Part shown: positions 1 to 64,000 of the stretch, in pieces
Layout of the letters: each line of letters starts with the position of its first letter
Position numbering within the stretch: position 1 is the stretch's first letter
Origin: Candidatus Kapaibacterium sp.
GTDB taxonomy: Bacteria > Patescibacteriota > Patescibacteriia > UBA9934
Assembly: GCA_044350705.1 (NCBI GenBank)
Contig: JBILHA010000001.1
Location: forward strand, 49,809-113,808
DNA length: 64,000 nucleotides
Direction: 5' to 3'
The notes under the pieces: generated by a model
Databases searched by the model: none
The model's input: the letters and a program-made list of their open reading frames with translations, nothing else
Told to the model about the DNA's origin: nothing
Program-made: the position numbers and the translations under genes

Positions 1-873
1 GCGCTTTATGCAGCACGTGCAAATTTAAAGCCTGTTCTTTTTGCGGGTTTGCAACCGGGAGGGCAGCTTACGCAGACTTCTGAGGTAGAGAATTGGCCAG
101 GTGAGGTCAATGGAATTTTGGGTACAGAGCTCATGGAGAAGCTCCGTGCACAAGCAGAACGATTTGGATCAGAGATTATTTCCAATGTTGTCACTTCGGT
201 CGATTTCTCCTCACATCCGTATAAAGTACAATCTGCAAGTGGAAAAGAAGTGTTTGCGGAGAGTGTCATTATTGCAACCGGAGCAACGGCAAAATGGTTG
301 GGTGTTCCTGGAGAAGAGCGATTGATGGCAAAAGGTGTTTCTGCGTGTGCAACGTGTGATGGATTTTTCTTCCGAGGAAAAGAATTGATTGTTGTAGGTG
401 GGGGAGATAGCGCCATGGAAGAAGCTACGTTTTTAACTCGCTTCGCAACGAAGGTAACCATTGTGCATCGAAGTTCTGAGTTTAAGGCTTCGAAGATCAT
501 GCTTGAACGTGCACGGAAGAATCCTAAAATTTCTTTTATTACTGATACTGTTCTTGATGAAATTTTGGGTAGTGAAAAGGTTGAGGGTGTACGCTTGAAG
601 CATGTGGGAACGGGTGAGGTTTCTGAATACAAAACTGATGGAGTGTTCGTTGCCATTGGCCACAAACCAAACGTCGATCTTTTTTCCGGTGCCATTACGC
701 TTGATGAGAAGGGATATATTGTTACCGAAGGAAAGTCGACACGTACGAATATTCCTGGGGTTTTTGCGTGTGGAGACGTGATGGACTCGGCATATCGCCA
801 GGCAATTACCGCTGCGGGATCGGGATGCGCTGCGGCACTTGATGCTGAGCGGTGGCTTGCGAGTCGTGAGTAA
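1..873 (+). CDS. trxB: thioredoxin-disulfide reductase, 5' end truncated by the window edge
   Basis: Frame 1 is open from nt 1. CATC redox motif, GGGDSAMEE NADPH fold, C-terminal GDV..SAYRQAITAAGSG. Confidence 0.9.
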   Translation, partial: ALYAARANLKPVLFAGLQPGGQLTQTSEVENWPGEVNGILGTELMEKLRAQAERFGSEIISNVVTSVDFSSHPYKVQSASGKEVFAESVIIATGATAKWLGVPGEERLMAKGVSACATCDGFFFRGKELIVVGGGDSAMEEATFLTRFATKVTIVHRSSEFKASKIMLERARKNPKISFITDTVLDEILGSEKVEGVRLKHVGTGEVSEYKTDGVFVAIGHKPNVDLFSGAITLDEKGYIVTEGKSTRTNIPGVFACGDVMDSAYRQAITAAGSGCAAALDAERWLASRE

Positions 874-1017
874 AAGATGTGTACGATGGTGCTCTTGCGA
901 AGGCGTGTACGATCTCATTTTTTGATGAAGCGTACGGATGTTTTTGAAAAGAATGAGATGTTTGACTGAGTATATTTTTCTTGATGTACTTGGGATCCAC
1001 ATTCTTAAAGATTTTTT

Positions 1018-1332
1018 ATGGATACAGAGATGAAAAACTTTTTTGTGGCGTTTGAAGAGCGCTTGAATGATAAATTTCTTCGAATTGAGCAGCGTTTTAC
1101 TGGGATAGAAGGACGCTTTGATGGACTTGAACGAAGAATAGATGGGTTGGAGCAGAGAATGAGCGAATTGGATCAGAGAATAGATAGATTAGAGCAAAAT
1201 CAGCATGACATGCAGGAGCAGATTTCTTATCTCGTTGATCATTTTGGAAAGTTTGAAGATGACGTGAGGACACTTCTTCGATCGCATGATGTTCGTCTCA
1301 CGAATCTTGAAGCGAGGGTGCAATTTGTTTAG
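1018..1332 (+). CDS. hypothetical coiled-coil protein with 11-residue repeats
   Basis: 104 aa ORF with repeats IEQRFTGIEGRFDGLERRIDGLEQRMSELDQRIDRLEQ. No family recognised. Confidence 0.45.
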   Translation: MDTEMKNFFVAFEERLNDKFLRIEQRFTGIEGRFDGLERRIDGLEQRMSELDQRIDRLEQNQHDMQEQISYLVDHFGKFEDDVRTLLRSHDVRLTNLEARVQFV

Positions 1333-1766
1333 GTACTTTTTTGTTTGACTTGAATGCTCCCTGCGATGCTTATCGCTCCGGCGATGATGACAACATTTTT
1401 TAGAATATATTGTCCGACGAGTGTTGGCACAAACGGGGCTGACCAGCTTACTTCTGGAAGAATGATGAGTGGAAGAGCGGTTGTTGTCATGTGAAAGCCA
1501 AGGAGTGGGATAACGATGCGTGTAGCTTTTGGTATGAGGAATAATATACCGATGAGCATTTCAAGCGCGCCAAAGAGTATGAGAAATGTAGGGAATTCCA
1601 TGAACGGAATGGTTTGTTCGAAGAGGCTTTGTACAAGTGCTTCTGCGGGGGAAAGTGAGAGAACTTTGAGGATTCCAAACCAGAAAAAAACGATAAATAT
1701 TGCGATGCGCATGCTTTTTGGCGCGTAGTATTTGCAGTGTTGAATGACTGCATGTTCGAATTTCAT
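1329..1766 (-). CDS. small polytopic membrane protein (DoxX-like?)
   Basis: 145 aa with about 4 hydrophobic segments. Alternative start at 1712 (MRIAIFIVFF...). Family assignment is weak. Confidence 0.45.
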   Translation of the reverse strand: MKFEHAVIQHCKYYAPKSMRIAIFIVFFWFGILKVLSLSPAEALVQSLFEQTIPFMEFPTFLILFGALEMLIGILFLIPKATRIVIPLLGFHMTTTALPLIILPEVSWSAPFVPTLVGQYILKNVVIIAGAISIAGSIQVKQKST

Positions 1767-1775
1767 ATGGATGCA

Positions 1776-3041
1776 TTATACGCCTTTGAGATAATTTTTC
1801 TTTTGGAGTTCTTTTGGAAGATAGTCTTGCGCAGCATCTTCTTGTGAAGAAAAGTTTGGCGTGTATTTATACCCTTTGCCGTAGCCCATATTTTTCATCA
1901 GTGACGTTGGTGCATTTCGGAGGTGAAGTGGCACGGGGAGATTGGGAAGATGTTTGATGTCTTCTTGGACATTTGTGTATGCGGTGTAGAGTGCATTTGA
2001 TTTTTTTGCGTTTGCAAGATACGCGACGCATTGTGCGATATTCACGCCGCATTCTGGCATGCCTACCGCATGCGATGCTTGATGTGCGGCAACGGCTTGT
2101 ACGAGTGCTTGCGGATCTGCGAGACCGATGTCTTCGCTTGCAAAACGGATAAGACGACGGGTTATGTAAAGTGGATCCTCGCCTGCTTCGAGCATGCGGC
2201 CAAGCCAGTAAAGTGCAGCGTTTGCATCGCCTCCTCGCATGGATTTATGCAGTGCGGAAATGATGTTGTAGTGTTCTTCGCCACCTTTATCGTAGAGGAG
2301 GGTGTTTTTTTCTATGATGCGCGCAACGATTTCTTGATTAATATTTTTGCTGAGATTGTTTTCTGCTTCGAGGACGTTTGCAATGAGTTCTAACATGTTG
2401 AGGCCATTTCGTGCATCGCCGTTTGCGAGGGTTGCGAGGAAGAGCAGTGCTTCATCGGTGATAGTGAGTTTTAGTTTTCCTAGACCTTTTTCTTCGTTTG
2501 TGACTGCACGTTTGAGAATGGCGGCGAGATCTTCTGGGGAGATTTGGGAGAGTGTGAGTACGCGCATGCGTGAAAGAAGTGCGGCGTTTACTTCGAACGA
2601 TGGATTTTCTGTGGTTGCGCCGATGAGTGTGACAATGCCTTGTTCAACGGCGGGAAGGAGGGCGTCTTGTTGGGATTTGGTAAAGCGGTGGATTTCGTCG
2701 ATGAAAAGTATGGTTCGTTCGGCGTAAAACATGCGACGGTCGTCGGCGTCTTTGAGAATGGCGCGTACATCGGCGACTGTTCCGTTTACGGCACTGAAGG
2801 GGATGAATTTTGCTTTGACGTGATTGGCGATAATTTTTGCGAGCGTTGTTTTTCCTACTCCCGGAGGTCCCCAGAATAACAATGAAGGTACTTCGCCCTT
2901 CATGAGGAGCGTGCGGAGGTATTTTCCTTCCCCAATAACGCCTTTTTGTCCTTCGTATTCTTCGAGTGTTGTGGGGCGCATGCGATCGGCGAGGGGAGTA
3001 TGGAGACGTTTTTTATTTTGCTCCGACGCGAAGAGATTCAT
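1776..3041 (-). CDS. rarA: replication-associated recombination protein A (AAA+ ATPase RarA/MgsA)
   Basis: Walker A GPPGVGKTT, Walker B LFIDEIHRF, MgsA C-terminal helical domain. Confidence 0.9.
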   Translation of the reverse strand: MNLFASEQNKKRLHTPLADRMRPTTLEEYEGQKGVIGEGKYLRTLLMKGEVPSLLFWGPPGVGKTTLAKIIANHVKAKFIPFSAVNGTVADVRAILKDADDRRMFYAERTILFIDEIHRFTKSQQDALLPAVEQGIVTLIGATTENPSFEVNAALLSRMRVLTLSQISPEDLAAILKRAVTNEEKGLGKLKLTITDEALLFLATLANGDARNGLNMLELIANVLEAENNLSKNINQEIVARIIEKNTLLYDKGGEEHYNIISALHKSMRGGDANAALYWLGRMLEAGEDPLYITRRLIRFASEDIGLADPQALVQAVAAHQASHAVGMPECGVNIAQCVAYLANAKKSNALYTAYTNVQEDIKHLPNLPVPLHLRNAPTSLMKNMGYGKGYKYTPNFSSQEDAAQDYLPKELQKKNYLKGV

Positions 3042-3100
3042 ACCTGAGAAGTGTATGGTTTTTGTTCGGTATGTATAGAGGGAGCTGTGAATGAGGGGTA

Positions 3101-4000
3101 TTATTTTCCTTTTTTTATTTTTGCTACAAAGAACCCCTCACTCTCAGCGGTTGGCAGAATGATGGTCCCGAATTTGGTAGGACGGATGGGGGAGACGGGG
3201 AGCGTCATGGGTTCTATGTGCATGGAAGGGTGCTCATCGATAAACCATTTCATTTGCTCCTCGTTTTCTTCAGGGGCGAGGGTGCAGGTTGAATAGACGA
3301 GTGTGCCGCCAGGTTTGAGCATGCGAAAGGCGCTTCGCAGGAGGCGGCGTTGGAGTTTGGCATGTTCGGTGATGTTTTTTTGCGACCAGAACGTAAATGA
3401 GCGCGGATCGCTTAAATCAATGCGTCCTTCTGCGGTGCAGGGGACATCGGCGAGAATGGCATCAAACGTTTCGGGGTATTCGTGATGTAGGGTAGTGCTG
3501 TCGACATTTTTTGCTTGAGCATTCACTCCCTGGATAGTGATCGTGTTTTGCAGCTTTTGGAAGCGGACGGAATTATCCTCGCAGGCGATGAGGGTTCCTC
3601 TATTTTCCATGAGAGCGGCAAGTTCTGAGGTTTTACTTCCTGGGGCGGCGCAAATATCGGCGACGATTTGTCCGGGCAAAGGGGCAAGAATTAAGGGGGG
3701 AATCATGGAGGCGATTCCTTGAAGATAGACGTGACCAGCTTTGGTGAGATGATGATCGAGCAATTGCTCATCAGTTCGGTTTTTTATGCGAAGTGCATGG
3801 GGTACGTTTTTGATGCGTTCAAAGGCGATTCCTTCTTCGCGATAGACATCCATGACTGCATGGTCAGTTGTTTTGAGGGTATTGATTCGAAGAGTCGGAA
3901 ATGGCTTCGTACTAAAAGCTCGTAGCATGGTGGCTACGGTTTGAGGGCCGAATTGTTTCGTAAGGCGTTCCAGGAGGGGTTGGGGAAGCGTGCGAGCCAT
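3101..4000 (-). CDS. RNA m5C methyltransferase, NOL1/NOP2/Sun (RsmB/RsmF) family, no NusB-like N-domain
   Basis: DICAAPGSKT SAM motif, DAILADVPCTAEG, TLVYSTCT catalytic Cys motifs. Start taken at internal Met (MARTLPQ) because the upstream extension overlaps the next gene. Confidence 0.8.
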   Translation of the reverse strand: MARTLPQPLLERLTKQFGPQTVATMLRAFSTKPFPTLRINTLKTTDHAVMDVYREEGIAFERIKNVPHALRIKNRTDEQLLDHHLTKAGHVYLQGIASMIPPLILAPLPGQIVADICAAPGSKTSELAALMENRGTLIACEDNSVRFQKLQNTITIQGVNAQAKNVDSTTLHHEYPETFDAILADVPCTAEGRIDLSDPRSFTFWSQKNITEHAKLQRRLLRSAFRMLKPGGTLVYSTCTLAPEENEEQMKWFIDEHPSMHIEPMTLPVSPIRPTKFGTIILPTAESEGFFVAKIKKGK

Positions 4001-4030
4001 AGGAAGAAAAATGCCGTACACTAGGCGTAT

Positions 4031-4369
4031 ATGATATCTCTTTCCCCTCAAGATTTGAAGGCGAAGCTGGATGGCGGAGTTTCGCTTACTTTGGTAGATT
4101 TGCAAACCGTTGAAGGATACGCTCACCGGCATATCCCCGGTGCAGTACATATGGATCCTTCTTCTCTCTGTGGAGAGGACTGTGAAAAGCTTTTGAAGGA
4201 TAAGGATGCGGATATTGTGCTTTATGGAGAGTTTGATGAGCTTGGTAAGGGCGCTCAGGTGGCAGAAGTGCTTGAACGGGCGGGATATAGTAAGATTTCT
4301 CGCCTTTTGGGGGGTATGATGGGCTGGATGGAGGCGGGTTACGGGATCGAGGGTGGGTCAGAGTCTTAG
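4031..4369 (+). CDS. rhodanese-homology domain protein (apparently lacks the catalytic Cys)
   Basis: 112 aa with rhodanese-like fold signature (LVDLQTVEGYAHRHIPGAVHMD ... IVLYGEFDELGKG) but no Cys in the CRxGx[RT] position. Confidence 0.6.
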   Translation: MISLSPQDLKAKLDGGVSLTLVDLQTVEGYAHRHIPGAVHMDPSSLCGEDCEKLLKDKDADIVLYGEFDELGKGAQVAEVLERAGYSKISRLLGGMMGWMEAGYGIEGGSES

Positions 4370-4411
4370 TTCTTTTGCGAAAAATAGCGGTTCCCATTAT
4401 GCTACTTCCAT

Positions 4412-7276
4412 ATGTACGACCATGGGAATATTGATGGGAAGTGGCAGAAAAAATGGGAGGATGCAGGAATTTTTCACGCAAAGCTCGATGATGCACGAGA
4501 GAAGTATTATCTCCTCGTAGAATTTCCGTATCCTTCTGGAGCTGGCCTTCACGTAGGGCATCCCCGAAGTTATACCGCGCTTGATGTGATTGCACGTAAG
4601 CGTCGCATGGAGGGGAAGAATGTGTTGTATCCCATTGGTTGGGACGCGTTTGGTTTGCCAGCAGAAAATCATGCGATAAAAACGGGTACTCATCCAGCCA
4701 TAAATACTGCGGAAAATATCAAAACTTTTAAGAAGCAGATTCAGTCGCTTGGTATTTCTTTTGATTGGTCGCGAGAAATTGATACTACCGATCCCAAATA
4801 TTATCGTTGGACACAGTGGATGTTTAACGAATTTTTCCGACAGGGTTTGTGTTATAAGGCAAAGATGCCGATTAATTGGTGTCCAAGTTGCAAAATTGGT
4901 TTGGCAAATGAAGAAGCTGCAGGTGGTGTATGCGAACGCTGTGGAGGGCCTGTAGAGAAAAAAGAAAAGGAGCAATGGATGATTGCCATGACGAAGTATG
5001 CTGATCGTTTGCTTGAAGATTTGAAAACGGTTGATTATCTTCCAAAAATTAAAAAAGAACAGGAGGAGTGGATTGGACGAAGTGAAGGTGCGGAAATTGA
5101 TTTTCGTCTTGAAGAAATCAGCGAAACGATTACGGTATTCACTACCCGTCCCGATACAATTTTTGGCGTAACCTATATTGTTCTTGCGCCTGAACATCCG
5201 CTTGTTGCGCGATTGGTGACCGATGATCAGCGTTCGCATGTTGAAGTATATATTTCTTCTGTTGCTTCAAAGACTGATGACGAACGTGGAGATGCTACCC
5301 GTGAGAAAACGGGAGTGTTTACTGGAGCGTATGCGGTAAATCCGGTGAATGGCGAGCGTGTTCCGGTCTGGATTGCGGATTATGTTCTTGGTGGTTATGG
5401 AACGGGTGCGGTTATGGCGGTTCCTGCGCATGACGTACGCGACTTCGCATTTGCTACGACGTATGAGTTGCCGATTCGTCCTGTTGTTGCAAAGTATTTT
5501 ATGGAAAGTGAAAATCCTCCTCGTGAAGGTTTTCCTACGGTTCGCAGAAAAAATGTTCACGCCATTGTTCGTCGTGCTACCGATGGCGCAGTGCTCATGC
5601 TTCGTTGGAAGGCGAACCAGCGCGCAAGCGGTGCATATCCGCACACGTTTATCGTGGGTGGTATTGAAGAGGGTGAAGATGCACGCGAGGCGGTGCTTCG
5701 TGAGATTGCTGAAGAAACGGGATTGCACCGCGTGCGTTTCGTTTCTGAAGTTCCCGCGATTGTGCATTCGGAATATTTCGCAGGACACAAAGAGCAGAAT
5801 CGATATGCGGAAATTTCCATTCTCTGCTTTGAGGCTGATGGAGATGAAGCATTCGACGTTGCTCCTGAAGAACTCGAGAAGCATGATCCGATTTGGGTTC
5901 TGCCTTCTGATGTTGCTTCAACGGTAAATGTTGCTGAAGGTCCGTATATTTGGGCGCAGGCAGAAAAACCGTTTGCCATGACCGATGCGGGATATGTTAC
6001 AAATTCCGATTTTCTCAACGGACTTTCTACGGAAGATGCAAAGAAGCGTATTGTTGAAGTTCTTGCTGAACGTGGGTGGGGTAGAGCAAAAACAACGTAT
6101 CGCTTGCGTGACTGGGTTTTCTCCCGTCAGCGTTATTGGGGTGAGCCTATTCCGCTTATTCAATGTAAGAACGGATGTTCGCCTGAGACGAACGGCTGGG
6201 TGACGGTTCCCGATGAAGCATTGCCGGTAACGCTTCCGAATGTGGAACGTTATGAACCCACGGATACGGGTGAGTCTCCGCTTTCGGTTATTTCTGATTG
6301 GGTGAATACCACATGTCCTCAATGCGGAGGAGACGCCGTGCGAGAAACGGATACTATGCCGAACTGGGCAGGTTCGAGTTGGTACTTTTTGCGCTATGCT
6401 GATGCGCACAATGATGCGGCATTTGCAAGTAAAGATGCGCTTGCGTATTGGCTTCCTGTTGATTTGTACAATGGAGGCATGGAGCATGCGACGCGTCATT
6501 TGTTGTATGCGCGCTTCTGGACAAAAGTGTTGTTCGATCGGGGGCATTTGCCGTTTTCCGAGTTTTGTCAGCGTCGCGTTGCGCACGGCATGATTCTTGC
6601 GGAAGATGGAACGAAGATGTCGAAGTCGAAAGGAAATGTGGTGAATCCAGACGATGTCGTGAAGGAGCATGGCGCAGATACGTTGCGCGTGTATGAACTT
6701 TTTATTGGTGCGTTTGATGAAGTTGCTTCGTGGTCAACGAATAGCTTGATTGGCGTTCGTCGATTCCTTGATCGCATTACTCGACTGCAAGAAAAAGTTG
6801 GAGGGGAAGATACTGTAGAGATTCAACGTGTTTTGCAAAAGACGTTGCAGAAAGTTACTGATGATATTGAGGGCATGCGGTTTAATACGGCGGTTGCCGC
6901 GCTCATGGCATGTTTGAATGAGTTGCAGTCCGCGCCTTCGCTTTCTCAAGACGCATTCAAGCTTTACTTGCGTATGCTCGTGCCTTTTGCGCCTCACGTT
7001 GCGAATGAGTGTTGGGAGAACATTGGCGGTGAAGGTTTTGTTGAAGCACAGGCATGGCCAGTAGTTAATGCATCGTTGTTGGTTGATGAAGAAGTTACCT
7101 ATGCGGTACAGGTTAACGGAAAAGTGCGTGCGACGCTTGTACTTCCCGCTGACGCACCCGATGACATGATTATTGCTGCAGCAAAAGCAGATGAATATGT
7201 TGCAAAATATTTGGGAGGACAAGAGCCGAAAAAAGTTATCATCATCCCTAAGAAGATTGTGAGTTTCGTGGTGTAG
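4412..7276 (+). CDS. leuS: leucyl-tRNA synthetase with inserted Nudix hydrolase domain
   Basis: HVGH, TTRPDT editing motif, GTGAVMAVPAHD, YRLRDWVFSRQRYWGEPIP, KMSKSKGN. 954 aa, versus about 800-860 for typical bacterial LeuRS. Residues about 360-520 form a Nudix fold with box GGIEEGEDAREAVLREIAEETGL. Confidence 0.95.
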   Translation: MYDHGNIDGKWQKKWEDAGIFHAKLDDAREKYYLLVEFPYPSGAGLHVGHPRSYTALDVIARKRRMEGKNVLYPIGWDAFGLPAENHAIKTGTHPAINTAENIKTFKKQIQSLGISFDWSREIDTTDPKYYRWTQWMFNEFFRQGLCYKAKMPINWCPSCKIGLANEEAAGGVCERCGGPVEKKEKEQWMIAMTKYADRLLEDLKTVDYLPKIKKEQEEWIGRSEGAEIDFRLEEISETITVFTTRPDTIFGVTYIVLAPEHPLVARLVTDDQRSHVEVYISSVASKTDDERGDATREKTGVFTGAYAVNPVNGERVPVWIADYVLGGYGTGAVMAVPAHDVRDFAFATTYELPIRPVVAKYFMESENPPREGFPTVRRKNVHAIVRRATDGAVLMLRWKANQRASGAYPHTFIVGGIEEGEDAREAVLREIAEETGLHRVRFVSEVPAIVHSEYFAGHKEQNRYAEISILCFEADGDEAFDVAPEELEKHDPIWVLPSDVASTVNVAEGPYIWAQAEKPFAMTDAGYVTNSDFLNGLSTEDAKKRIVEVLAERGWGRAKTTYRLRDWVFSRQRYWGEPIPLIQCKNGCSPETNGWVTVPDEALPVTLPNVERYEPTDTGESPLSVISDWVNTTCPQCGGDAVRETDTMPNWAGSSWYFLRYADAHNDAAFASKDALAYWLPVDLYNGGMEHATRHLLYARFWTKVLFDRGHLPFSEFCQRRVAHGMILAEDGTKMSKSKGNVVNPDDVVKEHGADTLRVYELFIGAFDEVASWSTNSLIGVRRFLDRITRLQEKVGGEDTVEIQRVLQKTLQKVTDDIEGMRFNTAVAALMACLNELQSAPSLSQDAFKLYLRMLVPFAPHVANECWENIGGEGFVEAQAWPVVNASLLVDEEVTYAVQVNGKVRATLVLPADAPDDMIIAAAKADEYVAKYLGGQEPKKVIIIPKKIVSFVV

Positions 7277-7309
7277 GATGAAAAGGAATGGTGATTTCAG
7301 GTGATGTAC

Positions 7310-7336
7310 AAAAGGCGCTATTCATGGCGCCTTTTT
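7310..7336 (+). terminator. intrinsic terminator after leuS
   Basis: aaaaggcgc-tattcat-ggcgcc followed by a T-run. Confidence 0.6.
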
Positions 7337-7378
7337 GGTTACGTCATGGTTTAGAATGCGTTATCGCTGTTTTTTTAC

Positions 7379-9772
7379 ATGTCGTTTGCGGAGATTCGCC
7401 CAGGGATGTTGTTTGCTTTCATGTGTGGGGGATTCATTCTTGGTATTGCGTTTGCATCTTTTGATGCGCCATGGTGGGTAGGGGGTGGGGTGTTGGGTTT
7501 GGGGTGTTGGGTGTGGTCTCGTCTCTCGCGAAATTCTGACGTGAGAAGGAATTTTGTGTATGTTTTTTTCTCAATCATTTTTTCTTTGTTGGGCTCTTGG
7601 CGTTATCAGGTTATTCAACCAACCCTGCACTCGGTTTCTATGATTGCAGATAAAGAAATGCGAACTCTTGAAGGAACGATCGTTCGTATTCAGGAAAGTG
7701 AATATGGTATTCGTTTAACGCTCAACGATATTGTTGCGCAGGGAAGGAAATTTGAGGATCGCATTTTGGTACGCGTTCCTCTTTTTTCAGAAAGTAGCTT
7801 AGGGGAGCGGGTGAGTATTGATTGTGCGCTGAAGCGGCCGGAACCTTTTGAAGGGTTTGCCTACGATCGGTATCTTGCGGCGAAAGACATTCAAGCGACG
7901 TGTTCAACGCGGGAAGTGCCTTTTGTTCTTGAAGATGAGCGGGGTATCTGGATGGCTTTTTTGCGTACCGTGTATGGGATAAATAGGTTCTCGATCGCAA
8001 TGATTGATCGCGTATTTCCCGATCCTCATGCGCAGTTATTAGCAGGGCTTTTGTTAGGTGATGATGCGTTTTCAGAAGTGTGGAGTGAGCGATTTTTACG
8101 GACGGGAACGTCTCATATTGTTGCGGCGAGTGGATCAAATGTTGCGCTTGTGGTGATGCTCGTGCTTGGAGGCATGTTTCGTGCGTGTATTTCTCGTAAA
8201 TATGCAACGGCGTTCGCGCTCTTTGGCATTTTGTGTTTTGTTTTTTTGGCTGGTGCAGAATCTGCGGTGACGCGTGCAGGAATTATGGCGTCATTTGTCG
8301 TGATATCGCGAGTCTTGGGAAGGGCATCTTCCGTGAGAAATGTTTTGTTGTGCACGGTGTGTATCATGCTTTTTGATGAGCCTCGTATTTTGCGTGACGA
8401 TATTGGTTTTCAACTTTCTGTTTTGTCGACGATTGGGCTTATTTTCTGGGCAAATACTTTTATTGAGTATGTTTCGTTTGTTCCTGAGCGATTCGGACTT
8501 CGTGAAGGGTTTGCGACAACATTGGCTGCGACCTTAGCTACTTTGCCGGTGACGCTTTTTAGCATGGGGCAGATTTCATTCGTAGGGCCACTTGCAAATT
8601 TGCTTGTTTTACCGCTTTTGCCCTTGGCGATGGGACTTGGCACCTTGGCGACTATTGTAGGTATGGTTCATGGAGAAATTGGTCGTTGGATTGCGTTTCC
8701 TGCGTGGTGGATTTTGGATACGATTCTCATGATCTTGAGAGAACTTTCGAGTTTGTCTTTTGTGTATGTGGAAGTGGTGTGGTGGAAAGTAGTGTTTGGG
8801 GTGTTGGGGGTAGGGGGTGGGGTGTGGATTATGCACCTCGTTTTGAGGGTGCTTCATGTCGACCGCTTGCTTGCCTTTCGTGGGAAGAATCTTCAAGAAG
8901 AGCATAGGAAAGAAGACAAGGTGAATGCAGGAGCTGTCCTTGTCCCATGTCTTTTTGTTGTTCTTTTTTTCATATCTTTTGCGCAACATGTTATACGCGA
9001 TGGATGGTTTTCTTCTTCGGTGCGTGTATGGGTTTTTGATGTGGGACAGGGCGACGCAATTTTTATTGATACTCCAGAAAAAGATGTTGTTATTGATGGG
9101 GGGCCATCACCTATTCTTCGAGAGAAAATCGGCATGATGCTTCCGTGGTTTGATCGGCATCTTGATTATGTTTTTGTTACGCACCCTCACGCAGATCATG
9201 TGGTCGGTTTAGTTTCTTTACTTGAGCATTATGGAGTTTCACTTGTGGGAGAGAGTGGACAGGGGTGCTCCTCGTCGGATTGTCGAGCTTTTGATGAGGT
9301 TGTTCACATTTCATCGGCTATTTTGGCGGGAGAAGTTTTTGAACTTGCGCACGGTATTACTCTTCGCGCAGTTTGGCCGCAAGAAAATTATGGGAATAAA
9401 AAACTTTCTGATCCGAATGATGGCTCTTTGGTTTTTGTTTTAGAGACTCCGCATGGGTCTATGCTTCTTACGGGGGATGCGGGTATTGAAGAAGAGCATC
9501 TTTTTATTCCATTACTGCCAGAGAACATTGAGGTATTAAAAGTTGGACATCACGGGAGTAGCACATCTACCTCGTTAGAGCTCCTTGAGGCTATTCGTCC
9601 AGAGTACGGGATTATTTCTTTAGGCGAAGATAATTCGTACGGCCATCCGCATGAAGAGGCGATACAGCATCTTTTAAAATATCATGTAGAGTTTTTTCAA
9701 ACGAATCTTTCCGGAGATATGAAAGTAGAGTTTGGAGAAGAGGGAGTTGAGGTGACATCGTGGCGGTTATAG
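7379..9772 (+). CDS. comEC: DNA internalization competence protein ComEC/Rec2 (membrane domain + metallo-beta-lactamase domain)
   Basis: N-terminal polytopic competence domain. C-terminal MBL domain VWVFDVGQGDAIFIDTPEKDVVIDGGP ... THPHADHVVGL ... GHHGS. Confidence 0.85.
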   Translation: MSFAEIRPGMLFAFMCGGFILGIAFASFDAPWWVGGGVLGLGCWVWSRLSRNSDVRRNFVYVFFSIIFSLLGSWRYQVIQPTLHSVSMIADKEMRTLEGTIVRIQESEYGIRLTLNDIVAQGRKFEDRILVRVPLFSESSLGERVSIDCALKRPEPFEGFAYDRYLAAKDIQATCSTREVPFVLEDERGIWMAFLRTVYGINRFSIAMIDRVFPDPHAQLLAGLLLGDDAFSEVWSERFLRTGTSHIVAASGSNVALVVMLVLGGMFRACISRKYATAFALFGILCFVFLAGAESAVTRAGIMASFVVISRVLGRASSVRNVLLCTVCIMLFDEPRILRDDIGFQLSVLSTIGLIFWANTFIEYVSFVPERFGLREGFATTLAATLATLPVTLFSMGQISFVGPLANLLVLPLLPLAMGLGTLATIVGMVHGEIGRWIAFPAWWILDTILMILRELSSLSFVYVEVVWWKVVFGVLGVGGGVWIMHLVLRVLHVDRLLAFRGKNLQEEHRKEDKVNAGAVLVPCLFVVLFFISFAQHVIRDGWFSSSVRVWVFDVGQGDAIFIDTPEKDVVIDGGPSPILREKIGMMLPWFDRHLDYVFVTHPHADHVVGLVSLLEHYGVSLVGESGQGCSSSDCRAFDEVVHISSAILAGEVFELAHGITLRAVWPQENYGNKKLSDPNDGSLVFVLETPHGSMLLTGDAGIEEEHLFIPLLPENIEVLKVGHHGSSTSTSLELLEAIRPEYGIISLGEDNSYGHPHEEAIQHLLKYHVEFFQTNLSGDMKVEFGEEGVEVTSWRL
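7473..7516. repeat. G-rich element, copy 1 (TAGGGGGTGGGGTGT + TTTGGGGTGTTGGG) inside comEC
   Basis: Exact 13-mer TAGGGGGTGGGGT shared with 8811-8823 and 50928-50940. Confidence 0.7.
8794..8827. repeat. G-rich element, copy 2 inside comEC (sub-motifs in swapped order)
   Basis: TTTGGGGTGTTGGGGG + TAGGGGGTGGGGTGTGG. Confidence 0.7.
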
Positions 9773-9840
9773 GCATGTCCTCGAAGTTGCAAAAAAGCGT
9801 TCTTTTCTTTATCCTTTGTGCAAATTCTTTACCTTTTTGT

Positions 9841-10308
9841 ATGGCGGATATTCAACGTACTTTGGTTCTTGTAAAGCCAGATGCAGTACAGCGTGAGCTT
9901 GTTGGGGAAATTGTAGGTCGCTTTGAGCGCAAAGGTTTGAAGATGGTGGGCATGAAGCTTACGCATCTTGATGCCGCAACGCTTGAAGAGCATTACGGAC
10001 ATTTGAAGGAGAAGCCTTTCTTTCCTTCTCTCGTGCAGTTCATGATGCAAACTCCTGTTGTTGCAATGGTGCTTGAAGGACTCGATGTTATTGAAGCGGT
10101 TCGCAAAGTTGTTGGTGCGACAAATCCTCGCGTTGCAGATGCAGGAACGATTCGCGCGGATCTTTCCATGAACGTTCCTTCGAACATTATTCACGCATCT
10201 GATTCTCCTGAAGCGGCTGAAGTTGAAGTGAAGCGTTTCTTCAAGTCAGAAGAGCTCTTCTCTTACGAGAAACTTACGGATCGTTTCCACTTTGGAGAGG
10301 GCGTTTAA
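9841..10308 (+). CDS. ndk: nucleoside diphosphate kinase
   Basis: RTLVLVKPDAV ... NIIHASDS catalytic His region. Start taken at MADIQRT. Confidence 0.9.
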   Translation: MADIQRTLVLVKPDAVQRELVGEIVGRFERKGLKMVGMKLTHLDAATLEEHYGHLKEKPFFPSLVQFMMQTPVVAMVLEGLDVIEAVRKVVGATNPRVADAGTIRADLSMNVPSNIIHASDSPEAAEVEVKRFFKSEELFSYEKLTDRFHFGEGV

Positions 10309-10327
10309 GGTTTTCTGTGGAAAACTC

Positions 10328-10355
10328 TTGCCATGTGAAAAAAATGTGGTAGAGT
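10328..10355 (+). promoter_or_regulatory. sigma70-like promoter (TTGCCA-N16-TGgTAGAGT extended -10)
   Basis: Hexamers read directly. Lies just downstream of ndk in a convergent intergenic region. Confidence 0.4.
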
Positions 10356-10439
10356 AAATATATCAGTATGCAATTTGGCATGTATAAGTCATTCGCAGTC
10401 ACATTTACCTCACGCATTTGTGTGGTACTTTGTGATGTT

Positions 10440-10535
10440 CGGGTGGCTTTGCAGCATGCATAGCATTTTCTTGAAAGAGAATTTGTTACAACAGGTTGAA
10501 AAAAGCCACCCGGAGCAATTCGGGTGGCTTTTCTT
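10440..10535 (+). promoter_or_regulatory. candidate attenuator: antiterminator segment (cgggtggcttt) duplicating the 3' half of the downstream terminator aaaaagccacccg-gagcaatt-cgggtggctttt
   Basis: The exact 11-nt copy of the terminator 3' arm 60 nt upstream can pair with the terminator 5' arm. The hairpin plus T-run is bidirectional. Confidence 0.4.
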
Positions 10536-10977
10536 GTGTGGTCTTGTGCGGTGAGGTTCGTGAGACTCTCATGAATCTTCCGCGCAAGGGCACTCGATGT
10601 ACCTGCGCAACCTGCCATCAACCTTGAGACGAGAGGGATCCCTCCATGAGCACTCGTTCCTCCGATGACACGACCGTCACCTCCTTCGTTCCCGCGACTG
10701 TTCCTGTTGCGACCGCCTCCTCGACGTTCATGTCTCCGCGCAACGAGCGCCTTCCGGGTGACCGCACCCAGGCGCATCCGGTGACGCCGGATATCGATCA
10801 GATGGCGATGGCCAATCGTCAGATGGCGATGGTCGATCGTCTCCGGTTCTTCTGTGGTGTCGGCTGAGGTGTTCGGGGTGGGGCTTCTCAGAAAACAAGT
10901 GAGAGGCCGTTCAGGTCTCTCGTGCCAAGTGACTCTGTCGCCCTTCCCCCTTCGTGAGCCCTTGTGCTCGCTCACGT

Positions 10978-11026
10978 CCCCGCCACCTCGAGGCCTTGCC
11001 GCTTCGGTGGCGGGTCTTCATTTTTA
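10978..11026 (+). terminator. GC-rich hairpin + T-run (plus-strand intrinsic terminator), overlapping the stop of the convergent minus-strand gene
   Basis: ccccgccacc ... ggtggcggg followed by tcttcattttta. Confidence 0.55.
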
Positions 11027-11860
11027 TGCGGATTTGAATGTACCTGTTGTCATCCTTCGATCTTTTGCTTTTCTCTTGAGGAGCTTGGTGACAATGAACC
11101 GTTCTGCCGAAGTTGCGTCGCGGGTTTTGAGAAAATGTACGAGTGCAGCGCCAAGTTCATTTTGGAATTCCTGGTTCTGTTCGGGGAAAAGCATCACCAT
11201 ACGCTCTGCGATGCGACGAGTGAGGAATTCGTCTTGAGGAGAGAGTTTTTCCGTGAGGTTCATGAGCATACGTTGCGCATGACGTTCTACGTTTTCTTCG
11301 ATCTTTGCAATGTTGCCGTACTGACGGTGTAGCTCTTCTCCGGTAAGTACAGGAATGCCTTCTATGCTTTTTTGAGATGTCCACGCTGTATCAGGGACGA
11401 TTTCGGTATCTGCCATGAGTTCGAAAGGAACCTCGTCATTTCCTATATGGAGACTTCCCTGGAGGATGAGCGCGCGTTGACCCACGCGTTTTGGCTCGCC
11501 AAAGGTGATATGTGCAGGGTTTACTTCTTGGAAATAGCGGAGAATTTTTTTGAGGTCATCATGCTTTTTTAGAGCAATATCAATGTCGTCGGGAATTTTA
11601 GGTAGAGGCTCGTGACGTTCGGTAGCATGGAGCGCGAGTGCCGTACTCCCGATTATTTTATAAGGAATCTGGAGTTCGCGTAAGAGAAGATCGATCATCC
11701 GCAATCCTTTTTCTAATGCGAGAAGCTTTTCATGATCTTTGTCCCGTATAAGTTCTTCCGTCGTTTCTTCAAGGGGAAATTCTTTATGATCATCACGATC
11801 ATGCGCATGTTCCCCTGGACGACGTTTCATTTCCGGCATGCTTCCTCGTAGTTCAGGCAT
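11024..11860 (-). CDS. putative nucleotidyltransferase (Pol-beta superfamily fold, KNTase/Lnu-like NT domain + helical domain)
   Basis: IIGSTALALH ... DDIDIAL matches the hG[GS]...DhDh minimal nucleotidyltransferase signature. Acidic N-terminus. No partner gene. Confidence 0.45.
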   Translation of the reverse strand: MPELRGSMPEMKRRPGEHAHDRDDHKEFPLEETTEELIRDKDHEKLLALEKGLRMIDLLLRELQIPYKIIGSTALALHATERHEPLPKIPDDIDIALKKHDDLKKILRYFQEVNPAHITFGEPKRVGQRALILQGSLHIGNDEVPFELMADTEIVPDTAWTSQKSIEGIPVLTGEELHRQYGNIAKIEENVERHAQRMLMNLTEKLSPQDEFLTRRIAERMVMLFPEQNQEFQNELGAALVHFLKTRDATSAERFIVTKLLKRKAKDRRMTTGTFKSA

Positions 11861-13204
11861 ATGTTCAAGAAAGAAAAAATATCTGTTAGTATTCTAGCAA
11901 AGAATATGCCATCTACACTTCGTATTACGGGCGGAAAAGCACTTTCAGGAGAGATTACGGTTGCAGGTGCAAAAAATGCTGCATCAAAAATGATTATTGC
12001 GACTCTTCTTACTCCTCATGAGGTAACCCTCACGAATGTTCCTTTGCAACAAGAGACGGATATTGCTTGCGAATTGGTAAAGACCTTAGGCGGAGCCATT
12101 TCTCTTGAAGATCATACCCTTCGTCTTTGTGTGGAAGAGATTGCTTCTACCTCTGCGATGCAGCTATCAAGAAAAAATCGTTTGGCTATTTTAGCGCTCG
12201 CTCCACTTCTTCACCGAAAAGGCGAAGCTTTTGTCCCTACATTAGGGGGGGACAAGATTGGTCCTCGTCCTGTGAATTTTCATTTAGATGCTTTAGAGAA
12301 AATGGGGGCAAAGATTGAGGCGGATGCTGATGGCTATCGCGCAACCGCACCTGGAGGACTTAAGGGGACGGTTATTGAACTCCCGTATCCTTCTGTGGGA
12401 GCGACGGAGACGGTGCTTTTTGCGGGGGTTCTTGCAAAAGGTCGCACTGTTCTTCGGAATGCTGCTATTGAGCCTGAGATCGTAGACCTCATCATGATGC
12501 TTCAAAAAATGGGAGCTATTATTGAGCTCCGTGCTGGACGCGAGATCATGATTATTGGCGTTAAGGAACTTCATGGTTGCGTGCACCGTGTATTGCCTGA
12601 TCGGCTTGAGGTTGCTTCTTTTGCGGCGCTTGCTTTAGGAACGAGGGGGGATATTTTTGTGCGCGGTGCGAAGCATCGCGATATGATCACTTTTTTAAAT
12701 GCGGTGCGTCAGTTGGGGGGAGAATATGAGGTTACGGGAGAGGGCATTCGTTTTATAGGCCGATCTTCCTATCGCGGCATGCAGGTAGAAACCGATACTG
12801 CTCCTGGATTTTCCACGGATTGGCAGCAGCCGTTTTGTGTTTTGCTTACTCAAGCAGAAGGAACTTCGGTTATGCATGAAACGGTGTATGAGGAGCGTTT
12901 TGGTTATACCGATGTTTTAAAGAAAATGGGTGCAGATATTACGCTTTTTGAAAATTGTTTAGGTGAGATCAGATGTCGTTTTCGAGATCATAACTATAAA
13001 CATGCGGCGATTATCAAAGGGCCAACGCCTCTTCATGCGACCGATATGGCTGTTCCTGATATTCGAGCTGGACTTGCATATGTTCTTGCGGCACTCATTG
13101 CTGAAGGAACTTCTACCTTAACGGGCGTGGAACATTTAGAGCGCGGATATGAAGATCTTTATGGGAAGCTTCGCAGTATTGGTGCGCAGATAGAGGTAAG
13201 CTAA
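11861..13204 (+). CDS. murA: UDP-N-acetylglucosamine 1-carboxyvinyltransferase
   Basis: LRITGGKALSGEITVAGAKNAASK and typical MurA length. Alternative start at 11906 (MPSTLRITGG). Confidence 0.9.
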   Translation: MFKKEKISVSILAKNMPSTLRITGGKALSGEITVAGAKNAASKMIIATLLTPHEVTLTNVPLQQETDIACELVKTLGGAISLEDHTLRLCVEEIASTSAMQLSRKNRLAILALAPLLHRKGEAFVPTLGGDKIGPRPVNFHLDALEKMGAKIEADADGYRATAPGGLKGTVIELPYPSVGATETVLFAGVLAKGRTVLRNAAIEPEIVDLIMMLQKMGAIIELRAGREIMIIGVKELHGCVHRVLPDRLEVASFAALALGTRGDIFVRGAKHRDMITFLNAVRQLGGEYEVTGEGIRFIGRSSYRGMQVETDTAPGFSTDWQQPFCVLLTQAEGTSVMHETVYEERFGYTDVLKKMGADITLFENCLGEIRCRFRDHNYKHAAIIKGPTPLHATDMAVPDIRAGLAYVLAALIAEGTSTLTGVEHLERGYEDLYGKLRSIGAQIEVS

Positions 13205-13264
13205 AGAATTGCCATCTTCAGGAAGGAAGCCCGGTTGACTAAAAGATCTTACCGCTGAATTTAT

Positions 13265-13945
13265 ATGTTTTTAAATCTCATTCTTGCTTCTCCGCTTATT
13301 GCCCTTGCGTACGCTACGGCTATCATTCTTTCTCTTACGGTGCATGAATTTGCTCATGCTGCAGTAGGGAAGTGGCGGGGTGATCGTACTGCAGAACATA
13401 TGGGGCGTCTTACCTTGAATCCTTTGGCTCATATGGATTTCCTGGGTACTCTTATGTTGTTTACCGTGGGTTTTGGATGGGCAAAGCCCGTTCCCTTTGA
13501 TCCTCGTCGTTTGCAAAATCCTTTGTTAGATGGCGTGGTTATTGCTCTTGCAGGTCCTGCTTCCAACCTTCTCTTAGCTGTTGCCGCAGGCATGGCTTTC
13601 CAATGGTTGTATATAGGGGGAATGCTTTCTTTTGAGAGTGTTTTGCCTGTATTTCTTGTGCTCCTTATTTTGGTAAATCTTATGCTCATGTTCTTTAATT
13701 TGCTTCCTATTCCTCCCTTGGATGGGTCTCATGTTATCGATGCGGTGCTTCATAAGGCTTCCTGGCATAAGGCTCGAGTACTTTTTGAGGCATATGGCTC
13801 CCAGCTTCTTCTTGCCTTGGTGATTATTTCGCTTTTGACTCCTCTGGATCCCTTTAGATTCATTACCGAACCTGCATTTTTTGCTTGCGATCTGCTCTCT
13901 GAGTCGTCGTGTTTGGGGGTTTTGGGAATGTATTTAAGCCCCTAA
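13265..13945 (+). CDS. site-2 protease family zinc metalloprotease (peptidase M50, SpoIVFB-like)
   Basis: HEFAHA zinc motif in a TM helix and [11 protein letters not shown] motif. Polytopic. Confidence 0.7.
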
Positions 13946-13958
13946 TCCTTTGGTCCCA

Positions 13959-13988
13959 TTGACCAATATTTGGCTACCATGCTACTAT
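13959..13988 (+). promoter_or_regulatory. sigma70-like promoter of the str operon (TTGACC-N18-TACTAT)
   Basis: Hexamers about 15 nt upstream of the rpsL ATG. Confidence 0.5.
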
Positions 13989-14003
13989 TTTGGCACTTTT
14001 TGT

Positions 14004-14447
14004 ATGCCAACTATTAACCAGCTCATCCGTAAGGGTCGCAAGAGTGTAAAGGCGAAATCCAAGTCGCCTGCTATGCAGTACACGCTCGATTCCTTGCACC
14101 GTAAGCGCACCGAGCTTTCTAAAGGCGCTCCCTTTAAGCGTGGCGTTTGTGTAAAGGTCACTACCATGACCCCAAAGAAACCAAACTCTGCACTTCGTAA
14201 AATTGCCCGTGTTCGTCTTTCTAACGGCACGGAAGTTACTGCCTACATTCCTGGCGAAGGTCACGGATTGCAGGAGCACTCCATTGTGATGATTCGCGGA
14301 GGTCGTGTAAAAGACCTTCCGGGTGTTCGTTACCACATCGTTCGTGGTCGTTATGACGCAACGGGTGTTGAAGGCCGCAATCGTGGTCGTTCTCTTTACG
14401 GAACTAAGCGTCCAAAGGCAGGAAAAGCAGCTCCTAAGAAGAAATAG
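14004..14447 (+). CDS. rpsL: 30S ribosomal protein S12
   Basis: [13 protein letters not shown] ... [10 protein letters not shown]. Lys-rich C-terminal tail. Confidence 0.95.
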
Positions 14448-14590
14448 TTGTCAGAATTTGTTTCGACGGATGAGCGTTGCTCGTCCGTCTTCTACAGCTT
14501 CTGAAGCTGCTCATTTCTTAAGTCGTTGAGTACCGATTCCGCTCGGGAAGGATTGCAAGATATTCGTCTTGTGACACATCGACATTTTCT

Positions 14591-15064
14591 TTGTTTATGC
14601 GTGGTAAGCGCGCTGGTTCGCGTGAGATTGCTCCCGACAATAAGTATGGGAGTGTTTTAGTTGCAAAGCTTATTAACTACGTCATGCGTGACGGTAAGAA
14701 GGCTACGGCAACGCGTGTGGTTTATGATGCCCTTGATATTATCGAGGCTGAGGCAAAGCGCGGTGCTGTAGAGGTTTTTGACGAGGCGCTTAAGAACGTT
14801 ATGCCTGCGGTTGAAGTGAAGTCGAAGCGTGTAGGTGGTGCAAACTACCAGGTTCCTATGCCCGTGCGCGGTGAGCGCAAATATGCACTTGCTTATCGCT
14901 GGCTTTTGCTTGCTGCACGAGGCAAGAAGGGTCGTCCTATGTGTGAAAAGCTTGCAGAAGAGCTCATGCTTGCTGCAAAGGGAGAAGGTGAAGCGGTGAA
15001 AAAACGTGCAGAAGTACAGCGTATGGCTGAAGCAAACCGCGCTTTCGCCCACTTTGCTCGCTAA
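14591..15064 (+). CDS. rpsG: 30S ribosomal protein S7
   Basis: Typical S7 sequence; position after rpsL. Confidence 0.95.
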   Translation: MFMRGKRAGSREIAPDNKYGSVLVAKLINYVMRDGKKATATRVVYDALDIIEAEAKRGAVEVFDEALKNVMPAVEVKSKRVGGANYQVPMPVRGERKYALAYRWLLLAARGKKGRPMCEKLAEELMLAAKGEGEAVKKRAEVQRMAEANRAFAHFAR

Positions 15065-15086
15065 TTTCGTCTAATCTTTTGCACAT

Positions 15087-17177
15087 ATGAATCGCGACTA
15101 TCCTTTGGAACGGGTGAGAAATATCGGTATTATCGCCCACATTGACGCAGGAAAGACCACTACTACTGAGCGTGTTCTTTTCTATACCGGAAAGAAGCAC
15201 AAAATTGGTGAAGTGCACGAAGGTGAAGCGACCATGGACTGGATGGAGCAGGAACAGGAGCGCGGTATTACTATCACCGCTGCTGCAACGACCTGTTTTT
15301 GGAAGGATCACCGCTTGAACATTATCGATACTCCTGGTCACGTAGACTTTACTGTTGAAGTCGAGCGTTCTCTTCGTGTGCTTGATGGTGGCGTTACCGT
15401 GTTCGATGGTGTTGCCGGCGTAGAGCCTCAGTCTGAAACTGTTTGGCATCAGGCGGATAAATATCGCGTGCCACGTATCTGCTACATCAACAAGCTTGAT
15501 CGTACCGGTGCAGATTTCTATAAGGACTTGGATTCTATTCACAAGCGCCTTACGCCAAATGCGCATCCTATCCAGTTGCCTATTGGTACTGAAGCGAATT
15601 TCGTAGGACTCGTTGATCTCTTTACTCGTCGCGCTTACATCTACAAAGATGACGCAGGTAAGGTTATCGAAGAGACGGATGTTCCGGCTGATTTGCAAGA
15701 AAAGGTTGAAAAGTATCGCGGTCAGTTGATTGAAGCAATCGTTGAACAAGATGAGAAGCTCATGGATCGTTACTTTGCAGGTGAAGAGATTGCTGTTTCC
15801 GAGCTGAAGGCGGCTCTTCGTAAGGGGGTTGTTGCCATGAAGATCTTCCCTGTACTTTGTGGATCCTCTCTTAAAAATAAGGGTGTACAGCAGATGCTCG
15901 ATGCCGTCGTAGAGTTCTTGCCTTCTCCTTTGGATCGTCCTGCGCTCGTAGGTACCGACCCGGATGATGCAGAAAAAGAAATTCCCGTGCCTTCTTCTGA
16001 TGCCGAGCCTTTTGCTGCATTGGCATTTAAGATCGCTGCAGATCCTTTCGTTGGCAAGCTTGCGTTCTTCCGTGTTTACTCGGGTACGCTTCAGGCAGGA
16101 TCTTATGTTCTTAATACCTCAACCGGTGAGAAAGAGCGTATCTCTCGTATCGTCCGTCTTCATGCGAATTCTCGTGAAGAAGTGGAGCAGGTGTTTGCAG
16201 GAGAAATTGCAGCTGCAGTAGGTTTGAAGGCAACGGCAACGGGTCATACTCTTTGTGCTCCCGAGCGTCCTGTACTTCTTGAAACCATTAACTTTGCAAA
16301 GCCTGTTATCTCTCAGGCGGTTGAGCCAAAGACAAAGGCTGACCAGGAAAAGATGGGCGTAGCACTTTCTCGACTCATGGAAGAAGATCCTACCTTCCGT
16401 GTACACACCGATACTGATACCAACCAGACGATTATTTCGGGTATGGGAGAACTCCACCTGGAAATCATGGTTGATCGTATGAAGCGTGAGTATGGTGTTG
16501 AGGTAACGGTAGGTAAGCCTCAGGTAAGCTACCGTGAAACCATCCGTGGTTCCGCAGAGGGTGAAGGTAAGTATGTGAAGCAGTCTGGAGGTCGCGGTCA
16601 ATACGGCCATGCCTGGATTCGTGTTGAGCCTAATACCGATGCTGAACACCCTGAGCAGTTCATGTTCCAGGAAGAGATTAAGGGTGGCGCTATTCCTCGT
16701 GAGTACATTCCTGCGATTGAAAAGGGTGCTCGTGAGGCGGTAGATCGTGGTGTGCTTGCAGGTTTCCCGCTCATTGGCGTGAAGGCTACGGTATACGATG
16801 GTTCTTACCACGATGTAGACTCGAATGAAGCGGCATTTAAGATGGCCGGCTCCATGGCAATTCAAGATGCTATCAAGAAAGCACAGCCTGTTCTTCTTGA
16901 ACCTATCATGAAGGTAGAGGTAGTCACTCCTGAAGAGTCTCTTGGTACGGTTGTGGGCGACCTCAACTCTAAGCGTGGTCAGATCCAGGAAATGGGTGAT
17001 CGTGGAAACGTCAAAACCGTTCGCGCTCTCGTTCCTCTTGCGGAGATGTTCGGTTACGCAACAAACCTCCGTTCTCTTACGCAGGGTCGCGCATCTTCCA
17101 CCATGGAATTTGCAGAGTACCAGGAAGTTCCTCGTAACGTTGCAGACACTATCATTAAGGAGCGTTCTGCTAAGTAA
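15087..17177 (+). CDS. fusA: elongation factor G
   Basis: [22 protein letters not shown] and full five-domain length. Confidence 0.97.
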
Positions 17178-17208
17178 CTTTTAGCCTCTTTACGTGATAA
17201 AAAGAAAA

Positions 17209-17237
17209 TAGACCCACAAGGGTCTGTTTTCTTTTTT
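17209..17237 (+). terminator. intrinsic terminator after fusA
   Basis: gaccc-acaag-gggtc followed by a T-run. Confidence 0.6.
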
Positions 17238-17240
17238 GTA

Positions 17241-17855
17241 TTGCATCCGTACCATACGGGGCATATGGATTCTGGAGGCCAATTTGAGCGACTCATTCGT
17301 TTAGTACAAGATACCGGCGAGCGCGTAGTAGTTTCCTTAGGATTAGGAAAGGATCCGGTGGTGCTTCTTCCGCTTTCTACCTACGAAAAGCTTGTACAAG
17401 ACAAGGAAAAGGGAGAAAAGAGGGAGGAACGTGCCTTCGTTGCTCCTGTGTCTCAGCCGTCTGCACCTTCTTCCTCTCCCCCCTCTTTTTCGCTTCCCCC
17501 TCTTTCTCAGCATCTTTCGGCGGGTCCTCGAACCTCATATCGTGCTCCTGATCTTTCCCCAGAAGACTTTTCTCATGAACCTGCTGACGTATGGGATGGA
17601 GAAGGGGGAGGGGATTATGACGCAGAGCGTATTTTTGCTTCTGCAGCTGTTCAGAATGGTTTTAAGCCTCCTTCTTCCTCTTCAGAGGCGGTTCACCCCA
17701 CTCCAAATCGACTTCAGGCATCTATTTCTCGTGCATCTGCAGCGTATGGAAGGCTTCAACAAGAAGGGTGGCGCGTGGGAAATGGGGGGCAGAGATTGCC
17801 TATTCAGGGTGGCGCACTGAAGGATGAGGAGCGTTTCTCGCTTGGCATGGGATAG
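17241..17855 (+). CDS. hypothetical protein, N-terminal Phd/YefM-like fold?, Pro/Ser/Gly-rich disordered tail
   Basis: QFERLIRLVQDTGERVVVSLGLGKDPVVLLPLSTYEKL resembles the antitoxin Phd/YefM pattern. The rest is low complexity. Inserted between fusA and tuf. Confidence 0.45.
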   Translation: MHPYHTGHMDSGGQFERLIRLVQDTGERVVVSLGLGKDPVVLLPLSTYEKLVQDKEKGEKREERAFVAPVSQPSAPSSSPPSFSLPPLSQHLSAGPRTSYRAPDLSPEDFSHEPADVWDGEGGGDYDAERIFASAAVQNGFKPPSSSSEAVHPTPNRLQASISRASAAYGRLQQEGWRVGNGGQRLPIQGGALKDEERFSLGMG

Positions 17856-17965
17856 GTTTCTTGCACTTTTTTTTGACTTCTGTTACAATTTTGCGGCAAT
17901 TATTTTTAACTTTCCTTTGTCATTCTTTTGCTCTTTGAGTGACAAAGGGTGTCAAATTTCGTCTT

Positions 17966-19159
17966 ATGGCAGAAGCATTTGTACGTGCAAAGCCGCACGT
18001 AAACGTGGGTACCATTGGTCACGTTGACCACGGTAAGACCACCACGACTGCAGCTCTTACCGCAGTATCCGCAGCACGCGGTCTTGGTAAGGTTAAGTCC
18101 TACGCAGATATTGCGAAGGGTGGAACGGTTCGTGATGCATCTAAGATCGTTACCATTTCTACTTCTCACGTAGAATACTCTTCTGATAAGCGTCACTACG
18201 CTCACGTTGACTGTCCAGGTCATGCTGACTACGTAAAGAACATGATCACCGGTGCTGCTCAGATGGATGCAGCTATCTTGGTTGTTTCTGCTGCTGACGG
18301 TCCAATGCCTCAGACGCGTGAACACATTCTTCTTGCTCGTCAGGTTGGTGTTCCTTACATCGTTGTTTTCCTTAACAAGGTTGACCTTGTTGACGATCCA
18401 GAGCTTTTGGACCTCGTTGAACAGGAAATCCGTGATCTTTTGAACAAGTATAAGTTCCCTGGAGATACCACCCCAATTGTTCGTGGTTCTGCTTCCAAGG
18501 CTCTTGAAAACCCTGGAGATGCTGAAGCTTCCAAGTGTATCGTTGATCTTATCAACGCTCTTGATGAATACGTTCCAGATCCAGTTCGTGAAACCGACAA
18601 GCCATTCCTTATGGCTGTTGAAGATGTCTTCTCTATTGAAGGCCGTGGTACCGTTGCAACCGGTCGTATCGAACGTGGTCAGGTAAAGATCAACGATGAA
18701 GTTGAAATCGTTGGTATCCGCGATACCCAGAAGGTTGTCGTTACGGGTATTGAAATGTTTAACAAGTCTCTTGATTCCGGTATGGCGGGAGACAACGCAG
18801 GTATTCTTCTTCGTGGTATCAAGAAGACGGATATCGAGCGTGGTCAGGTACTTGCAAAGCCAGGTTCCGTTACTCCTCATACCAAGTTTGAGGCTGAAAT
18901 TTACGCTTTGACCAAGGAAGAGGGTGGACGTCACAAGCCATTCTTTAAGGGTTACAAGCCTCAGTTCTACATCCGTACTACGGACGTAACTGGTGAAATT
19001 ACCCTTCCAGAAGGAACCGAAATGGTTATGCCTGGAGACACTGTTAACGCGGTTGTTACCCTTACCAGCACCGCAGCACTTGAAGAAAAGACCCGCTTCG
19101 CTATCCGTGAAGGTGGCCGCACTGTTGGTGCAGGTGTTGTAGTAAAAATTATTGAGTAA
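17966..19159 (+). CDS. tuf: elongation factor Tu
   Basis: [30 protein letters not shown]. Confidence 0.97.
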
Positions 19160-19222
19160 TGGAAAAGGAAGAGGATCGTGCTCTTTGCACCTCCTCTTCT
19201 TTCCCTTTCGTACCTTCTTTCT

Positions 19223-19564
19223 ATGTCCGACACTTCTAAAGCGCAGAAACACGAAGAAAAAGAGCAGCGCATTCGCATTAAGATCCGTGCATACGATTAC
19301 AAGTTGATCGATGCAGCAACCGTAACGATCATTAATACCGCGAAGCGCAGTGGCGCATCAGTTATTGGTCCCGTACCACTTCCTACCGAGATTCGCCGCT
19401 ATACCGTGAACCGCTCAACGTTCATCGATAAGAAATCTCGTGATCAGTACGAGATGCGTGTCCATAAGCGCATTATCGATATCGTGAACCCAACCGAGCG
19501 TACGATTGATTCTCTTATGAGCCTCAATCTTCCCGCAGGTGTGGACGTGGAAATTAAGATGTAA
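19223..19564 (+). CDS. rpsJ: 30S ribosomal protein S10
   Basis: [16 protein letters not shown] ... typical S10. The GTG at 19178 preceded by AAGGAAGAGGA is an alternative start that would add 15 hydrophobic residues. Confidence 0.85.
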
Positions 19565-19833
19565 TCATCGCGTAAGTCCTTGCGGGCTTGCGCATAGTCG
19601 AAGAGATATTCTTCTCTTCTCCTGTGCGCAGTTCCGCACTGCAGTTCCTATGACGAACCAGAAAGAAAGATTCCACTTTGGAAAAACCTCTCTGCGCTTC
19701 GCACGGAATTCCTCCTGAACAATAAAGCTTGCATTCCATACCATCTTTTCATTATCCCATTGCGTATCTTCACGTTTTGTAAAGATATCTTTGGCGTAGT
19801 TCTGTATACATTTTGTATACATGTGATGGGCTG

Positions 19834-19857
19834 GAAGCGAATGCTTCCTGCTTTTTG
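19834..19857 (+). terminator. hairpin + T-run about 55 nt upstream of rplC (terminator or L4-type attenuator candidate)
   Basis: ggaagc-gaat-gcttcc followed by tgcttttt. Confidence 0.45.
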
Positions 19858-19910
19858 TTCTTACTAAGACTTGATCGTTCCTCTGCGCCATGCGTAAGAA
19901 CGGAGAAAAT

Positions 19911-20531
19911 ATGAAGTATCTTTTGGGAAAAAAGATGCACATGGGCCAGCTCTTTAAAGAGAATGGCAGCATTGTGCCGGTGACATACGTGGAGGTATTG
20001 CCATGTACGGTTGCTGCGATCAAAAAAGATTTGCAGGGTCGTGCAGTTGCTGTTCTTGGTACGGGTGAGGGAAAGAACCTCAATCGTGCGCAAGAAAAGC
20101 AGTTTGCAAACATGGGTCCTTTCGCACGAACCGAGCAGGTTCGCATTGAGGAGGGTTCTGTAGAAGTAGGTACTGTTTTTACCGCAGAAGCATTTGCTCC
20201 TGGTGAAATGGTGAATGCGGTGGGTGTTACGAAGGGTCGTGGTTTCCAGGGTGTCGTTAAGCGCCATGGATTCGGAGGTCATCCGACTACTCACGGTCAC
20301 AAAGATCAGGTTCGTAAGTCCGGTTCCATCGGTGCGGGTGGTATCCAGCGCGTCTTCAAAGGTATGCGTATGGCCGGCCGCATGGGTGGAGATCAGGTTA
20401 CGATCAAGAATTTGGAAGTTATTTCGGTAGATGTAGAAAAGAATCTTGTTGCAGTTAAAGGAGCGCTTCCAGGCGCACGCGGCACGGAAGTGACGTTAAT
20501 GGGTACTGATGGAAACGTATGGCGCAAGTAA
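19911..20531 (+). CDS. rplC: 50S ribosomal protein L3
   Basis: GGAG Shine-Dalgarno then MKYLLGKKMHMGQLF. Confidence 0.93.
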   Translation: MKYLLGKKMHMGQLFKENGSIVPVTYVEVLPCTVAAIKKDLQGRAVAVLGTGEGKNLNRAQEKQFANMGPFARTEQVRIEEGSVEVGTVFTAEAFAPGEMVNAVGVTKGRGFQGVVKRHGFGGHPTTHGHKDQVRKSGSIGAGGIQRVFKGMRMAGRMGGDQVTIKNLEVISVDVEKNLVAVKGALPGARGTEVTLMGTDGNVWRK

Positions 20532-21151
20532 AACTCTATACTTGGCAGGGTGCAGACGCGGGAATGCTTGAGCTTCCTAGCAGTTTGTTCGCGGTTGCAG
20601 TAAAGCCAGCTGTTGTGCACGAGGTTATCGTTGCGCAAGAGGCAAACAGCCGCGTTGTCAGTGCTCACACGAAGGATCGCTCTGAAGTTTCTGGTGGTGG
20701 TAAAAAGCCATGGAAGCAGAAGGGAACAGGTCGTGCTCGTCATGGATCCACTCGTTCTCCTATCTGGGTAGGGGGTGGTGTCGCACATGGTCCTCAGGCA
20801 GATCGTAATTTCTCAAAGAAGGTAAACAAGAAGATGAAGCGCGTAGCTATTGCAATGCTTCTCTCGGATCGTGTTGCCGCTGATGCATTCATTGCGGTGG
20901 ACACCCTTGTTCTTCCTGAAGCAAAGACGAAACTCGTCGCTTCTCTGCGTAAGGCTCTTCCTTGTGCTGAGAAGAATGCGCTCGTTATTCTTGGTTCTTC
21001 TGAACAGGCAATGCAGCGTGCAATTCGCAATCTTGCGAATACCCAAGCAATTGGTGCACGCAGCGTAAATCCTCGTGATCTTGCAAAATTTGGTGCAGTT
21101 ATTGCATCGAAGGCTGCTATTGCTGAAATGGAAGAGACGTTTACCGGCTAA
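20519..21151 (+). CDS. rplD: 50S ribosomal protein L4
   Basis: GGGKKPWKQKGTGRAR motif. Overlaps the rplC stop. Confidence 0.93.
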   Translation: MAQVKLYTWQGADAGMLELPSSLFAVAVKPAVVHEVIVAQEANSRVVSAHTKDRSEVSGGGKKPWKQKGTGRARHGSTRSPIWVGGGVAHGPQADRNFSKKVNKKMKRVAIAMLLSDRVAADAFIAVDTLVLPEAKTKLVASLRKALPCAEKNALVILGSSEQAMQRAIRNLANTQAIGARSVNPRDLAKFGAVIASKAAIAEMEETFTG

Positions 21152-21157
21152 TGTCTT

Positions 21158-21511
21158 ATGCCCGCAACGAAAAAAACTACAAAAAAAGTTGAGCAGGAAG
21201 TAAAGCGCTCTACGAAAGCTCTTTCAGAGCTTGCACGTACGGTTGCTCTTTCTCCTCTCATGACCGAGAAGGCCGCTCATCTTTCCGGATCCTCTGTGTA
21301 CGCATTCCGTGTTGCAGTTGATGCAAACCGTGTTGCCGTGCGACAGGCGTTTAAAGAAATGTATGGCATTTTGCCTACTCGTGTGAATATTGTGCGTGTA
21401 CATGGGAAAGAAAAGCGCTTTGGCCGTACTCTTTCTCGTCAGTCTGACTGGAAGAAGGCATATGTTGCCATTCCTTCCGGCACTACTCTTGATCTCTTTG
21501 CCACGGCCTAA
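21158..21511 (+). CDS. rplW: 50S ribosomal protein L23
   Basis: L23 core with Lys-rich N-extension. Operon position. Confidence 0.85.
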   Translation: MPATKKTTKKVEQEVKRSTKALSELARTVALSPLMTEKAAHLSGSSVYAFRVAVDANRVAVRQAFKEMYGILPTRVNIVRVHGKEKRFGRTLSRQSDWKKAYVAIPSGTTLDLFATA

Positions 21512-21519
21512 CATTATCT

Positions 21520-22371
21520 ATGCCGACGAAAATTTATAAACCAACATCTGCCGGCCGCCGCAATTCTAGCGTGCAGCTGTTTACTGATGTTACGGCAAAG
21601 ACTCCTTACAAAAAGCTTGTTGTGGCGCAGAAGCAGCAGGCTGGACGTGGTGCAGGTGGAAAAATCACCGTGCGTCATCGTGGAGGTGGAGCTCGCCGCC
21701 ATATTCGTGTGATTGACTGGAAGATGGATAAACTCTCCGTTCCAGGAAAAGTACAGACGATCGAATATGATCCAAATCGTGGTGCGCGTATTGCTCTTAT
21801 TGCATACGCTGACGGCGAAAAGCGCTACGTTCTTGCGGCGCATGGATTGCAGGTAGGCTCTACGATTGTTTCTTCTCAGGAGCGTGGTGAGCCAAATGCA
21901 GGAAGTCGTTTCCCGCTTGAAAAAATTCCTGTAGGTATGGAGGTGTTCAATATTGAACTCCAGCCAGGACAGGGAGGAAAGGTAGTGCGTGGTGCAGGCG
22001 CTTCCGCAATGCTTCTTGCAGTGGAAGGTGACTATGCAACGCTGAAGATGCCATCTGGTGAAGTGCGCATGGTGCCCAAGGCATGCATGGCGACTATCGG
22101 ACGTGTTTCTAACCCTGATTGGAATCAAGTACGTTGGGGTAAGGCAGGTCGTATGCGTCATAAGAGTATTCGTCCAACCGTGCGTGGTAAGGCGATGAAC
22201 CCGGTTGATCACCCACACGGAGGTGGTGAAGGTCGTAACGCAATTGGTCTCAAGTATGCAAAGACTCCACAAGGTAAGCATGCTCACGGCGTGAAGACGC
22301 GTTTGTCCAAGAAGCCTTCTAATAAATTCATCGTTCGCCGCCGCAACCATGATAAGGGCCGCACTGCATAA
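21520..22371 (+). CDS. rplB: 50S ribosomal protein L2
   Basis: MNPVDHPHGGGEG motif. Confidence 0.95.
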   Translation: MPTKIYKPTSAGRRNSSVQLFTDVTAKTPYKKLVVAQKQQAGRGAGGKITVRHRGGGARRHIRVIDWKMDKLSVPGKVQTIEYDPNRGARIALIAYADGEKRYVLAAHGLQVGSTIVSSQERGEPNAGSRFPLEKIPVGMEVFNIELQPGQGGKVVRGAGASAMLLAVEGDYATLKMPSGEVRMVPKACMATIGRVSNPDWNQVRWGKAGRMRHKSIRPTVRGKAMNPVDHPHGGGEGRNAIGLKYAKTPQGKHAHGVKTRLSKKPSNKFIVRRRNHDKGRTA

Positions 22372-22377
22372 AGATCT

Positions 22378-22686
22378 ATGACTCGTAGTTTAAAAAAGGG
22401 GCCATTCATTGCTCCTCATCTTGCAAAGAAAGTTGCAAAGCTCCGCCCAGGTGACAAAACGGTGGTCAAGACGTGGTCTCGCGCCTCTTCTATCACTCCA
22501 GCAATGGTTGGATTCACCTTCGCGGTACATAACGGAAAGGATTTCATCCAAGTACGTGTTGTTGAAAATATGGTTGGACACAAGCTCGGTGAGTTTGCTC
22601 CAACGCGTAAATTTGTTCGTCACGCCGGTAAGACCGCTGCAGCTGCAGCTCCTGCCGCAGCAGCAACAAATAAGGTAAGTCGCTAA
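22378..22686 (+). CDS. rpsS: 30S ribosomal protein S19
   Basis: [10 protein letters not shown] ... Ala-rich C-terminal tail. Confidence 0.93.
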
Positions 22687-22696
22687 TTCATCTTCT

Positions 22697-23047
22697 ATGG
22701 AAGCTATTGCTAAGGCAAAACACATCCGCATCGCTCCACGCAAGACTCGTCTTGTCGTGGGATTGATCCGCGGACTTGCGATCTCAGAAGCTCGCAAGCA
22801 ACTTCTTCTTTCCAAGAAGGCGGCGGCTAAGCCAGTGCTCAAAGCACTTGATTCTGCTGTTGCAAACGCTGAACACAATTTGAAGCTTGATGCTTCTTCA
22901 TTCGTGGTTACGCGTGCGCAGGTTGACGAAGGTATTAAGATTAAGCGTTTCACTCCTCGTGCGCAGGGTCGGGCAACTCCGATTCGTTTGCGCAGCTCCC
23001 ACATCACGATTGGTGTAGGTCCGAAGACGGTGAAAGCGAAGAAATAA
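22697..23047 (+). CDS. rplV: 50S ribosomal protein L22
   Basis: Typical L22; operon position. Confidence 0.9.
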   Translation: MEAIAKAKHIRIAPRKTRLVVGLIRGLAISEARKQLLLSKKAAAKPVLKALDSAVANAEHNLKLDASSFVVTRAQVDEGIKIKRFTPRAQGRATPIRLRSSHITIGVGPKTVKAKK

Positions 23048-23057
23048 GCAAATTCCT

Positions 23058-23810
23058 ATGGGTCACAAAGTCCATCCAAAAGTATTTCGCTTGAACACCG
23101 TCTTCACTTGGGATTCCAAGTGGTTTGCGCGCGGACGTCAGTTCGTCACGCAACTTCAAGAGGATGTTGAGCTCCGCGCATTTCTTCGAAAGGCGCTTAA
23201 AGATGCGGGTTTGAACGATATCGCTATCGAACGAACTCCTAAGCACGTTACGATTACGCTTCGCGCTGCAAAGCCTGGTGTCATCATTGGTCGTCAGGGT
23301 GCGGGTATCGAAGATCTCAAGAAAAAGCTTATGCTTACCTTCTACCGAGGTCGTCGCGTTACCCTCAATCTCAACGTACAAGAGGTTGCAAATCCTGCTC
23401 TTGCTGCATCGGTAGTCGGTCAGCAGATTGCTCAGGATCTTGAAAAGCGCATGCCATTCCGTCGCTCCATGAAGATGACGATTGAGCGTGTGATGAAGGC
23501 TGGGGCAAAGGGTGTGAAAATCACCGTTTCCGGTCGTCTCAACGGTGCGGAAATTGCTCGTACCGAAACTCTTTCACAGGGAAGTATTCCTCTCCATAAC
23601 CTTCGTGCTGATATCGATTTTGCACGTGAACGTGCAAATACGGTGTACGGCGTGATCGGTATTAAAGTATGGATCTATCGTGGTGATGTTTTTGAAGGAG
23701 AACAGCGCACGGAACCTGCAGCGCAATCCGCAGAGCAGGGTGGACGAGATCGTCATGGTGATCGCCGTGGTGGTCGTCGATCCGGAGGAGCTTCTTCATT
23801 CCGCAAATAA
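23058..23810 (+). CDS. rpsC: 30S ribosomal protein S3
   Basis: KH domain. RG-rich C-terminal tail GGRDRHGDRRGGRRSGG. Confidence 0.93.
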   Translation: MGHKVHPKVFRLNTVFTWDSKWFARGRQFVTQLQEDVELRAFLRKALKDAGLNDIAIERTPKHVTITLRAAKPGVIIGRQGAGIEDLKKKLMLTFYRGRRVTLNLNVQEVANPALAASVVGQQIAQDLEKRMPFRRSMKMTIERVMKAGAKGVKITVSGRLNGAEIARTETLSQGSIPLHNLRADIDFARERANTVYGVIGIKVWIYRGDVFEGEQRTEPAAQSAEQGGRDRHGDRRGGRRSGGASSFRK

Positions 23811-23820
23811 CTGAAGCCTT

Positions 23821-24234
23821 ATGTTGATGCCTAAGAAAATGAAGCACCGCAAGTGGCATAAGCGCCATAAGCAGGGTGATCGCGTAGCTACGCAGAAGGT
23901 TGATGTCGCTTTTGGAACGTATGGCTTGAAGGCCATTACTGAAGCATGGGTTACTGCTCGCCAGATTGAGGCAGCTCGCCGTGCAATGACTCGTTCCATT
24001 AAGCGTGGCGGAAAAATCTGGATTCGTATTTTCCCTGATCATCCCGTTACTAACCACGGCGCTGAAGCTCCGATGGGTAAAGGTAAGGGTGGCGTTGATT
24101 ACTTTATGACTCCTGTGCGTGCCGGAACCGTTATGTTCGAAATGGACGGTGTAACGGAAGAAGTCGCACGTGAAGCACTTCGTCTTGCGGCATATAAGTT
24201 GCCTATGAAGACGAAGATCATTGCTCGAACGTAA
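23821..24234 (+). CDS. rplP: 50S ribosomal protein L16
   Basis: [11 protein letters not shown] ... typical L16. Confidence 0.93.
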
Positions 24235-24235
24235 T

Positions 24236-24436
24236 ATGCGCTTTAAAGAATTACTCCAAAAAGATCTTTCCGAACTTCGCTCCATGCGTGGTGATCTCCA
24301 GGTCAAGCTTGAACAGCTTACCCGTCAGCTCACGGTGCGTGGCGTAAAGAACGTGCGTGAAATTCGCGTACTTCGAAAAGATATCGCTCGTATCGAGACG
24401 CGTATTACCGCGCTCTCAAGCGCATCTCGCGCATAA
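24236..24436 (+). CDS. rpmC: 50S ribosomal protein L29
   Basis: MRFKELLQKDLSELRSMRGDLQ ... Start 2 nt after the rplP stop. Confidence 0.85.
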   Translation: MRFKELLQKDLSELRSMRGDLQVKLEQLTRQLTVRGVKNVREIRVLRKDIARIETRITALSSASRA

Positions 24437-24442
24437 CCTTGT

Positions 24443-24703
24443 ATGACGACTAAGACTCAAGAAAAATCAACCACCCGCCGCCGCCTCAATGGTGTTGTCA
24501 CTTCTGCGAAGATGACTAAGACCGTATCGGTGCAGGTAGATCGCACGGTTCTCCATGCGAAATATCAGAAGCGCTACGCGGTGAGTAAGAAGTATCTTGC
24601 CCACAATGAACTCGAAGGAGTGCAGGTAGGGGATAAGGTGATTATTGAAGAGACCCGCCCACTTTCTGCGCAAAAGCGCTGGCGTGTGGTTGCGAAGGCC
24701 TAA
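24443..24703 (+). CDS. rpsQ: 30S ribosomal protein S17
   Basis: Typical S17. Confidence 0.9.
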
Positions 24704-24712
24704 TAACAACCT

Positions 24713-25084
24713 ATGCTACAACATCGATCCATGATCGCGGTGGCTGATAACTCTGGCGCAAAAAAGCTCCAAGTTATCCGTGTCCACGGCGGCTATAAGA
24801 AACGCTATGCGCGTTTGGGGGATGTGGTGACCGCGGTCGTAAAAGAGGCTGCTCCCCACAATCCTGTGAAGAAAAGTGACGTGGTACATGTGGTAATTGT
24901 TCGTACGCGCAAGGAAACTCGCCGTGCTGACGGTTCCTACATTCGTTTCGACGAAAATGCTGGCGTCATTATTACGAAAAATACTAAGGATCCAAAAGGA
25001 ACGCGTATCTTTGGACCTATTGCTCGCGAAGTGCGTGCAGCAGGATTCAATAAGATCGTTTCTCTTGCTCCCGAAGTGCTCTAA
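24713..25084 (+). CDS. rplN: 50S ribosomal protein L14
   Basis: VADNSGAKK ... typical L14. Confidence 0.95.
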
Positions 25085-25093
25085 GACTCCTTT

Positions 25094-25429
25094 ATGAACG
25101 CAAAGATGAAAATCAAGGTTGGCGATGTCGTGCGTGTCATGGTAGGACGCGCGAAAGAGCAAGGAGGCGATCGCGGTAAGGAGGGGAAGGTCATCCAAGT
25201 CTTCCCAGAACTCCGCACCGTCGTGGTAGAAGGTGTTCGCAGCCGCACGAAGCACGTGAAGGCTCGCGGAGAACAGAAAGGACAGAAGGTACAATTTTTC
25301 GCTCCCATTCCTGCAGCTAATGTTTCCCTCGTAGGAAAGAATGGCACCGGTCGAGTAGGATTTGAGCTGAAAGATGGCAAGAAGACGCGTGTGCTTCGTG
25401 CAAAGAAAAAGGTTGAACAGCTTGGCTAA
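25094..25429 (+). CDS. rplX: 50S ribosomal protein L24
   Basis: KIKVGDVVRVMVG KOW motif. Confidence 0.9.
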   Translation: MNAKMKIKVGDVVRVMVGRAKEQGGDRGKEGKVIQVFPELRTVVVEGVRSRTKHVKARGEQKGQKVQFFAPIPAANVSLVGKNGTGRVGFELKDGKKTRVLRAKKKVEQLG

Positions 25430-25432
25430 TGT

Positions 25433-25981
25433 ATGTCTATTCTCAAAGAAAAATTTCAGACTGGCGTTGCAGAGACCTTGCGTTCTACCTTTGGCCTCAA
25501 AAACGTGCATGAGACTCCTCGTATCCTCAAGGTCACTCTCAACGCACGTGTAGGTAAGGGACGTGACGCAAAATTTGCAGACATCATTGTTGATACCCTT
25601 CGTCGTATTACTGGTCAGCAGCCAGTAAAGACGACTGCCCGTAAATCCATCGCAGGTTTTAAAATCCGTGAAGGCATGGTGCTGGGTGCAAAGGTGACTT
25701 TGCGCGGCAATCAGATGTGGCACTTCCTTGATAAGCTCACCAACGTGGCATTTGCTCGTATCCGTGACTTCCGTGGAATTCCTGAATCTGCTGTTGATCG
25801 CGATGGTAATTTCAACTTCGGTTTTACCGAGCACACCGCTTTTCCTGAGGTGCGCCCAGACGAAGTAGAATCACTTCATGGTTTGCAGATTACGATCACG
25901 ACAAATGCAGGTTCTCATGAGCGTGGCCTCGCTTTGCTCAAGGGACTCGGGTTCCCCTTTGTTTCCAAGTCATCTAAGTAA
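25433..25981 (+). CDS. rplE: 50S ribosomal protein L5
   Basis: Typical L5. Confidence 0.93.
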   Translation: MSILKEKFQTGVAETLRSTFGLKNVHETPRILKVTLNARVGKGRDAKFADIIVDTLRRITGQQPVKTTARKSIAGFKIREGMVLGAKVTLRGNQMWHFLDKLTNVAFARIRDFRGIPESAVDRDGNFNFGFTEHTAFPEVRPDEVESLHGLQITITTNAGSHERGLALLKGLGFPFVSKSSK

Positions 25982-25984
25982 AGT

Positions 25985-26170
25985 ATGGCGACACAAAATC
26001 AAATTGCGAAGTCGCAAAAGACTCCAAAGTTTTCTACGCGTATTAACCTACGCTGCTGGAAATGTGGTCGTAAGCGTTTCTTCATGCGCAAATTCGGTCT
26101 CTGCCGTATCTGCTTCCGTGAGCTTGCAAACGTCGGTGAGATCCCTGGTATTCGTAAGGCTAGCTGGTAA
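25985..26170 (+). CDS. rpsN: 30S ribosomal protein S14, zinc-binding Z type (61 aa)
   Basis: CWKCGRK ... CRICFRE paired Cys motifs. Confidence 0.9.
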   Translation: MATQNQIAKSQKTPKFSTRINLRCWKCGRKRFFMRKFGLCRICFRELANVGEIPGIRKASW

Positions 26171-26175
26171 ATCCT

Positions 26176-26574
26176 ATGATGACCGATCCAATTTCCGACA
26201 TGCTCACTCGTGTGCGTAATGCTGCTATGGCACGTGCACACGTAGTGGAAATGCCAATGTCGAAGATGAAATTCGCTATTGCGAAAATCCTCGAATCTCG
26301 TGGGTATCTTACTGCCGTAGAAACCGTTACAGACAAGAATACTTCTCGCGAAGTACTGCGTCTTACGCTTGCTTACGCAGAAGGCATGCCTATTGTTTCT
26401 GACTTGAAGCGCATTAGTAAGCCAGGCCGACGCGTTTACATTAAGGCGGATGATCTTCGCCCTGTACGCTCAGGATATGGTGTTTCCATCGTCTCTACTC
26501 CAAATGGATTGATGACGGGAGATGATGCGCGCAAGCGCCGCCTTGGAGGTGAACTTATTTGCGAAGTCTACTAA
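26176..26574 (+). CDS. rpsH: 30S ribosomal protein S8
   Basis: MMTDPISDMLTRVRNA. Confidence 0.95.
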   Translation: MMTDPISDMLTRVRNAAMARAHVVEMPMSKMKFAIAKILESRGYLTAVETVTDKNTSREVLRLTLAYAEGMPIVSDLKRISKPGRRVYIKADDLRPVRSGYGVSIVSTPNGLMTGDDARKRRLGGELICEVY

Positions 26575-26583
26575 AAGAGTCTT

Positions 26584-27138
26584 ATGTCTCGTATTGGAAA
26601 AAAGCCGGTTGTCCTTCCACAGGGCATTACCGCAACGGTTGCGGACGCAGCCGTGACCGTGAAAGGTCCCAAGGGAGAGTTGACGCTTGCGGTGCATCCT
26701 CATGCACACGTCGTGCTTCGTGATGAAGAAGGGGTATCTGCACTTCATGTAAGCGTTGATGATCCTGAAAAGGATGATCGTGCAATCTGGGGTACGATGC
26801 GCGCCCTTTTAGCACAAATGGTAAGTGGTGTTTCTGAAGGTTTTCAAAAGTCACTTGAGCTCAACGGCGTTGGTTTCAAGATGAACCTTAATGGTAACAA
26901 GCTTACTTTCTCTGTTGGTTTCTCTCATGATATTACGTACGAACTTCCTGCGGGAGTTTCTGCAAAGATTGAGGGAAGCGTGCTTACTCTTGCGGGTGCT
27001 GATGCACAGGCGGTAGGACGTGTAGCGGCGGAGATCCGTGCATTTAAAAAGCCTGAACCTTATAAGGGCAAGGGATTCCGTTATACGGATGAAATTGTTC
27101 GTCGTAAGGCGGGTAAGGCTGCAAAGGGTGATAAATAA
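26584..27138 (+). CDS. rplF: 50S ribosomal protein L6
   Basis: MSRIGKKPV ... two-domain L6. Confidence 0.93.
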   Translation: MSRIGKKPVVLPQGITATVADAAVTVKGPKGELTLAVHPHAHVVLRDEEGVSALHVSVDDPEKDDRAIWGTMRALLAQMVSGVSEGFQKSLELNGVGFKMNLNGNKLTFSVGFSHDITYELPAGVSAKIEGSVLTLAGADAQAVGRVAAEIRAFKKPEPYKGKGFRYTDEIVRRKAGKAAKGDK

Positions 27139-27144
27139 TGTTTT

Positions 27145-27501
27145 ATGACGAAGAAAGAAATTCAAGCAAAGCGCGCTCGTTCAGAGCGTCGCGCAGCTCG
27201 TGTCCGCGCAGTTATTCGCGGCACTGCAGAACGCCCACGTTTGTCGGTGTTCCGTTCTCAAAAACATATTTCCGCCCAGGTTATTGATGACGTTGCAGGT
27301 CGCACCTTGGTTTCTGCACAGGATCTTAAACTTGAGAAGCTTTCTCCTTTGGAGCGCGCTCAGCAAGTGGGAAAGCTTGTTGCAGAGAGTGCAAAGAAAG
27401 CAGGCATTACGACGGTCGTTTTCGATCGTGGAGCATACTTGTTCCATGGTCGTGTAAAGGCGCTCGCAGAGGCTGCTCGTGAGGCTGGTCTTCAATTCTA
27501 A
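27145..27501 (+). CDS. rplR: 50S ribosomal protein L18
   Basis: Typical L18. Confidence 0.9.
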
Positions 27502-27505
27502 TCCT

Positions 27506-28126
27506 ATGGCAGAACAAGAAAACATTCAGAATGCAGCTCCTGCAACGCAGGCTGCAGCTCCTCAAGCTGGTGGTTTCCAGCGAGGTAACGATCGCCGTGG
27601 TGGTCGTGGACAGGGTGGGCAACGTGGCGGTGGTCGTGGAGACCGTCGTGGCGGCCGTTCTCAGGAGCGTGACCCTCGTGAATTTGAACAGAAGACGCTT
27701 GAGCTTTCTCGCGTTACCCGTGTGACCAAGGGTGGTAAGCGCATGCGCTTCCGCGCGACGGTTGTTGTGGGTGACAAGAAGGGTCGTGTAGGCTTCGGAG
27801 TGGCAAAGGGCGCTGACGTGGCTATGGCGCTTGATAAAGCGTCACGTCAAGCAAAGAAGCGCTTAGTGCAGGTTCCTTTGCATAAGGGAACAATTCCTCA
27901 CGAGGTTGCTGCTAAGTTTGGTGCTGCAATGGTGATCATTAAGCCAGCTCCACAAGGTACTGGACTTAAGAGCGGTGGTCCTGCACGTATCGTGCTTGAA
28001 CTTGCCGGAGTACCGAATGCGGTTTCCAAGATTCTTGGTGGTAAGAATAAGATTAACAACGTAAAAGCTGCATTTGCTGCGCTGAAAATGTTGCGCAAAG
28101 AGAAGGCTTCTACGCCTTCCGCATAA
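27506..28126 (+). CDS. rpsE: 30S ribosomal protein S5 with RGG-rich N-terminal extension
   Basis: S5 core (RVTKGGKRMRFRA ...) preceded by GGFQRGNDRRGGRGQGGQRGGGRGDRRGG. Confidence 0.9.
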   Translation: MAEQENIQNAAPATQAAAPQAGGFQRGNDRRGGRGQGGQRGGGRGDRRGGRSQERDPREFEQKTLELSRVTRVTKGGKRMRFRATVVVGDKKGRVGFGVAKGADVAMALDKASRQAKKRLVQVPLHKGTIPHEVAAKFGAAMVIIKPAPQGTGLKSGGPARIVLELAGVPNAVSKILGGKNKINNVKAAFAALKMLRKEKASTPSA

Positions 28127-28135
28127 TCCTCTTCT

Positions 28136-28573
28136 ATGACGCTTTCATTACATGATCTTCGCCCTGGATTTGGCGCGAAGAAAGACAAGAAGCGCGTAGG
28201 TCGTGGCCTTGGTTCCAAGGGTACTACGGCAGGACGCGGACAGAAGGGTCAGTCTTCTCGTGCGGGTGCAAGTGGTTTGCAGCGTATTGGTTCACGCCAT
28301 CTTATGCTTGCTACGCCAAAGCTCCGTGGATTTAAGGCACTTTCTTCTGGAGCACAGGCGGTTAATCTCGCGGATATCGCGGGCGCGTTTGTTGCGGGTG
28401 AAGTAGTTACTCCACGCACGTTGTCTAAAAAGGGATTGGTTCGCGATGCAAAACAGGATGTAAAAATCCTTGGCGTTGGCGAGCTCTCTCACGCAGTAAC
28501 GGTAAAAGGATGCCGTGTTTCGGCTACTGCACAAGCAGCTATTGAAAAAGCTGGTGGAAAGATTGAAGCCTAA
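28136..28573 (+). CDS. rplO: 50S ribosomal protein L15 (no L30 gene between S5 and L15)
   Basis: Typical L15 N-terminus KRVGRGLGSKGTTAGRGQKGQ. Confidence 0.93.
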   Translation: MTLSLHDLRPGFGAKKDKKRVGRGLGSKGTTAGRGQKGQSSRAGASGLQRIGSRHLMLATPKLRGFKALSSGAQAVNLADIAGAFVAGEVVTPRTLSKKGLVRDAKQDVKILGVGELSHAVTVKGCRVSATAQAAIEKAGGKIEA

Positions 28574-28584
28574 CCTCTCGTATT

Positions 28585-29838
28585 ATGGCCAGTGCATTGG
28601 TGCGTCTTTGGAAAGAGCCGGAAATTCGCAAGGGACTCCTCTTTATTCTCTTTGCGGTTACGGTATTTCGCGTTGTTGCCCATATTCCGGTTCCTGGTAT
28701 TGATGCCTCGAGCCTTGCAGCACTGCTTAATCAGAGTCAGCTTCTTGGTTTGCTCAACGTCTTTGCGGGAGGTACTTTGAGTAACTTTTCTGTCGTTGCA
28801 CTTGGCGTTGCTCCTTACATTACCGCATCGATTATCTTCCAGCTCCTTGGAATGATTTTTCCTTCGGTGGAAGAAATGCAAAAAGAAGAACAGGGACGTC
28901 GAACGCTTAATCGTTGGACGCGCGTTGCTACGGTTCCTCTTGCTGCATTGCAGGCATACAGCTTGATGGCTCTTCTTGGACAGCAGGGGATCTTTGGTGG
29001 AGTTGCCTTTACCTCTTGGCAGTGGGTTGTTGCAATCGCAACAATGACTGCGGGTACCGTGTTCCTTATGTGGCTTGGAGAGCTCATCTCTGAGCGCAAA
29101 ATGGGAAATGGTATCTCCATTCTCATCTTTGCGGGTATCGTTGCTTCGTTCCCTGCGTTCATTGCAAATGCAGCTGCTACGTATACGCCTTCTGAGTTGA
29201 TAGACATGCTTCTTTTTGCAGCATGTACTCTTCTTACGGTAGTAGGGGTGGTTTTCGTGAATGAGGCACAGCGTAATATTCCCGTGCAATATGCGCGTGG
29301 TGGATCAGGGAAGGTTTCTTCCAATCTTCCGCTTCGCGTGAATTTGGGAGGAATGATCCCTATTCTCTTTGCGATGTCGCTCGTTGTTACTCCTGGTCTT
29401 TTGGCGCAGTTCTTCGTGAATGCAAATACTGCCTGGGTTAGTGCTGCGGCACAGTGGATCATTGCTTTTACTAGCAATACGCTTGCCTACAGCCTTGTTC
29501 AGTTCTTCCTGGTTATTCTCTTCACCTTCTTCTACGCGTCTATTGTTTTCCGCCCAGAACAGGTTAGTGAGAATCTGCAAAAGCAGGGAGGCTTTATTCC
29601 GGGCGTACGGCCAGGGGAGGCTACGACAAAATACCTTCAGTGGGTGATGAATCGCATTCTCCTCATCGGTGCTGTATTTCTCGCGGTATTGGCAGTGTTG
29701 CCTTATATCGTGCAGGGTATTACCGGAAATCCGCTTCTTGCGGTGGGAGGAGCTTCGGTGCTCATCGTGGTTTCGGTGGTTATTGATGTGGTAAAGCAGG
29801 TAGAAGCCCAGCTTTCCATGCGCTCCTACGATGCGTAG
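28585..29838 (+). CDS. secY: preprotein translocase subunit SecY
   Basis: 10 TM segments. SecY plug and hinge motifs. Confidence 0.93.
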   Translation: MASALVRLWKEPEIRKGLLFILFAVTVFRVVAHIPVPGIDASSLAALLNQSQLLGLLNVFAGGTLSNFSVVALGVAPYITASIIFQLLGMIFPSVEEMQKEEQGRRTLNRWTRVATVPLAALQAYSLMALLGQQGIFGGVAFTSWQWVVAIATMTAGTVFLMWLGELISERKMGNGISILIFAGIVASFPAFIANAAATYTPSELIDMLLFAACTLLTVVGVVFVNEAQRNIPVQYARGGSGKVSSNLPLRVNLGGMIPILFAMSLVVTPGLLAQFFVNANTAWVSAAAQWIIAFTSNTLAYSLVQFFLVILFTFFYASIVFRPEQVSENLQKQGGFIPGVRPGEATTKYLQWVMNRILLIGAVFLAVLAVLPYIVQGITGNPLLAVGGASVLIVVSVVIDVVKQVEAQLSMRSYDA

Positions 29839-29854
29839 AGGTATTCCTAAAAAA

Positions 29855-29896
29855 AGAGACACCATCCTTTACCGGGTGGTGTCTCTTTGGTTTTTG
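29855..29896 (+). terminator. intrinsic terminator between secY and adk
   Basis: agagacacca ... tggtgtctct followed by ttggttttt. Confidence 0.55.
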
Positions 29897-29946
29897 CGGG
29901 ATGAAATGCTGGATGAAAATTGTGAAATGCTTTACACTGTACCCGT

Positions 29947-30498
29947 ATGTACAAAATTCTCCTCTTGGGTCCACAGGGTTCGGGAAAGGGTACGCAGGCT
30001 GAGCGCTTGAGTCAGCGCCTTGGCATTCCTACGCTTTCCATGGGGCAGCTTTTGCGGGATGTTATTGCGGAGGAGGGGATTTTGGCAGATCGTATTCGTG
30101 AAACAGTGCATGCGGGAGGATTAGTTTCTGATGATATTGCGATTACGATTCTTGATCGAAAGATCCAGGAACTTGGAGCGAAGGATGGATACATTCTTGA
30201 CGGCTTTCCTCGTAATGAGGCGCAGTTGAAGGCGTATGATGCATATGACCACCCGACGCATGTCGTGGTTATTGAAATTCCTCGCGATATTTCGCTTGAT
30301 CGTATTGCGCATCGGTCGCGTGTTGAACAGCGCGTTGATGATACTCCCGAGGTCATTGCGCATCGCTTAGATGTGTATGAGCAGGAGTCGATTCCTATGC
30401 TCGCATATTATGAGCCTCGAGGTATTGTTCGTCGGGTTGATGGTATGGGCACGGTTGATGAGGTAGAGCAGAGAATTAAAGATGCGGTTGGAGCATAA
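29947..30498 (+). CDS. adk: adenylate kinase, short-LID type
   Basis: GPQGSGKGTQ P-loop. 183 aa with no zinc-LID insertion. Confidence 0.9.
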   Translation: MYKILLLGPQGSGKGTQAERLSQRLGIPTLSMGQLLRDVIAEEGILADRIRETVHAGGLVSDDIAITILDRKIQELGAKDGYILDGFPRNEAQLKAYDAYDHPTHVVVIEIPRDISLDRIAHRSRVEQRVDDTPEVIAHRLDVYEQESIPMLAYYEPRGIVRRVDGMGTVDEVEQRIKDAVGA

Positions 30499-30506
30499 AA
30501 CAGGTT

Positions 30507-31286
30507 ATGGCCCTTATTAAGACACAACAGGATATTGATGCGATGCGCGAAGGCGGAGCGCTGCTTTCGCGCGCGCTTCAAAAAGCGGTTGATGCGGTAA
30601 AGCCCGGAGTCACCATGCGCGAGCTTGATGCCATTGCTGAACAAGAGATTTTGGCTGGGGGCGGAAAGCCTTCCTTTAAAGGGTATAAAGCGGGAGGGAA
30701 GATCCCCTTTCCTTCGACGGTTTGTATTTCCGTAAACGATGAAGTGGTTCATGGGCTTGGTACGCGTGACATTGTTTTACAAGAAGGTGATATTGTGGGT
30801 TTGGATATTGGTTGTTGGTATAAGGACTTGTGTACCGATATGGCGGTTACGGTTCCTGTGGGAAAGATTTCTCAGGAGCGTAAAACCTTATTGAAGATTA
30901 CGCGAGATGCGATGTATGCAGGCGTTGATGCGGCAATTGTGGGAAAGACAACGCACGATATGGCTGCTGCTATTGAGAGCACGGTTCCCCAAAAATATGG
31001 CATTGTGAAATCTTTGGTTGGCCATGGTGTTGGACACGCGGTTCATGAATCGCCGCATGTGCCAAACTTTGTAAGCAAGGCCTTTCCGAAGACCCTTCTT
31101 CGTACGGGAATGTGTTTAGCGATTGAACCTATGGTTACTCGCGGCACGGATGACGTTTATATTTCTTCGGATGGCTGGACGATTGTTACTGCAGATGGGA
31201 CCGATGCTGCGCATTTTGAGGTGACTATTGCACTCACTGAGCAGGGTCCTGAAATTTTGACGCCACAGCCGGAAATTGGTGTGTAA
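30507..31286 (+). CDS. map: methionine aminopeptidase type I
   Basis: Pita-bread fold motifs, HGVGHAVHE. Confidence 0.92.
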   Translation: MALIKTQQDIDAMREGGALLSRALQKAVDAVKPGVTMRELDAIAEQEILAGGGKPSFKGYKAGGKIPFPSTVCISVNDEVVHGLGTRDIVLQEGDIVGLDIGCWYKDLCTDMAVTVPVGKISQERKTLLKITRDAMYAGVDAAIVGKTTHDMAAAIESTVPQKYGIVKSLVGHGVGHAVHESPHVPNFVSKAFPKTLLRTGMCLAIEPMVTRGTDDVYISSDGWTIVTADGTDAAHFEVTIALTEQGPEILTPQPEIGV

Positions 31287-31312
31287 GGTGGGTGTAGGGT
31301 CTGTAAAATTTT

Positions 31313-31537
31313 ATGCATGAAGAGCGCGATCAACAAAAAGATGAACAATGGATTCGGGATGTTTGCACGAGACTTGTGCCTTCCGAGACGTTGTATGTAC
31401 GTCATGAATACTATGATGGGGGATATGAAGTTCGTGTTGGCTCGTATACGTTTTTTATGGAGTATGAGGTGCTCGATCATGCGGATGAAGATTGGGTTCG
31501 ACAACTTTTAATCAAAGGAGGGTATTCTCTTGAGTAG
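31313..31537 (+). CDS. hypothetical small protein
   Basis: 74 aa ORF occupying the position where infA/rpmJ normally sit. Not IF-1. Confidence 0.35.
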   Translation: MHEERDQQKDEQWIRDVCTRLVPSETLYVRHEYYDGGYEVRVGSYTFFMEYEVLDHADEDWVRQLLIKGGYSLE

Positions 31538-31539
31538 CT

Positions 31540-32004
31540 ATGAAAAAAGGTGATGTTTGGGGGTTTATTAGTCTCATCCTTATTCTCGGAGCTCTTGCTG
31601 CACTTTTTGTATTTTCTCCTGAGCGACGAGAGATTATTTTTCAGCCTTTAGAAGTGCCTGGTAGTGCGTTGGTACTTGTAGAAGCACGGAAAGAGGGGGT
31701 GATTGTTGATGCAGTTTTGGGTAAGTCTGGCTTTGTTACGCTTCATCAGCGTATTGGCGATGCGCCTGGACCTCTTGTGGCAACCTCGTCTCTTTTAGCG
31801 AAAGGTATTCACTCCGCACTTGCCCTTTCTGTGACTGGTGGACTTCAGGAGCTTGATAGCTATGTGCTGCTTATGGTTGCTGATGATGGAGATGGGGTCT
31901 ATGAAGCTGGAGTAGACCTTCCGGTTATGGTCAATGGTACGGTTATCCGTGTTCCGGTGGTGTTAGAAGGTGAAGAAGAGGGAATGGGGGAGGTTGAGGA
32001 ATAG
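31540..32004 (+). CDS. hypothetical membrane-anchored protein
   Basis: N-terminal TM helix and acidic C-terminus. No family recognised. Confidence 0.4.
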   Translation: MKKGDVWGFISLILILGALAALFVFSPERREIIFQPLEVPGSALVLVEARKEGVIVDAVLGKSGFVTLHQRIGDAPGPLVATSSLLAKGIHSALALSVTGGLQELDSYVLLMVADDGDGVYEAGVDLPVMVNGTVIRVPVVLEGEEEGMGEVEE

Positions 32005-32007
32005 CGC

Positions 32008-32409
32008 ATGAAATACTTGGGTATCGATTACGGTACGAGAAAGATCGGACTCGCTCTTGGGGAGTCTGTTTCGCGTACCGCGATGCCGCTTGAAGTTTTT
32101 GTTGGTGGGGATGATGCGGTAGAGCGTATTTGTGCCTTAGCGCAGCAAGAGCATATTGATGCATTTGTCGTCGGGATTCCTGTACCTTTTCATACAGGAC
32201 AGCCGCGTACCCAATTTGATCGTGCTCAACGTTTTGCGGATGCTTTGGAAAATATGTCGCGACTCCCTGTATACAAAATTGATGAAGTATTTACTTCTCG
32301 AGAAGCACAGCGTATTCAGGATGAATACGGAAGTCGTGTTCCGGAAGATGCTCTTGCGGCCATGATGCTCGTACAGGAATATTTTGATAATCATCTCTCC
32401 TCTTCGTAG
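32008..32409 (+). CDS. ruvX: Holliday-junction resolvase-like nuclease RuvX/YqgF
   Basis: MKYLGIDYGTRKIGLALG ... RNase H-like fold motifs. Confidence 0.85.
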   Translation: MKYLGIDYGTRKIGLALGESVSRTAMPLEVFVGGDDAVERICALAQQEHIDAFVVGIPVPFHTGQPRTQFDRAQRFADALENMSRLPVYKIDEVFTSREAQRIQDEYGSRVPEDALAAMMLVQEYFDNHLSSS

Positions 32410-32428
32410 GAGAAGCGTGTGGAGGAGT

Positions 32429-33202
32429 ATGTGGTTTTCTCAAAAAACGGAAGCGATTATCTTGACCGTCCATCCCTGGAAAGAAGCGGATAAGCGGTAT
32501 GTTGCGCTGACTCGTGATTGCGGAAAGGTTGAGTTTATTGGACGCGGTGCACGGAAGGGGAAGGCAAAGCTTGCGGCGCATTTAGAGCCTTTTGCTCGCG
32601 TGCAACTGGAACTTGTTGTTGGTCGTCGGCAAACGACCGTTATTGGCGTTGAGCGTCTCGAGCATTTTTCTGGAATTGCGTATTCGCTTGAACACCGATT
32701 GGTTGCACAAGCGGCATCTTCCTTGCTTGATAAGACGTTGTATGTTGATCAGGTAGATGCGCATTTGTATTCAGAACTTTCCTCGTTCCTCCTTTTTTTG
32801 CATGGAACGGAAACGCTTTCTTCTGCTCGTGGCGCATTTGTTCTTGGAGGCTTTTTACTTCGCCTTATGCGACATTTGGGATACGAGACAGAATTGCATG
32901 CGTGTTTAGGGTGCCAAGATGCTATTCAGCCGCTTTCGTTTCGTTGGCATGATGCACGGGGAGGGCTTGTGTGCACAACGTGTTTACTTGATAAGCAAAA
33001 AGAGTGGGTAACTGCGCGAAGAATTGATGAGGAAATCGTCACATTGTTGCGTTTTGCGCGCGATGCGGGATATGAGGATTTAATGAAGGCTGGGCTTCGG
33101 GGGGAGCATTTGGAGCATTTTTCATCATGTGTTCATGATTTGTTGAGAATTCATGTTCCTGGGTATGTAGATAGGCCGTATTGGGAGATGGTTGTTGTGT
33201 GA
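32429..33202 (+). CDS. recO: DNA repair protein RecO
   Basis: OB-fold N-domain. C4 zinc finger CLGCQ ... CTTC. GGAGGAG Shine-Dalgarno. Confidence 0.85.
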   Translation: MWFSQKTEAIILTVHPWKEADKRYVALTRDCGKVEFIGRGARKGKAKLAAHLEPFARVQLELVVGRRQTTVIGVERLEHFSGIAYSLEHRLVAQAASSLLDKTLYVDQVDAHLYSELSSFLLFLHGTETLSSARGAFVLGGFLLRLMRHLGYETELHACLGCQDAIQPLSFRWHDARGGLVCTTCLLDKQKEWVTARRIDEEIVTLLRFARDAGYEDLMKAGLRGEHLEHFSSCVHDLLRIHVPGYVDRPYWEMVVV

Positions 33203-33247
33203 TGGGAGTGAGGGGAGTGATGGGAGTAAAGGGAGTAGGGGGAGTGG
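33203..33247. repeat. five tandem 9-bp G-rich repeats (RRDGGGAGT); G-quadruplex-capable (six GGG runs)
   Basis: gatgggagt gaggggagt gatgggagt aaagggagt agggggagt ggg, read directly. Confidence 0.7.
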
Positions 33248-33298
33248 GTTGATGGTTGACGCTTGATGGATGGATTGCGGGGAATGGAATAACGGGGG

Positions 33299-33326
33299 TT
33301 GCGTGTGTTTTTAACTGTGTTATAGT
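33299..33326 (+). promoter_or_regulatory. promoter-like element for the asnS leader (TTGCGT-N16-TgtTATAGT)
   Basis: Hexamers. Placement about 10 nt before the predicted leader start. Confidence 0.4.
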
Positions 33327-33334
33327 GATTTTAG

Positions 33335-33528
33335 AGACGCTTGAGGCGATTTGAACACCGCCGAGTCCGGGAAAGAAATTCTTTGTCGTAAGATGAGAAG
33401 AGTAGAATCCTGCGGGTTGCGCCCGTTAGCGCGTAGAAGAGTACAAAGTAAGGTGGCACCGCGGAGAAATTCGCCCTTACATGATCGTGATGTTTGAACA
33501 TCGTGATTTTGTAAGAGCGATTTTTTTA
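33335..33528 (+). promoter_or_regulatory. T-box riboswitch-like leader upstream of asnS
   Basis: F-box CCGTTA (33423-33428). Two AGTA boxes. T-box sequence AGGTGGCACCGCGG (33451-33464). Terminator cgcccttaca ... tgtaagagcg + T7 (33472-33527). AAC followed by A is present in the stem I region. Confidence 0.6.
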
Positions 33529-33579
33529 ATTCATATTTGAGACGCTGGACCCCGGGTCGATACCGGGTGACGCATTCGT

Positions 33580-34881
33580 ATGTATACCTCTATTGCACAT
33601 CTCAAAGATTTCGTTGGACAAGAAGTGACGCTTAAGGGCTGGGCATATAACTTCCGTTCAAGTGGAAAGATTTATTTTCTTCAGCTTCGTGATGGATCTG
33701 GATTTGTTCAGGTTGTGTTTAGTGCGGGTGATTTGACTCAGGAAGTTTGGGAGCAGTTAAAGGGAGTGACGCTTGAATCTTCTGTTGAAGTGAAGGGTAT
33801 TGTGAAGGCGGAGCCACGTGCACAGGGTGGTTTTGAAGTGCAGGGAACCGCATTTGTTCCTTTTCATATCAATACTGAGGAATATCCTGTTGGTAAGAAG
33901 GAGCATGGACCGGAGTTTCTTTTTGATAACCGTGATTTGTATCTTCGCTCGCAAACACCTTGGGCGGTACTTCGTATTCGTGATCGCGTTTTCTTTTCTA
34001 TTGAACAATTCTTCCACGAAGAGGGATTCATTCGTTTTGATACGCCGGTTCTTCAGCCAACAAGCTGTGAAGATACGACCCAGTTGTTTACCGTTGATTA
34101 TTACGGAACGCCGATGTACTTATCGCAGAGCGGTCAGCTTTATAGCGAGGCCGGTATTATGGGATTTGGAAAGGTGTATGACTTTGGTCCGGTATTTCGT
34201 GCAGAGAAGAGTAAGACTCGTCACCATTTGAGCGAACTTTGGATGATGGATGCGGAAATGGCGTTTTACGATCAGAACATGAACATGGATGTGCAGGAAA
34301 AAATGGTGAAGCGTATTGTTGCGGATGTGTTGCGTGATTGTCAGCAAGAGCTTCAGATTTTGGAGCGTGACACGACGCTTTTGCAAAAGCTTGTAGACAC
34401 GCCGTTTATTCGTAAGACGCATGCTGAAGTAAAGGCAGAGCTTGCGGCTGATGGTCTTACCGTTGATGCACTTGATGACATGAGTACGGAAGAGGAGATT
34501 TATCTTGGTGAGAAGTATAAACTTCCGGTGTTCATTCAAGATTATCCTGCGGCAGTGAAGGCGTTTTACATGAAGCGCTTTACGGATGATGCCGGCGTGC
34601 TTCGTGCACGTTGTGCTGATTTAATTGCTCCTGAAGAAGGACGAGAAATTATTGGAGGAAGTCAGCGTAATGAGCATTATGATGAGTTGAAGAAGGAGAT
34701 TATTGATCGTGAATACCCCCTTGAAGAATACGAATGGTATTTGAACACAAGAAAGTTTGGATCGGTGCCGCACAGCGGATTCGGTATTGGTCTTGAACGT
34801 ACGGTTCGTTGGATTACTGGTGTTCATCATATTCGCGAAACGATTCCGTTCGCACGCATGTTGAATAGAAATCGTCCGTAG
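33580..34881 (+). CDS. asnS: asparaginyl-tRNA synthetase
   Basis: Class IIb: FRAEKSKTRHHLSELWMMDAEMAF. C-terminus EEYEWYLNTRKFGSVPHSGFGIGLER is AsnRS-like. Confidence 0.88.
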   Translation: MYTSIAHLKDFVGQEVTLKGWAYNFRSSGKIYFLQLRDGSGFVQVVFSAGDLTQEVWEQLKGVTLESSVEVKGIVKAEPRAQGGFEVQGTAFVPFHINTEEYPVGKKEHGPEFLFDNRDLYLRSQTPWAVLRIRDRVFFSIEQFFHEEGFIRFDTPVLQPTSCEDTTQLFTVDYYGTPMYLSQSGQLYSEAGIMGFGKVYDFGPVFRAEKSKTRHHLSELWMMDAEMAFYDQNMNMDVQEKMVKRIVADVLRDCQQELQILERDTTLLQKLVDTPFIRKTHAEVKAELAADGLTVDALDDMSTEEEIYLGEKYKLPVFIQDYPAAVKAFYMKRFTDDAGVLRARCADLIAPEEGREIIGGSQRNEHYDELKKEIIDREYPLEEYEWYLNTRKFGSVPHSGFGIGLERTVRWITGVHHIRETIPFARMLNRNRP

Positions 34882-34970
34882 GAAAAAATGGTTAAGTGGT
34901 TAACGTGGTTTTAGATCACATAACACTTTTATCAATTAACCATCTTAATCCATTCCACCATTTAAACATT

Positions 34971-36284
34971 ATGAAAAATCGAACATTAGTTAAGCAGTTG
35001 CCTGAACATTTGGGACAAGAAGTAACGATTGCTGGATGGCTTTCGAACTTGCGCGATAAGAAGCATTTTGGATTTGCGATTTTGCGTGATCGAACAGGTT
35101 TGGCGCAGGTTGTTTTGGACGCGCCGCATCTTGAGCAACTTAAGGGGTTGCAGCTTGAAACGGTGATTAAAGTGAAGGGACTTGTGAAAGAAAAGCAGTC
35201 CAAGGACCCTTCGATGAAAGAAGTTGAGGTGCAATGTGTGGAGCTTGAGATTTTGTCGCCGGTAACGGAGCCGGTGCCTGTTGAAATTGCAAAGCCGGAT
35301 CTTGATTCTCAACTTGATACGCTTCTTGATAATCGCGTGATCACGCTGCGTCACCCCAAGCAACGCGCGATATTTAAGATTCAGGCGGCGCTTGTGAAGG
35401 GATATCGATCGTACATGGATCGCCAAGGATTTACGGAAATCTTTTTCCCTATTTTGGCAGGTGCGGCCAGTGAAGGCGGTGCAGAATTTTTCAAAGTTGA
35501 CTACTACGGACGTGAGGCAACGCTTACGCAGTCGGCACAGCTGTATAAGCAAATTACCATGGGCGTTTATGAGGGAGTTTACGGTTTGTCGTATTCTTTC
35601 CGCGCAGAAAAGTTTGCGACATCTCGTCACCTCACAGAGTTTAACCAGTTCGAGTTTGAGATGGGATTTGTGGAAGATATGGAGGAGGTGATGGCGCATG
35701 CAGAAGGTTCGATTCGCGAAATGGTAGCAACGGTTGCGCGTGATTGTGCTGAAGAAATTGCGCTTCTTGGTGTCACGCTTCCGCCGCTTGGTGAACGCTT
35801 CCCACGTATCTCGCTGAAAGACGCGCTCTTGGCGTATAAGGAAGAAGGGGGAGTTGATGAGACGAGTGAGCCGGATTTGTCGCCAGCGGGGGAGCGATGG
35901 CTTTCGACTGAATGGGGTCCGAAGCACCACAATTGTGGATTTATCATTGTGACGGATTACCCAACGTCGAAGCGTCCGTTTTATGCGCTTCGTGACCCGA
36001 AGGATCCGACGAATACCATTACCTTTGACTTGATTGGTTTTGGGAGTGAGATTATTTCTGGTGGTATGCGCGTGAATCGTTATGAGGATCAGGTACAGGC
36101 GATTAAAGATAAGGGATTGGATCCGGCGCAATTTGAGGATTACCTCATGATGCACAAGTACGGCATTCCTCCAGAAGGGGGATTTGGTATGGGATTGCAG
36201 CGTTTGACGCAGAACTTGCTTGGTCTTGCGAATGTGAAAGAGGCAACCATTTTCCCTCGCGATGTGCAGCGATTGAGACCGTAG
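34971..36284 (+). CDS. aspS: aspartyl-tRNA synthetase, archaeal/eukaryotic short type
   Basis: No GAD insertion. FRAEKFATSRHLTEFNQFEFEMGF. C-terminus GIPPEGGFGMGLQRL ... FPRDVQRLRP. Confidence 0.88.
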   Translation: MKNRTLVKQLPEHLGQEVTIAGWLSNLRDKKHFGFAILRDRTGLAQVVLDAPHLEQLKGLQLETVIKVKGLVKEKQSKDPSMKEVEVQCVELEILSPVTEPVPVEIAKPDLDSQLDTLLDNRVITLRHPKQRAIFKIQAALVKGYRSYMDRQGFTEIFFPILAGAASEGGAEFFKVDYYGREATLTQSAQLYKQITMGVYEGVYGLSYSFRAEKFATSRHLTEFNQFEFEMGFVEDMEEVMAHAEGSIREMVATVARDCAEEIALLGVTLPPLGERFPRISLKDALLAYKEEGGVDETSEPDLSPAGERWLSTEWGPKHHNCGFIIVTDYPTSKRPFYALRDPKDPTNTITFDLIGFGSEIISGGMRVNRYEDQVQAIKDKGLDPAQFEDYLMMHKYGIPPEGGFGMGLQRLTQNLLGLANVKEATIFPRDVQRLRP

Positions 36285-36307
36285 GTTTGTTACTCTCATG
36301 GTGTTAT

Positions 36308-36352
36308 AAAAATACTCCCCTTATACCTTTTGGTATTTGTGGGAGTATTTTT
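36308..36352 (+). terminator. intrinsic terminator after aspS
   Basis: aaaatactccc ... gggagtattttt. Confidence 0.55.
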
Positions 36353-36488
36353 GTACTTCAGATCTTTTCCACATCTCTCTATTCGTAAATATATTCAATG
36401 CACGATATGCTGAGGATTGTTAAAATGATGTGATTTTGTGTTTGATTATTAATGTAAAATTCTGTTTTCAGAAAGAGGTCCTCAACCG

Positions 36489-37004
36489 ATGGATGTTCAA
36501 GGAAGTTCGACTTTTGAACGATTGCAGAAGGGCGGCAGAAAAGTTGCTGAGATGTTTGTATTAATGACCGCTCTTGCTTCTGCAATGTCTTCTGAAGACG
36601 CGCATGCAAAGGGGGGAAGCGATCAGCGGGAACAGCAACATGAAAAGGCTCAAGATTCCAAGGAGTTTGTCATTAAAGATGGAAAAAATCAATTTACGAT
36701 AGAATTTTTAGGGGCAAATGTAGCAAAAGTATTAGCGGAACAACGCATAACCTTTAACGAAGTTGAGGGAACTTTCTTGCTTCATGCAGATAGTCCTGTC
36801 CCGGGGGAGGTTTTGAAACTGGAATTTCCGGAAGTCAATGGAGTTCGCACTCTTAAAGTTGAAGTTTCTGTGAATACGATTGCCTTGCCTAATCGTCCAG
36901 AGAGAACCACTGTCGTCATTACGGTTAACAATAGTGATGGTTCTATTGAGGAGGGAAGAATTGTCGGGGGTAAACTTGTTGAGATGGGTCCTAAAGCGAA
37001 ATAA
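36489..37004 (+). CDS. hypothetical secreted protein
   Basis: Shine-Dalgarno AAAGAGG. Signal-peptide-like FVLMTALASAMSS. No family recognised. Confidence 0.45.
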   Translation: MDVQGSSTFERLQKGGRKVAEMFVLMTALASAMSSEDAHAKGGSDQREQQHEKAQDSKEFVIKDGKNQFTIEFLGANVAKVLAEQRITFNEVEGTFLLHADSPVPGEVLKLEFPEVNGVRTLKVEVSVNTIALPNRPERTTVVITVNNSDGSIEEGRIVGGKLVEMGPKAK

Positions 37005-37025
37005 CTTAATAAGACGTATACCTCT

Positions 37026-37307
37026 ATGCCTATTGTTCAGTCATCTGCGAGTTCAAATTTAGAGAAAATTCTTGAGCTTTTAAAGACTTCCGATCTTTCC
37101 TTGGAAGATAGTGAAGACTTTTCGCATGCCCTCCGCTTTGCTGACGAAGCTCATCTTGAGCGCATGTTTCAATTGTTTTCAGAAGACGGTTCTTCGATTG
37201 AACGCGTATATAAAAATTATCAAACGAAACGCTCTCTTTTGGAGTCTGGAGATTCTGCTCAATTGGAAGCCCTTCTGCAGGAAGAGAATTCTCTATTGGA
37301 GGAATAA
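37026..37307 (+). CDS. hypothetical acidic protein
   Basis: 93 aa ORF followed by a strong terminator. Confidence 0.35.
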   Translation: MPIVQSSASSNLEKILELLKTSDLSLEDSEDFSHALRFADEAHLERMFQLFSEDGSSIERVYKNYQTKRSLLESGDSAQLEALLQEENSLLEE

Positions 37308-37324
37308 TTTCGCTTTCCAGCAAG

Positions 37325-37353
37325 GCCCGCCTGATGAAAAGGGCGGGTTTTTG
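37325..37353 (+). terminator. intrinsic terminator
   Basis: gcccgcc-tgatgaaaa-gggcggg followed by ttttt. Confidence 0.65.
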
Positions 37354-37385
37354 CTTTTTGTGTTACTCTTTTCTTCAGAAAGGGT

Positions 37386-38081
37386 ATGTCTTTTTCGGTT
37401 GAACAAGAATGTTATTCAGGACCGCTGGCGCTTCTTTTGGAGCTTATTGATGAGCGGAAGCTTGAAATTACGCAGGTAAGCTTGGCGCAAGTCGCCGATG
37501 CTTTTTTGGCGCGTATTAAAGAGGCTGAAGTTCCTGAAGAGGAAATGGCGGAATTTTTGGTAGTTGCCGCGCGCCTGATTTATTTGAAGAGTAAAGAGTT
37601 GTTGCCGTATTTGCAGTTTGCTGATGAAGAAGAGGCGGCTGATAGATTGGAGGATCGATTGCGTGCGTATCGGGAGTTTGTAGACGCCGCAAAGCGATTG
37701 CAGGAGCGATGGGGGAGGGGGGTGATGTTTCTCAGACCGTACGTTCGCGCAAAGCGGGAAGAAGGTTTTCGTCCATCGGGAAATGTTACGCCAGAGAAGT
37801 TACAGGAAGCATTTCAGATGATTGTGCGAAGACTCGCGCCGTTTTTTGCTTTGCGTGAGCAGAAGGTGACGCGTACCGTTTCGGTGGAGGAGCGTGTACG
37901 GGTGTTGCGTGAAGTGCTTCTTGCAAGAACGAAGCTCCAGTTTCATGAGTTGGTTGCAGGTGTTGAAGAACGAGCTGATGTTGTGGTGAATTTTTTGGCG
38001 CTGCTTGAAATGTTGCGAAGGCATGAGGTGAGTATTGTGCAGGAGGGGTCGTTTGGGAGTATTGTGATTGAGAAAAGATAA
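37386..38081 (+). CDS. scpA: segregation and condensation protein A
   Basis: ScpA N-terminus LLELIDERKLEITQVSLAQVADAFL. Confidence 0.85.
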   Translation: MSFSVEQECYSGPLALLLELIDERKLEITQVSLAQVADAFLARIKEAEVPEEEMAEFLVVAARLIYLKSKELLPYLQFADEEEAADRLEDRLRAYREFVDAAKRLQERWGRGVMFLRPYVRAKREEGFRPSGNVTPEKLQEAFQMIVRRLAPFFALREQKVTRTVSVEERVRVLREVLLARTKLQFHELVAGVEERADVVVNFLALLEMLRRHEVSIVQEGSFGSIVIEKR

Positions 38082-38089
38082 GACGGATT

Positions 38090-38656
38090 ATGACGGATAT
38101 GACGGATACTGGAAATTCCCTCTTTTGCCGCTTGCAGGCGCTTTTGTTTGCTTCACCGAAGCCGCTTTCGGTTCGGCAGATTGCGGGATATGTTGGTGGT
38201 TCTCCTGATGAAGTAGAGGGGATTTTGCAAGATCTTTCTCGACACATGAATACCGAGGCGTCGGGTATTCATGTGGTGCATGTGCCGGAGGGGTATCAGT
38301 TTGTGACGAATCCTTCGTGCGCACTTGTTGTTGCGCGACTTACGAAAGAAGAAGCGGGGGAGCTTTCTCGTCCTTCACTTGAGACGCTGACGGTGATTGC
38401 GTATCGCGGTCCGCTTACGCGACCGGAGATTGAGGCGATTCGTGGCGTCCAGTGTTCGCTTATTTTGCGTAATCTCCTCATTCGTGGTTTGATCGTGGAA
38501 CGGGAGGATGCGGCGCGTGGTGAGCCTGTGTATACTTTGTCCGGTGATACGTTGCGTTATCTTGGTATGCACTCTGAAAAAGAATTGCCGGACTATGAAA
38601 CTTTTCATCATGATACGCGTTTAACGAAACTTGTAGATGCCTTGGAGGGTCTATGA
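38090..38656 (+). CDS. scpB: segregation and condensation protein B
   Basis: Tandem winged-helix ... ETLTVIAYRGPLTRPEIEAIRG. Confidence 0.85.
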   Translation: MTDMTDTGNSLFCRLQALLFASPKPLSVRQIAGYVGGSPDEVEGILQDLSRHMNTEASGIHVVHVPEGYQFVTNPSCALVVARLTKEEAGELSRPSLETLTVIAYRGPLTRPEIEAIRGVQCSLILRNLLIRGLIVEREDAARGEPVYTLSGDTLRYLGMHSEKELPDYETFHHDTRLTKLVDALEGL

Positions 38657-39618
38657 TGCATAAAGTAGCGGGTGAGCTTGTGCTTGCACTTTTGCTCTTA
38701 CAGGTTACGAAAACTGATGCATCGGTATTTATGCCGACGTTTGCACGTGCCGCTATGCCGCATGTTGCAGGATTTTCCCTTTCCTTGGACATTCCCCGTC
38801 TTCCGGTCGCGGGAGAACGGAGTCTTGCGCCTCGAAAGACTGATTTAGCTGCGGTCAGCGTGGAGACGAGTGCCCAAAGCGTTGCGGTGTTTGATGCGGC
38901 CTCCGGAGCGCTTTTATATGCGGAAGAGCCAGATACGGTGCGGTCTATTGGGAGTATTTCTAAACTCATGACGGCGCTTGTTTTTCTTGATACCGCCCCT
39001 GATCTCTCCTCTTGGGTGACTGTTATTTCTGATGACTACGCAGGAGGAGGGAGGGCGTATTTGGCGTATCACGATCCGGTGCGCTTAGGGGATGTACTTA
39101 CCGCGAGTCTTGTAGGATCGGATAATACGGCCACTGAAGCGCTTGCGCGTCTTTCCGGTCTTTCTCGAGAGGAATTTATTACGCGTATGAATCTGAAGGC
39201 GCAAGACCTCGGTTTGCGCTCTACTTCTTTTGTGGATCCGAGCGGCCTTTCGGCTGCGAATCAGTCAACTGCTCGTGAAGTGTCTTCGATTCTTGCAGAA
39301 GCAGTAAAACGTGAAGCTATTACGAGTCGTACCCAGCTTGCGGCAGCATCGGTCGTGCAGTCTTCAGGGTATAGCGTTTCGATTCCTTCTACGAACGAGC
39401 TTCTCGGCTCCTCTTTTACCGAGGCCGGATTCTCTCTTTTGGGTGGAAAGACCGGCTTTATTCCTCAGGCCGGTTACTGTTTTACGGGCGCTTTTGTCTA
39501 TCGCGGGCACCCTATTTTTACAACGGTTTTAGGAGCTGATGCTAAAGACAGTAGGTTTACGGATGCTGCGAATGTCACCGATTGGGTAACAAAAGTTTAT
39601 ACGTGGCCAGTCTTTTAA
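38653..39618 (+). CDS. D-alanyl-D-alanine carboxypeptidase (peptidase S11, PBP5/6-like)
   Basis: SxxK (SISK), SDN (GSDN), KTG (GGKTGF) motifs. N-terminal signal/TM. Confidence 0.8.
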   Translation: MMHKVAGELVLALLLLQVTKTDASVFMPTFARAAMPHVAGFSLSLDIPRLPVAGERSLAPRKTDLAAVSVETSAQSVAVFDAASGALLYAEEPDTVRSIGSISKLMTALVFLDTAPDLSSWVTVISDDYAGGGRAYLAYHDPVRLGDVLTASLVGSDNTATEALARLSGLSREEFITRMNLKAQDLGLRSTSFVDPSGLSAANQSTAREVSSILAEAVKREAITSRTQLAAASVVQSSGYSVSIPSTNELLGSSFTEAGFSLLGGKTGFIPQAGYCFTGAFVYRGHPIFTTVLGADAKDSRFTDAANVTDWVTKVYTWPVF

Positions 39619-39619
39619 T

Positions 39620-40093
39620 ATGCTTCCTTCTTGGCTTGAAGTGGTGTTATTGGGTATTGCTCCTATTACTGAGTATCAGCTTGCTATTCCTGTTGCCCTC
39701 ACGAAATATGAGTATCCTTGGTATATTGCTTATTCTTTAGGAGTGATAGGCTCTTTTTTGCCTTTTTTTCCTCTCTATTTTGGATTTGAATTTGTTCGTA
39801 ATCATGTAGCTCGTTTATTCCCTCGTCTTGTAAAGCCATTTGATTTAGCGATTGAGCGAGCTGAGCGTAAGCTGCGTGGGGATTATGAAAAATATGGCGC
39901 GATGGCACTTTTTCTCGCTTTGGTTGTTCCTTTTCCCCTTACGGGTGTTTGGACCACTACGCTTGCGGCGGTTGCATTAAAAATACCGATTCGCAGTGCT
40001 GCGCTCGGTATCTTTTTGGGACTTTTAAGTGGGGCGGCTCTCGTTACTCTTGCATCGCTCGGAGTCATTCATTCTCCTTTGTTTACGGAATGA
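39620..40093 (+). CDS. hypothetical polytopic membrane protein
   Basis: 157 aa with 4 hydrophobic segments. Family uncertain. Confidence 0.45.
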   Translation: MLPSWLEVVLLGIAPITEYQLAIPVALTKYEYPWYIAYSLGVIGSFLPFFPLYFGFEFVRNHVARLFPRLVKPFDLAIERAERKLRGDYEKYGAMALFLALVVPFPLTGVWTTTLAAVALKIPIRSAALGIFLGLLSGAALVTLASLGVIHSPLFTE

Positions 40094-40559
40094 TGTAGTA
40101 CATCAGCGCCAGAACGAAGGCGGTTTGTCCAGCGATTGCGTAAGATAATTTCGTGTCTCCATATCTTCGGGAGATGCAATCATGGAAGAAGAAATGGATT
40201 TTAAAGATTGTTCTGAGTGGCTTATTTTTCGGGAAGATCTCTTTGAGTCCAACGAGGAGATCGGGAAGAATGCTCCCCATTACCGCTGCTGAAAATGCTA
40301 TGTTTGTTGTGGTATCCGTTGGACGTCCGGAGACCACGCTCATCAAGAGGATGATTGCAATGACCGCATCAACGGTAACGTAGGCAATCCCGAGACGGGC
40401 TTTTTTTTCTTTTCGATACTTATCTGCGAGGTTGTTGTCCCCATGGGGAATCATATCAACCAAGAGGTGGGAAACGAGGCCAATGCTGAATCCAATGGCG
40501 GGATTTCCTACAAGAGATCCAATGGCGGCACCGATTGCAGCATGAGTGGTCAGTGTCAT
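40083..40559 (-). CDS. membrane-bound metal-dependent hydrolase-like protein (YdjM/DUF457-like)
   Basis: HAAIGAAIG ... HLLVDMIPHGD histidine-rich TM pattern. Start at internal Met so it does not overlap the tRNA promoter. Confidence 0.45.
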   Translation of the reverse strand: MTLTTHAAIGAAIGSLVGNPAIGFSIGLVSHLLVDMIPHGDNNLADKYRKEKKARLGIAYVTVDAVIAIILLMSVVSGRPTDTTTNIAFSAAVMGSILPDLLVGLKEIFPKNKPLRTIFKIHFFFHDCISRRYGDTKLSYAIAGQTAFVLALMYYIIP

Positions 40560-40585
40560 AGAGACTGGGGAGAGTATAACACGAT

Positions 40586-40614
40586 TTGGCAAAAAAGGGG
40601 AGGGGTGATATAGT
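40586..40614 (+). promoter_or_regulatory. sigma70-like promoter for the initiator tRNA (TTGGCA-N17-TATAGT)
   Basis: Hexamers 15 nt upstream of the tRNA 5' end. Confidence 0.5.
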
Positions 40615-40629
40615 ATGGGCACCTTCCAA

Positions 40630-40706
40630 CGCAGGGTGGAGCAACCAGGCAGCTCGCCGGGCTCATAACCCGGAGGTTACAGGTTCAAATCCTGTCCCTG
40701 CAACCA
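40630..40706 (+). tRNA. tRNA-fMet (initiator, anticodon CAU)
   Basis: C1xA72 mismatch. Three consecutive G-C pairs closing the anticodon stem (GGG/CCC). T-loop GGTTCAAATCC. CCA encoded. Confidence 0.9.
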
Positions 40707-40740
40707 CAAAAACCTCTCATTTGTTGAGAGGTTTTTGTTA
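40707..40740 (+). terminator. intrinsic terminator after tRNA-fMet
   Basis: aacctctca-tttgt-tgagaggtt followed by tttt. Confidence 0.65.
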
Positions 40741-40762
40741 TGCATGACGTATTTCGTCTATT

Positions 40763-40791
40763 AAAAAAATCCGAATTTCTTCGGATTTTTT
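40763..40791 (-). terminator. intrinsic terminator after the minus-strand tRNA pair (bidirectional hairpin)
   Basis: A-run, atccgaa-tttct-tcggat, T-run; abuts the tRNA-Met 3' end. Confidence 0.6.
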
Positions 40792-40868
40792 TGGTGGCTG
40801 GGGCCGGGATCGAACCGGCGACCTAAGGCTTATGAGTCCTTCGCTCTAACCAACTGAGCTACCCAGCC
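40792..40868 (-). tRNA. tRNA-Met (anticodon CAU; elongator, or Ile2 if lysidinylated)
   Basis: Cloverleaf GGCTGGG ... CTCATAA ... GGTTCGATCC ... CCCAGCCACCA. Confidence 0.85.
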
Positions 40869-40872
40869 AAAG

Positions 40873-40959
40873 TGGTGCCTTGGGAGGGACTCGAACCCTC
40901 AATCCATTGCTGGAAACGGATTTTGAGTCCGTCGCGTATACCAATTCCGCCACCAAGGC
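40873..40959 (-). tRNA. tRNA-Leu (anticodon CAA)
   Basis: 87 nt with long variable arm. Anticodon loop CTCAAAA. T-loop GGTTCGAGTCC. CCA encoded. Confidence 0.88.
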
Positions 40960-41069
40960 TCATCTCTCTCTTTTTCAAGAACAGGCAGAATATTAGCATT
41001 CTTTTTTTCTTCTCGCAAGGGAGGAATTGTGTGGACGGCGACCTGTTTTTTGATAGAGCCCATGGTACC

Positions 41070-41858
41070 ATGTCGAGGTCTATGGCGCAGGTAGTCTCGG
41101 TGGTCAACCAAAAAGGAGGGGTGGGAAAGACCACTACTTCCATGAATTTAGCTGCCTTTCTCTCGCATTTTGGTAAGCGTGTTTTGCTTGTTGATTTAGA
41201 TCCGCAGGGAAATGCAACGAGTGGATTTGGACATAGTCCTGCGGAAGTGGAGGGTACGTATGAATTGCTCGCAGGTCTCAAGAAGGCTGAGGAGGTTATT
41301 TTGACTACGCCCCATGAAGGACTTCATCTTATTGCTGCAAATCCTAACCTTGCCGGTTCACAAGTGGAATTAGTTAATGAATTTAATCGTGAGAGAAAAT
41401 TGAAGCAAGCTTTGGAGAGCATTGTAGATCGGTTTGATTATGTGATTATCGATAATCCTCCTTCCCTTGGTCTTCTTACGATCAATGGTTTAGTTGCGAG
41501 TGATAGTGTTCTTGTGCCGGTGCAGGCAGAGTATTACGCTCTCGAAGGCTTGGGGCAGCTTTTGCAAACCGTTCAACTCGTGCGTCAGCACCTTAATGAA
41601 AATCTTGATATTCGTGGCGCGGTTATTACCATGTTCAATCCTGTTGCGACGCTTTCTCGTCAGGTGCTTGAAGAGATGTATCGTCATTTTCCAGGAAAGA
41701 TTTATCGGTCAGTCATTCCCCGTAGCGTTCGTCTTGCTGAGGCCCCGAGTTTTGGGAAGACTATTTTGCACTATGATCCTTATTCAAAAGCTGCAAAGGC
41801 CTACGAGCGCTTGGCGCGAGAGTTTTTAGAAAAAGAGGGCGAAGGGGTTGTGGCATAA
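41070..41858 (+). CDS. parA: chromosome partitioning ATPase ParA/Soj
   Basis: Deviant Walker A NQKGGVGKTT. 263 aa. Confidence 0.9.
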   Translation: MSRSMAQVVSVVNQKGGVGKTTTSMNLAAFLSHFGKRVLLVDLDPQGNATSGFGHSPAEVEGTYELLAGLKKAEEVILTTPHEGLHLIAANPNLAGSQVELVNEFNRERKLKQALESIVDRFDYVIIDNPPSLGLLTINGLVASDSVLVPVQAEYYALEGLGQLLQTVQLVRQHLNENLDIRGAVITMFNPVATLSRQVLEEMYRHFPGKIYRSVIPRSVRLAEAPSFGKTILHYDPYSKAAKAYERLAREFLEKEGEGVVA

Positions 41859-41870
41859 TGGGCACCATCT

Positions 41871-42848
41871 ATGCAAAGCGACAAACCTAAAATTGGTCTG
41901 GGCCGTGGTCTTGGAGCACTTATCGGTCCTGCAGCGGGAACGCCGATGACTTTTCATGCTCCTTCTCCTGCTTCATCTGAAGAAGCTCCTCAGTTATCTC
42001 CTGTGGATGTAGCCTCTTTGGCTTCTGCTTCTTCTGGGCCTGTAGAGACTCTTCCTTCTGGGCAGATTCACACTCTTGATCCAGAAAAGATTCGCGTGAA
42101 TGCTGAGCAACCTCGTACGATTTTTGCAGATGATGCTCTCGATGAACTTGCCGAGAGCATTCGCGAGCATGGTATTTTGCAGCCTTTGGTTGTTACCGAA
42201 ACAGGACCGGGAGAATTCGAGCTTATTGCTGGTGAACGCCGTTTACGTGCTGCAAAGCGCCTGGGACTTTCCCAAGTGCCTGTTGTTGTACGTCCCTACG
42301 CCGCTCTCAAAGATAAGCTTGTTTTGGCGCTCATTGAAAATATTCAGCGTCAGGATCTTAATGCGGTGGAAGAGGGGCGAGCATATCGACGCCTTTCAGA
42401 AGAATATGGTCTCTCCCACGAAGAGATTGCGCAGAGGGTGGGGAAGAGTCGTTCTGCAGTTACGAATGCGATGCGCCTTTTGGATCTTGAAGGTGATATG
42501 CTCTCTGCCCTTGAAGAGGGAAGGATTACGAAGAGCCATGCGCGCACTCTCCTTGCAGAGCCTGTCCCTACGCTTCGCCGCACGCTTTTTTCCAAGATGC
42601 TGGGGGGAGGGGTGACGGTGAGAGAGGCTGAGGCAAGGGCTGGTACTCGAGGACGGTCCGGTTCCTTGCAGGGGATGAAAGATGCGAATGTTGTTGCGCT
42701 TGAATCAGCGCTGCGTGAAAAATTGGGAACAAAAGTTACCCTTGAACATCGCGGGGGCCCAGGAAAGATCGCCATTAATTACTATTCTAAAGAAGATTTG
42801 CGTCGTATTGTCGAGATTATTTCTGGAAAGATTGAAGAGGAGGCGTAA
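41871..42848 (+). CDS. parB: chromosome partitioning protein ParB/Spo0J
   Basis: ParB box GERRLRAAK; HTH LIENIQRQDLNAVEEGRAYRRL. Confidence 0.9.
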   Translation: MQSDKPKIGLGRGLGALIGPAAGTPMTFHAPSPASSEEAPQLSPVDVASLASASSGPVETLPSGQIHTLDPEKIRVNAEQPRTIFADDALDELAESIREHGILQPLVVTETGPGEFELIAGERRLRAAKRLGLSQVPVVVRPYAALKDKLVLALIENIQRQDLNAVEEGRAYRRLSEEYGLSHEEIAQRVGKSRSAVTNAMRLLDLEGDMLSALEEGRITKSHARTLLAEPVPTLRRTLFSKMLGGGVTVREAEARAGTRGRSGSLQGMKDANVVALESALREKLGTKVTLEHRGGPGKIAINYYSKEDLRRIVEIISGKIEEEA

Positions 42849-42863
42849 GGGAAGATAGTCCAT

Positions 42864-42889
42864 AAAACCGAGCATGTGTGCTCGGTTTT
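42864..42889. terminator. bidirectional terminator between parB and rel
   Basis: aaaaccgagca-tgtg-tgctcggtttt. Confidence 0.6.
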
Positions 42890-42892
42890 ATG

Positions 42893-44428
42893 TTATGACT
42901 GTTTTCGAACGGTTCGTTGCATAAAAGATGACCAAAGGCTTTGTCGGGTTCCTTTTAGCGCATCTTTAATTTTCTGTTTTGCATGGCGTGTTTTTACAAA
43001 CTGTAGCCACTGTTCATTGGGATATTTTCTGTTTTTATCGATGATGATTTCGCAGAGATCTCCTGAGCGAAGTGCCGTGCTCAGTGGCTTCATTTCATTA
43101 TTTACTTTTGCCTGTGCTGCCTTATTTCCGATCTCGGTGTGAATGGCATAGGCAAGATCGATCGGCGTTGAATCTTCTGGAAGGTCAATAACGTCTCCTC
43201 GAGGCGTGAAGACGAAGATGCGATCTCGGAACATGTCGAGCTTGAAGTCATTGAGCTCACGCATGAAGTCCGCAGTAGAAAGTTCCTTTTGGATAGCAGC
43301 GAGCTCCTCCATCCAGTGTACTTGACGATCGGCCGCTGTTTTTCCTTCCTTGTATTTCCAGTGTGCTGCAATACCGTATTCATTCTCTTCGTGCATTTGT
43401 AGCGTGCGAATTTGAAATTCGAGAATAGACCCGGATTCATCGAACACGGTGGTGTGGAGTGATTGATATCCGTTCGGTTTTGGTTGGGCGATATAGTCTT
43501 TGATTCTTCCCGGAAGCGGAGTGAATAGCCCGTGTAACACTCCCAGGGCTGCATAGCAGGAAGGAATGTCAGGAACGATGATGCGCAAAGCTACGATATC
43601 GTAGACTTTGCTCATATCTCCCTTATATCGATCCAGTTTCTTTTTGAGGCTGTAGCAATGTTTCACTCGTCCGTGGACTTCAATTGTGGGTACGGCATGC
43701 TTTTTTAACTCGCCTTCTACTTCCTTTAATGCTTTATCCATGGAAGGGCCGAATTTTTTTACTCGTTCTTCAAGGAGGTGTTGCGTCCAGCTATAACTTT
43801 TCGGATCGAGATATTTGAACGCGTAGTCCTCGAATTGTCCGCGGTACTCTCCCATACCCAATCGGTTGGCGATAGGGGCGTAAATTTCGAGTACCTCTTG
43901 TGCAATACGTTTACGTTTTTGTTCAGGAAGTGCGTAGAGGGTTTCAAGATTGTGTAAACGATCAGCAAATTTGATAAAAATCACTCGAACGTCTTCGGCC
44001 ATTGCCACGAACATTTTTCTTAAGTTTTCCGCATAACGCTCTTCGCCGCGATATTTTACTTTTCCTAACTTGGTTATGCCGGCCACCATGTGATGCATGT
44101 CATCTCCAAATTCGTTTTTTATATCTTCGAGGGTACGCTCGGTATCTTCGGGAACATCGTGGAGCAGACCAGCGGCGATAACATTGCTGGGGAGTTTTAG
44201 CTCGATTAACTTTTTTGCTACTTGCGTACAGTGAGAAAAATAGGGCTCCCCTGTATGCCGCGTTTGTCCTTTATGTGCCTCATCGGCGTAGGTATATGCC
44301 TTTTTGATAAGCTCAATATCGGCCGGTGTATACCGGCTATCAAGAAGGTTTATGAGTTCTTCTACGGGGATGGGCATGTGGTTTTTAACATACTCTTCCC
44401 AAAGCTGATCGTAAAGAGGTCTGTGCAT
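42893..44428 (-). CDS. rel: (p)ppGpp synthetase/hydrolase Rel, short form (HD + synthetase + TGS, no ACT domain)
   Basis: HD motif LLHDVPED. Synthetase motifs RIKD ... GYQSLHT. TGS domain IFVFTPRGDVIDLPEDSTPIDLAYAIHTEIG. Ends about 200 aa short of long Rel. Alternative start at 44377. Confidence 0.88.
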   Translation of the reverse strand: MHRPLYDQLWEEYVKNHMPIPVEELINLLDSRYTPADIELIKKAYTYADEAHKGQTRHTGEPYFSHCTQVAKKLIELKLPSNVIAAGLLHDVPEDTERTLEDIKNEFGDDMHHMVAGITKLGKVKYRGEERYAENLRKMFVAMAEDVRVIFIKFADRLHNLETLYALPEQKRKRIAQEVLEIYAPIANRLGMGEYRGQFEDYAFKYLDPKSYSWTQHLLEERVKKFGPSMDKALKEVEGELKKHAVPTIEVHGRVKHCYSLKKKLDRYKGDMSKVYDIVALRIIVPDIPSCYAALGVLHGLFTPLPGRIKDYIAQPKPNGYQSLHTTVFDESGSILEFQIRTLQMHEENEYGIAAHWKYKEGKTAADRQVHWMEELAAIQKELSTADFMRELNDFKLDMFRDRIFVFTPRGDVIDLPEDSTPIDLAYAIHTEIGNKAAQAKVNNEMKPLSTALRSGDLCEIIIDKNRKYPNEQWLQFVKTRHAKQKIKDALKGTRQSLWSSFMQRTVRKQS

Positions 44429-44431
44429 GAT

Positions 44432-44806
44432 ATGATTTCCCTATCTATGACTGTGAATGGGATGGCTCAAATTCAAGAGGTTTTTTCTGATGCGAAGGCA
44501 TACGGAGCGCGGTTGGCCCAGATGCTTGCTGCTTCTGCGCTTCCTCGGGAGGCGCAGGATGCTTGGGCGGCTCTCGTGCCTTCCATGACCTTTTCGCAAT
44601 TGCAGCATTTTGAAGTGCTTTTACGGGCTCATATGGAAGGGGAGATTCATCATGCGCTTGAGGATGCTTTTTTAGAAATTCGCGCCGAGATCACGAAGCA
44701 TGATTTAGCGATTGCGGGTGCTACGCATCAGGCTCATGTGTCGCTTGATGCGCTCGAGCATCAACTCGATGCTTTAGAACGCGCAGGAGGTAAGCGAAGC
44801 GTATAG
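44432..44806 (+). CDS. hypothetical helical protein
   Basis: 125 aa ORF with AAGAGG Shine-Dalgarno. Immediately upstream of the giant ORF on the same strand. Confidence 0.35.
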   Translation: MISLSMTVNGMAQIQEVFSDAKAYGARLAQMLAASALPREAQDAWAALVPSMTFSQLQHFEVLLRAHMEGEIHHALEDAFLEIRAEITKHDLAIAGATHQAHVSLDALEHQLDALERAGGKRSV

Positions 44807-44813
44807 CGCATGT

Positions 44814-47800
44814 ATGGCGAAAAAAAAGAAACTTCAGCGAGAAGGATCAACTTCTCCAGAGCAAGAAATCATTTCTCCTGAGATGAAATTTCTTCAAGAA
44901 GCTTTGGTGCGAGCGCGAGAAGCTGCTGCTTTTGCGATGCGGTCTAAAGATGTTACCGGTGTTAGTTCTTCTATCCGGAAGATGTATGAGTCGAGAAGAG
45001 GGCAGCTTGAACAAGATGCTTTGGAACTTGCCGAATACATGAAATTAGGAAAGACTTTAGATCCTTCTTCTTTCAGGTTTCACTATAATAAGTTCATGTT
45101 ATATGCAGATCGCGTGCTTCACGATCCGAGTTTGCAGCAATTAGGGGAAGATTTTTTTGGAGTGCCCACGTCTGCAGAGGGGGCATCTCAGCAAGAGCAA
45201 GATGTTGATCGTCAGGAGGGGAAGAGGGTTGCTCGGGAAGAGCGCAGTTCTGATGCGCAGAAGATACGAAGAGAGCTTGATCGCGTGCAGGGAGTTGTTG
45301 CTGATATTCACGGGATGGAGAGGCGTGCTCAGGCGTTGCTTGAGCAAGCTTTACAGGGCCCTTTTGCGGGGGATGAAAGTTTTATAGCCCGTTTACGGGA
45401 GCATTTTTCTCAGCTTACGCTCCAGCGAGAGAATGCTGGGCATTTGTACGCGGATGTAGAGGAGCGAGGACGCTCATTGTCGCCTGAAGAACGTGCCTCT
45501 TTTCTTGAAGAAGTGCATGCCCTTTCTTTTGTGGAATTTCAGCAGAAAGCAGGCGAGATCCTGCGAGATCTGCAGCAAGAGATCGCTTTGCAGCGTGGTC
45601 TCTTGCATGATCGTATTGACGTACTTTTTCAATCATTTTCTGAGCAGAAAAAGCAAAAAGCAACGGCGCTCATGAAGCAAGTTAAAGCTGCCGAAAAGCA
45701 GCAAAATGATCAACGTCTTTTTGCGCTTTTTGAAAAACTTCAAGATCTTTCACGTGAAGAAGATGCAAAGGGAGAGGAAGTTCCTGAAAATGCAGACTTG
45801 CTCGTCTCCGCGCCTGTCGAGAAAAGTGCTGCCTCAGGGGGTGTTGAGAACGTGCCTTTGTTTGCCAGTTTGCGTTTTGGGAAGTCGGGAATGGGCATTC
45901 CCGAGACTTTTTTCCAAGATCCTGCGCTCCGTGCTCGTATACGCGCTGCGGAGGAATTTGATGCTCCTGAGCAGGAGCCGGAAGTGAAGCAGCGACGAGA
46001 GCGGAAAGAGATCCCTTCCGAAGACCGTCAGCTCCTTGAGGCGTTTTTGGAAAAAGACTTTGAGGAAACCGTTGAAACATATGGAGAGGCCGAGCTTGTG
46101 GCGGTTGCGCGAGTGCTTGTTCGCGCGCGCAAGAAGAGATTTATTGCTTCCGACGCGCTGCTTACGCGGGCGAGGGAGCGATTTTCTTCGTTGATGGGGG
46201 GATGGGCTCCTGAGGCCGCTCTTGCGGCGTATGATGAATATCAAGCGACGCTGACTCTGCGCGGGGAGGAAGGGCGTGCTTCCTCCGCTGATTCTCCAAG
46301 GGAAGATCGAGTAGGGGCAGAGTCTTCTGACGGGGAGATTGATTCTCTTGTTTTTCAAGAGGATGATGCAGCGATGCGGGTGGATTTTGCTCTTCACGTG
46401 CAAGATGCTGAGATTTCATCTGAGGAAGTAGAGGAGCGAAAGAAGCGTGTTACCAGTATTTTACAGAGTCTTTCTTCGCGTACTTTATGGAAACCAGATC
46501 TTGTTCTTTCTGGTGATGAGCAAGCGCTTGCAGCCATGGATCTTGATGCAGAGCGTCGTAATTATCTTCGCGCACAGCTTTTCTTAAATGGTACTGAGGA
46601 AGGGTTGTTTTTCCAGCGCATTTTGGCCCAGGCTCGAAATGAAGCTGCTGTTCGCGAGCGGATGATTTCTCTTCTTTTGGAAGTGCAGGGTCTTACTCCC
46701 ACGCAGCGGCGTATGGTTTTTGAGCAAGAACTCTTACCCACCCCGGTTGTGGTAGAGGAAGAGCAGGAGGGGTCTTCGCCTGAGGCTCGCGAAGAAGAGG
46801 GCTCTCCGGCTGATCAGACGCCAAAGCCTGAAGAGGCGCAGCAGGATGAAGCTCCTTCTTCAGAGGGGCGCGCATCTGTTTCAGGAGGATCGGGAAATGT
46901 TCCCCCTCCACCTTCTGAGCCAGGACCTGTACCGCCGTTTGAAGAAGGAGAAAGAGGAGAGCGGGGGAAGAGGGAGGAGAAGGAGTCTCTTTTTGCGCGT
47001 ATGCGGAAGTGGACGAAGGAGCGTGCGCGCGAATTTGAGGATACTGATATTTATCGCGTGCATATTAAGGGAGAAAAGACGCTTCGTGAATTGCGAGGAG
47101 ATGCGCCTACGCTTTCTCCGAAGGTTATGCTTGCGGCAGGTATTGGGTCTGCAGCGATGAGTTATTTTGGTGCGGCTTTTCCGGTTGATGCCTTACGGTA
47201 TGCAACACAGCGTCACTTTGTAGGAAAGGAACGTGATGAAATGTCTCGAGCATTCCATGAGGCATTTGCGCGGCGAAGGAGGGAAGGGGAAGTGAGTGAT
47301 CAAGAACGGGTACGCGAGCGTCAGCAGGCGCTTCGATCTCGTGTCGAATCATCTCGTTATCTCACCCATGCCCAGAAACAGGATTTGCTCGATCAACTTT
47401 TTGCTCAAGAAGAGACTCTCGCAGCTCAAGTTTCTCCTCGGCATGAGTATCTCACTAGAGAGGTTGGGCGTATTTTGGAGCATGCTATTCGTACTCGTGT
47501 TTCGGGTGAGAAGGTTGTGAAAGAGGGGCTGAATACGACGTTTATGCTTACTGGCTTCCATATGCTTCGGGCGCCGGCATATGGTGCGGTGTCCATTTAT
47601 GAGCGTTGGAATCGGTTGACGCGTGAGAGGCCTGAATCATCTGCTGGAGAACGTTTGCGGTCTACGTTCGCAGGAGGTTTCCAGGATTGGTGGAGTCGTG
47701 CAAAGGGGGAGAGCGGCCGTATGGCGCAGGCTGCAGCCTTTGGTACTGCGGCACGATTTGTCGGCATGAGCATGGTTGGATACGAGGCTTTGGGGGGTTC

Positions 47801-48416
47801 AGGTATCTCGGAGCTGTTTGCTGCTTGGGAACGGAAAGAATCTCTCTATCCATCGCAGGATTCCGATCTTTCCGGTCGTTCTTTGGAGGAGCTTGCTTCA
47901 GGGCAGCGTGAACAGGTGTCTTTGCCCCAGAAGGAATCGAATTCCGCGGGAGTCTCAATTCCGGAACCTTTGTTTAGCGATGTTTTTTCTGATGACGTGC
48001 GTGCAGAGGGGAGCGCGGGACTCTCTCAGCTTGAAGCTCCCCTTTCCGAGAACGCTTCTTCCGAGATTGTTCTTTCGCCTGACCGTATCCCTTCCGAAGC
48101 TCTTGTGAGCAAGGGGGATGGGATTACCCAAGTTCTTCTTTCGGGTATTGAGGCGCGTCCCGATCTTCTGCGTGCCGCTGATCAATCCGTACTTCAGGAT
48201 GATTATGCCTCCGCTCTCTTTTTGAAGCGTCTTGCTGCCAAGGAAGGATTGTTGGATTATTGGGTGAACGATCAAGCGATCGGAGAATTAGCGATTGTGC
48301 CTACCTATGATGCTGCTGGTGAGCTTCATATTTCTTTCTTAAACCCTGAAAGTGGGAGTGCTTATTCTCTCGAGGAATTGAAAGAAATGGGGTGGCTTAC
48401 CAAGGCCTCTCATTAA
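44814..48416 (+). CDS. large hypothetical protein (1200 aa, charged/low-complexity, ORFan-like)
   Basis: Long uninterrupted ORF rich in E/R/A. Pro/Gly-rich linker with PPPPSEPGPVPP. Two short hydrophobic segments. No recognisable domain. Confidence 0.55.
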   Translation: MAKKKKLQREGSTSPEQEIISPEMKFLQEALVRAREAAAFAMRSKDVTGVSSSIRKMYESRRGQLEQDALELAEYMKLGKTLDPSSFRFHYNKFMLYADRVLHDPSLQQLGEDFFGVPTSAEGASQQEQDVDRQEGKRVAREERSSDAQKIRRELDRVQGVVADIHGMERRAQALLEQALQGPFAGDESFIARLREHFSQLTLQRENAGHLYADVEERGRSLSPEERASFLEEVHALSFVEFQQKAGEILRDLQQEIALQRGLLHDRIDVLFQSFSEQKKQKATALMKQVKAAEKQQNDQRLFALFEKLQDLSREEDAKGEEVPENADLLVSAPVEKSAASGGVENVPLFASLRFGKSGMGIPETFFQDPALRARIRAAEEFDAPEQEPEVKQRRERKEIPSEDRQLLEAFLEKDFEETVETYGEAELVAVARVLVRARKKRFIASDALLTRARERFSSLMGGWAPEAALAAYDEYQATLTLRGEEGRASSADSPREDRVGAESSDGEIDSLVFQEDDAAMRVDFALHVQDAEISSEEVEERKKRVTSILQSLSSRTLWKPDLVLSGDEQALAAMDLDAERRNYLRAQLFLNGTEEGLFFQRILAQARNEAAVRERMISLLLEVQGLTPTQRRMVFEQELLPTPVVVEEEQEGSSPEAREEEGSPADQTPKPEEAQQDEAPSSEGRASVSGGSGNVPPPPSEPGPVPPFEEGERGERGKREEKESLFARMRKWTKERAREFEDTDIYRVHIKGEKTLRELRGDAPTLSPKVMLAAGIGSAAMSYFGAAFPVDALRYATQRHFVGKERDEMSRAFHEAFARRRREGEVSDQERVRERQQALRSRVESSRYLTHAQKQDLLDQLFAQEETLAAQVSPRHEYLTREVGRILEHAIRTRVSGEKVVKEGLNTTFMLTGFHMLRAPAYGAVSIYERWNRLTRERPESSAGERLRSTFAGGFQDWWSRAKGESGRMAQAAAFGTAARFVGMSMVGYEALGGSGISELFAAWERKESLYPSQDSDLSGRSLEELASGQREQVSLPQKESNSAGVSIPEPLFSDVFSDDVRAEGSAGLSQLEAPLSENASSEIVLSPDRIPSEALVSKGDGITQVLLSGIEARPDLLRAADQSVLQDDYASALFLKRLAAKEGLLDYWVNDQAIGELAIVPTYDAAGELHISFLNPESGSAYSLEELKEMGWLTKASH

Positions 48417-48425
48417 GTAACCTGT

Positions 48426-48465
48426 AAAAAAACTTCGTCCCTGTTATCGGGACGAAGTTTTTCTT
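48426..48465. terminator. bidirectional terminator; the topA stop codon sits in the loop
   Basis: aaaaaaacttcgtccc-tgttat-cgggacgaagttttt. Confidence 0.65.
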
Positions 48466-50720
48466 TTTCGAAAGGTTTTTTTAGGTGATCCTGCTTTTTT
48501 TACCAGGAGTTCTATTGCCTGTTCGAGGGTAACGCTTGTCGGTTCTATTTTTTTTGGAATCGTTGCATTTATTTTTCCATCTGTTACATAGGGGCCGAAT
48601 TTCCCGTCTTTTACGAGAATTTCTGCTCCTGTTTCTGGATGCTTGCCAAGATTTGCGAGGGGAGTAAGCATCTTTTGTTTTCGTTCCTTTGCTTCGCTCA
48701 TGATGCGGAGAGCCTCTTCTAGGCTTACTGTACGTGGGTCAACGCCTGGAGGAAGGGATGCATTTACTGTTCCTGCTTTGAGATACGGGCCGAAGCGTCC
48801 ATCGTTTGCGATTATTTCTTCTCCTTCCGCGTTCTTTCCTAGTATCCGTGGAAGTACCAGAGCCTGCAGTGCATCTTCTAAGGTTACGGTATCTACCATT
48901 GCTTCTTTGGGAAGGCTTGCACGACGTGGTTTTTCTTTTCCCTCTTCCTCCTCACCAATTTGTACATACGGGCCGAAGCGCCCTGTTTGTACGTAGACCG
49001 GTAGTCCAGAGGCGGGATCTTCTCCGAGAAGGCGCTTCTTGTTTATTGCTTCCCGCGTCAGTTCTTTGGTTTTTTCTTCGATGGCATTATGAAAGGGACT
49101 GTAGAAGCTTGAGAGTACGTTGTGCCATTCCTGTGTTCCTTCCGCAATTTCATCGAGTTTGTTTTCCATGGATGCGGTAAACTCGTAGTTTACGATGTCA
49201 GGAAAATGATCTTTCAGAAGATCTGAGACGATAAATGCGATATCTACTGGCTGTAAGCGGTTATTATCATCACGCATGATATAGCCGCGATCCGTAATGG
49301 TGGCTATGGTAGGCGCATACGTAGAAGGACGTCCAATTCCGTGCTCTTCAAGTGCCTTTACGAGTGTTGCGTCAGAATACCGGGCAGGAGGCTCGGTAGT
49401 ATGTTTTTCCGAGCGTACTTCAGTGGGGGATCCAATCTCCTCCTTTTCTTTGAGATCGGGGAGGATTTTATCATCAGCAGCTTTCCATACCTTCATGTAC
49501 CCAGGGAATACTACAGTCGCTCCTGTGGCGCGGAAGGTCATGTCTTCGGCGGTGAGATCGATTCCTGTACGGCGAATGCGTGCAGGAGGCAGCTGTGAGG
49601 CAAGGGTACGGCGCCAAATGAGGTCATAGAGCTTTTTCATGCCTGGTTCAGCGTCTGATGCCTTGAATGCTTCTCCCGATAGTGAAATGTCTGTTGGGCG
49701 GATTGCCTCGTGGGCTTCTTGAGCACCTTTTTTATTTGTTTTATAGCGTACTGCTCCTTTGGCAAATTCTGTGCCAAAATTTTGCGCGACGTAGGCTTGG
49801 GTCGCCGTGAGGAATTCTTCGCTGAGGTTGGTGGAGTCGGTACGCATGTAGGTAATGCGCCCGGTTTCGTACAGGCGTTGTGCGAGCGTCATGGTTTGTT
49901 TGGCGCTCATGCCAAGGCGGTTGTACGCTTCTTGTTGAAGTGTAGAGGTGGTGAGAGGTACGGGACTCTTTTTCTGTACCTCCTTCTGTTCTACCGATGA
50001 AACGACGAAAGATGCTTTTCGTGCGGCTTCGGCAATGCGGTTTGAGATTTCTTCATTGTTTAGTTCTGTTTTTTCAAGTGATTTTCCACTCAGGGCAGAC
50101 AGCTTTGCTTCAAAAGGACTGCCATCTTTTTGAAAGGTGGCATCAATGGTCCAATAATCCTGGGAAACGAACGCTTGTCGTTCGCGTTCTCTTTCCACGA
50201 TCATGCGTACTGCGACGGACTGTACACGTCCCGCAGAAAGACCTCTGCGAATTTTTTTCCACAGGAGCGGAGAGAGCTCGTAACCCACCAAACGATCAAG
50301 AATGCGACGTGTTTGTTGTGCGTCGACAAGCTTTGTATCTATCGTGCGTGCTTCTTTGAGTGCTCGATCAATGGCTGATTTGGTGATTTCGTGAAAGGTG
50401 ATTCGTTTTGCTTTTTCTGGTTTCATTTTCAGTACTTCTGCAATGTGCCATGCGATTGCTTCCCCTTCTCGGTCTTCGTCAGTTGCAAGATAGATTTCAT
50501 CGGCTTTTTTTGCGGCGTCCTGGAGCGCTTTTACCTTTGCTTTTTTTTCTGCCGGAACTTCATATGTCGGCTCAAAGCCGTTTTTTACATCTACCCCGAG
50601 TTTTCTCGCAGGAAGATCTCGAATATGCCCAAACGAGGAGAGGACTTCATAGCCTTTCCCAAGGAATTTATTAATGGTTTTTGCTTTGGTTGGTGACTCA
50701 ACAATGAGAAGAATGCTCAT
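48444..50720 (-). CDS. topA: DNA topoisomerase I
   Basis: TOPRIM MSILLIVESPTKAKTI. Catalytic Tyr region. C-terminal GRFGPY repeat domains. Confidence 0.92.
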   Translation of the reverse strand: MSILLIVESPTKAKTINKFLGKGYEVLSSFGHIRDLPARKLGVDVKNGFEPTYEVPAEKKAKVKALQDAAKKADEIYLATDEDREGEAIAWHIAEVLKMKPEKAKRITFHEITKSAIDRALKEARTIDTKLVDAQQTRRILDRLVGYELSPLLWKKIRRGLSAGRVQSVAVRMIVERERERQAFVSQDYWTIDATFQKDGSPFEAKLSALSGKSLEKTELNNEEISNRIAEAARKASFVVSSVEQKEVQKKSPVPLTTSTLQQEAYNRLGMSAKQTMTLAQRLYETGRITYMRTDSTNLSEEFLTATQAYVAQNFGTEFAKGAVRYKTNKKGAQEAHEAIRPTDISLSGEAFKASDAEPGMKKLYDLIWRRTLASQLPPARIRRTGIDLTAEDMTFRATGATVVFPGYMKVWKAADDKILPDLKEKEEIGSPTEVRSEKHTTEPPARYSDATLVKALEEHGIGRPSTYAPTIATITDRGYIMRDDNNRLQPVDIAFIVSDLLKDHFPDIVNYEFTASMENKLDEIAEGTQEWHNVLSSFYSPFHNAIEEKTKELTREAINKKRLLGEDPASGLPVYVQTGRFGPYVQIGEEEEGKEKPRRASLPKEAMVDTVTLEDALQALVLPRILGKNAEGEEIIANDGRFGPYLKAGTVNASLPPGVDPRTVSLEEALRIMSEAKERKQKMLTPLANLGKHPETGAEILVKDGKFGPYVTDGKINATIPKKIEPTSVTLEQAIELLVKKAGSPKKTFRKRKTSSR

Positions 50721-51804
50721 ACGGCACAAGGGTGTAGCGCCCGTTTTTTAACGCAAGATATCCTTCAATTTCCCAGATATTGAGAATTCCTGCAACTTCA
50801 GACGCTTTTTCTTGCGCATATTCTACCAGGGAATCAAAAGATCGTGGTTGCTGGAGAAGATTCCAGAGTTTTTGTTGAAGCGGTGAAAGAGGAGGGGGAG
50901 GTGATGGGGGAGTAGGGGTGGAGGGTGTAGGGGGTGGGGTTTGGGGTATGGGTATCTCGAGAAAATCATGAATAGACGTGCAGAGTCCCGCTCCTTCTTT
51001 TATGAGTGCATGACACCCCTCGCTTACGGGGCTCGTAATGGGCCCGGGTATGGCAAACACCTCTCTATTTTCCTTGAGTGCCTGATATCCCGTAATGAGA
51101 GATCCACTTTTTTTCTTTGCTTCCACGATGAGTGTTCGTTCGGCGATTCCTGCGATGAGTCGATTTCTGATGGGGAAGTGATATTTTTGTGGATGAAAAG
51201 CAGGGGGTCTCTCGCTTATGATTCCCCCGTTCCCTTCGAGGATCCTTTTTGCGATTTCTTGTTCTCGAGAGTTGAGCGCAAGGTGGCCTCCTGCAAGAAC
51301 TACCAGGATGTTGCCTCCTGCAGCGTGTGCACCTCGAATGGCATGTTCATCTATGCCGTAGGCGAGTCCTGAAATTACCCCTCTTTGTTGGAGGGCTACT
51401 GCCTTTCCAAACTTCCACGCCTGTTCTTTGCCGTATGCTGATGCTTCACGAGCTCCTACGATTGCGCACCACGTAATTCCTGGACAAATTTTACCCTTTA
51501 AAAAGAGTACGAGGGGAGGATCGTGAATTTCCTTGAGCAGGGGAGGGTATCTTGTGTCATTTCTTGCAATACAAGTCACGCCGTTTTCCTCGATTTCTTT
51601 TTTGTATGTTTCAGGAGCTTGTATGGTTCTCCAGGAGAGAAAACTTTTCCTCCACTGAATATGTTTTGGGAACCACTCCTCTAATGCTTCGGCAGAAGCG
51701 ATGAAAAGATGAGAGCGATCGTGTACTCGATGTGCGACTTCTCGCGCGATGCTTGGCGACCAGTGCGGAGAAAAAGTAAGTGCAATGTCGTGAATGAGAC
51801 TCAT
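50698..51804 (-). CDS. dprA: DNA processing protein DprA/Smf
   Basis: Rossmann-like DprA core IVGAREASAYG ... GLAYGIDEHAIRGA. Pro-rich linker and C-terminal winged-helix extension. 3' end overlaps topA (smf-topA arrangement). Confidence 0.85.
   Translation of the reverse strand: MSLIHDIALTFSPHWSPSIAREVAHRVHDRSHLFIASAEALEEWFPKHIQWRKSFLSWRTIQAPETYKKEIEENGVTCIARNDTRYPPLLKEIHDPPLVLFLKGKICPGITWCAIVGAREASAYGKEQAWKFGKAVALQQRGVISGLAYGIDEHAIRGAHAAGGNILVVLAGGHLALNSREQEIAKRILEGNGGIISERPPAFHPQKYHFPIRNRLIAGIAERTLIVEAKKKSGSLITGYQALKENREVFAIPGPITSPVSEGCHALIKEGAGLCTSIHDFLEIPIPQTPPPTPSTPTPPSPPPPLSPLQQKLWNLLQQPRSFDSLVEYAQEKASEVAGILNIWEIEGYLALKNGRYTLVPYEHSSHC
50891..50953. repeat. G-rich element, copy 3, antisense to the dprA Pro-rich linker
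   Basis: ggagggggaggtgatgggggagtaggggtggagggtgtagggggtggggtttggggtatggg. Confidence 0.7.
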
Positions 51805-52379
51805 GCTTCACGGGAGTTTTTGAGGGCATGAATGGTCTGTTGAGGCATCTTACCATGAAGCAGGGAAATGCTTGCTTCGTAGGTTTTTTCCAAAATAAGC
51901 GGAATGTTTTTTTCGTCTGCAGGAGGAAGCTTTTGGAGCACCCAATCTTCGAGGGGGATTTGTGGAGGTTGCGTTCCCACGCCGATACGGATTCTTGTGA
52001 ATTGCTGTGTTCCTATGCTGTTGATAATGGACTTCAGGCCATTATGTCCTCCTGCACTTCCTTCTTTGCGTATGCGGATGGTTCCTACGGGAAGCGTGAC
52101 GTCATCTGAGATCACGATTACGTGGTGAGTCTCAATATGAAAGCGGTGGAGAAGGGCGGCGACTGCTTTCCCGGAGAGGTTCATGTAGGTTTGCGGTTTT
52201 GCGAGGATCACCTTCGTTTGGTCGACGTGTGTTTCCGCGACTTCTGCGGATACTTCGGCTTTTTTTTTCCAGGATGCCTGTAATGTGTGTGCTATCTCAT
52301 CCACGGCGAGAAATCCTATGTTGTGACGAGTTTTGAAGTATTTTGGCTCTGGATTACCTAAGCCAACAATAAGAAACAT
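51801..52379 (-). CDS. pth: peptidyl-tRNA hydrolase
   Basis: MFLIVGLGNPEPKYFKTRHNIGF. Confidence 0.9.
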   Translation of the reverse strand: MFLIVGLGNPEPKYFKTRHNIGFLAVDEIAHTLQASWKKKAEVSAEVAETHVDQTKVILAKPQTYMNLSGKAVAALLHRFHIETHHVIVISDDVTLPVGTIRIRKEGSAGGHNGLKSIINSIGTQQFTRIRIGVGTQPPQIPLEDWVLQKLPPADEKNIPLILEKTYEASISLLHGKMPQQTIHALKNSREA

Positions 52380-52381
52380 AA

Positions 52382-53755
52382 TTAATATGTGGTGTGTGAT
52401 TTTCTTCCGGTTTCTACGCGAATGCGAATGGGTGTTCCTGTGAAGTCGTAATAATCTCGAAGAAGGTTTTCTAAGAACCGGAGATAGGAATCTGCGAGAG
52501 CGTCTTTTCTTGAGAGGTTTACAAAAAGGGTAAAGGTAGGTGGATTTACTCGAGATTGGAAGAATTTCACCACGCGCGGGTGCTTTACGCCTTTTCCTCG
52601 ACTTGGTTTGTGACGTGCAATGGCGCGAGAAATAAAGCTTTTTGCTTCATCGTCTGAAAGTTGGGTAAAGCGTGTTGCGAAGACGTGATTTACGAGCTCG
52701 TAAATATCTTTTGCGCGCTGTCCGGTGAGTGCGGAGGTAAAAAGAACGGGCGCATGTTTTAACTGCGGAAGAAAACCGCGTACGATTTTTTCGTATTCAT
52801 TCACGCTTGTGGGAGTTTTTTTCGGTATCAGGTCCCATTTGTTTGCAATGATGATCGTAGAAATGCCTTCTTCTGCAAGAAGTCCTGCAAGGTGACGATC
52901 TTGTGCGGTGATGCCTCGGGTAATATCAAGAACGAAAAGCGCAACATCAGATCTTCCAATGGTGTCGAGCGTTTTGTCTACACCCACTTTTTCAAGATGA
53001 GTTCCTGAGCGCATCATGCTTGCATGCTTTCTTACGCCTGCCGTATCGATGAATTGGTAGATATGTCCTTCGTGTTCTACGGTTACATCGTTTGGTTGGC
53101 GGGTTGTGTGGGGCATGTTTGCAGTAATGAAGCGCTTTTCTCCGAGGAGCGCATTGAGAAGCGTTGATTTTCCTACATTAGGCTCTCCAAATACGGCTAC
53201 GCGCATGGGACTGACGGTGGTGATGGGCGCGGGGGGAATGTGAGCTTTGGTAAGTACTTCCGTTGCTTCTTCGAGAGCGTCTCCTACACCTGTTCCTTGT
53301 TTTGCGCTTACAGGGAGAGGAAGAGCGAGCGGCCATGCTTTCCAATGCGGTTCGTTAATTGATGCTCGTAAAGCCGCGGTATCTGCTTTATTTCCAAGAA
53401 CGATAACGGGCTTTTTGAGGATCTTCAGGCGTTGCGCGATACTGAGGTCATCCGGTGACGGAGGCGTTGTGAGATCCACGACGAAAAAGATCGCATCTGC
53501 TTCTTTGATCGCAATCTCTGCCTGTTCGATAATGTTTTTTTCTATTTCGTTGAGACGGTTTGCATCTAGTCCTCCGGTATCAATGAGGCGTATGACGTGT
53601 CCACGCCAAATACAATCTGCCTCAAAACGATCGCGCGTTGTGCCGGGAATGTCAGAAACGAGTGATTTTTGCTCTTCAATCATGCGATTAAAGAGCGAGG
53701 ATTTTCCTACGTTTGCGCGACCAATGAGCGCGATGCGGGGGATATTAGCGGACAT
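52382..53755 (-). CDS. der: ribosome biogenesis GTPase Der/EngA
   Basis: Two GTPase domains (GRANVGKSSLFN, GEPNVGKSTLLN) + KH-like C-domain. Confidence 0.9.
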   Translation of the reverse strand: MSANIPRIALIGRANVGKSSLFNRMIEEQKSLVSDIPGTTRDRFEADCIWRGHVIRLIDTGGLDANRLNEIEKNIIEQAEIAIKEADAIFFVVDLTTPPSPDDLSIAQRLKILKKPVIVLGNKADTAALRASINEPHWKAWPLALPLPVSAKQGTGVGDALEEATEVLTKAHIPPAPITTVSPMRVAVFGEPNVGKSTLLNALLGEKRFITANMPHTTRQPNDVTVEHEGHIYQFIDTAGVRKHASMMRSGTHLEKVGVDKTLDTIGRSDVALFVLDITRGITAQDRHLAGLLAEEGISTIIIANKWDLIPKKTPTSVNEYEKIVRGFLPQLKHAPVLFTSALTGQRAKDIYELVNHVFATRFTQLSDDEAKSFISRAIARHKPSRGKGVKHPRVVKFFQSRVNPPTFTLFVNLSRKDALADSYLRFLENLLRDYYDFTGTPIRIRVETGRKSHTTY

Positions 53756-55349
53756 AGGAAGAAGACATGACAAGAGTTCCTGAATTTTCACCGAGAATGA
53801 CTACGAAATCCGCACTTGTTTCTGTGCGATAACTTTCGATGCTCGTTGCTTCCCATATCGCATCGGGAGCTATTTCTTTCGCGACAAGCGCGCCTGCACT
53901 GGTCATGACGATATCTGCATTTAAGTAATCTTTTAATGCGGCAAGCTCTTTATCTTTTTTTCCTCCGGTAAAATCAAAGATGGTTGTTGTCGTCCAGTTG
54001 GTATTTGTTGCATTTCCTATTGCGGAAATTCCATAGCCAGAGCTTTGGAGAAGTTGTGCCGTTTGTGATGCGAGGCCAACTTGTTTTGTGCCATTTTGTA
54101 TTTCAACCGTCACGCTTGGGAGCGGTGCGCTTTGAGGGGCGGTGCTCAGTGTTGTGCTACTTCCTGATGAGGAGAAGATATTGTCTGCGAGTTGTTTAAA
54201 TTCGCTCCAATCTTCTTTTCGAGGCCAGAGCACGTAGGCATTTCCGAGGTAGCTGTTGTAGACGAGTCCGCTGCTTGCATCAATGACATGTGAAGCGATT
54301 GCATCGGTTTTTACCTTATCGGCATATTTCGCCAGGCTCATCATGTCCCACACGGTCATGTTGGTTGTAACGTTGTTTCGCACGACGTCGACAATATTTT
54401 GGAGTTTTCCAGGATTGAGTAATACGCCTAATGAGAGCGCCTTTTCTTTCCAGGCAAGCAATACTTTTTGCTGTCGGGCTGCGCGTGCAAAATCTGATCC
54501 TTCTCCATTGTTTCCTTTGCGAGAGCGCGCATATTTTAACGCGCTTTCACCATTCATGTGGGTGATCCCTTCGGTAAAAGAGAGTACTTCATATCTACAG
54601 CCGTATCCTGACTGTGTACTCGGGGAAGATGGTTCTTCAGATTCGTCGTTTGATTCTTCCGTTGTCGGTGTTGCGGAGGTGCATACGGCATCTTCCATGC
54701 CGTGAATAGGATATTGATAATCAGTAAATGCCGTTTCTACATATACATCAATTCCTCCAATGGCATCGATGATTTCAGAGAAGCTCGAGAAATCTACTTT
54801 TACCGTGTAGTCGATTGTTTCATCCATGATGGATTCTACGGTTTCCGTAATCGCTTCAATGCCTGATCCTGGAGCATCTTGTTCAGCGTATGCATTCACC
54901 GCATTTATTTTGGTATATCCATGCCCCTGTACAAGAAGCGTGAGATCGCGAGGAATAGATATCATACCGACCTCTCCCGTGGAGGGTTTGAAGCTTCCGA
55001 GAATCATGGTGTCCGTTAGTTCAGCTCCTGCATGTCCTGCGCCTCCAATTCCCAAGAGGAGTACATTAATGCGGTCATCTGCTGCGGCATCGGTTGATCG
55101 ATCATTTGCTCCTACGAGATGTCTGAGCGAGGTGAAAAAGGATCGCCCTCCTTCTATTTCACTGGGAGAAGTATGCGCGATACCATAAGAAAATATTCCA
55201 ACACCAAGCACGCTTATTGCAAGTGCAAAAAGACTCAGGCGAAGTCCGTAACGAGGTTTCTTGTGAGTAGGCTCATGAGAAACTGGCTCGTTTTGAGGAG
55301 AGAATTCTCGCTGTGGTTTGAGGAAATCTACTGATTCGTGCTCGTGCAT
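53745..55349 (-). CDS. LytR-CpsA-Psr (LCP) family cell-envelope phosphotransferase with C-terminal extension
   Basis: N-terminal TM. LCP core NVLLLGIGGAG ... ISIPRD. Confidence 0.78.
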   Translation of the reverse strand: MHEHESVDFLKPQREFSPQNEPVSHEPTHKKPRYGLRLSLFALAISVLGVGIFSYGIAHTSPSEIEGGRSFFTSLRHLVGANDRSTDAAADDRINVLLLGIGGAGHAGAELTDTMILGSFKPSTGEVGMISIPRDLTLLVQGHGYTKINAVNAYAEQDAPGSGIEAITETVESIMDETIDYTVKVDFSSFSEIIDAIGGIDVYVETAFTDYQYPIHGMEDAVCTSATPTTEESNDESEEPSSPSTQSGYGCRYEVLSFTEGITHMNGESALKYARSRKGNNGEGSDFARAARQQKVLLAWKEKALSLGVLLNPGKLQNIVDVVRNNVTTNMTVWDMMSLAKYADKVKTDAIASHVIDASSGLVYNSYLGNAYVLWPRKEDWSEFKQLADNIFSSSGSSTTLSTAPQSAPLPSVTVEIQNGTKQVGLASQTAQLLQSSGYGISAIGNATNTNWTTTTIFDFTGGKKDKELAALKDYLNADIVMTSAGALVAKEIAPDAIWEATSIESYRTETSADFVVILGENSGTLVMSSSYVR

Positions 55350-55497
55350 ACCGCTATGAAGAAGTATACCTTATCAGAAAGGCGTGAAAATAGGGAGAGA
55401 GTAAGGTGTTGGAGGAGAAAGTGGATAGCGGGAGGGATGGGGAGTGGGGGTGTGTTATTCTGAATAAAATTCTTTTTCCTCCTTAATATAAGGAAAT

Positions 55498-56286
55498 ATG
55501 CCTTCCAATTCTTCCTCGTTTTGGCCACAGTGGGACGATCAACCCGTATTTACGGTTTTACTTGCACTTCTTCTTGCTGCCGGAGTCGTGTGGGCAGGAG
55601 CATCTGCGGGTAAGGCATTTCAAGAAGCGCAGCGTGTGGGGTATGGTGAACAGATGTCGCCCAGTATTTCGGTCAATGCAGAAGGAACTGCGGTAGTAAA
55701 GAATGACATTGGTACGGTTGATATCGGTATTACAAAGACCGCTTCTACTGCCACGGAAGCTCAGACGACCGCAACGGAGGCGATGAATGCTTTAACAAAT
55801 GCTCTTCGTCAATTAGGCATTCCTTCTGAGGATCTTCAAACTTCCTCGTACAATGTTTATCCGCAGTACGATTATAATAATTCTCCTGCGCAGATTGTAG
55901 GATATGAAGCGAGCCAGATGCTTACCGTGAAGGTCCGCAATAGTGAATTGGTGAGCTCGGTACTGGGGAAAGCGGGAGAGATGGGCGCTACCAATATAAG
56001 CAGCCTTCGTTTTGAGGCAGATGACGATACTCAGGCGGTACAAGAGGCCCGTGAAGAAGCGATTGATCGTGCGCGTGAACAGGCACAAGCTACTGCTGAC
56101 GCTATGGGAGCCCGTTTGGGAGAAGTCATCTCCTATTCTGAAAGTCGAGGAGACATGGGCTATCCGTATGCGCACTCTTATGCAGAGGCTGCAATAGATA
56201 GTGCAATGGGTGGTGTAAATCCGAGTGTTCAGATGGGTCAGAGCGAGGTGCAGTTGTACGTTTATCTTACGTACAGCATTGAATAA
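55498..56286 (+). CDS. SIMPL/DUF541 domain protein
   Basis: N-terminal TM. DUF541 pattern across about 230 aa. Confidence 0.65.
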   Translation: MPSNSSSFWPQWDDQPVFTVLLALLLAAGVVWAGASAGKAFQEAQRVGYGEQMSPSISVNAEGTAVVKNDIGTVDIGITKTASTATEAQTTATEAMNALTNALRQLGIPSEDLQTSSYNVYPQYDYNNSPAQIVGYEASQMLTVKVRNSELVSSVLGKAGEMGATNISSLRFEADDDTQAVQEAREEAIDRAREQAQATADAMGARLGEVISYSESRGDMGYPYAHSYAEAAIDSAMGGVNPSVQMGQSEVQLYVYLTYSIE

Positions 56287-56292
56287 TGATGG

Positions 56293-56332
56293 ATATTCCT
56301 CCGCTTCTGAAAAGAAGCGGAGGATTTTTCGT
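56293..56332 (+). terminator. intrinsic terminator
   Basis: tcctccgcttc-tgaaaa-gaagcggagga followed by ttttt. Confidence 0.65.
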
Positions 56333-56347
56333 TTATACTATTCCCAT

Positions 56348-57616
56348 ATGGCAGATCGTATCTCACACATTCATGCTCATGAGATTCTTGATTCCCGGGG
56401 TAATCCTACGGTGCATGTGCAGATTACCTTGAAAAGTGGTCGTACCGGGGTCGCATCGGTTCCTTCTGGAGCTTCAACCGGGTCACATGAAGCGCTTGAG
56501 CTTCGCGATGGAGACAAGAAGCGTTACCGAGGTTTGGGGGTGAGAAAAGCCATTGATCGCATTCATGATCGAATTTTTCCGATCCTTCGAGGAATGGATA
56601 TTGCTGATCAACGAGGTTTGGATGACGCGATGCGGATTTTGGACGGAACGGCAAATAAGCGTTCGCTCGGCGCCAATGCAATTCTTGGCGTTTCTCTTGC
56701 GGCTGCACATGCTGGGGCAAAGAGCGGCGGTTTGCCGCTTTATGAATATTTTCGTGAGACGTTTGGTTTGCGCTATAAAGGCTTTAAGCTTCCTACGCCA
56801 CTCATGAATGTTTTTAATGGAGGTCGCCATGCAGATACGAATCTCGACATGCAGGAATTTATCGTTATCCCTCATGGATTTACTTCTTTTTCTCGAAAAC
56901 TTCAGGCAGGGAGTGAGATTTTTCATGCACTCGGAGAAGTGTTGCGAGAAGACGGTCTTGATACGGATGTAGGAAATGAAGGGGGATATGCTCCTGATGT
57001 AGGAAAGACTGAGAATGCCTTGGAATATTTAGCGGCTGCAGTAAAACGTGCGAAATATAAACTAGGGAAACAGATAGGTTTTGGTATTGATGTTGCTGCA
57101 AGCGAGTTTTATGATGAGCGATCGCAGAAATATATTCTTCATACGGATCGTCGGAAAATGACTGCTCCGCAGATGATTAAACTCTATGAAGCATGGACGG
57201 TGAAGTATCCCATGATTTCTCTTGAAGATGGTCTGGCGGAAGATGATTGGGAACATTGGAAGATGCTTACGCGCCAGCTTGGAGATGATGTACTCCTTAT
57301 TGGTGATGATTTGTTTGTTACCAATGTGGAACGCTTGCAGAAAGGAATAGATGAAGGGGTGGCAAACACTATCCTTATTAAGCCAAATCAGATCGGAACG
57401 CTTACGGAAACGATAGATGCGATTCTTCTTGCTCAGCAGCATGCGTATAAAGTAGTCATTTCTCATCGTTCCGGTGAAACGACAGATACTACTATTTCTG
57501 ATATCGCGGTTGCGGTGAATGCGGAATACATTAAAGCGGGCGCTCCTTCTCGTTCTGAGCGTCTTGCAAAATACAATCGGCTTTTAGAGATTGAGGAAGA
57601 ATTGCATACGAGATAA
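56348..57616 (+). CDS. eno: enolase
   Basis: ILDSRGNPTV ... SHRSGETED-type motif (SHRSGETTD). Confidence 0.95.
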   Translation: MADRISHIHAHEILDSRGNPTVHVQITLKSGRTGVASVPSGASTGSHEALELRDGDKKRYRGLGVRKAIDRIHDRIFPILRGMDIADQRGLDDAMRILDGTANKRSLGANAILGVSLAAAHAGAKSGGLPLYEYFRETFGLRYKGFKLPTPLMNVFNGGRHADTNLDMQEFIVIPHGFTSFSRKLQAGSEIFHALGEVLREDGLDTDVGNEGGYAPDVGKTENALEYLAAAVKRAKYKLGKQIGFGIDVAASEFYDERSQKYILHTDRRKMTAPQMIKLYEAWTVKYPMISLEDGLAEDDWEHWKMLTRQLGDDVLLIGDDLFVTNVERLQKGIDEGVANTILIKPNQIGTLTETIDAILLAQQHAYKVVISHRSGETTDTTISDIAVAVNAEYIKAGAPSRSERLAKYNRLLEIEEELHTR

Positions 57617-57650
57617 AAAACACCCCGTCTTTTCAAAGACGGGGTGTTTT
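57617..57650. terminator. bidirectional terminator between eno and lexA
   Basis: aaaaaacaccccgtctt-ttcaa-agacggggtgtttt. Confidence 0.65.
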
Positions 57651-58266
57651 AAAAGCGTCTGAGGACGGCTCGTACAATGCCTTGGATGTTGATGTCACCA
57701 TAGACATAGATAGGCTCCATGGTGCTGTTTGCGGGTTGGAGACGGATGCGACCCGGTTCTCGGTAGAAGCGTTTGAGGGTAGCATATGCGTTATCAAGGA
57801 GGGCGACGACGATATCTCCATTTTTTGGAGAAGGATTTCGTTCTACGATGACATAGTCTCCATCAAAGATGCCGTCTTCAATCATGGAGCGTCCTTTTAC
57901 TTTCAGCACATATGAGTTCATTGCATCGACTACAAAATCTGCAGGAACTCCAATGGCATCTCTTTCCTCAATTGCTTCAATAGGCTCTCCTGCGGTAATG
58001 AGTCCTGCGAGGGGGAGCATGACTGACATGGGGATGAGTTGTTCGGTTTCAACCACCTCGATAGACCGTGCGATGCCGTGTTCTCCTGTATTAATCACCC
58101 CCTTTTCGCAAAGGGCCTGGATGTGTTGATGTACGGTTGCGGGGGAAGAGAGGCCGAGTTGTGCGGCTATCTCTCGATATGAAGGGGTATAGCCATTCTC
58201 TTTTACGAAAACTTCAATAACCTCAAGCACTCGGCGTTGCTGTTTGGTAAGTGGAGGGAGAGACAT
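57649..58266 (-). CDS. lexA: LexA repressor
   Basis: N-terminal winged HTH. C-terminal S24 peptidase with Ala-Gly cleavage region and Ser-Lys dyad (KVKGRSM ... K). Confidence 0.85.
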   Translation of the reverse strand: MSLPPLTKQQRRVLEVIEVFVKENGYTPSYREIAAQLGLSSPATVHQHIQALCEKGVINTGEHGIARSIEVVETEQLIPMSVMLPLAGLITAGEPIEAIEERDAIGVPADFVVDAMNSYVLKVKGRSMIEDGIFDGDYVIVERNPSPKNGDIVVALLDNAYATLKRFYREPGRIRLQPANSTMEPIYVYGDINIQGIVRAVLRRF

Positions 58267-58283
58267 ATGCACGTAGTATATAC

Positions 58284-58314
58284 GAACAAAATACGAACAT
58301 CCACAGATTGTGGA
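58284..58314. promoter_or_regulatory. candidate LexA operator(s): GTTC-N7-GTTC direct repeat (lexA strand) plus palindrome TCCACAgatTGTGGA
   Basis: cgaacaaaatacgaac read on the plus strand gives GTTCgtattttGTTC on the lexA strand, 17 nt upstream of its ATG. The palindrome lies at 58300-58314. Confidence 0.4.
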
Positions 58315-58364
58315 CAAGTTCAAAGGAAAACATTCTCGGTCTCCTTTACACTGCGACTCAATAT

Positions 58365-59396
58365 ATGAAAAAGGCGGTTGAGGCACCTCTTCTTGGACAT
58401 CCCGATAAAGTTTGTGATCTTTTGGTTGAGTCGATTGTTGATGAATATATTCGTCGTGATCCTTTTTCGCAACTTGATATTCAAGCGCTTGGTACCAATG
58501 GAATGGTTATGGTGGGGGGAGTAGTCGAGTCACAAGCTGATTTTGCGGTTATCGATATTGTTCGAGACGCGTACCGTACTGTTGGGTATGAAGATACTCC
58601 TGAATTTTTTGTAAATGTTGAAAAGCCTCGACCGGAACCTCGTCGGCAAACGAAGCGAGAAGGTGCGCAAGGTACTGCGATTTTATATGGGTATGCTACG
58701 AATAAGACGCGTGAAATGCTTCCTCCTGCGGTAGTGTATGCGCGCGCGATCGCTTCACGCATTGATGACCTCCGTTTTTCAGACCCCCGCTTTTCCTGGT
58801 TGCGTCCTGATGGAAAGGTGCAGCTGGTTATGGATGATGATCGTGTTTCTCATGTGACGGTTATTGCATCTCACCGTCAGGATATGGATGTACATCAGGT
58901 GCAGGGGTTACTTTTTGAACATGTCCTTGTCCCTATTCTTGGCTCTTCTGACGGGGTTCAATTATTTATTAATCCTGCCGGGGCATTCACTACAGGCGGT
59001 TTTTCTTTGAACGCAGGTGTTTCTGGCCGTAAGGTTCTCGCTGATTTATATGGAGGCCTTTTGCCGCACGGGGGCGTTTCTTTGGCGGGAAAGGATCCGC
59101 TTAAACCTGCGCGTGCTGGGACCTATATGGCTCGCTATGTTGCAAAACAGCTTGTTCAAGAAGGGGTTTCTGATCAGGTGTTAGTTCAGGTGGTGTACAC
59201 TGCGGGTCTTGCGACTCCATCATTCGTACAAGCGGTTACCAGTGCTGGAGAGGATGTTTCTGGACTTGTGCATGAGCGGTATGATTTTCGTCCTGAAGCC
59301 ATTGTAGAACGTTTCCATTTACGTCGCCCGGTATACGCGGGTATGCTCAGAAGTGGCAGCTTGGGTGTGAACGCCTTGCCGTGGGAAAGCGTTTAA
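58365..59396 (+). CDS. S-adenosylmethionine synthetase-like protein (divergent, short, several conserved Asp replaced)
   Basis: GHPDKVCD, WLRPDGK, GGVSLAGKDP ... ARYVAKQLV align with MetK. The GAGDQG motif reads GAQGTA, GDCGLTGRK reads NAGVSGRK, KVDRS reads KPARA. 343 aa. Confidence 0.7.
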   Translation: MKKAVEAPLLGHPDKVCDLLVESIVDEYIRRDPFSQLDIQALGTNGMVMVGGVVESQADFAVIDIVRDAYRTVGYEDTPEFFVNVEKPRPEPRRQTKREGAQGTAILYGYATNKTREMLPPAVVYARAIASRIDDLRFSDPRFSWLRPDGKVQLVMDDDRVSHVTVIASHRQDMDVHQVQGLLFEHVLVPILGSSDGVQLFINPAGAFTTGGFSLNAGVSGRKVLADLYGGLLPHGGVSLAGKDPLKPARAGTYMARYVAKQLVQEGVSDQVLVQVVYTAGLATPSFVQAVTSAGEDVSGLVHERYDFRPEAIVERFHLRRPVYAGMLRSGSLGVNALPWESV

Positions 59397-59418
59397 CCCT
59401 GCTATACTTCTTCTATCT

Positions 59419-60294
59419 TTGTATATGGAACATCCTTCTTTGCCCCCGACCCCCTCATCGTCTTCACTTTCACAGCCGGCGGATGCTCGCCAGGTTCTTT
59501 TGCCGGTTCTCGCAGGAATCGCACTTCTTGCTGTTGGAGTATTTGTCTATTTTCAATTTTTTTCTCAAGATCCAAAGAGCGCTTTTCACGAAGAGCCTTC
59601 AGGAGAGGTGCAGGAGGGCGCGGATGAAGCGTCTGAAAAAGACGCCGTATATCAGGCGGATTATGATGAAGGATATTCTGCGGGATATGCGGATGGCCGT
59701 TCAGTGAATGGTGAGTTCTATGATAGCTATGACGAGCCTGCTACGCTTGAGCGTCAAGACGGATATTTTGAAGGGTATTTCGCGGGTTTTCTTCGTGGCT
59801 GTGAAGAGGGTGACTTCGACTGTTCTGCGATAGAGAATTATCGCATTGATTATGATGCAGGATATGATGCGGGGTACCTTGATGGTTACGAGGAGTTTGG
59901 AACATTTTTTGATTCTTACGCTGAGCCATTAGAAGAGTATCGGCAGCGAGCCTATCTTACCGGATATTTTGATGGCTTTCTTGGAGGATGCGAGGATGGG
60001 GGATTTGATTGTTCTGAGGTACAAGCGCATCGAGATGTTTATGATGCGGCCTATGAGGTTGGATATGCGGATGGGGAATCTCCTTCCGCGGAATTTCTTG
60101 ATTCCTATGCAGAACCTCTTCGTGAAGATTTTTTAGGAAGTTACAACGAGGGCTATTTTGATGGTTTTCTGGACGGTTGTTATGAAGGTAATTTTGATTG
60201 TACCGAAGTTTCTCAGTATCGAGATCAGTTAGCGCAGGAAAATGCTGAAAATGCGAATAGTGCAGGGGAAGAGTCTGTACCTGAGGTACACTAG
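59419..60294 (+). CDS. hypothetical membrane-anchored protein with three acidic Tyr/Gly-rich repeats, each with a Cys pair
   Basis: N-terminal TM then three repeats of about 60 aa containing GY(F/L)(E/D)GF(L)xGCxEGxFDC(S/T). Confidence 0.5.
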   Translation: MYMEHPSLPPTPSSSSLSQPADARQVLLPVLAGIALLAVGVFVYFQFFSQDPKSAFHEEPSGEVQEGADEASEKDAVYQADYDEGYSAGYADGRSVNGEFYDSYDEPATLERQDGYFEGYFAGFLRGCEEGDFDCSAIENYRIDYDAGYDAGYLDGYEEFGTFFDSYAEPLEEYRQRAYLTGYFDGFLGGCEDGGFDCSEVQAHRDVYDAAYEVGYADGESPSAEFLDSYAEPLREDFLGSYNEGYFDGFLDGCYEGNFDCTEVSQYRDQLAQENAENANSAGEESVPEVH

Positions 60295-60298
60295 AGCC

Positions 60299-61018
60299 AT
60301 GAATATTGGAGGCATTTTTCTTACTGCATTTTGTGCCATTGCTGCGTCCCTTATCAGCATTCATTTTTTTATTGATCCTGAACCTGAAATGCGTAAGCTT
60401 GTAAGTGCGGATGGACAATTTTCTCTTGAAGGGAAGGTCTATGAGGCGCAATCCCTTTCTCTTCACCAGCAGCAGGTTGAGATAGTCTCTCCTCTTTTGG
60501 CTCCGCGATACACGCTTTCTCCGCAAGAGACGCGTTTTTCCGAACCCATTCTCGGTTCTTTTTCTTCTTCGGAAGGCGCTGATCAGTGGTATTTTTTTGA
60601 TGAACGAGGATTTTGGATACCGCTTGTTCAGCAAGAGGAAGGAGAAAGGGTGCGAGTTAAGGTTTCTTCAGCGGGTACATACGCTCCGGGAAAAGCTTTA
60701 TCGATCGAAGTTCCTACGTTTATTGATGTGGTAAGTGCGCTTCGTTCTCGTGTTCCTGAACATGCAGTCTCGTATGTCATTCGCTTAATAGCGCGTCCTC
60801 ATCAAGGCGCTCCAATTCTACTTTCAGATGCGGTGGAAAGAGGGGGGTGTGGTGGACTTCCCACGGTAAGTGAACAAACCGTAACGACGCAGGAAGAGCG
60901 CACCGTGCAGGTACTTGTTAATGACGTATTCTCCGAGACGACGTTTACTTTTTATATGGAGATTGGAGTTACTCCGAATGGTTGTCCTGAGGATATGCCT
61001 CTTCAGGTAATTTTGTAG
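60299..61018 (+). CDS. hypothetical membrane-anchored protein
   Basis: N-terminal TM. No family recognised. Confidence 0.4.
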   Translation: MNIGGIFLTAFCAIAASLISIHFFIDPEPEMRKLVSADGQFSLEGKVYEAQSLSLHQQQVEIVSPLLAPRYTLSPQETRFSEPILGSFSSSEGADQWYFFDERGFWIPLVQQEEGERVRVKVSSAGTYAPGKALSIEVPTFIDVVSALRSRVPEHAVSYVIRLIARPHQGAPILLSDAVERGGCGGLPTVSEQTVTTQEERTVQVLVNDVFSETTFTFYMEIGVTPNGCPEDMPLQVIL

Positions 61019-61333
61019 ATGTTATACTCATCACTGAATTATCTTTTTTCTATGCCAGCTTCTTCTCGCAAAACCTCTTCTCGTAAAGCTCCCGCTTCTG
61101 TGCAACGTATTACGCGTGCAGCGGTTTATCCGGTAAAGCAAGCCCATGGCGGTGTTTGTCATAGCTGTAACGCCCTTCCTGCAGGAAGTATTGAAGTTGC
61201 TGCGATTCTTTTAGTGCTTGTTTTTTCTCTTTCTGCTGTTTTGTTTACTTCGGTCTACGCTACGAAGGTGCAAACATCTAAAGTGCAGGCGCTCGAAGCA
61301 CAGTTGTCCACTTATCAGCCCGAGCAAAAATAG
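61019..61333 (+). CDS. hypothetical small single-TM protein (FtsL/FtsB-like topology?)
   Basis: Basic N-terminus, one TM, then C-terminal coiled coil KVQALEAQLSTYQPEQK. Alternative start at 61052. Confidence 0.3.
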   Translation: MLYSSLNYLFSMPASSRKTSSRKAPASVQRITRAAVYPVKQAHGGVCHSCNALPAGSIEVAAILLVLVFSLSAVLFTSVYATKVQTSKVQALEAQLSTYQPEQK

Positions 61334-61335
61334 CT

Positions 61336-61962
61336 ATGCGAGGATTTTTTTCTCTTCTTTTTGTTGGAGGATGTCTTTTATTGGTAGGCGCTGGGTGTGC
61401 TGCGAGCCCCCTTGCTCTTACTCCCCGCGAGGAAGTATCATCTCCAGACGAAAATACAGAAATAACTCCTTCCGCACCTATGCCACAATGGTCATATCAG
61501 GGACAGCTTCCTCAGGAGAGAATTACAGGAAAGATCGCTCGCATTTCAACAAAATACGGAGATATTTCCATTCGTCTTTTTGCAGATACTGCTCCGCTTA
61601 CGGTTTCCAACTTTGTTTATCTCGCTGAGAGTGACTATTTCAATGGTCTTATTTTTCACCGACGTGAGGAAGGGTTCGTTATTCAGGGCGGAGATCCTCA
61701 GGGGAATGGAACTGGCGGCCCTGGGTATACGTTTGAGGATGAATTAAATGATGACTATACCTACAAGCGAGGTATTGTTGCTATGGCGAACCGTGGTCCT
61801 GATACGAACGGAAGCCAATTCTTTATCATGCTTGATGACGCTCCTCTTCCTAAAGCCTATTCCATCTTTGGTGAGGTTATCGAGGGTATGGAGGTTGTTG
61901 ATCAAATCCGTCGAGGAGATGTTATGACCGAAGTGACTATTGTTGCTGACGCCCAGGAATAG
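61336..61962 (+). CDS. peptidyl-prolyl cis-trans isomerase, cyclophilin type (lipoprotein signal)
   Basis: Lipobox LLVGAGC. Cyclophilin motifs FHRREEGFVIQGGDP, GSQFFI. Confidence 0.85.
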   Translation: MRGFFSLLFVGGCLLLVGAGCAASPLALTPREEVSSPDENTEITPSAPMPQWSYQGQLPQERITGKIARISTKYGDISIRLFADTAPLTVSNFVYLAESDYFNGLIFHRREEGFVIQGGDPQGNGTGGPGYTFEDELNDDYTYKRGIVAMANRGPDTNGSQFFIMLDDAPLPKAYSIFGEVIEGMEVVDQIRRGDVMTEVTIVADAQE

Positions 61963-61980
61963 GTCTGGTATCCTCTTGGC

Positions 61981-63375
61981 ATGGCCACGCATTTTACCAA
62001 GCACAGCTTTTATCGATACGCAAAGTGTCCTTCCTGGATTGGTCATGACGCTCGTCATGATCATCCAGAAGATGCTTTGCGTATTCGTTTGCAGGAAGAT
62101 GGTCTTCTTCCTGAAGTGGAGCGTTTGTTGTTGCAGCAGCGGGGGACGATGGTGGTAGAGGTTGTTGCGGATGATTTGGACGAAGCGATGCAGCAAACGC
62201 TTCGATATATGAAAGAAGGAGCGCAGACTATTTATCGTCCGGTGCTCATGATAGACCATGCGGTTGCGCGTCCTGATTTTTTAGAGCGAGTGCAGGGCGC
62301 TTCTTTCTTTGGGAGATATTATTATGTTGCGTGCGATATTAAGCGCTCCCGCTCTTTGAAGCCCGAGTACAAATTGCAGGGTTGCTTTTATGCTGATGTG
62401 TTAGAGATGATTCAGAAAACGAAGCCTGTACAGGGGTATGTCATGAATAGCAAGGGGCAGATTCACTCCTATCTTCTTGCGGAAGCTGAGGTGGAGTATC
62501 AGCTTTCCAAGGATACCATTCTTCGTATTCTCTCTGGAGAAAGTGAGCCGCATTTTCTCACGTCTGATTGCAAGCAGTCGCCCTGGTTTTCTGCTTGTAA
62601 AACTGAAGCGGTAGTCTGTGATGATATTTCTCGCATTAATCGTATTTGGCGGAGTGAGGCTGATATTCTACGTGGTGCAGGATTTGGTACCCTGAGCGCA
62701 TTTGCGCAAACTCATCCAGATCTTATTTTCGGGAAGATAGCTGGTATTTCTCAGGAGCGCCTTCGCTTTTTGCATATGCAGGCGCGCGCGCTTTTTACGG
62801 GTGAAGTTACGCTGGTGCGGCCTGTTGATCTCCCCCCTTCTCATCAATGTATTGTTATTGACGTTGAAAGTGATCCTCTTCGTGATTTGGATTATTTATT
62901 TGGTGTTTTAGTCGTAGAGGGGGATAAGGCTGAATATCATAGTTTTTTGGCGGAGCGTCCTGAAGATGAGCGGCAAGCATGGGAGCGTTTCATTGCGTTT
63001 ATTCGATCGTACGTTGGTTATCCTCTTTATCATTACGGATGGTCTGAACAGGATATTTTTCGTAGGCTTGGAGAGAAATATGGTACTGATCCCGAGGTGC
63101 GTTCTCTCCTTGCGGATCAGGGGGTAGATTTGCTGGTTTGCCTTCGAGATAGTGTGATTTTTCCTCTTTCCTTTTATTCTCTTAAAGATATTGCCCAGTA
63201 CCTAGGTTTTTCTTGGCGGCATGATGAAGCTTCCGGTCTTAATTCGGTTTTGTGGTATGAGCGTTGGCTTACTCAAGGAGATAAAACTGCGCTTCAAGAT
63301 GTCATGATGTATAACGAAGATGATGTTCGTGCTACGCTCCACGTCCTACGATGGGCTGAGCGGCAACGCGTATGA
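61981..63375 (+). CDS. RecB-family nuclease, TM0106-like (PD-(D/E)xK domain + RNase H-like exonuclease domain)
   Basis: N-terminal PDFLERV ... YVACDIKR (D, E, D-x-K). C-terminal IVIDVESDP ... YHYGWSEQ ... DSVIFP ... YNEDDV (DnaQ/YprB-like). Confidence 0.55.
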   Translation: MATHFTKHSFYRYAKCPSWIGHDARHDHPEDALRIRLQEDGLLPEVERLLLQQRGTMVVEVVADDLDEAMQQTLRYMKEGAQTIYRPVLMIDHAVARPDFLERVQGASFFGRYYYVACDIKRSRSLKPEYKLQGCFYADVLEMIQKTKPVQGYVMNSKGQIHSYLLAEAEVEYQLSKDTILRILSGESEPHFLTSDCKQSPWFSACKTEAVVCDDISRINRIWRSEADILRGAGFGTLSAFAQTHPDLIFGKIAGISQERLRFLHMQARALFTGEVTLVRPVDLPPSHQCIVIDVESDPLRDLDYLFGVLVVEGDKAEYHSFLAERPEDERQAWERFIAFIRSYVGYPLYHYGWSEQDIFRRLGEKYGTDPEVRSLLADQGVDLLVCLRDSVIFPLSFYSLKDIAQYLGFSWRHDEASGLNSVLWYERWLTQGDKTALQDVMMYNEDDVRATLHVLRWAERQRV

Positions 63376-64000
63376 TGTTTTCTTTCGGCATTCCTAAAAA
63401 GAATATCCAGCCTCCTTCTTTTTCTTGGCGTCCTTTTATTGTTATGGGCGTCATGTTGTTTGCTGCCTTTGGTTTGAGAATTTATCAGTGGATACAAGGA
63501 CCGGAAGTTCCTACTGCTGATGTTCCTTCGGTGGCGTGGGAGGATGTGGGAGGTGGTACAAAGGGGGACGGGGAGAGTGTGCGTGCAAATGAGGAGAGCG
63601 AGACGGGTGATGAAGGTGGAGAGGGAAGTGGAGAGGGTGAGGTTCCGGTCGTCAGTGATGAACCTGTTGTAGCGCCAGAAGATACGCCTTCTTCTGCGGT
63701 GCTTCCCGAGGCCATTAATCTCGCGGTTCCTTTTACTTCTCAGGCTCCCCATGGTATTTGGGATGAATTTACTGAAGAGACTTGTGAGGAAGCTTCTTTT
63801 GCAATGGTCGCGGCCTATTATGCCGGTCTTCCTCGGGGAAACATGGATCCTGCCGCGGTTGAGACCGATCTACGTGCAATGGTGGCAAAGCAGGAAGAGC
63901 TCGGTTTTGGAGTGAGTATTTCTGTTGCACAATTTTCTACGTTTTCAGAGGCTTACAATGGCACCTCTGTGCGTGTAATAGAAGATCCTACCGTTGATGA
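63372..64000 (+). CDS. membrane-anchored protein with C39-like (YvpB-type) papain-fold domain, 3' end truncated by the window edge
   Basis: Open frame to the window end. TM, acidic Gly-rich linker, then PFTSQAPHGIWDEFTEETCEEASFAMVAAYY resembling Peptidase_C39_2. Confidence 0.35.
   Translation, partial: MMFSFGIPKKNIQPPSFSWRPFIVMGVMLFAAFGLRIYQWIQGPEVPTADVPSVAWEDVGGGTKGDGESVRANEESETGDEGGEGSGEGEVPVVSDEPVVAPEDTPSSAVLPEAINLAVPFTSQAPHGIWDEFTEETCEEASFAMVAAYYAGLPRGNMDPAAVETDLRAMVAKQEELGFGVSISVAQFSTFSEAYNGTSVRVIEDPTVD

What the first reader, a model, noticed from the sequence alone, without database searches (positions are those of the whole stretch)
7473..8827. Exact G-rich 13-mer repeated twice inside comEC (with swapped sub-motif order)
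TAGGGGGTGGGGTGT occurs at 7479 and 8811, and TTTGGGGTGTTGGG at 7497 and 8794. In the first site the order is a-b and in the second b-a. Both encode Gly/Val/Trp-rich TM-like peptides (VGGGVLGLGCWVW and FGVLGVGGGVW) in the same codon phase. This could be an internal duplication within ComEC. But the identical 13-mer also occurs antisense in dprA (see separate finding), which argues for a DNA-level element. Each block contains at least four GGG runs with short loops, so it is G-quadruplex capable.
Basis: seen in the sequence. Interest (0 to 1): 0.55.

Follow-up and report, generated by a model that had tools for sequence, protein, structure and literature searches.

The report
G-run heptamer tracts inside comEC
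Two membrane-helix-coding stretches of the DNA-uptake gene comEC are short tandem arrays of the same 7-base G-rich unit; one was probably copied from the other and still varies by 21 bases between strains. This is a real but ordinary repeat, with no sign of a dispersed functional DNA element.

Summary
The repeats are real. The maximal exact matches are 18 nt (7476-7493 = 8808-8825) and 15 nt (7497-7511 = 8794-8808), both inside comEC. A 14-mer recurs at 50927-50940, antisense to the Pro-rich linker of dprA.

The "swapped order" is a register effect. Both comEC sites are 7-nt-periodic G-run arrays (TAGGGGG / TGGGGTG / TTGGGKK). Their identity peaks at every offset equal to 1311 mod 7.

Site 2 lies in the last helix of the Competence domain. 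It is old: relatives with about 60-65% protein identity carry the same DNA at the orthologous place.

Site 1 lies in TM helix 2. It exists only in this lineage. A strain about 97.5% identical in comEC DNA has one extra 21-nt unit (VGSGVLG) there. In that strain, site 1 matches site 2 colinearly and in frame over 29 nt with one mismatch (0/5000 under codon resampling).

Best reading: a short patch was copied from site 2 into site 1, followed by slippage. This happened on a G+T-rich leading strand that carries all 7 quadruplex-type motifs of the window.

The dprA and uL4 matches are close to chance. G-quadruplex capacity is confirmed only in silico. Interest is low to moderate.

The parts
7379..9772 (+). 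comEC ORF (797 aa): DUF4131 at aa 31-180, Competence domain at aa 224-487, metallo-beta-lactamase at aa 554-749
   Evidence: ORF list. Pfam hits with E = 2e-44, 2.5e-19 and 1.3e-12. An identical protein is named ComEC by JGI.
7472..7520 (+). Site 1: a 7-nt-periodic G-run array, TGGTGGG|TAGGGGG|TGGGGTG|TTGGGTT|TGGGGTG|TTGGGTG|TGGTCTC. It encodes WWVGGGVLGLGCWVWS (aa 32-47), which is TM helix 2. It contains motif a (7476-7493) and motif b (7497-7511). It is specific to this lineage and varies in copy number.
   Evidence: TRF reports period 14 x 2.6 copies at 86% matches, and period 7 x 3.9 copies. Heptamer segmentation. Predicted helix 32-49 with pLDDT about 65-68. Absent from relatives. Strain L134 has an extra 21-nt unit, GTGGGGAGTGGGGTGTTGGGA.
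8783..8831 (+). Site 2: a 7-nt-periodic G-run array, TGGAAAG|TAGTGTT|TGGGGTG|TTGGGGG|TAGGGGG|TGGGGTG|TGGATTA. It encodes WKVVFGVLGVGGGVWI (aa 469-484), the start of the last helix of the Competence domain. It contains motif b (8794-8808) and motif a (8808-8825). It is ancestral.
   Evidence: TRF periods 7 and 9. Register analysis. Orthologous DNA is conserved in L002 (GTAGGGGGTGGGGTGTGG, 18/18) and L003 (20/21). Identical in strain L134. Predicted helix 468-506.
50894..50953 (+). G-run tract on the + strand, antisense to dprA codons for IPIPQTPPPTPSTPTPPSPPP. That peptide is the linker between the DprA domain and the winged-helix domain. The tract holds the 14-mer GTAGGGGGTGGGGT at 50927-50940.
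   Evidence: Sequence. The linker is hypervariable in length and rich in Pro/Ser/Thr in all 13 close relatives. The 14-mer match to comEC has P = 0.025-0.042 under local shuffles. The gene sequence is identical in other samples.
50698..51804 (-). dprA ORF (368 aa)
   Evidence: Pfam DNA_processg_A, E = 4e-62; the DprA_WH match (22.8 bits) falls just under its 22.9-bit cut-off.
20765..20778 (+). 14-mer TGGGTAGGGGGTGG, shared with site 1, inside a ribosomal-protein uL4-like ORF. It encodes W-V-G-G-G in the same frame. Treated as a coincidental match, not part of any element.
   Evidence: k-mer census; codon context PIWVGGGVAHG.

Best explanation
The two comEC sites are short, degenerate tandem arrays of one 7-nt G-run unit. 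Three units make a 21-nt, 7-codon unit encoding V-G-G-G-V-L-G. The arrays lie in the two least conserved transmembrane helices of ComEC.

Proposed history:
1. Site 2 (last helix of the Competence domain) is the older copy.
2. In the recent ancestor of this strain, a patch of about 30-50 nt from site 2 was copied into TM helix 2, just after the conserved Pro-Trp-Trp. The likely mechanism is ectopic gene conversion or template switching.
3. Replication slippage then changed the unit number. The sister strain keeps two 21-nt units. This window has lost the first, so the motifs appear as 'a then b' here and 'b then a' at site 2.

Background that favours such tracts: the + strand is the G+T-rich replication strand. 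Codons made only of G and T encode Gly, Val, Trp, Leu, Phe and Cys, which a weakly constrained membrane helix tolerates. Their complements encode Pro, Thr and Gln, which a disordered linker in a minus-strand gene (dprA) tolerates.

Shown here: the periodicity, the conservation pattern, the 21-nt polymorphism, the colinear 29-nt match and the strand bias. Inferred: the copying event and its direction, slippage as the mechanism, and the absence of a DNA-level function.
For: Periodicity. Identity between the two blocks is 0.62-0.79 at offsets 1297, 1304, 1311, 1318, 1325 and 1332 (all equal to 1311 mod 7). At nearly all other offsets with comparable overlap it is about 0.25-0.55. TRF finds periods 7 and 14. 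The repeat finder gives an ungapped in-frame alignment of 39 nt at 79%.

Age.
- Site 2 DNA is shared at the orthologous position with L002 (18/18 nt) and L003 (20/21 nt), although codon identity at 4-fold sites is only about 0.39.
- Site 1 has no counterpart in 19 relatives.

Slippage. Strain L134 (97.5% nt identity in comEC) has an exact 21-nt, 7-codon insertion at site 1 and an identical site 2.

Copying. L134 site 1 and site 2 share TGGGGTGTTGGG[A/G]GTAGGGGGTGGGGTGT, colinear and in frame.
- P(>=29 nt with <=1 mismatch) = 0/5000 with the peptide fixed and codons resampled.
- 0/5000 with codon order shuffled.
- 0.016 even when only the heptamer units are shuffled.
- For the window itself, P(>=18) <= 0.0003.

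Strand bias.
- 4-fold sites are G- and T-rich on the + strand in genes of both orientations.
- Cumulative GC skew rises monotonically.
- There are 201 G runs of 4 or more against 52 C runs, and 7 quadruplex-type motifs on + against 0 on -.
- The same asymmetry holds in the relatives' loci.
- The three sites are the three most G+T-rich 36-nt windows of the 64 kb.
- Leading-strand G4 enrichment tied to GC skew is published (PMC12581993), as is the effect of skew on amino-acid composition (PMC2779903).

No sign of a hypervariable switch. dprA is identical across several samples, and all comEC variants keep an intact frame.
Against: - No single alignment register in the window explains both the 18-mer and the 15-mer, so at least two events or an extra 14-nt duplication must be assumed.
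- The trailing LGCWVW part carries motif b out of frame. Its origin is unexplained.
- Only one sister strain shows the two-unit state, so polarity (deletion here versus duplication there) rests on parsimony.
- Under the most generous null (heptamer units shuffled) P is only 0.016, and the case was picked post hoc from 64 kb.
- Quadruplex-type motifs persist at the site-2 helix in 4 of 6 lineages, although synonymous permutation predicts 0.04-0.46 per lineage. This could reflect selection on G runs rather than neutral bias.
- The genome-wide motif count could not be obtained.
Confidence: 0.68

Rival explanations
1. Pure convergence. Two Gly/Val/Trp-rich membrane helices happen to share strings because G/T-only codons form a tiny alphabet. 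No DNA was ever copied.
For: - Most of the G+T richness follows from the peptides themselves: 81.4 of 96 positions expected against 88 observed.
- Another 18-nt exact repeat in the window (23760 / 27590) encodes DRRGGR in two unrelated ORFs.
- The uL4-like ORF shares a 14-mer while encoding WVGGG.
- Relatives also have Gly-rich TM2 helices, for example FGGGGVF in P0011.
Against: - Codon-resampling, codon-shuffle and nucleotide-shuffle nulls give P <= 0.0003 for the 18-mer, and 0/4000 for the 18 + 15 pair.
- The same kinds of null give 0/5000 for the 29-nt colinear match in L134.
- GTA is a minor Val codon and GGT a minor Gly codon in comEC outside the sites (11% and 18%), and GGG makes up only 31% of Gly codons, yet the same codon series is used at both sites.
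Confidence: 0.13
2. Selected G-quadruplex elements. The G-run arrays fold into G4 in the comEC mRNA or in the non-template DNA strand, and in the template strand of dprA. They tune expression of competence genes or stimulate recombination in them.
For: - The three strongest G4Hunter regions of the window lie in comEC (two) and dprA.
- RNAfold with G4 allowed gives -38.0 against -10.2 kcal/mol at site 2 and -22.1 against -8.3 at site 1.
- A quadruplex-type motif at the site-2 helix is present in the window, L134, L002, L004 and L005, although synonymous permutation retains it in only 4-46% of trials.
- The two comEC motifs are retained in 28% and 10% of permutations.
Against: - Such motifs are common on the + strand in many unrelated genes and spacers, here and in relatives. 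This is the known correlate of GC skew (PMC12581993).
- Genic motif excess over synonymous permutation is not significant: 4 observed against 1.92 expected, P = 0.09.
- L003 and L006 lack the motif.
- The lineages are not independent.
- The dprA linker keeps a motif in 74% of permutations simply because it is poly-Pro.
- No literature links G4 and Patescibacteria.
- Nothing was tested experimentally.
Confidence: 0.08
3. Dispersed DNA signal. The 13/14-mer would be a DNA-uptake sequence, a Chi-like site or a small mobile repeat that happens to sit in competence genes.
For: - Three exact copies in 64 kb against 0.04 expected by dinucleotide shuffles.
- All copies are on one strand.
- The host genes act in DNA uptake and processing.
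Against: - Three copies per 64 kb is far below the roughly one-per-kb density of uptake sequences (own knowledge of Neisseria DUS and Haemophilus USS).
- No copies occur in about 12 kb of extra source-genome DNA.
- All copies lie inside low-complexity coding tracts.
- The dprA copy has P = 0.03-0.04 under local shuffles.
- 120 metagenome hits to the motif come from unrelated contigs, one hit each, and none is comEC or dprA.
- There are no inverted repeats or terminal structure and no Rfam family.
Confidence: 0.03
4. Protein-level selection. Both helices need the same glycine-zipper face (VGGGVLG) for helix packing in the channel, and the DNA identity is a side effect.
For: - Both segments are predicted helices.
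- They align in frame with 8 of 16 identical residues.
- GxxxG-type spacing is present.
- The 21-nt polymorphism is exactly one heptad.
Against: - Motif b is read in different frames at the two sites.
- The periodicity is 7 nt, not a multiple of 3.
- Relatives tolerate entirely different TM2 sequences.
- Both helices have the lower pLDDT and conservation of the protein.
- Identical synonymous codons are not explained by protein selection.
Confidence: 0.08

Closest known systems
In-frame coding tandem repeats (mini/microsatellite-like VNTRs) generated by replication slippage
   Same: Head-to-tail periodic units. Copy number differs by one whole 21-nt unit between near-identical strains, with the frame preserved. 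The tracts lie in poorly constrained protein segments.
   Different: Very few copies (about 2-3 units of 21 nt) and a degenerate sequence (about 80% matches). The basic period is 7 nt, so the same string is translated in more than one frame. A second, related array lies 1.3 kb away in the same gene.
Leading-strand enrichment of putative G-quadruplex motifs in bacteria with strong GC skew (Quadrupia catalogue, PMC12581993)
   Same: All 7 motifs of the window and all motifs in the relatives' loci are on the G-rich strand. The strand bias is seen at 4-fold sites whatever the gene orientation.
   Different: Here the strongest motifs are coding and encode membrane-helix or linker peptides. No evidence of folding or function was obtained.
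Neisseria pilE-associated G4 (own knowledge: Cahoon and Seifert 2009), a G4 needed for pilin antigenic variation
   Same: A G4-capable sequence associated with genes of the type IV pilus / transformation sphere.
   Different: The pilE G4 is non-coding, lies upstream of the gene, depends on a dedicated sRNA promoter and drives gene conversion from silent cassettes. None of these features is present or testable here.
DNA uptake sequences (Neisseria DUS, Pasteurellaceae USS; own knowledge)
   Same: A short exact oligomer repeated in a genome that encodes ComEC and DprA.
   Different: The density is orders of magnitude too low. The copies are strand-biased, confined to low-complexity coding tracts, and not placed in terminator-like inverted pairs.
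Strand-asymmetry effects on amino-acid composition (PMC2779903 for mitochondria; own knowledge: Borrelia and other bacteria)
   Same: GT-rich codons (Gly, Val, Trp, Leu, Phe, Cys) occur on the G+T-rich strand. CA-rich codons (Pro, Thr, Gln) occur in the opposite-strand gene.
   Different: Here the effect is seen as local extremes, 36 nt at 92-100% G+T, rather than a proteome-wide shift.

Membership tests
Tandem repeat / VNTR in a coding region | Head-to-tail periodic copies detectable by a tandem-repeat finder | tested here: met
   TRF: 7481-7516 period 14 x 2.6 (86%), 7488-7514 period 7 x 3.9, 8797-8827 period 7 x 4.4. Offset scan peaks every 7 nt.
Tandem repeat / VNTR in a coding region | Copy-number polymorphism between closely related genomes | tested here: met
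   L134 (97.5% nt identity in comEC) has one extra 21-nt unit at site 1; site 2 is invariant.
Phase-variable contingency locus | Repeat-number changes that shift the reading frame or switch the gene off in part of the population | tested here: not met
   The only length variant seen is in frame (21 nt). All full-length variants keep an intact ORF. dprA is identical in other samples. Read-level data were not available.
Canonical putative G-quadruplex sequence | Four or more runs of at least 3 G separated by loops of 1-7 nt; G4Hunter score at least 1.5 | tested here: met
   7476-7511, 8798-8822 and 50894-50952 match the regex. G4Hunter scores are 2.48, 2.92 and 2.64. ViennaRNA with G4 enabled folds all three into G4.
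Functional G-quadruplex element | Demonstrated folding and a phenotype on disruption, or conservation beyond coding constraints | tested here: inconclusive
   Synonymous permutation gives a genic motif count of 4 against 1.92 expected, P = 0.09. The site-2 motif is kept in 4 of 6 lineages against 0.04-0.46 expected, but the lineages are not independent. Folding and phenotype are not testable here.
DNA uptake sequence (DUS/USS) | Hundreds to thousands of copies per genome (about 1 per kb), on both strands, often as inverted pairs in terminators | tested here: not met
   Three exact copies in 64 kb, all on + and all in coding low-complexity tracts. None in about 12 kb more of the genome. A whole-genome count could not be made.
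Dispersed small repeat (REP/MITE-like) | Multiple copies with conserved ends or inverted repeats, mostly intergenic | tested here: not met
   No inverted-repeat structure at the sites. All copies are coding. No Rfam family.
Internal protein-domain duplication in ComEC | Both copies present and alignable across the protein family | tested here: not met
   Site 1 is not shared by any of 19 relatives. Only site 2 is (partly) conserved.
Ectopic (non-allelic) gene conversion / templated patch | A colinear tract of near-identity, including synonymous sites, between non-allelic sites, with one copy demonstrably older | tested here: met
   A 29-nt colinear in-frame match with 1 mismatch in L134; 0/5000 under codon resampling. 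Site 2 is older. The mechanism itself is not testable.

The most novel reading that the evidence does not exclude
The heptamer G-run arrays are selected G-quadruplex elements. Under this reading, a conserved rG4/G4 at the last channel helix of comEC was copied into TM helix 2 in this lineage, with a third in dprA. Together they would couple expression or recombination of the DNA-uptake genes to G4 folding in a reduced-genome (Patescibacteria-like) bacterium.
Probability: 0.07. Interest if true: 0.6.

Novelty: new member of a known kind. Interest (0 to 1): 0.25.

Why it matters
The main value is a worked example of how a striking exact repeat in a gene can be explained. Strong replication-strand bias and slippage in weakly constrained helices and linkers create G/T-only, frame-tolerant tandem tracts. 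These tracts look like dispersed motifs and like G-quadruplex elements.

The case also documents:
- a 21-nt length polymorphism in a ComEC transmembrane helix between near-identical strains;
- a probable intragenic patch copy between two helices.

Practical caution: G4 or motif scans in skewed genomes need controls that respect codons and repeats.

If the G4 reading were true, it would give a testable link between G4 structures and competence genes in an uncultivated lineage.

Tried and rejected
It returned 120 unrelated loci with one match each. None encodes ComEC or DprA, and the source contig was not among them.
2. The search for related loci with ComEC in genome contigs found no relatives.
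3. Exact look-up of the 797-aa ORF and of the first ORF of the window failed. The 788-aa form, P0001, worked.
Only about 12 kb of extra source DNA was obtained, and it held no motif copies.
5. Looking for strain variation in the dprA tract: the full dprA genes in L129 and L130 are identical, and the other contigs match the window at 99.95-100%.
6. A codon-context preference for GTA GGG GGT: 3 of 13 V-G-G in the window, but relatives give too few cases to judge.
7. Literature search for G-quadruplex plus Patescibacteria found 0 papers.
8. Rfam has no family at any of the sites.
9. Rejected ideas:
- DNA-uptake sequence (density too low);
- phase-variation switch (the only variant is in frame);
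- protein-domain duplication (site 1 is not conserved);
- assembly artefact (identical sequence in independent assemblies).
Full report
OBSERVATION

The strings reported are in the sequence. TAGGGGGTGGGGT occurs exactly at 7479, 8811 and 50928 on the + strand, with a one-mismatch copy at 20769. That is four matches against 0.04 expected from dinucleotide-preserving shuffles. TTTGGGGTGTTGGG occurs exactly at 7498 and 8795. A k-mer census shows the maximal shared strings:
- 18 nt, GGGTAGGGGGTGGGGTGT, at 7476-7493 and 8808-8825;
- 15 nt, GTTTGGGGTGTTGGG, at 7497-7511 and 8794-8808;
- an in-phase 12-mer, TGGGGTGTTGGG, at 7486 and 8797.

Both sites lie in the ORF 7379-9772 (+). Pfam identifies it as ComEC: DUF4131 at aa 31-180, Competence at aa 224-487, Lactamase_B at aa 554-749. 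The third copy is antisense to the ORF 50698-51804 (-), which is DprA.

- Motif a is in the same codon phase at both sites, but motif b is not. It reads L-G-C-W at site 1 and F-G-V-L-G at site 2.
- The 'swap' is not a rearrangement (see Anatomy).

ANATOMY

Both sites are short arrays with a 7-nt period.
- Site 1, cut from 7472: TGGTGGG|TAGGGGG|TGGGGTG|TTGGGTT|TGGGGTG|TTGGGTG|TGGTCTC.
- Site 2, cut from 8783: TGGAAAG|TAGTGTT|TGGGGTG|TTGGGGG|TAGGGGG|TGGGGTG|TGGATTA.

Sliding one block over the other gives 62-79% identity at offsets 1297, 1304, 1311, 1318, 1325 and 1332, that is, every 7 nt. At nearly all other offsets with comparable overlap identity is about 25-55%. Tandem Repeats Finder reports periods 7 and 14 at both sites. 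The repeat finder gives an ungapped, in-frame 39-nt alignment at 79%.

The 18-mer (offset 1332), the 15-mer (offset 1297) and the colinear alignment (offset 1311) are therefore three registers of the same periodic structure. 'a-b versus b-a' is what two windows on a periodic array look like.

Three heptamers make 21 nt, or seven codons, encoding V-G-G-G-V-L-G. Because 7 is not a multiple of 3, the same string is translated in different frames. A G/T-only string has no stop codon in any frame and encodes only Gly, Val, Trp, Cys, Leu or Phe.

An AlphaFold2 model (pTM 0.81) places site 1 in helix 32-49 and site 2 at the start of helix 468-506. Both have modest confidence, with pLDDT about 59-69.

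COMPARATIVE EVIDENCE

The window comes from a JGI metagenome contig of 462 kb. The homologues that carry a source name are labelled Patescibacteria or Uhrbacteria.

More distant relatives. The closest distinct ComEC proteins are 58-65% identical. In their alignment both helices are among the least conserved parts of the protein.
- At the DNA level, site 2 is conserved at the orthologous place. L002 has GTAGGGGGTGGGGTGTGG (18/18). L003 has GGGGTGTTGGGGGTAGGGGGa (20/21).
- This holds although only about 39% of 4-fold codons are identical between these genes. These runs are among the longest orthologous exact runs of each pair, but they are not outliers.
- Site 1 has no counterpart in any relative.

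The sister strain. The 90% cluster of this ComEC contains an 804-aa variant, P0246. Its contig, L134, is 95-98.6% identical to the window in DNA, and 97.5% within comEC.
- It carries exactly one extra 21-nt unit at site 1. The sequence there is GTG GGG AGT GGG GTG TTG GGA, encoding VGSGVLG, followed by GTA GGG GGT GGG GTG TTG GGT.
- Its site 2 is identical to the window's.
- In L134, site 1 and site 2 share TGGGGTGTTGGG[A/G]GTAGGGGGTGGGGTGT. This is 29 nt, colinear, in frame, with one mismatch at a Gly third position.

So the two-unit state has the same order as site 2. The window's 'a then b' order follows from lacking the first unit.

STATISTICS

For the window, site 1 was compared with the real site 2 under three nulls: peptide fixed and codons resampled, codon order shuffled, and nucleotides shuffled.
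- P(longest match >=18) was <=0.0003.
- The 18 + 15 pair occurred 0 times in 4000.

For L134, the 29-nt, one-mismatch match occurred:
- 0 times in 5000 under codon resampling;
- 0 times in 5000 under codon shuffling;
- in 1.6% of trials when only the heptamer units were shuffled.

Codon choice is not what the genome favours. GGG is the rarest Gly codon of the window (16%) and makes up 31% of Gly codons in comEC outside the sites. GTA is 11% of Val codons there.

Most of the G+T richness does follow from the peptides: 81.4 of 96 positions expected against 88 observed, P = 0.003. At third positions the excess gives P = 0.017.

A control shows that 18-nt exact repeats alone are not unique. 23760-23777 and 27590-27607 both encode DRRGGR in two ORFs of the ribosomal-protein region.

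The dprA 14-mer is only marginally unusual for its composition: P = 0.042 with G-run units shuffled and 0.025 with nucleotides shuffled. The 14-mer in the uL4-like ORF encodes W-V-G-G-G in the same frame.

BACKGROUND COMPOSITION

The + strand is G+T-rich whatever the gene orientation.
- 4-fold third positions give sense-strand GC skew +0.21 and TA skew +0.39 in + genes.
- The same positions give -0.36 and -0.13 in - genes.
- Cumulative GC skew rises monotonically across the window.
- G runs of 4 or more number 201, against 52 C runs.

All 7 quadruplex-type motifs are on the + strand, with none on the - strand. A first-order Markov model expects 0.58. The relatives' loci show the same one-sided pattern, in many different genes. 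This matches the published leading-strand enrichment of G4 motifs tied to GC skew (PMC12581993).

The three sites are the three most G+T-rich 36-nt windows of the 64 kb, at 100%, 97% and 92%. In dprA, which is on the - strand, the tract is read as CA-rich codons: IPIPQTPPPTPSTPTPPSPPP. This is a linker that is hypervariable in length and rich in Pro/Ser/Thr in all close relatives. Skew-driven shifts toward GT- or CA-encoded amino acids are documented (PMC2779903).

G-QUADRUPLEX CAPACITY

The regex, G4Hunter (2.48, 2.92, 2.64) and ViennaRNA with G4 enabled all call the three tracts G4-capable. ViennaRNA gives:
- site 1: -22.1 against -8.3 kcal/mol;
- site 2: -38.0 against -10.2 kcal/mol.

Selection for this capacity is not demonstrated.
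- Within-gene synonymous permutation expects 1.92 genic motifs against 4 observed (P = 0.09). It keeps the comEC motifs in 28% and 10% of trials and the dprA motif in 74%.
- A motif at the site-2 helix is present in the window, L134, L002, L004 and L005. It is absent in L003 and L006. Permutation expectations are 0.04-0.46.
- That result is suggestive, but the lineages share ancestry.

MECHANISM (BEST EXPLANATION, ABOUT 0.68)

1. Site 2 is an old, weakly constrained helix-coding tract. On a G+T-rich strand it has become a heptamer-periodic G-run array.
2. After divergence from the 60-65% relatives, and before the split of the window strain and L134, a patch of about 30-50 nt from site 2 was copied into TM helix 2. 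The insertion point is right after the conserved Pro-Trp-Trp, which offers microhomology with the WW before site 2. The likely route is ectopic conversion or template switching.
3. Slippage then altered the unit number, giving the 21-nt indel between strains and the 14-nt tandem at 7486-7513.

Steps shown: periodicity, age of site 2, novelty of site 1, the polymorphism, and the colinear match with shared synonymous sites. Steps inferred: the copying event and its direction, slippage as the mechanism, polarity of the indel, and the absence of a DNA-level function.

RIVALS

- Pure convergence (0.13).
- Selected G4 elements (0.08).
- Protein-level glycine-zipper selection (0.08).
- A dispersed DNA signal such as an uptake sequence (0.03).

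The evidence for and against each is listed under the rival explanations.

COMPARISON WITH KNOWN KINDS

The tracts behave like an in-frame coding tandem repeat: the periodicity and copy-number polymorphism tests are both met. They are canonical quadruplex-type motifs of the leading-strand kind already catalogued. They fail the tests for:
- an uptake sequence (density, strand, location);
- a phase-variation switch (only an in-frame variant, ORFs intact);
- a REP/MITE-like repeat;
- a protein-domain duplication.

The instance is new. The kind is known.

LIMITS

- The motif could not be counted over the whole source genome.
- Only one sister strain informs the polymorphism.
- No read-level data were available, and no experiment was done.

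VERDICT

It is largely explained as a slippage-prone, strand-bias-favoured tandem tract with an intragenic patch copy. The dprA link is weak. Interest is 0.25.

Noticed in passing
window 33199-33246 (+), just after the stop codon of ORF 32384-33202: An intergenic tandem array of a 9-nt unit (GGGAGTGAN, 5.3 copies, 82% matches; also period 18), which is itself a quadruplex-type motif. Each unit carries a GGAG/GGGAG Shine-Dalgarno-like core and a stop codon. The next long ORF starts at 33580.
   Followed up: partly
window 23760-23777 and 27590-27607 (+): A second 18-nt exact direct repeat (GATCGCCGTGGTGGTCGT) encoding D-R-R-G-G-R in the same frame in two different ORFs of the ribosomal-protein region. 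It serves as a control showing that convergent low-complexity peptides can give 18-nt identities.
   Followed up: partly
window 4412-7276 (+): The leucyl-tRNA synthetase (954 aa) carries a NUDIX domain inserted between its two tRNA-synt_1 halves. The insertion is also present in the relatives of L004 and L006. It is absent from the 874-aa LeuRS of L005.
   Followed up: no
whole window; also loci L001-L006: Extreme strand asymmetry of G runs. There are 201 G runs of 4 or more against 52 C runs on the + strand. All 7 quadruplex-type motifs are on +, including inside minus-strand genes. The same holds in the relatives.
   Followed up: yes
L135 (ENA contig, 1223 nt, coverage about 2x) and protein P0243: Two independent partial assemblies of this comEC stop at the same residue (…EVV), about 20 nt before the site-2 G tract. 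L135 aligns only to 7597-8775, the stretch between the two G tracts, and has unrelated ends. This may reflect poor sequencing or assembly across the G runs, but coverage is low.
   Followed up: partly
window 4336-4357 and 55430-55450 (+): Two further quadruplex-type motifs lie in spacers: one upstream of leuS, and one between the minus-strand ORFs 53745-55349 and 55813-56175. The leuS-upstream one is conserved in strain L134 with one substitution.
   Followed up: no
window 40630-40959: A cluster of three tRNA genes, one on + and two on - (Rfam).
   Followed up: no
window 7476-7493 and 8808-8825: The 18-nt direct repeats are 1332 nt apart, which is 444 codons. Recombination between them would delete the OB-fold and the channel domain in frame. 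No such variant was seen among the cluster members.
   Followed up: partly

Follow-up and report, generated by a model that had tools for sequence, protein, structure and literature searches.

A leader switch ahead of a hypervariable GC-rich small gene downstream of ndk in Patescibacteria: a candidate ribosome-mediated attenuator

The interval of about 700 bp downstream of ndk was analysed in a stretch of 64,000 nucleotides from Candidatus Kapaibacterium sp. (hereafter the window) and in related genomes. Positions 10328–11025 are best read, on sequence comparison, as a single plus-strand transcription unit of a narrow Patescibacteria clade. Its features are as follows.

10328–10355, plus strand: candidate promoter from a consensus scan, with −35 TTGCCA (10328–10333), a 16-nt spacer and extended −10 TGgTAGAGT (hexamer 10350–10355)
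10367–10372, plus strand: 5′ half (UAUGCA) of a closing stem, pairing with UGCAUA at 10457–10462 in the RNAalifold consensus
10368–10463, plus strand: leader ORF of 31 codons (MQFGMYKSFAVTFTSRICVVLCDVRVALQHA, then stop), starting ~5–7 nt past the predicted transcription start
10386–10395, plus strand: region 1 (AAGTCATTCG), the anti-antiterminator, pairing with region 2 (92.9% of cells paired)
10438–10450, plus strand: region 2 (TTCGGGTGGCTTT), an exact 13-nt copy of the terminator 3′ arm, inside leader codons 24–28
10463–10486, plus strand: small hairpin forming the antiterminator loop, directly past the leader stop; 92% paired; two lineages show a double change from A-U to G-C
10501–10535, plus strand: attenuator terminator, comprising region 3 (10501–10512), a loop, region 4 (10521–10532) and the U-tract TTTTCTT (10529–10535)
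10536–10595, plus strand: long 5′-UTR hairpin of ORF2, ~25 pairs, directly past the U-tract; base conserved, apex variable
10600–10608, plus strand: segment A′ (TACCTGCGC), a degenerate copy of the hairpin 5′ arm that can pair with the hairpin 3′ arm (10580–10593)
10633–10645, plus strand: Shine-Dalgarno sequence GAGGG (10633–10637) within a small hairpin (GAGGGA/TCCCTC) reaching the ATG
10646–10867, plus strand: ORF2, 73 codons, GC 0.62, S/T/P/A-rich, hypervariable between lineages
10687–10698, plus strand: probable deletion end-point repeat CGTTCCCGCGAC, an imperfect direct repeat of CGTCCCCGCCAC at 10975–10986
10901–10975, plus strand: 3′-UTR hairpins (10901–10921 and 10954–10975; GTGAGC...GCTCAC)
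10978–11025, plus strand: unit terminator, CCCCGCCACC...GGTGGCGGG then TCTTCATTTTT, conserved in all lineages including the short allele
10274–10975, minus strand: antisense ORF of 233 codons, annotated publicly as a 115-, 167- or 175-aa gene

All features named in the original prediction lie where it had placed them, and comparison with relatives, a check that it had proposed, revealed conservation and covariation in the leader and in the 5′-UTR hairpin. The unit is present 3′ of ndk in six related Patescibacteria lineages, with flank identity ranging from 96–98% down to ~77%. Common to the six are the promoter, the 31-codon ORF, the 1:2, 2:3 and 3:4 pairings, the long 5′-UTR hairpin, a Shine-Dalgarno sequence with its ATG, the 3′ hairpins and the terminator, in a small comparative set of 6–7 distinct sequences. 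The leader (10367–10550) is much better conserved than the adjacent 278-aa protein (44% identical in L007); a locus search with that protein in genome contigs gave no match. The segment beyond the leader had been described as both GC- and CG-richer than its flanks. Its GC content of 0.60–0.63 over 10550–11000 is indeed the maximum of the whole window (mean 0.478, sd 0.036), whereas a CpG-specific enrichment was rejected (observed/expected 1.08 in the region vs 1.12 in the window). A second GC peak of the window, at 27550–27850, has no relation to the unit: it is explained by ribosomal protein S5, whose N-terminus is rich in RGG.

The promoter proposed from the sequence (TTGCCA-N16-TGgTAGAGT) is present, and by itself is no better than chance, with 2 sites found by the consensus scan vs 1.9 expected in shuffles; yet −35 TTGNNN, −10 TA(G/A)AGT and the spacing are constant across six lineages. 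It is predicted to be of sigma-70 type, with transcription starting near 10362 as placed from promoter geometry only, a start that would make the mRNA nearly leaderless. The ATG, the TAG and the 31-codon length of the leader ORF are kept in six lineages, in L013 through one lost and one gained codon that offset each other. The conserved residues of the peptide are MQ, (M/T)(Y/F)K(S/P)F, (I/L)CV(D/V)L and R(V/M)AL.(H/R)A, the last of these placed at the C-terminus right before the stop codon, and the middle third is variable. dN/dS ranges from 0.10 to 0.86 and is <1 in all ten of ten pairs, and substitutions per codon position (21/22/28) show a mild skew to position 3 that is not decisive alone. 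Another frame is also almost stop-free across the leader stretch. Constraints of RNA structure overlap the conserved codons, and peptide conservation is inseparable from RNA pairing of the same bases; at 10412/10421, synonymous changes double as a compensatory pair. From these alignments we infer that the leader ORF is translated. Neither a single-codon run nor a conserved enrichment was found in the leader peptides of the six lineages (Thr occurs 2–4 times and Phe/Tyr 2–3 times, scattered), and the stall window holds no codon cluster for a sensed amino acid. A type I toxin or membrane peptide was rejected as an identity for the 31-aa ORF, since K, R, D, T, S and H are scattered through all six peptides, as judged by eye.

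The candidate switch is organized around a duplication that the original prediction had pointed out: the 3′ arm of the terminator occurs twice as an exact 13-nt repeat (10438–10450 and 10519–10531). About 0.005 such repeats would be expected by chance in 851 nt (our estimate), and the exact repeat is retained in every lineage. The strong hairpin terminator described with it is an intrinsic terminator ahead of the gene that would be regulated, with 12 perfect pairs (10501–10512/10521–10532) extending to 14, a folding energy of −23.4 kcal/mol and TTTTCTT immediately downstream; a simple terminator scan missed it because the U-run is partly paired to an A-run on its 5′ side. In L019, an 8-nt insertion at the terminator lengthens the U-rich tail. 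Across seven sequences, the mutually exclusive helices 1:2, 2:3 and 3:4 are 93–99% paired, with regions 1 and 2 inside the ORF. The 3:4 terminator is paired in 98% of cells and the 2:3 antiterminator in 98.7%, the latter vs 34–61% when the partner is slid; the terminated state as a whole is paired in 86% of cells vs 39–46% for slid partners. Variation in the 1:2 helix is one-sided and pair-preserving only (U-G to C-G, U-G to U-A). The 2:3 helix shows a single G-C to A-U double change, in L013, where region 4 keeps a G-U wobble, and antiterminator covariation thus amounts to one compensatory event. The closing stem, whose 6 pairs are invariant in 7 sequences and therefore hold zero covariation information, is predicted to hide the leader start codon after the full ORF has been transcribed. 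Helices 4 and 5, in the stretch 10396–10436, are 57–67% paired and form the least conserved part of the leader.

Modeled folding was examined for partial and complete transcripts. RNA up to region 3 folds as 2:3, the 79-nt piece from region 2 to region 3 reaching −34.1 kcal/mol, and the full-length leader folds as 1:2 plus 3:4 (−70.4 kcal/mol, z = −5.9). These energies agree with a kinetic order in which 2:3 would form first, followed by 1:2 and 3:4. The terminator and its duplicated arm had been read as "riboswitch or attenuator". The conserved 2:3 pairing and the double change in L013 support an attenuator; the riboswitch half is disfavored, because a conserved 31-codon leader ORF contains region 1 and the duplicated arm, which points to a trp-type unit.

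Searches against known RNA classes gave no family at gathering score in the region when the 64-kb window was scanned with Rfam, and no leader model among them. Relaxing the cutoff to E ≤ 10 for the region, and to E ≤ 0.1 for five relatives, brought up only sub-threshold matches driven by the terminator, the leader models scoring 22.0 (Phe_leader), 16.7 (Thr_leader) and 13.7 bits (Leu_leader) vs gathering scores of 50–55; in the Phe_leader alignment it is mainly the terminator hairpin that is aligned. A resemblance to the T-box core had been suggested from GGGTGG. It was rejected: the T-box model (RF00230) has no match at E ≤ 10 in the region or at E ≤ 0.1 in the five relatives, and the specifier and ACCGCG are absent. 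No metabolite riboswitch of Rfam matches either, and the stretch where an aptamer might sit (10396–10436) is the most variable part of the leader. tmRNA, RNase P RNA, SRP RNA and 6S RNA gave no covariance-model or ARAGORN match, and the first three, already reported missing from the sequence, are absent by Rfam from both the window and five related loci. An exact DNA pattern of the three-repeat attenuator core recovered only a contig already known among metagenome contigs and zero among genome and viral contigs. A full-text literature search found no leader-peptide attenuator reported in Patescibacteria/CPR.

Directly downstream of the attenuator, 10 of 24 RNAalifold pairs in the long 5′-UTR hairpin keep pairing through changes on both sides, and in every lineage the hairpin starts 1–5 nt past the U-tract. 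Folded in isolation, the alternative hairpin formed by segment A′ reaches 13 bp in L018 and 10–11 bp in L019, L005 and L010, and is weaker in the window (8 pairs plus a bulge), L011 and L013; in the folding model, this pairing may constitute a second switch. Neither the long hairpin nor the alternative B:A′ pairing has a role in the attenuation model. In five lineages the ATG is conserved and is preceded, at 7–9 nt, by a purine-rich motif, and the hairpin sequestering the Shine-Dalgarno sequence occurs only in the clade of the window, L005 and L010. The consensus scan detected no promoter-like site between 10536 and 10646, which argues that ORF2 would depend on read-through.

ORF2 itself, the 73-aa frame with GAGGG 8 nt upstream that had been noticed at the outset, is 57–88 codons long across lineages and unalignable between them, and its interior has neither alignable sequence nor a fold shared between lineages. 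In ORF2, A hardly ever occupies codon position 3: 0/73 in the window and 3/57, 7/88 and 1/70 in three unalignable relatives, against 0.22 genome-wide (P = 6e-7 to 1e-2), in a depletion confined to the interval between ATG and stop. T at position 3 stays at 0.22–0.40, A alone being lost, and the first codon position has an ordinary coding composition. The direct repeat reported earlier is an in-frame 21-nt tandem duplication (10798–10818/10819–10839, 90% identical; QMAMANR/QMAMVDR), and the internal repeats of 21 and 9 nt are both multiples of three. ORF2 thus appears to be read in triplets, we infer that it is translated, and its product is probably a small, disordered protein. The best reading of the sequences is that the amino acids are nearly free to vary and that the composition, GC-rich and devoid of NNA codons, is maintained. 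The conserved Shine-Dalgarno/ATG, strong codon periodicity within the ORF only and in-frame internal repeats fit only one of three options offered earlier for the segment, a regulated small-protein gene. ORF2 has zero matches in Pfam and NCBIfam, finds only itself among 5.8 billion protein clusters, and among 1.84 billion representatives finds itself and one 1133-aa tandem-repeat protein. The phmmer match to that sequence (P0125, E = 3.6e-29) was rejected, as its score sums 15 weak repeat matches. The unit matches no described RNA or protein family.

At the 3′ end, a hairpin precedes the terminator at the same place in four lineages with different stems (GTGAGC, GGGTGC, ACGCGAG and GCGAGC). 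The second plus-strand terminator, also called from sequence beforehand, consists of 10978–11014 and a T-run to 11025 that overlaps the stop codon (11024–11026) of the convergent 278-aa gene. The antisense ORF was rejected as a gene and results from the loss of A3: its codons are in register with those of ORF2 and, because ORF2 lacks A3, no antisense codon starts with T, leaving the frame free of stops; no antisense frame is open across the unit in L011 or L013. The public "hypothetical proteins" of 115–175 aa at this locus are artefacts. Pseudo-ambigrammatic coding sequences, in which a reverse ORF results from extreme third-position codon bias, occur in RNA viruses with GC3 ~98% (PMC13262655). 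ORF2 resembles them in having a codon-aligned, stop-free antisense frame as a by-product of sense third-position bias, and differs in that T3 remains at 0.22–0.40, A3 alone is lost and the gene is bacterial, with 57–88 codons.

The unit also exists as a short allele. Strains with 96–98% identical flanks carry a ~300-bp deletion without ORF2, whose product is therefore dispensable. In the short allele, present in L005, L006 and L019–21, the leader and the 5′-UTR hairpin are intact and still compensating, which suggests that the leader, as RNA or as peptide, may have a role of its own that does not require ORF2. When the window is aligned with L005, L019, L020 and L021, the probable end points fall at the CGTTCCCGCGAC and CGTCCCCGCCAC repeats, and recombination between these may have produced the deletion. 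Between strains whose flanks match at 96–98%, the alleles are wholly different; the allele of the window recurs unchanged in five independent samples.

These features can be assembled into a model. A sigma-70-type promoter would start a near-leaderless mRNA whose first 31 codons are the leader ORF, and the leader RNA could adopt 1:2, 2:3 (antiterminator) and 3:4 (intrinsic terminator) as mutually exclusive pairings with regions 1 and 2 within the ORF. When the ribosome is absent, or stands at the stop codon and covers region 2, 3:4 would form and transcription would stop at ~10535, as in the trp leader. A ribosome slowed at about codons 5–19 would mask region 1 and leave region 2 free; 2:3 would then form first and the polymerase would read through. 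The read-through RNA would comprise the covarying 5′-UTR hairpin, the Shine-Dalgarno/ATG and ORF2, ending at the 3′ hairpins and the second terminator. We put the probability that ribosome-mediated, trp-like attenuation governs read-through into the orphan small gene ORF2 at roughly 0.55, and we lean slightly towards regarding the whole post-ndk interval as a self-contained small gene unit of promoter, leader switch and GC-rich small gene. The involvement of the ribosome is suggested by the placement of the ORF over the switch.

Two other readings accept a functional leader. The locus could hold two independent small genes, a 31-aa protein and/or a ~175-nt sRNA ending at its own terminator, with the arm copy meaningless and ORF2 expressed by leaky read-through or an unrecognised promoter. 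A strong, invariant terminator, the unusually stable leader fold, conserved peptide residues with dN/dS <1, and the leader and its structure being kept in ORF2-deleted strains all suit this arrangement. We consider it unlikely nonetheless: retention of the 13-nt repeat in every lineage and the co-change of regions 2 and 3 in L013 are difficult to account for unless the 2:3 pairing is functional, ORF2 has no promoter-like site ahead of it, and the 5′-UTR hairpin follows the U-tract by 1–5 nt in all lineages, as expected of a continuous transcript. Alternatively, the switch may be real but ribosome-independent, with an aptamer, a tRNA (T-box-like) or an RNA-binding protein making the choice and the 31-codon frame incidental. 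The terminator/antiterminator architecture would serve such a device equally; RNA structure may account for part of the codon conservation, as the compensatory pair at 10412/10421 illustrates; and a second frame is nearly stop-free too. Against it, no riboswitch or T-box in Rfam matches even at E ≤ 10, the would-be aptamer is the part of the leader with the lowest conservation and the least consistent pairing (57–67%), and the six lineages all keep ATG, TAG and exactly 31 codons although substitutions are heavy and codon indels offset one another, which makes this reading distinctly improbable.

The remaining two concern the GC-rich segment and take in the other options raised at the start. 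That it is a structured ncRNA of a new class, with ORF2 an accident of high GC, could draw on a plus strand that folds better than shuffles (z = −3.45), on 5′ and 3′ untranslated ends that are conserved structures with covariation, on the lack of an ORF2 homologue and on the ~13% chance, by our estimate, of a 70-codon open frame at 62% GC. Structure of this kind is present at the ends; for the body of the segment the option fails, since A3 is nearly absent in the ORF frame, and only from ATG to stop, in four unalignable lineages, first-position composition is normal for coding, Shine-Dalgarno spacing and ATG are conserved, the repeats are multiples of three, and the interior offers neither a sequence that aligns nor a fold in common; we regard the idea as very unlikely. 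Least credible is an insert between two terminators, either foreign DNA in decay, from a mobile element or a phage, or a hypermutating cassette such as a DGR variable region, despite the GC maximum, the complete difference of alleles between nearly identical flanks and the restriction of A to codon positions 1 and 2, as in DGR template/variable repeats. CPR genomes are rich in DGRs, and their variable regions likewise combine hypervariable coding DNA and adenines at codon positions 1/2 only with a following GC-rich stretch and hairpin. The segment, however, keeps its position and its conserved ends across at least four lineages, and its composition persists though the sequence is saturated with change, as of something maintained rather than decaying. 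Phages and plasmids (blastn, distant settings) and viral contigs contain no similar DNA. A DGR was rejected for the window: there is no second copy or template repeat in the 64 kb (blastn word size 7; nhmmer), allele differences extend beyond adenines, and identity in five independent samples implies no ongoing diversification; moreover, the stretch affected is the whole of the small ORF2, whereas in a DGR it is the C-terminus of a protein with a lectin fold.

Under the attenuation model, the unit shares with the trpL, pheL, thrL, leuL and hisL attenuators (Trp_leader; Phe_leader, RF01859; Thr_leader, RF00506; Leu_leader, RF00512) a short ORF near the 5′ end, the 1:2/2:3/3:4 pairings, regions 1 and 2 in or beside the ORF, a U-tract terminator and a leader stop placed so that a terminating ribosome would cover region 2. 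It differs from them in lacking sequence or covariance-model similarity (best 22 bits vs gathering 55, terminator only) and a codon cluster for one amino acid, in lying ahead of a small orphan ORF where they precede a biosynthetic operon, and in its probably near-leaderless mRNA. The T-box likeness lies in an antiterminator in competition with a terminator, its 5′ side being a strand that contains GGGTGG. The unit has no specifier loop, conserved AGGGUGGNACCGCG box or Rfam match; its antiterminator encloses 51 nt, in contrast to a small bulged helix, and its downstream gene is neither an aminoacyl-tRNA synthetase nor an amino-acid gene. Sensory and arrest leader peptides such as TnaC, SpeFL, ErmCL/ErmBL, SecM and MifM control their targets through mRNA structure. 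Like the leader peptide here, they have conserved residues instead of a codon run; it has no sequence resemblance to them, and stalling is putative, by analogy.

A far-reaching idea, and decidedly a long shot, is that ORF2 may belong to a novel kind of gene, under selection for the decoding of its message and not for its protein sequence: NNA-free and GC-rich while its amino acids drift, swapped between strains by recombination at conserved, structured RNA ends and switched on by a leader sensing slowed translation. One version could involve HigB-type toxins, the ORF2 message being among the few still translated under toxin stress; alternatively, there may be true selection for an ambigrammatic, stop-free antisense frame.

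Regulatory RNA in the uncultivated Patescibacteria (CPR) appears little described, and standard family libraries are blank for this region. Here, comparative data alone point, with somewhat better than even confidence, to a complete trp-like, ribosome-coupled attenuator, which suggests that transcription–translation coupling serves regulation even in the reduced genomes of this group, and two alignments (A1, A2) could seed new RNA families. ORF2 poses a puzzle of its own, a sequence free to change whose third-position-A-free composition is held fixed; if this constraint reflects decoding or nuclease resistance, a bacterial gene would here be under selection of a new type.

We read the region downstream of ndk, at a probability of about 0.55, as a ribosome-mediated transcription attenuator that would gate read-through from a 31-codon, nearly leaderless ORF into ORF2, an orphan gene with structured UTRs for a small and probably disordered protein. 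The window falls within the JGI metagenome contig Ga0453917_0000001 (462 kb), and its gene order is leuS-comEC-ndk-[region]-278-aa gene (minus strand)-murA-M50 peptidase-rpsL-rpsG-fusA. The unit, running from promoter to second terminator, is present in one copy in the window, and relatives of the window NDK are labeled Patescibacteria or Uhrbacteria. Related loci (L-numbers, from other contigs or strains) were reached via neighboring genes: the 278-aa protein search returned L005/L006 (89% identical) and L007/L008/L010 (44%), and the NDK homologue search returned L011, L013–15, L018 and L019–21. All of these carry the unit downstream of ndk; L016, L017 and L022–26, with an NDK identity of 82–85%, lack it. 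In L011 and L013, it follows ndk and is itself followed by murA, either directly or after an FMN-reductase gene, all on one strand.

The promoter-like TTGCCA-16-TGgTAGAGT anticipated by the original prediction is present at 10328–10355. The match by itself is at chance level (2 found, 1.9 expected); the −35 (TTGNNN), the −10 (TA(G/A)AGT) and the distance between them are all conserved, and the leader (10328–10535) is nearly invariant where DNA of the flanking genes is only ~77% identical. Because the −10 lies just 12–14 nt before the ATG, the leader mRNA would be almost leaderless. The leader frame spans exactly 31 codons from the ATG in six of six lineages; in L013, one codon is lost and one gained with length unchanged. 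Conserved residues follow MQ..(M/T)(Y/F)K(S/P)F...(I/L)CV(D/V)L...R(V/M)AL.(H/R)A, and all ten pairwise dN/dS values fall below 1 (0.10–0.86). Since the third-position bias is modest (21/22/28 substitution steps by codon position) and the paired RNA segments overlap the conserved codons, the peptide-level evidence is suggestive, short of conclusive. Among strains with 96–98% identical flanks, the promoter block (10311–10366) comes in two strongly diverged haplotypes that differ at ~20 of 56 nt; both carry a short dyad in the −35/−10 spacer (CCATGTG..TGTGG or CGGT..ACCG), a possible operator or footprint of recombination.

The leader RNA can form three mutually exclusive helices (1:2, 2:3 and 3:4) from four segments.

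Pairing segments of the leader RNA
10386–10395, plus strand: region 1, pairs with region 2
10438–10450, plus strand: region 2, pairs with region 1 or region 3
10501–10512, plus strand: region 3, pairs with region 2 or region 4
10521–10532, plus strand: region 4, pairs with region 3, followed by UUUUCUU

The claimed terminator hairpin (10501–10512/10521–10532) is perfect and followed by a U-tract, and the reported duplication of its 3′ arm is an exact 13-nt copy at 10438–10450. Across seven distinct sequences, 86% of cells are paired in the terminated fold (39–46% in slid controls) and 98.7% in the antiterminator (34–61%). Variation in 1:2 consists of pair-preserving changes only, and in L013 a G to A change in region 2 is compensated by C to T in region 3, region 4 retaining its G as a wobble pair. 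RNAalifold places the leader start codon within an invariant stem, UAUGCA/UGCAUA. The full leader is predicted to fold into 1:2 plus 3:4 (−70.4 kcal/mol, z = −5.9), and a transcript ending at region 3 into 2:3 (−34.1 kcal/mol for the 79-nt piece from region 2 to region 3). With the stretch that a ribosome at codons 8–19 would cover masked, 2:3 is the best fold until region 4 exists. These predictions support the kinetic logic of an attenuator, in which a ribosome on the leader ORF would set the choice of helix and so gate read-through into ORF2. In L019 (3260–3275, corresponding to window 10534–10535), an 8-nt insertion makes the attenuator terminator's U-rich tail longer (GGCTTTTCTCTTTTTTGGTGTGG).

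This is trp-type attenuator architecture, and its working would be similar to that of the trp, phe and thr leaders; unlike them, the unit has no regulatory codon cluster, nor does a biosynthetic operon follow it. In its conserved peptide motifs and its lack of a codon run, the leader comes closer to sensory leader peptides. Scans of the region with Rfam and ARAGORN gave no match, and the unit fits none of the Rfam leader families (best score 22 bits versus 55).

Between the attenuator and ORF2, a ~25-pair hairpin (10536–10595) directly follows the U-tract. Its apex is wholly different between lineages yet paired, with 10 of 24 predicted pairs changed on both sides. Its 3′ arm has an alternative pairing partner farther downstream, a degenerate copy of the 5′ arm (window 10580–10608; L018 3311–3344), and the two can form a perfect 13-bp helix in L018, 10–11 bp in L005/L019/L010 and weaker ones elsewhere; the pairing is a candidate for a second structural switch before the ORF2 ribosome-binding site. 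A purine-rich SD lies 7–9 nt upstream of a conserved ATG in five lineages. At the other end, in the 3′ UTR, a covarying hairpin (stems GTGAGC, GGGTGC, ACGCGAG and GCGAGC in four lineages) precedes a conserved terminator, the second plus-strand terminator expected at 10978–11025.

ORF2 itself, 73 codons at 10646–10867 behind GAGGG, was found as described, and its direct repeat proved to be an in-frame 21-nt tandem duplication (10798–10839). The proposed GC- and CG-rich character holds for GC (0.60–0.63 over 10550–11000, the maximum of the 64 kb; mean 0.478, sd 0.036) and not for CpG, which is not enriched. The 73-aa protein matched only itself among 5.8 billion clusters, and itself plus one 1133-aa sequence, P0125, among 1.84 billion representatives. 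P0125 was rejected as a homologue: its E = 3.6e-29 merely sums 15 weak repeat matches, and this protein, built of ~60-aa tandem repeats (…SVTSSCPQSWVSHLPGGRCQSHPVVHSLEFLIYQVADVSHIQLST…), is probably a translated satellite-like repeat. Across lineages, ORF2 has 73, 57, 88 or 70 codons and is essentially unalignable (21–34% protein identity); the sole recurring elements are MS(T), an SP and an HPV.PD-like patch. Codons with adenine at position 3 number 0/73, 3/57, 7/88 and 1/70 (P = 6e-7, 3e-3, 1e-2 and 3e-5) against 0.216 genome-wide; across 14,837 seventy-codon windows taken from the window's genes, the value never drops below 0.043. The depletion is bounded by the ATG and stop codon, position 1 has ordinary coding composition, and the internal repeats (21 nt in the window, 9 nt in L013) are multiples of three, from which we conclude that ORF2 appears to be read in this frame. 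The GC peak that ranks second in the window (27551–27850) is the RGG-rich, low-complexity N-terminal extension of ribosomal protein S5 (GGFQRGNDRRGGRGQGGQRGGGRGDRRGGR; gene 27479–28126, plus strand).

With A missing from the end of every sense codon, codon-aligned antisense codons never start with T, and the antisense frame is stop-free.

Antisense frames and public gene calls
10274–10975, minus strand: 233-codon ORF, by-product of ORF2 without NNA codons
L001 4629–4976, antisense to the unit: public call
L009 4084–4587, antisense to the unit: public call
L007 1970–2497, antisense to the unit: public call

The public "hypothetical proteins" (115, 167 and 175 aa), which overlap the 3′ end of ndk, were rejected as genes and regarded as artefacts of this frame; L011 and L013 have no antisense frame open across the unit. 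The same "pseudo-ambigrammatic" effect is known in some viruses (PMC13262655). Candidate causes of the missing NNA codons include dependence on particular tRNAs and true ambigram selection. Elsewhere in the window, three tRNA genes cluster at 40630–40959: a tRNA-Leu (CAA) and a pair of tRNA-Met (CAT) genes in opposite orientations.

The convergent 278-aa gene (11024–11860, minus strand) has few homologues, with only two other clusters found. Genes resembling it in size occur in L011 (2049–2858), L013 (2073–2888) and L017 (2034–2885); in L011 and L013, with similar orientation too, they lie upstream of ndk, not downstream of the unit. A weak NTP_transf_2 signal appears in the copies of L011 and L017, and the L013 copy has no Pfam match. 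If the putative homology of the L011/L013 genes holds, the gene moved within the clade. The murA start is ambiguous (11861 versus 11906, plus strand): the longest ORF is 447 aa, but in relatives and in other gene calls the protein has 432 aa and starts at MPSTLRITGG (11906). L013 murA begins only ~45 nt past the unit terminator and so may rely on read-through from the unit. The ndk start (9760/9841–10308, plus strand) is called variously (155, 177 or 181–182 aa across records); the 155-aa form from 9841 (MADIQRTL) agrees with most homologues.

Strain variation bears on the competing explanations. A short allele occurs in L005, L006 and L019–21 (five different samples; flanks 96–98% identical to the window): ~300 bp are gone between imperfect repeats CGTTCCCGCGAC (10687) and CGTCCCCGCCAC (10975), and the ORF2 remnant enters the terminator without a stop codon. 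Such truncation in close strains indicates that the ORF2 protein is dispensable in nature. The leader, 5′-UTR hairpin and terminator stay intact, with a compensatory pair at 10412/10421 in the L005 leader; this retention favors an autonomous small-protein or sRNA gene in the leader, a minority possibility and the first of the rivals. A switch working independently of the ribosome seems rather unlikely, and a pure ncRNA distinctly improbable. Foreign DNA or a DGR cassette is the least credible: phage, plasmid and viral DNA held nothing similar to the unit, five independent samples carry the window allele unchanged, evidence against hypermutation still in progress, and ORF2 keeps a GC of 0.59–0.66 in four of four lineages (flanks 0.46–0.52) despite divergence beyond alignment, so its composition appears to be under active maintenance and not a legacy of a foreign donor. 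L019 shows the locus to be a mosaic: it equals the window over 10367–10533, differs at ~20/56 positions of the promoter block (10311–10366) and differs throughout 10553–10977. The simplest reading is that homologous recombination at the conserved ends exchanges alleles.

The observation itself is borne out, and the original interpretation stands in part, its attenuator architecture backed by comparative evidence and its ncRNA and foreign options ranked low. The unit is a lineage-restricted variant of a familiar regulatory principle, joined to a compositionally odd orphan gene. Its regulatory part has good comparative support and is conceptually familiar; the composition puzzle of ORF2 is the part that could prove new.

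Follow-up and report, generated by a model that had tools for sequence, protein, structure and literature searches.

The probable asnS-aspS operon and its source

The region described here occupies positions 33299-33579 of the window, by which we mean the whole 64,000-nucleotide stretch of DNA that was analysed, with a recO-like gene (32384-33202) before it and the gene of a class II synthetase after it. The leader RNA and the two genes that follow it are:

~33334-33527, + strand: leader under study, ~194-195 nt, 5' of asnS
33580-34881, + strand: asnS, asparagine--tRNA ligase, 433 aa (NCBIfam NF003037, 483 bits versus a cutoff of 414)
34972-36284, + strand: archaeal-type aspS, aspartate--tRNA(Asn) ligase family (NCBIfam NF003483, 451 bits versus a cutoff of 353)

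The asnS product contains the Pfam tRNA-synt_2 and OB anticodon-binding domains. The program-called aspS open reading frame begins at a GTG at 34896 and has ~25 extra N-terminal residues relative to its family; tblastn alignments with orthologues begin at its residues 23-26, MKNRTLVKQL is read from 34972, and the true start is probably the ATG at 34972.

The nearest relatives of the asnS product (61-91% amino-acid identity) are encoded by Patescibacteria-group MAGs, chiefly those of Candidatus Uhrbacteria, a member of the Parcubacteria group of the Patescibacteria. Judged from these protein relatives the source genome is a Candidatus Uhrbacteria-like CPR genome, and the proviso of the sequence-only reading, that a T-box would be notable here if the genome were CPR-like, holds. 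Several close asnS relatives are TPA assemblies labelled 'uncultured Gammaproteobacteria'.

In all T-box-positive relatives the order recO, leader, asnS, aspS is kept (gene-order table built with an identity filter that separates asnS/aspS cross-matches), and the gap between asnS and aspS can be as short as 4-20 nt. The 90-nt asnS-aspS spacer of the window contains no terminator-like site, promoter-like site or T-box. Because the order is conserved, the gaps are short and this spacer is empty of such sites, co-transcription of asnS and aspS is likely, an internal aspS promoter within the 90 nt being possible; earlier the leader had been suggested to control the downstream archaeal-type aspS as well, and the conserved order and empty spacer support this as probable.

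Architecture of the leader RNA

Seven relatives form the window's own group (L001, L002, L004, L005, L047, L075 and the metagenomic L125), and their leaders align with that of the window over the full length. At its upstream edge the region carries:

33299-33326, + strand: sigma-70-type candidate promoter; -35 TTGCGT 33299-33304, 16-nt spacer, extended -10 TGT-TATAGT 33318-33326

The -10 hexamer itself is TATAGT at 33321-33326. The promoter was missed by a generic consensus scan because just 8 of its 12 positions match the consensus. In 8 of 10 related leaders, however, TATAGT or a close variant of it lies 15-20 nt 5' of the Stem I helix. This conserved position places the predicted transcription start at the K-turn foot (~33333-33335, ~7 nt past the -10) and gives a leader of ~194 nt. 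The first structural element of the RNA is Stem I:

33336-33367, + strand: ultrashort Stem I, 32 nt, a K-turn plus a 4-bp helix that ends in the specifier loop
33336-33338 with 33365-33367, + strand: K-turn C-stem, GAC pairing with GUC (covariation)
33339-33344 facing 33363-33364, + strand: K-turn bulge plus GA, GCUUGA facing GA; UGA...GA invariant in the window's own group
33345-33348 with 33359-33362, + strand: Stem I 4-bp helix, GGCG pairing with CGCC (covariation)
33349-33358, + strand: Stem I terminal loop, AUUUGAACAC, which presents AAC and then A
33354-33356, + strand: specifier AAC (Asn codon), followed by the conserved purine A33357

The K-turn (GA motif) is predicted from the succession C-stem, 3-4 nt bulge, GA, NC-stem, GA, C-stem. 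Both Stem I helices are paired in 95-100% of alignment cells and show compensatory changes, for example GAC/GUC to GGC/GCC in the C-stem and GGCG/CGCC to GACG/CGUC or AGCG/CGCU in the 4-bp helix. The long form of Stem I, with its internal specifier loop, AG bulge and distal loop platform, is absent from the leader of the window and from its own-group relatives; a Stem I made of a K-turn and an apical loop has been described for Nocardia farcinica ileS (PMC10651847). GAC 33336-33338 was considered as a second specifier and rejected, as it is part of the K-turn C-stem and is replaced through covariation in relatives.

Stem I is followed by Stem II, a pseudoknot that includes the F-box, and a linker:

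33368-33412, + strand: Stem II; base helix CGGGA 33368-33372 pairing with UCCUG 33408-33412
33373-33377 facing 33401-33407, + strand: Stem II S-turn internal loop, AAGAA facing AGUAGAA; both strands invariant in the window's own group
33378-33400, + strand: Stem II distal hairpin, variable
33401-33404 and 33440-33443, + strand: AGUA boxes (sequence)
33413-33436, + strand: Stem IIA/IIB pseudoknot with the F-box (covariation, RF00230 alignment)
33413-33416 with 33422-33425, + strand: Stem IIA, CGGG pairing with CCCG; loop UUGCG 33417-33421
33423-33428, + strand: F-box CCGUUA (sequence)
33432-33436, + strand: IIB 3' strand CGUAG, pairing with the IIA loop 33417-33421
33437-33447, + strand: single-stranded linker AAGAGUACAAA, 11 nt, in place of Stem III
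33446-33448, + strand: conserved AAG, corresponding to the discriminator 'RAG' sequence

All 5 base pairs of the Stem II base covary and 97% of their cells pair. The S-turn strands match the published S-turn of N. farcinica ileS and its 5-purine string (G37 A38 A39 / G67 U A69 G70 A71; PMC7583486). The local search with RF00230 places CGGGUUGCGCCCGUUA on the IIA and F-box positions of that model. The IIB helix is an independent test of the structure because it was left out of the covariance model behind alignment A2 (below): in that alignment both partners change in 4 of its 5 pairs, and the middle pair occurs as AU, GU, CG, GC and UA. An alternative register of IIB at 33430-33433 is feasible in the window alone, and the family favours 33432-33436. 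At the linker position no conserved Stem III helix is found in the window, L002, L005 or L075, and a Stem III hairpin is inserted there in L001, L004 and L047; the purines of Stem III normally contact the tRNA 3' end duplex (PMC7778990), and the RAG element of the discriminator to which our conserved AAG corresponds has been described (PMC11297988).

The 3' part of the leader holds two competing structures and is followed by a spacer:

33448-33480, + strand: discriminator (antiterminator); explicit fold -10.9 kcal/mol
33448-33453 with 33475-33480, + strand: antiterminator helix A1, GUAAGG pairing with CCUUAC (covariation)
33454-33460, + strand: 7-nt T-box bulge UGGCACC between A1 and A2, with UGGC at 33454-33457
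33461-33465 with 33470-33474, + strand: antiterminator helix A2, GCGGA pairing with UUCGC; loop GAAA 33466-33469 (covariation)
33451-33464, + strand: T-box core AGGTGGCACCGCGG, which is AGGUGGCACCGCGG (sequence)
33471-33527, + strand: intrinsic terminator, hairpin 33471-33520 (-23.9 kcal/mol) and U7 33521-33527
33472-33481 and 33510-33519, + strand: terminator arms cgcccttaca and tgtaagagcg (sequence)
33528-33579, + strand: spacer, 52 nt, between U7 and the asnS ATG at 33580
33551-33555 with 33563-33567, + strand: spacer hairpin, CCCGG pairing with CCGGG (fold)

Compared with the 14-nt T-box consensus AGGGUGGNACCGCG, the window has AAGGUGGCACCGCG at 33450-33463, with a 7-nt UGGNACC-type bulge between helices A1 and A2. 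These two helices are paired in 96-100% of cells with compensatory changes present, and the antiterminator stretch was aligned to RF00230 at high posterior probability. The 5' arm of the terminator, 33471-33480, is also the 3' arm of the antiterminator (10 nt in common), so that the two folds are mutually exclusive; the terminator is the more stable by 13 kcal/mol, and its hairpin has a z-score of -6.4 relative to mononucleotide shuffles. RNAalifold applied to 13 relatives gave a consensus terminator of 22 pairs with 13 compensatory pairs, and a U-tract is present in 13 of 13. A stable alternative antiterminator that competes with the terminator, whose absence would have spoken against the sequence-only reading, is thus present, and each motif named in that reading (promoter, AAC followed by A, AGUA boxes, F-box, T-box core and terminator arms) lies where it had been placed. 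The terminator that it described before asnS is confirmed in its arms and T7, which ends 52 nt before the ATG. The spacer of L001 contains an analogous hairpin of different sequence (GCCGGA/UCCGGC).

Conservation, specifier and tRNA

At gathering thresholds an Rfam search of the whole window returned three tRNAs and no T-box, and the same search of 20 related loci returned no T-box. A permissive local search with RF00230 gave a match of 35.8 bits (gathering score 93; E=2e-6) at 33374-33481, in which the F-box/IIA and T-box/antiterminator segments fit the model and 89 Stem I model positions are deleted. The earlier proposal that this family would recognize the leader is thus borne out as a partial local match but not at the gathering score, and the lack of an RF00230 hit above threshold, which it had named as grounds for rejection, formally applies. 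On the comparative sequence evidence, such a threshold is inadequate for this class of leader and would wrongly reject a real element; because the partial match and the comparative data account for so low a score, we do not take it as a refutation.

By itself, a 12-mer T-box core would turn up about once per window by chance. Of 80 related loci, however, 23 contain the exact core GGTGGCACCGCG, which immediately precedes asnS in 21 of them and lies further upstream in the other two (L012 and L014), and every one of the 23 core-bearing loci has a short hairpin with AAC in its terminal loop. Seven annotated helices (K-turn C-stem, Stem I, Stem II base, IIA, IIB, A1 and A2) were evaluated as follows: In a MAFFT alignment of 7 sequences (alignment A1) 95.9% of cells are paired, versus 35-45% when the pairing partners are slid by 1-3 columns, and 13 pairs change on both sides. 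In the 15-sequence alignment A2 the value is 94.9%, versus 34-44% in the slid controls, and compensatory changes occur in 19 of 32 pairs; this second alignment was fitted to a covariance model and so favours the modelled helices, which is not the case for IIB or for the MAFFT alignment. None of 500 shuffles reached the observed pairing and covariation values. The covariance model built from the relatives finds a single match in the window at 146 bits, the next being 8 bits, and it also recovers more full-length members of the family from a metagenome scan; a rigid regular-expression pattern for the architecture gave no matches, and the covariance model was used instead. No other T-box was found within the 64-kb window by this model with filters off or by the core motif, and none was found upstream of leuS in the window.

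These observations, together with the folds, support the earlier description of the region as a T-box leader with an AAC Asn specifier, a UGGC bulge and an antiterminator/terminator pair. Its sequence and that of its relatives indicate that it is very probably a genuine tRNA-sensing T-box riboswitch of an unusual short form that is missed by standard annotation.

Leaders with AAC precede asnS in the window's own group and in L083 and L184, and leaders of the same architecture with GAC precede aspS, of the bacterial type in L081 and L130 and of the archaeal type in L149. The high-GC leader L104 carries AAC and precedes an Asp-tRNA(Asn) ligase-type gene. The window itself encodes no tRNA-Asn (its tRNA genes are for Met, Met and Leu), and the tRNA was therefore taken from other CPR lineages, in whose loci ARAGORN identified 16 tRNA-Asn(GUU) genes, all 16 of them with U1-A72, G73 and no encoded CCA. 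The specifier AAC is complementary to their GUU anticodon, and once CCA has been added they end in GCCA, the complement of the UGGC in the leader. The specifier codon that the sequence-only reading left to be identified is thus AAC, and the pairing it proposed between the UGGC bulge and the tRNA-Asn end holds for G73-CCA of these other CPR lineages.

The presence of both synthetase genes behind one such leader may bear on how Asn-tRNA-Asn is made. The archaeal-type AspRS of Deinococcus and Thermus is non-discriminating and with GatCAB makes Asn on tRNA-Asn, and GatCAB requires U1-A72 in that tRNA (PMC4206432). Since the CPR tRNA-Asn genes encode U1-A72, we infer a dual-route rationale for the operon; by analogy this suggests that a single tRNA-Asn signal may control the direct route (AsnRS) and possibly an indirect one (archaeal-type AspRS). 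Among open reading frames of at least 330 aa in the window there is no gatCAB gene and no second aspS.

Proposed transcription attenuation, alternatives and known systems

We consider it highly probable, from the sequence and its covariation, that the leader is a tRNA-Asn-specific T-box that acts by transcription attenuation on the asnS-aspS operon. From sequence, covariation and the published structures of related RNAs we infer tRNA binding, sensing of charging and in vivo termination, which would proceed as follows: The nascent RNA would fold a ~101-nt decoding module, in which the K-turn bends the 4-bp Stem I and the GUU anticodon of tRNA-Asn meets AAC, followed by A, in the terminal loop. 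As happens in the actinobacterial ileS T-boxes, the S-turn purines of Stem II, set in place by the IIA/IIB pseudoknot, would hold the paired codon and anticodon in a clamp. An uncharged tRNA would pair through its 3' G73-C-C-A end with UGGC in the 7-nt T-box bulge; this contact would stabilize the weak antiterminator (-10.9 kcal/mol), which uses 33471-33480 and so would block the stronger terminator, and RNA polymerase would read through into asnS and archaeal-type aspS. Charged tRNA-Asn would make no such 3'-end contact, the terminator would form and transcription would stop at ~33527.

Might the leader instead act on translation, as a sequestrator/anti-sequestrator device like the actinobacterial short-Stem-I T-boxes, with hairpin 33471-33520 blocking ribosome access? 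Its type of decoding module has hitherto been tied to slow translational control, and most of the other relatives have no spacer: their U-tract directly abuts the AUG, and a 3' arm rich in purines (UAAGGGCGAA or ACAGGCGAA) lies 10-17 nt upstream of that codon; in those relatives the terminator hairpin could also mask the ribosome-binding region and block initiation. In the window, however, 59 nt separate the end of the hairpin from the AUG, and with the 52-nt spacer behind the U-tract it cannot act on the ribosome-binding region, so that the start region is not sequestered and control should be transcriptional. A hairpin followed by a U run, the signature of an intrinsic terminator, is moreover present in every family member, and L081 carries a separate AAGGAGG downstream of its terminator. 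We therefore think translational control of this leader unlikely.

The Stem I loop also contains GAAC, in which a GAA (Glu) codon overlaps AAC (Asn), and a leader that used both would sense tRNA-Glu as well as tRNA-Asn. Bacterial tRNA-Glu also has G73, hence UGGC would fit its end too. GAAC is invariant in groups A and B of the relatives, and the two-codon T-box of Clostridium acetobutylicum is a precedent (PMC4052509). Elsewhere in the wider family, however, the base 5' of AAC is not conserved: group C has A there, group D and L097 have U, and L162 has C. Because it can be G, A, U or C, the conserved triplet is AAC and not GAA. The operon moreover encodes AsnRS and AspRS and nothing related to Glu, and dual specificity seems very improbable. 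That the leader no longer senses tRNA, whether as the relic of a T-box in decay or as a simple terminator or attenuator working constitutively, might be suspected from its sub-threshold RF00230 score and its lack of the Stem I platform and of Stem III, but this is hardly credible given that compensatory changes are kept in seven helices including the pseudoknot, that the S-turn and T-box bulge are invariant, that the specifier switches with the downstream gene, and that a constitutive -24 kcal/mol terminator before an essential synthetase gene would be harmful.

Attenuation by tRNA-Asn being our preferred reading, how widely might such leaders vary? The relatives are strikingly diverse in the segment from Stem I to the discriminator. 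Group B (L003, L006, L010 and L058) has a purine-rich linker of ~25 nt there, without the platform and Stem II, and group C has a three-way junction whose first arm carries an invariant GUGACA loop, similar to the Asp-type specifier loops, and stands beside a CAAACAA arm. It is in groups B and C that most of what may be new about the family lies. Tentatively, the window's leader could belong to an unrecognised and structurally diverse Patescibacteria T-box lineage in which a hairpin with a terminal-loop specifier replaces the long Stem I even in transcriptional control, some relatives perhaps being functional minimal forms of ~95 nt without platform and Stem II; we regard this as possible though doubtful. 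If it is true, neither the platform nor Stem II would be strictly required for kinetic (transcriptional) T-box function, and the minimal forms would be candidates for ancestral or minimal tRNA-sensing RNAs.

The nearest known architecture to that of the window's leader is found in the actinobacterial ileS T-boxes of Mycobacterium and Nocardia ('class II', translational; PDB 6UFG and 6UFM via PMC7583486), the likeness being one of architecture, compared through published descriptions. The ileS elements have a K-turn Stem I, an S-turn clamp and a IIA/B pseudoknot in 99 nt and act on translation (PMC7583486, PMC10651847, PMC11297988). Shared with our leader are the K-turn at the base of a short Stem I, the apical-loop specifier, the lack of an elbow-binding platform, the Stem II S-turn purine string, the IIA/IIB pseudoknot with its F-box and the T-box bulge discriminator, and the decoding modules are similar in size (~101 nt here versus 99 nt in ileS T99). 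They differ in the expression platform, which in ileS is a Shine-Dalgarno sequestrator and in the window an intrinsic terminator whose U7 run stops 52 nt short of the AUG; they differ also in specifier (AUC for Ile versus AAC for Asn), gene (ileS versus asnS-aspS) and phylum (Actinobacteria versus Patescibacteria), and in the absence of Stem III from the window's leader.

With the Firmicutes transcriptional T-boxes of RF00230 (for example Bacillus subtilis tyrS) the leader shares the core AGGUGGCACCGCG, the 7-nt UGGN bulge, the antiterminator/terminator pair, the F-box, IIA/B, the AGUA box in Stem II, the K-turn (GA motif) and the principle that a synthetase gene is induced by its uncharged cognate tRNA, whereas it is without their long Stem I, AG bulge, distal platform and Stem III. 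The sequence-only reading had likened the leader to glyQS-type T-boxes, which have transcriptional control and a similar compactness (~195 nt). The compactness stands, but 'without stem II' does not: glyQS keeps the long Stem I and platform and is without Stem II and IIA/B, and the window's leader is the reverse, with a truncated Stem I and with Stem II and IIA/B that are present and covary. The transcriptional two-codon Asn/Glu T-box of the C. acetobutylicum transamidation operon, whose dual specificity is experimental (Saad et al. 2013, via PMC4052509), is likewise of the tRNA-Asn-responsive type, stands before genes of the Asp/Asn-tRNA pathway and has GAAC with overlapping GAA and AAC; compared by description, it differs in being a Firmicutes element with a specifier loop, and in the window's wider family AAC is not consistently preceded by G.

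T-boxes have been documented in Firmicutes, Actinobacteria, Chloroflexi, Deinococcus-Thermus and a few Deltaproteobacteria, and the short-Stem-I model of TBDB was applied solely to Actinobacteria and to class I matches with a truncated Stem I. In the literature searched, no report links T-boxes with CPR/Patescibacteria, whose native cis-regulatory RNAs appear little described. New here are the CPR host, the atypical pairing of module and platform, the absence of Stem III and invisibility to the curated Rfam model, which misses this whole class of leader. The leader shows that organisms with ultrasmall, reduced genomes use a riboswitch to sense tRNA, or that selection at least maintains such an RNA in them. 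Patescibacteria genetics has so far been without inducible expression tools, and the compact family offers small natural scaffolds for such tools and for structural work. To capture tRNA fast, transcriptional T-boxes generally need a long Stem I that carries the elbow-binding platform, and translational ones typically have a short or 'ultrashort' Stem I (PMC7583486); a short-Stem-I decoding module joined to an intrinsic terminator is by the reviews an atypical combination, and the leader described here challenges the generalisation that a transcriptional T-box needs the elbow-binding platform to capture its tRNA quickly.

tRNA-Asn genes upstream of asnS and the labels of related loci

Fifteen of the related CPR (Patescibacteria) asnS loci that have no T-box leader, labelled Dojkabacteria or Saccharibacteria, carry a tRNA-Asn gene upstream of asnS, as follows:

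100-1500 nt upstream of asnS, same strand: tRNA-Asn(GUU) gene; loci L031, L049, L051-L053, L057, L059, L060, L064-L066, L070, L073, L079 and L080

These genes make up 16 of the 33 tRNA genes found across all loci, and all 16 have U1-A72 and G73 and do not encode CCA. Because these 15 T-box-negative loci carry an upstream tRNA-Asn(GUU) gene, asnS is tied either to a leader that senses tRNA-Asn or to a tRNA-Asn gene. Many TPA metagenome-assembled genomes, including those of loci L001-L004, L006 and L007, are labelled "uncultured Gammaproteobacteria bacterium"; their asnS genes are 70-90% identical to those of Uhrbacteria/Patescibacteria MAGs, with which they also have the recO-asnS-aspS gene order in common, and the labels are probably mistaken.

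The asnS spacer and other genes in the window

The terminator of the window's leader is followed by a 52-nt spacer (33528-33579), in which CCCGG (33551-33555) can form a hairpin with CCGGG (33563-33567); locus L001 has an analogous hairpin of different sequence. The 8-mer GAGACGCT from the leader start (33334-33341) is repeated at 33539-33546, and a weak promoter-like sequence, TTGTAA-N17-CATATT, overlaps the 3' arm of the terminator. Other features of the window are:

4412-7276, plus strand: leuS, 954 aa
40630-40959: three-tRNA cluster, plus-strand tRNA-Met(CAU) followed by minus-strand tRNA-Met(CAU) and tRNA-Leu(CAA)
42893-44428: RelA/SpoT-family gene with HD, RelA_SpoT and TGS domains, adjoining the next ORF
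44814-48416, plus strand: ORF of 1200 aa for which Pfam gives no match at E<=1e-5

No T-box lies upstream of leuS. In its product the editing domain is directly followed by a NUDIX domain at residues 378-501 (Pfam E=1.7e-12), an unusual fusion or insertion. One of the two tRNA-Met(CAU) genes has the C1 mismatch typical of initiator tRNA. Since the RelA/SpoT-family gene is present, this CPR genome appears, from its sequence, to encode stringent-response machinery.

Minimal and other AAC leaders

Four loci whose asnS genes are close relatives (78-81% identical) have minimal leaders (group B), and three further loci have AAC-type leaders:

L003 2336-2446, L006 2348-2443, L010 2360-2451, L058 2340-2451: minimal leaders
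L104 1478-1650, minus strand: AAC-specifier leader, 71% GC
L162 8139-8251 and L097 523-659, minus strands: short AAC-type leaders

The minimal leaders, ~95 nt overall, have a K-turn Stem I with AAC in its terminal loop, from which a ~25-nt purine-rich linker (AAGACAAU...) runs straight into the antiterminator; Stem II, the IIA/B pseudoknot and Stem III are all absent. The L104 leader precedes a gene of the Asp-tRNA(Asn) ligase type (NF003483, 558 bits) and has GGAGG immediately 5' of the start codon; its expression platform looks translational, and the arrangement fits control of a non-discriminating AspRS by tRNA-Asn. The L162 and L097 leaders have the K-turn and S-turn and lack IIA/B, and each is followed by a small ORF of ~90-120 aa (…YKHSKTGNLYKVHFIAKHSETLEDMVVYEALY…) that has no match in NCBIfam and is not a synthetase.

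Three-way junctions of the group C leaders

The group C asnS-aspS leaders start at their 5' end with a three-way junction:

L007 2304-2372, L008 2308-2376, L018 2306-2374; also in L015, L019, L020, L061 and L083: three-way junction, just upstream of the CAAACAA hairpin

Its closing helix covaries (CUGA/UCAG or CCGA/UCGG) and encloses two arms, the first with an invariant (C)GUGACAG loop and the second with a CAAACAA loop that contains AAC. This layout may represent an Asp and an Asn specifier in tandem that serve a single UGGC discriminator, or else a structural docking arm. The arm 1 loop resembles the (C/A)UGACA specifier loops of the Asp-type leaders found upstream of aspS.
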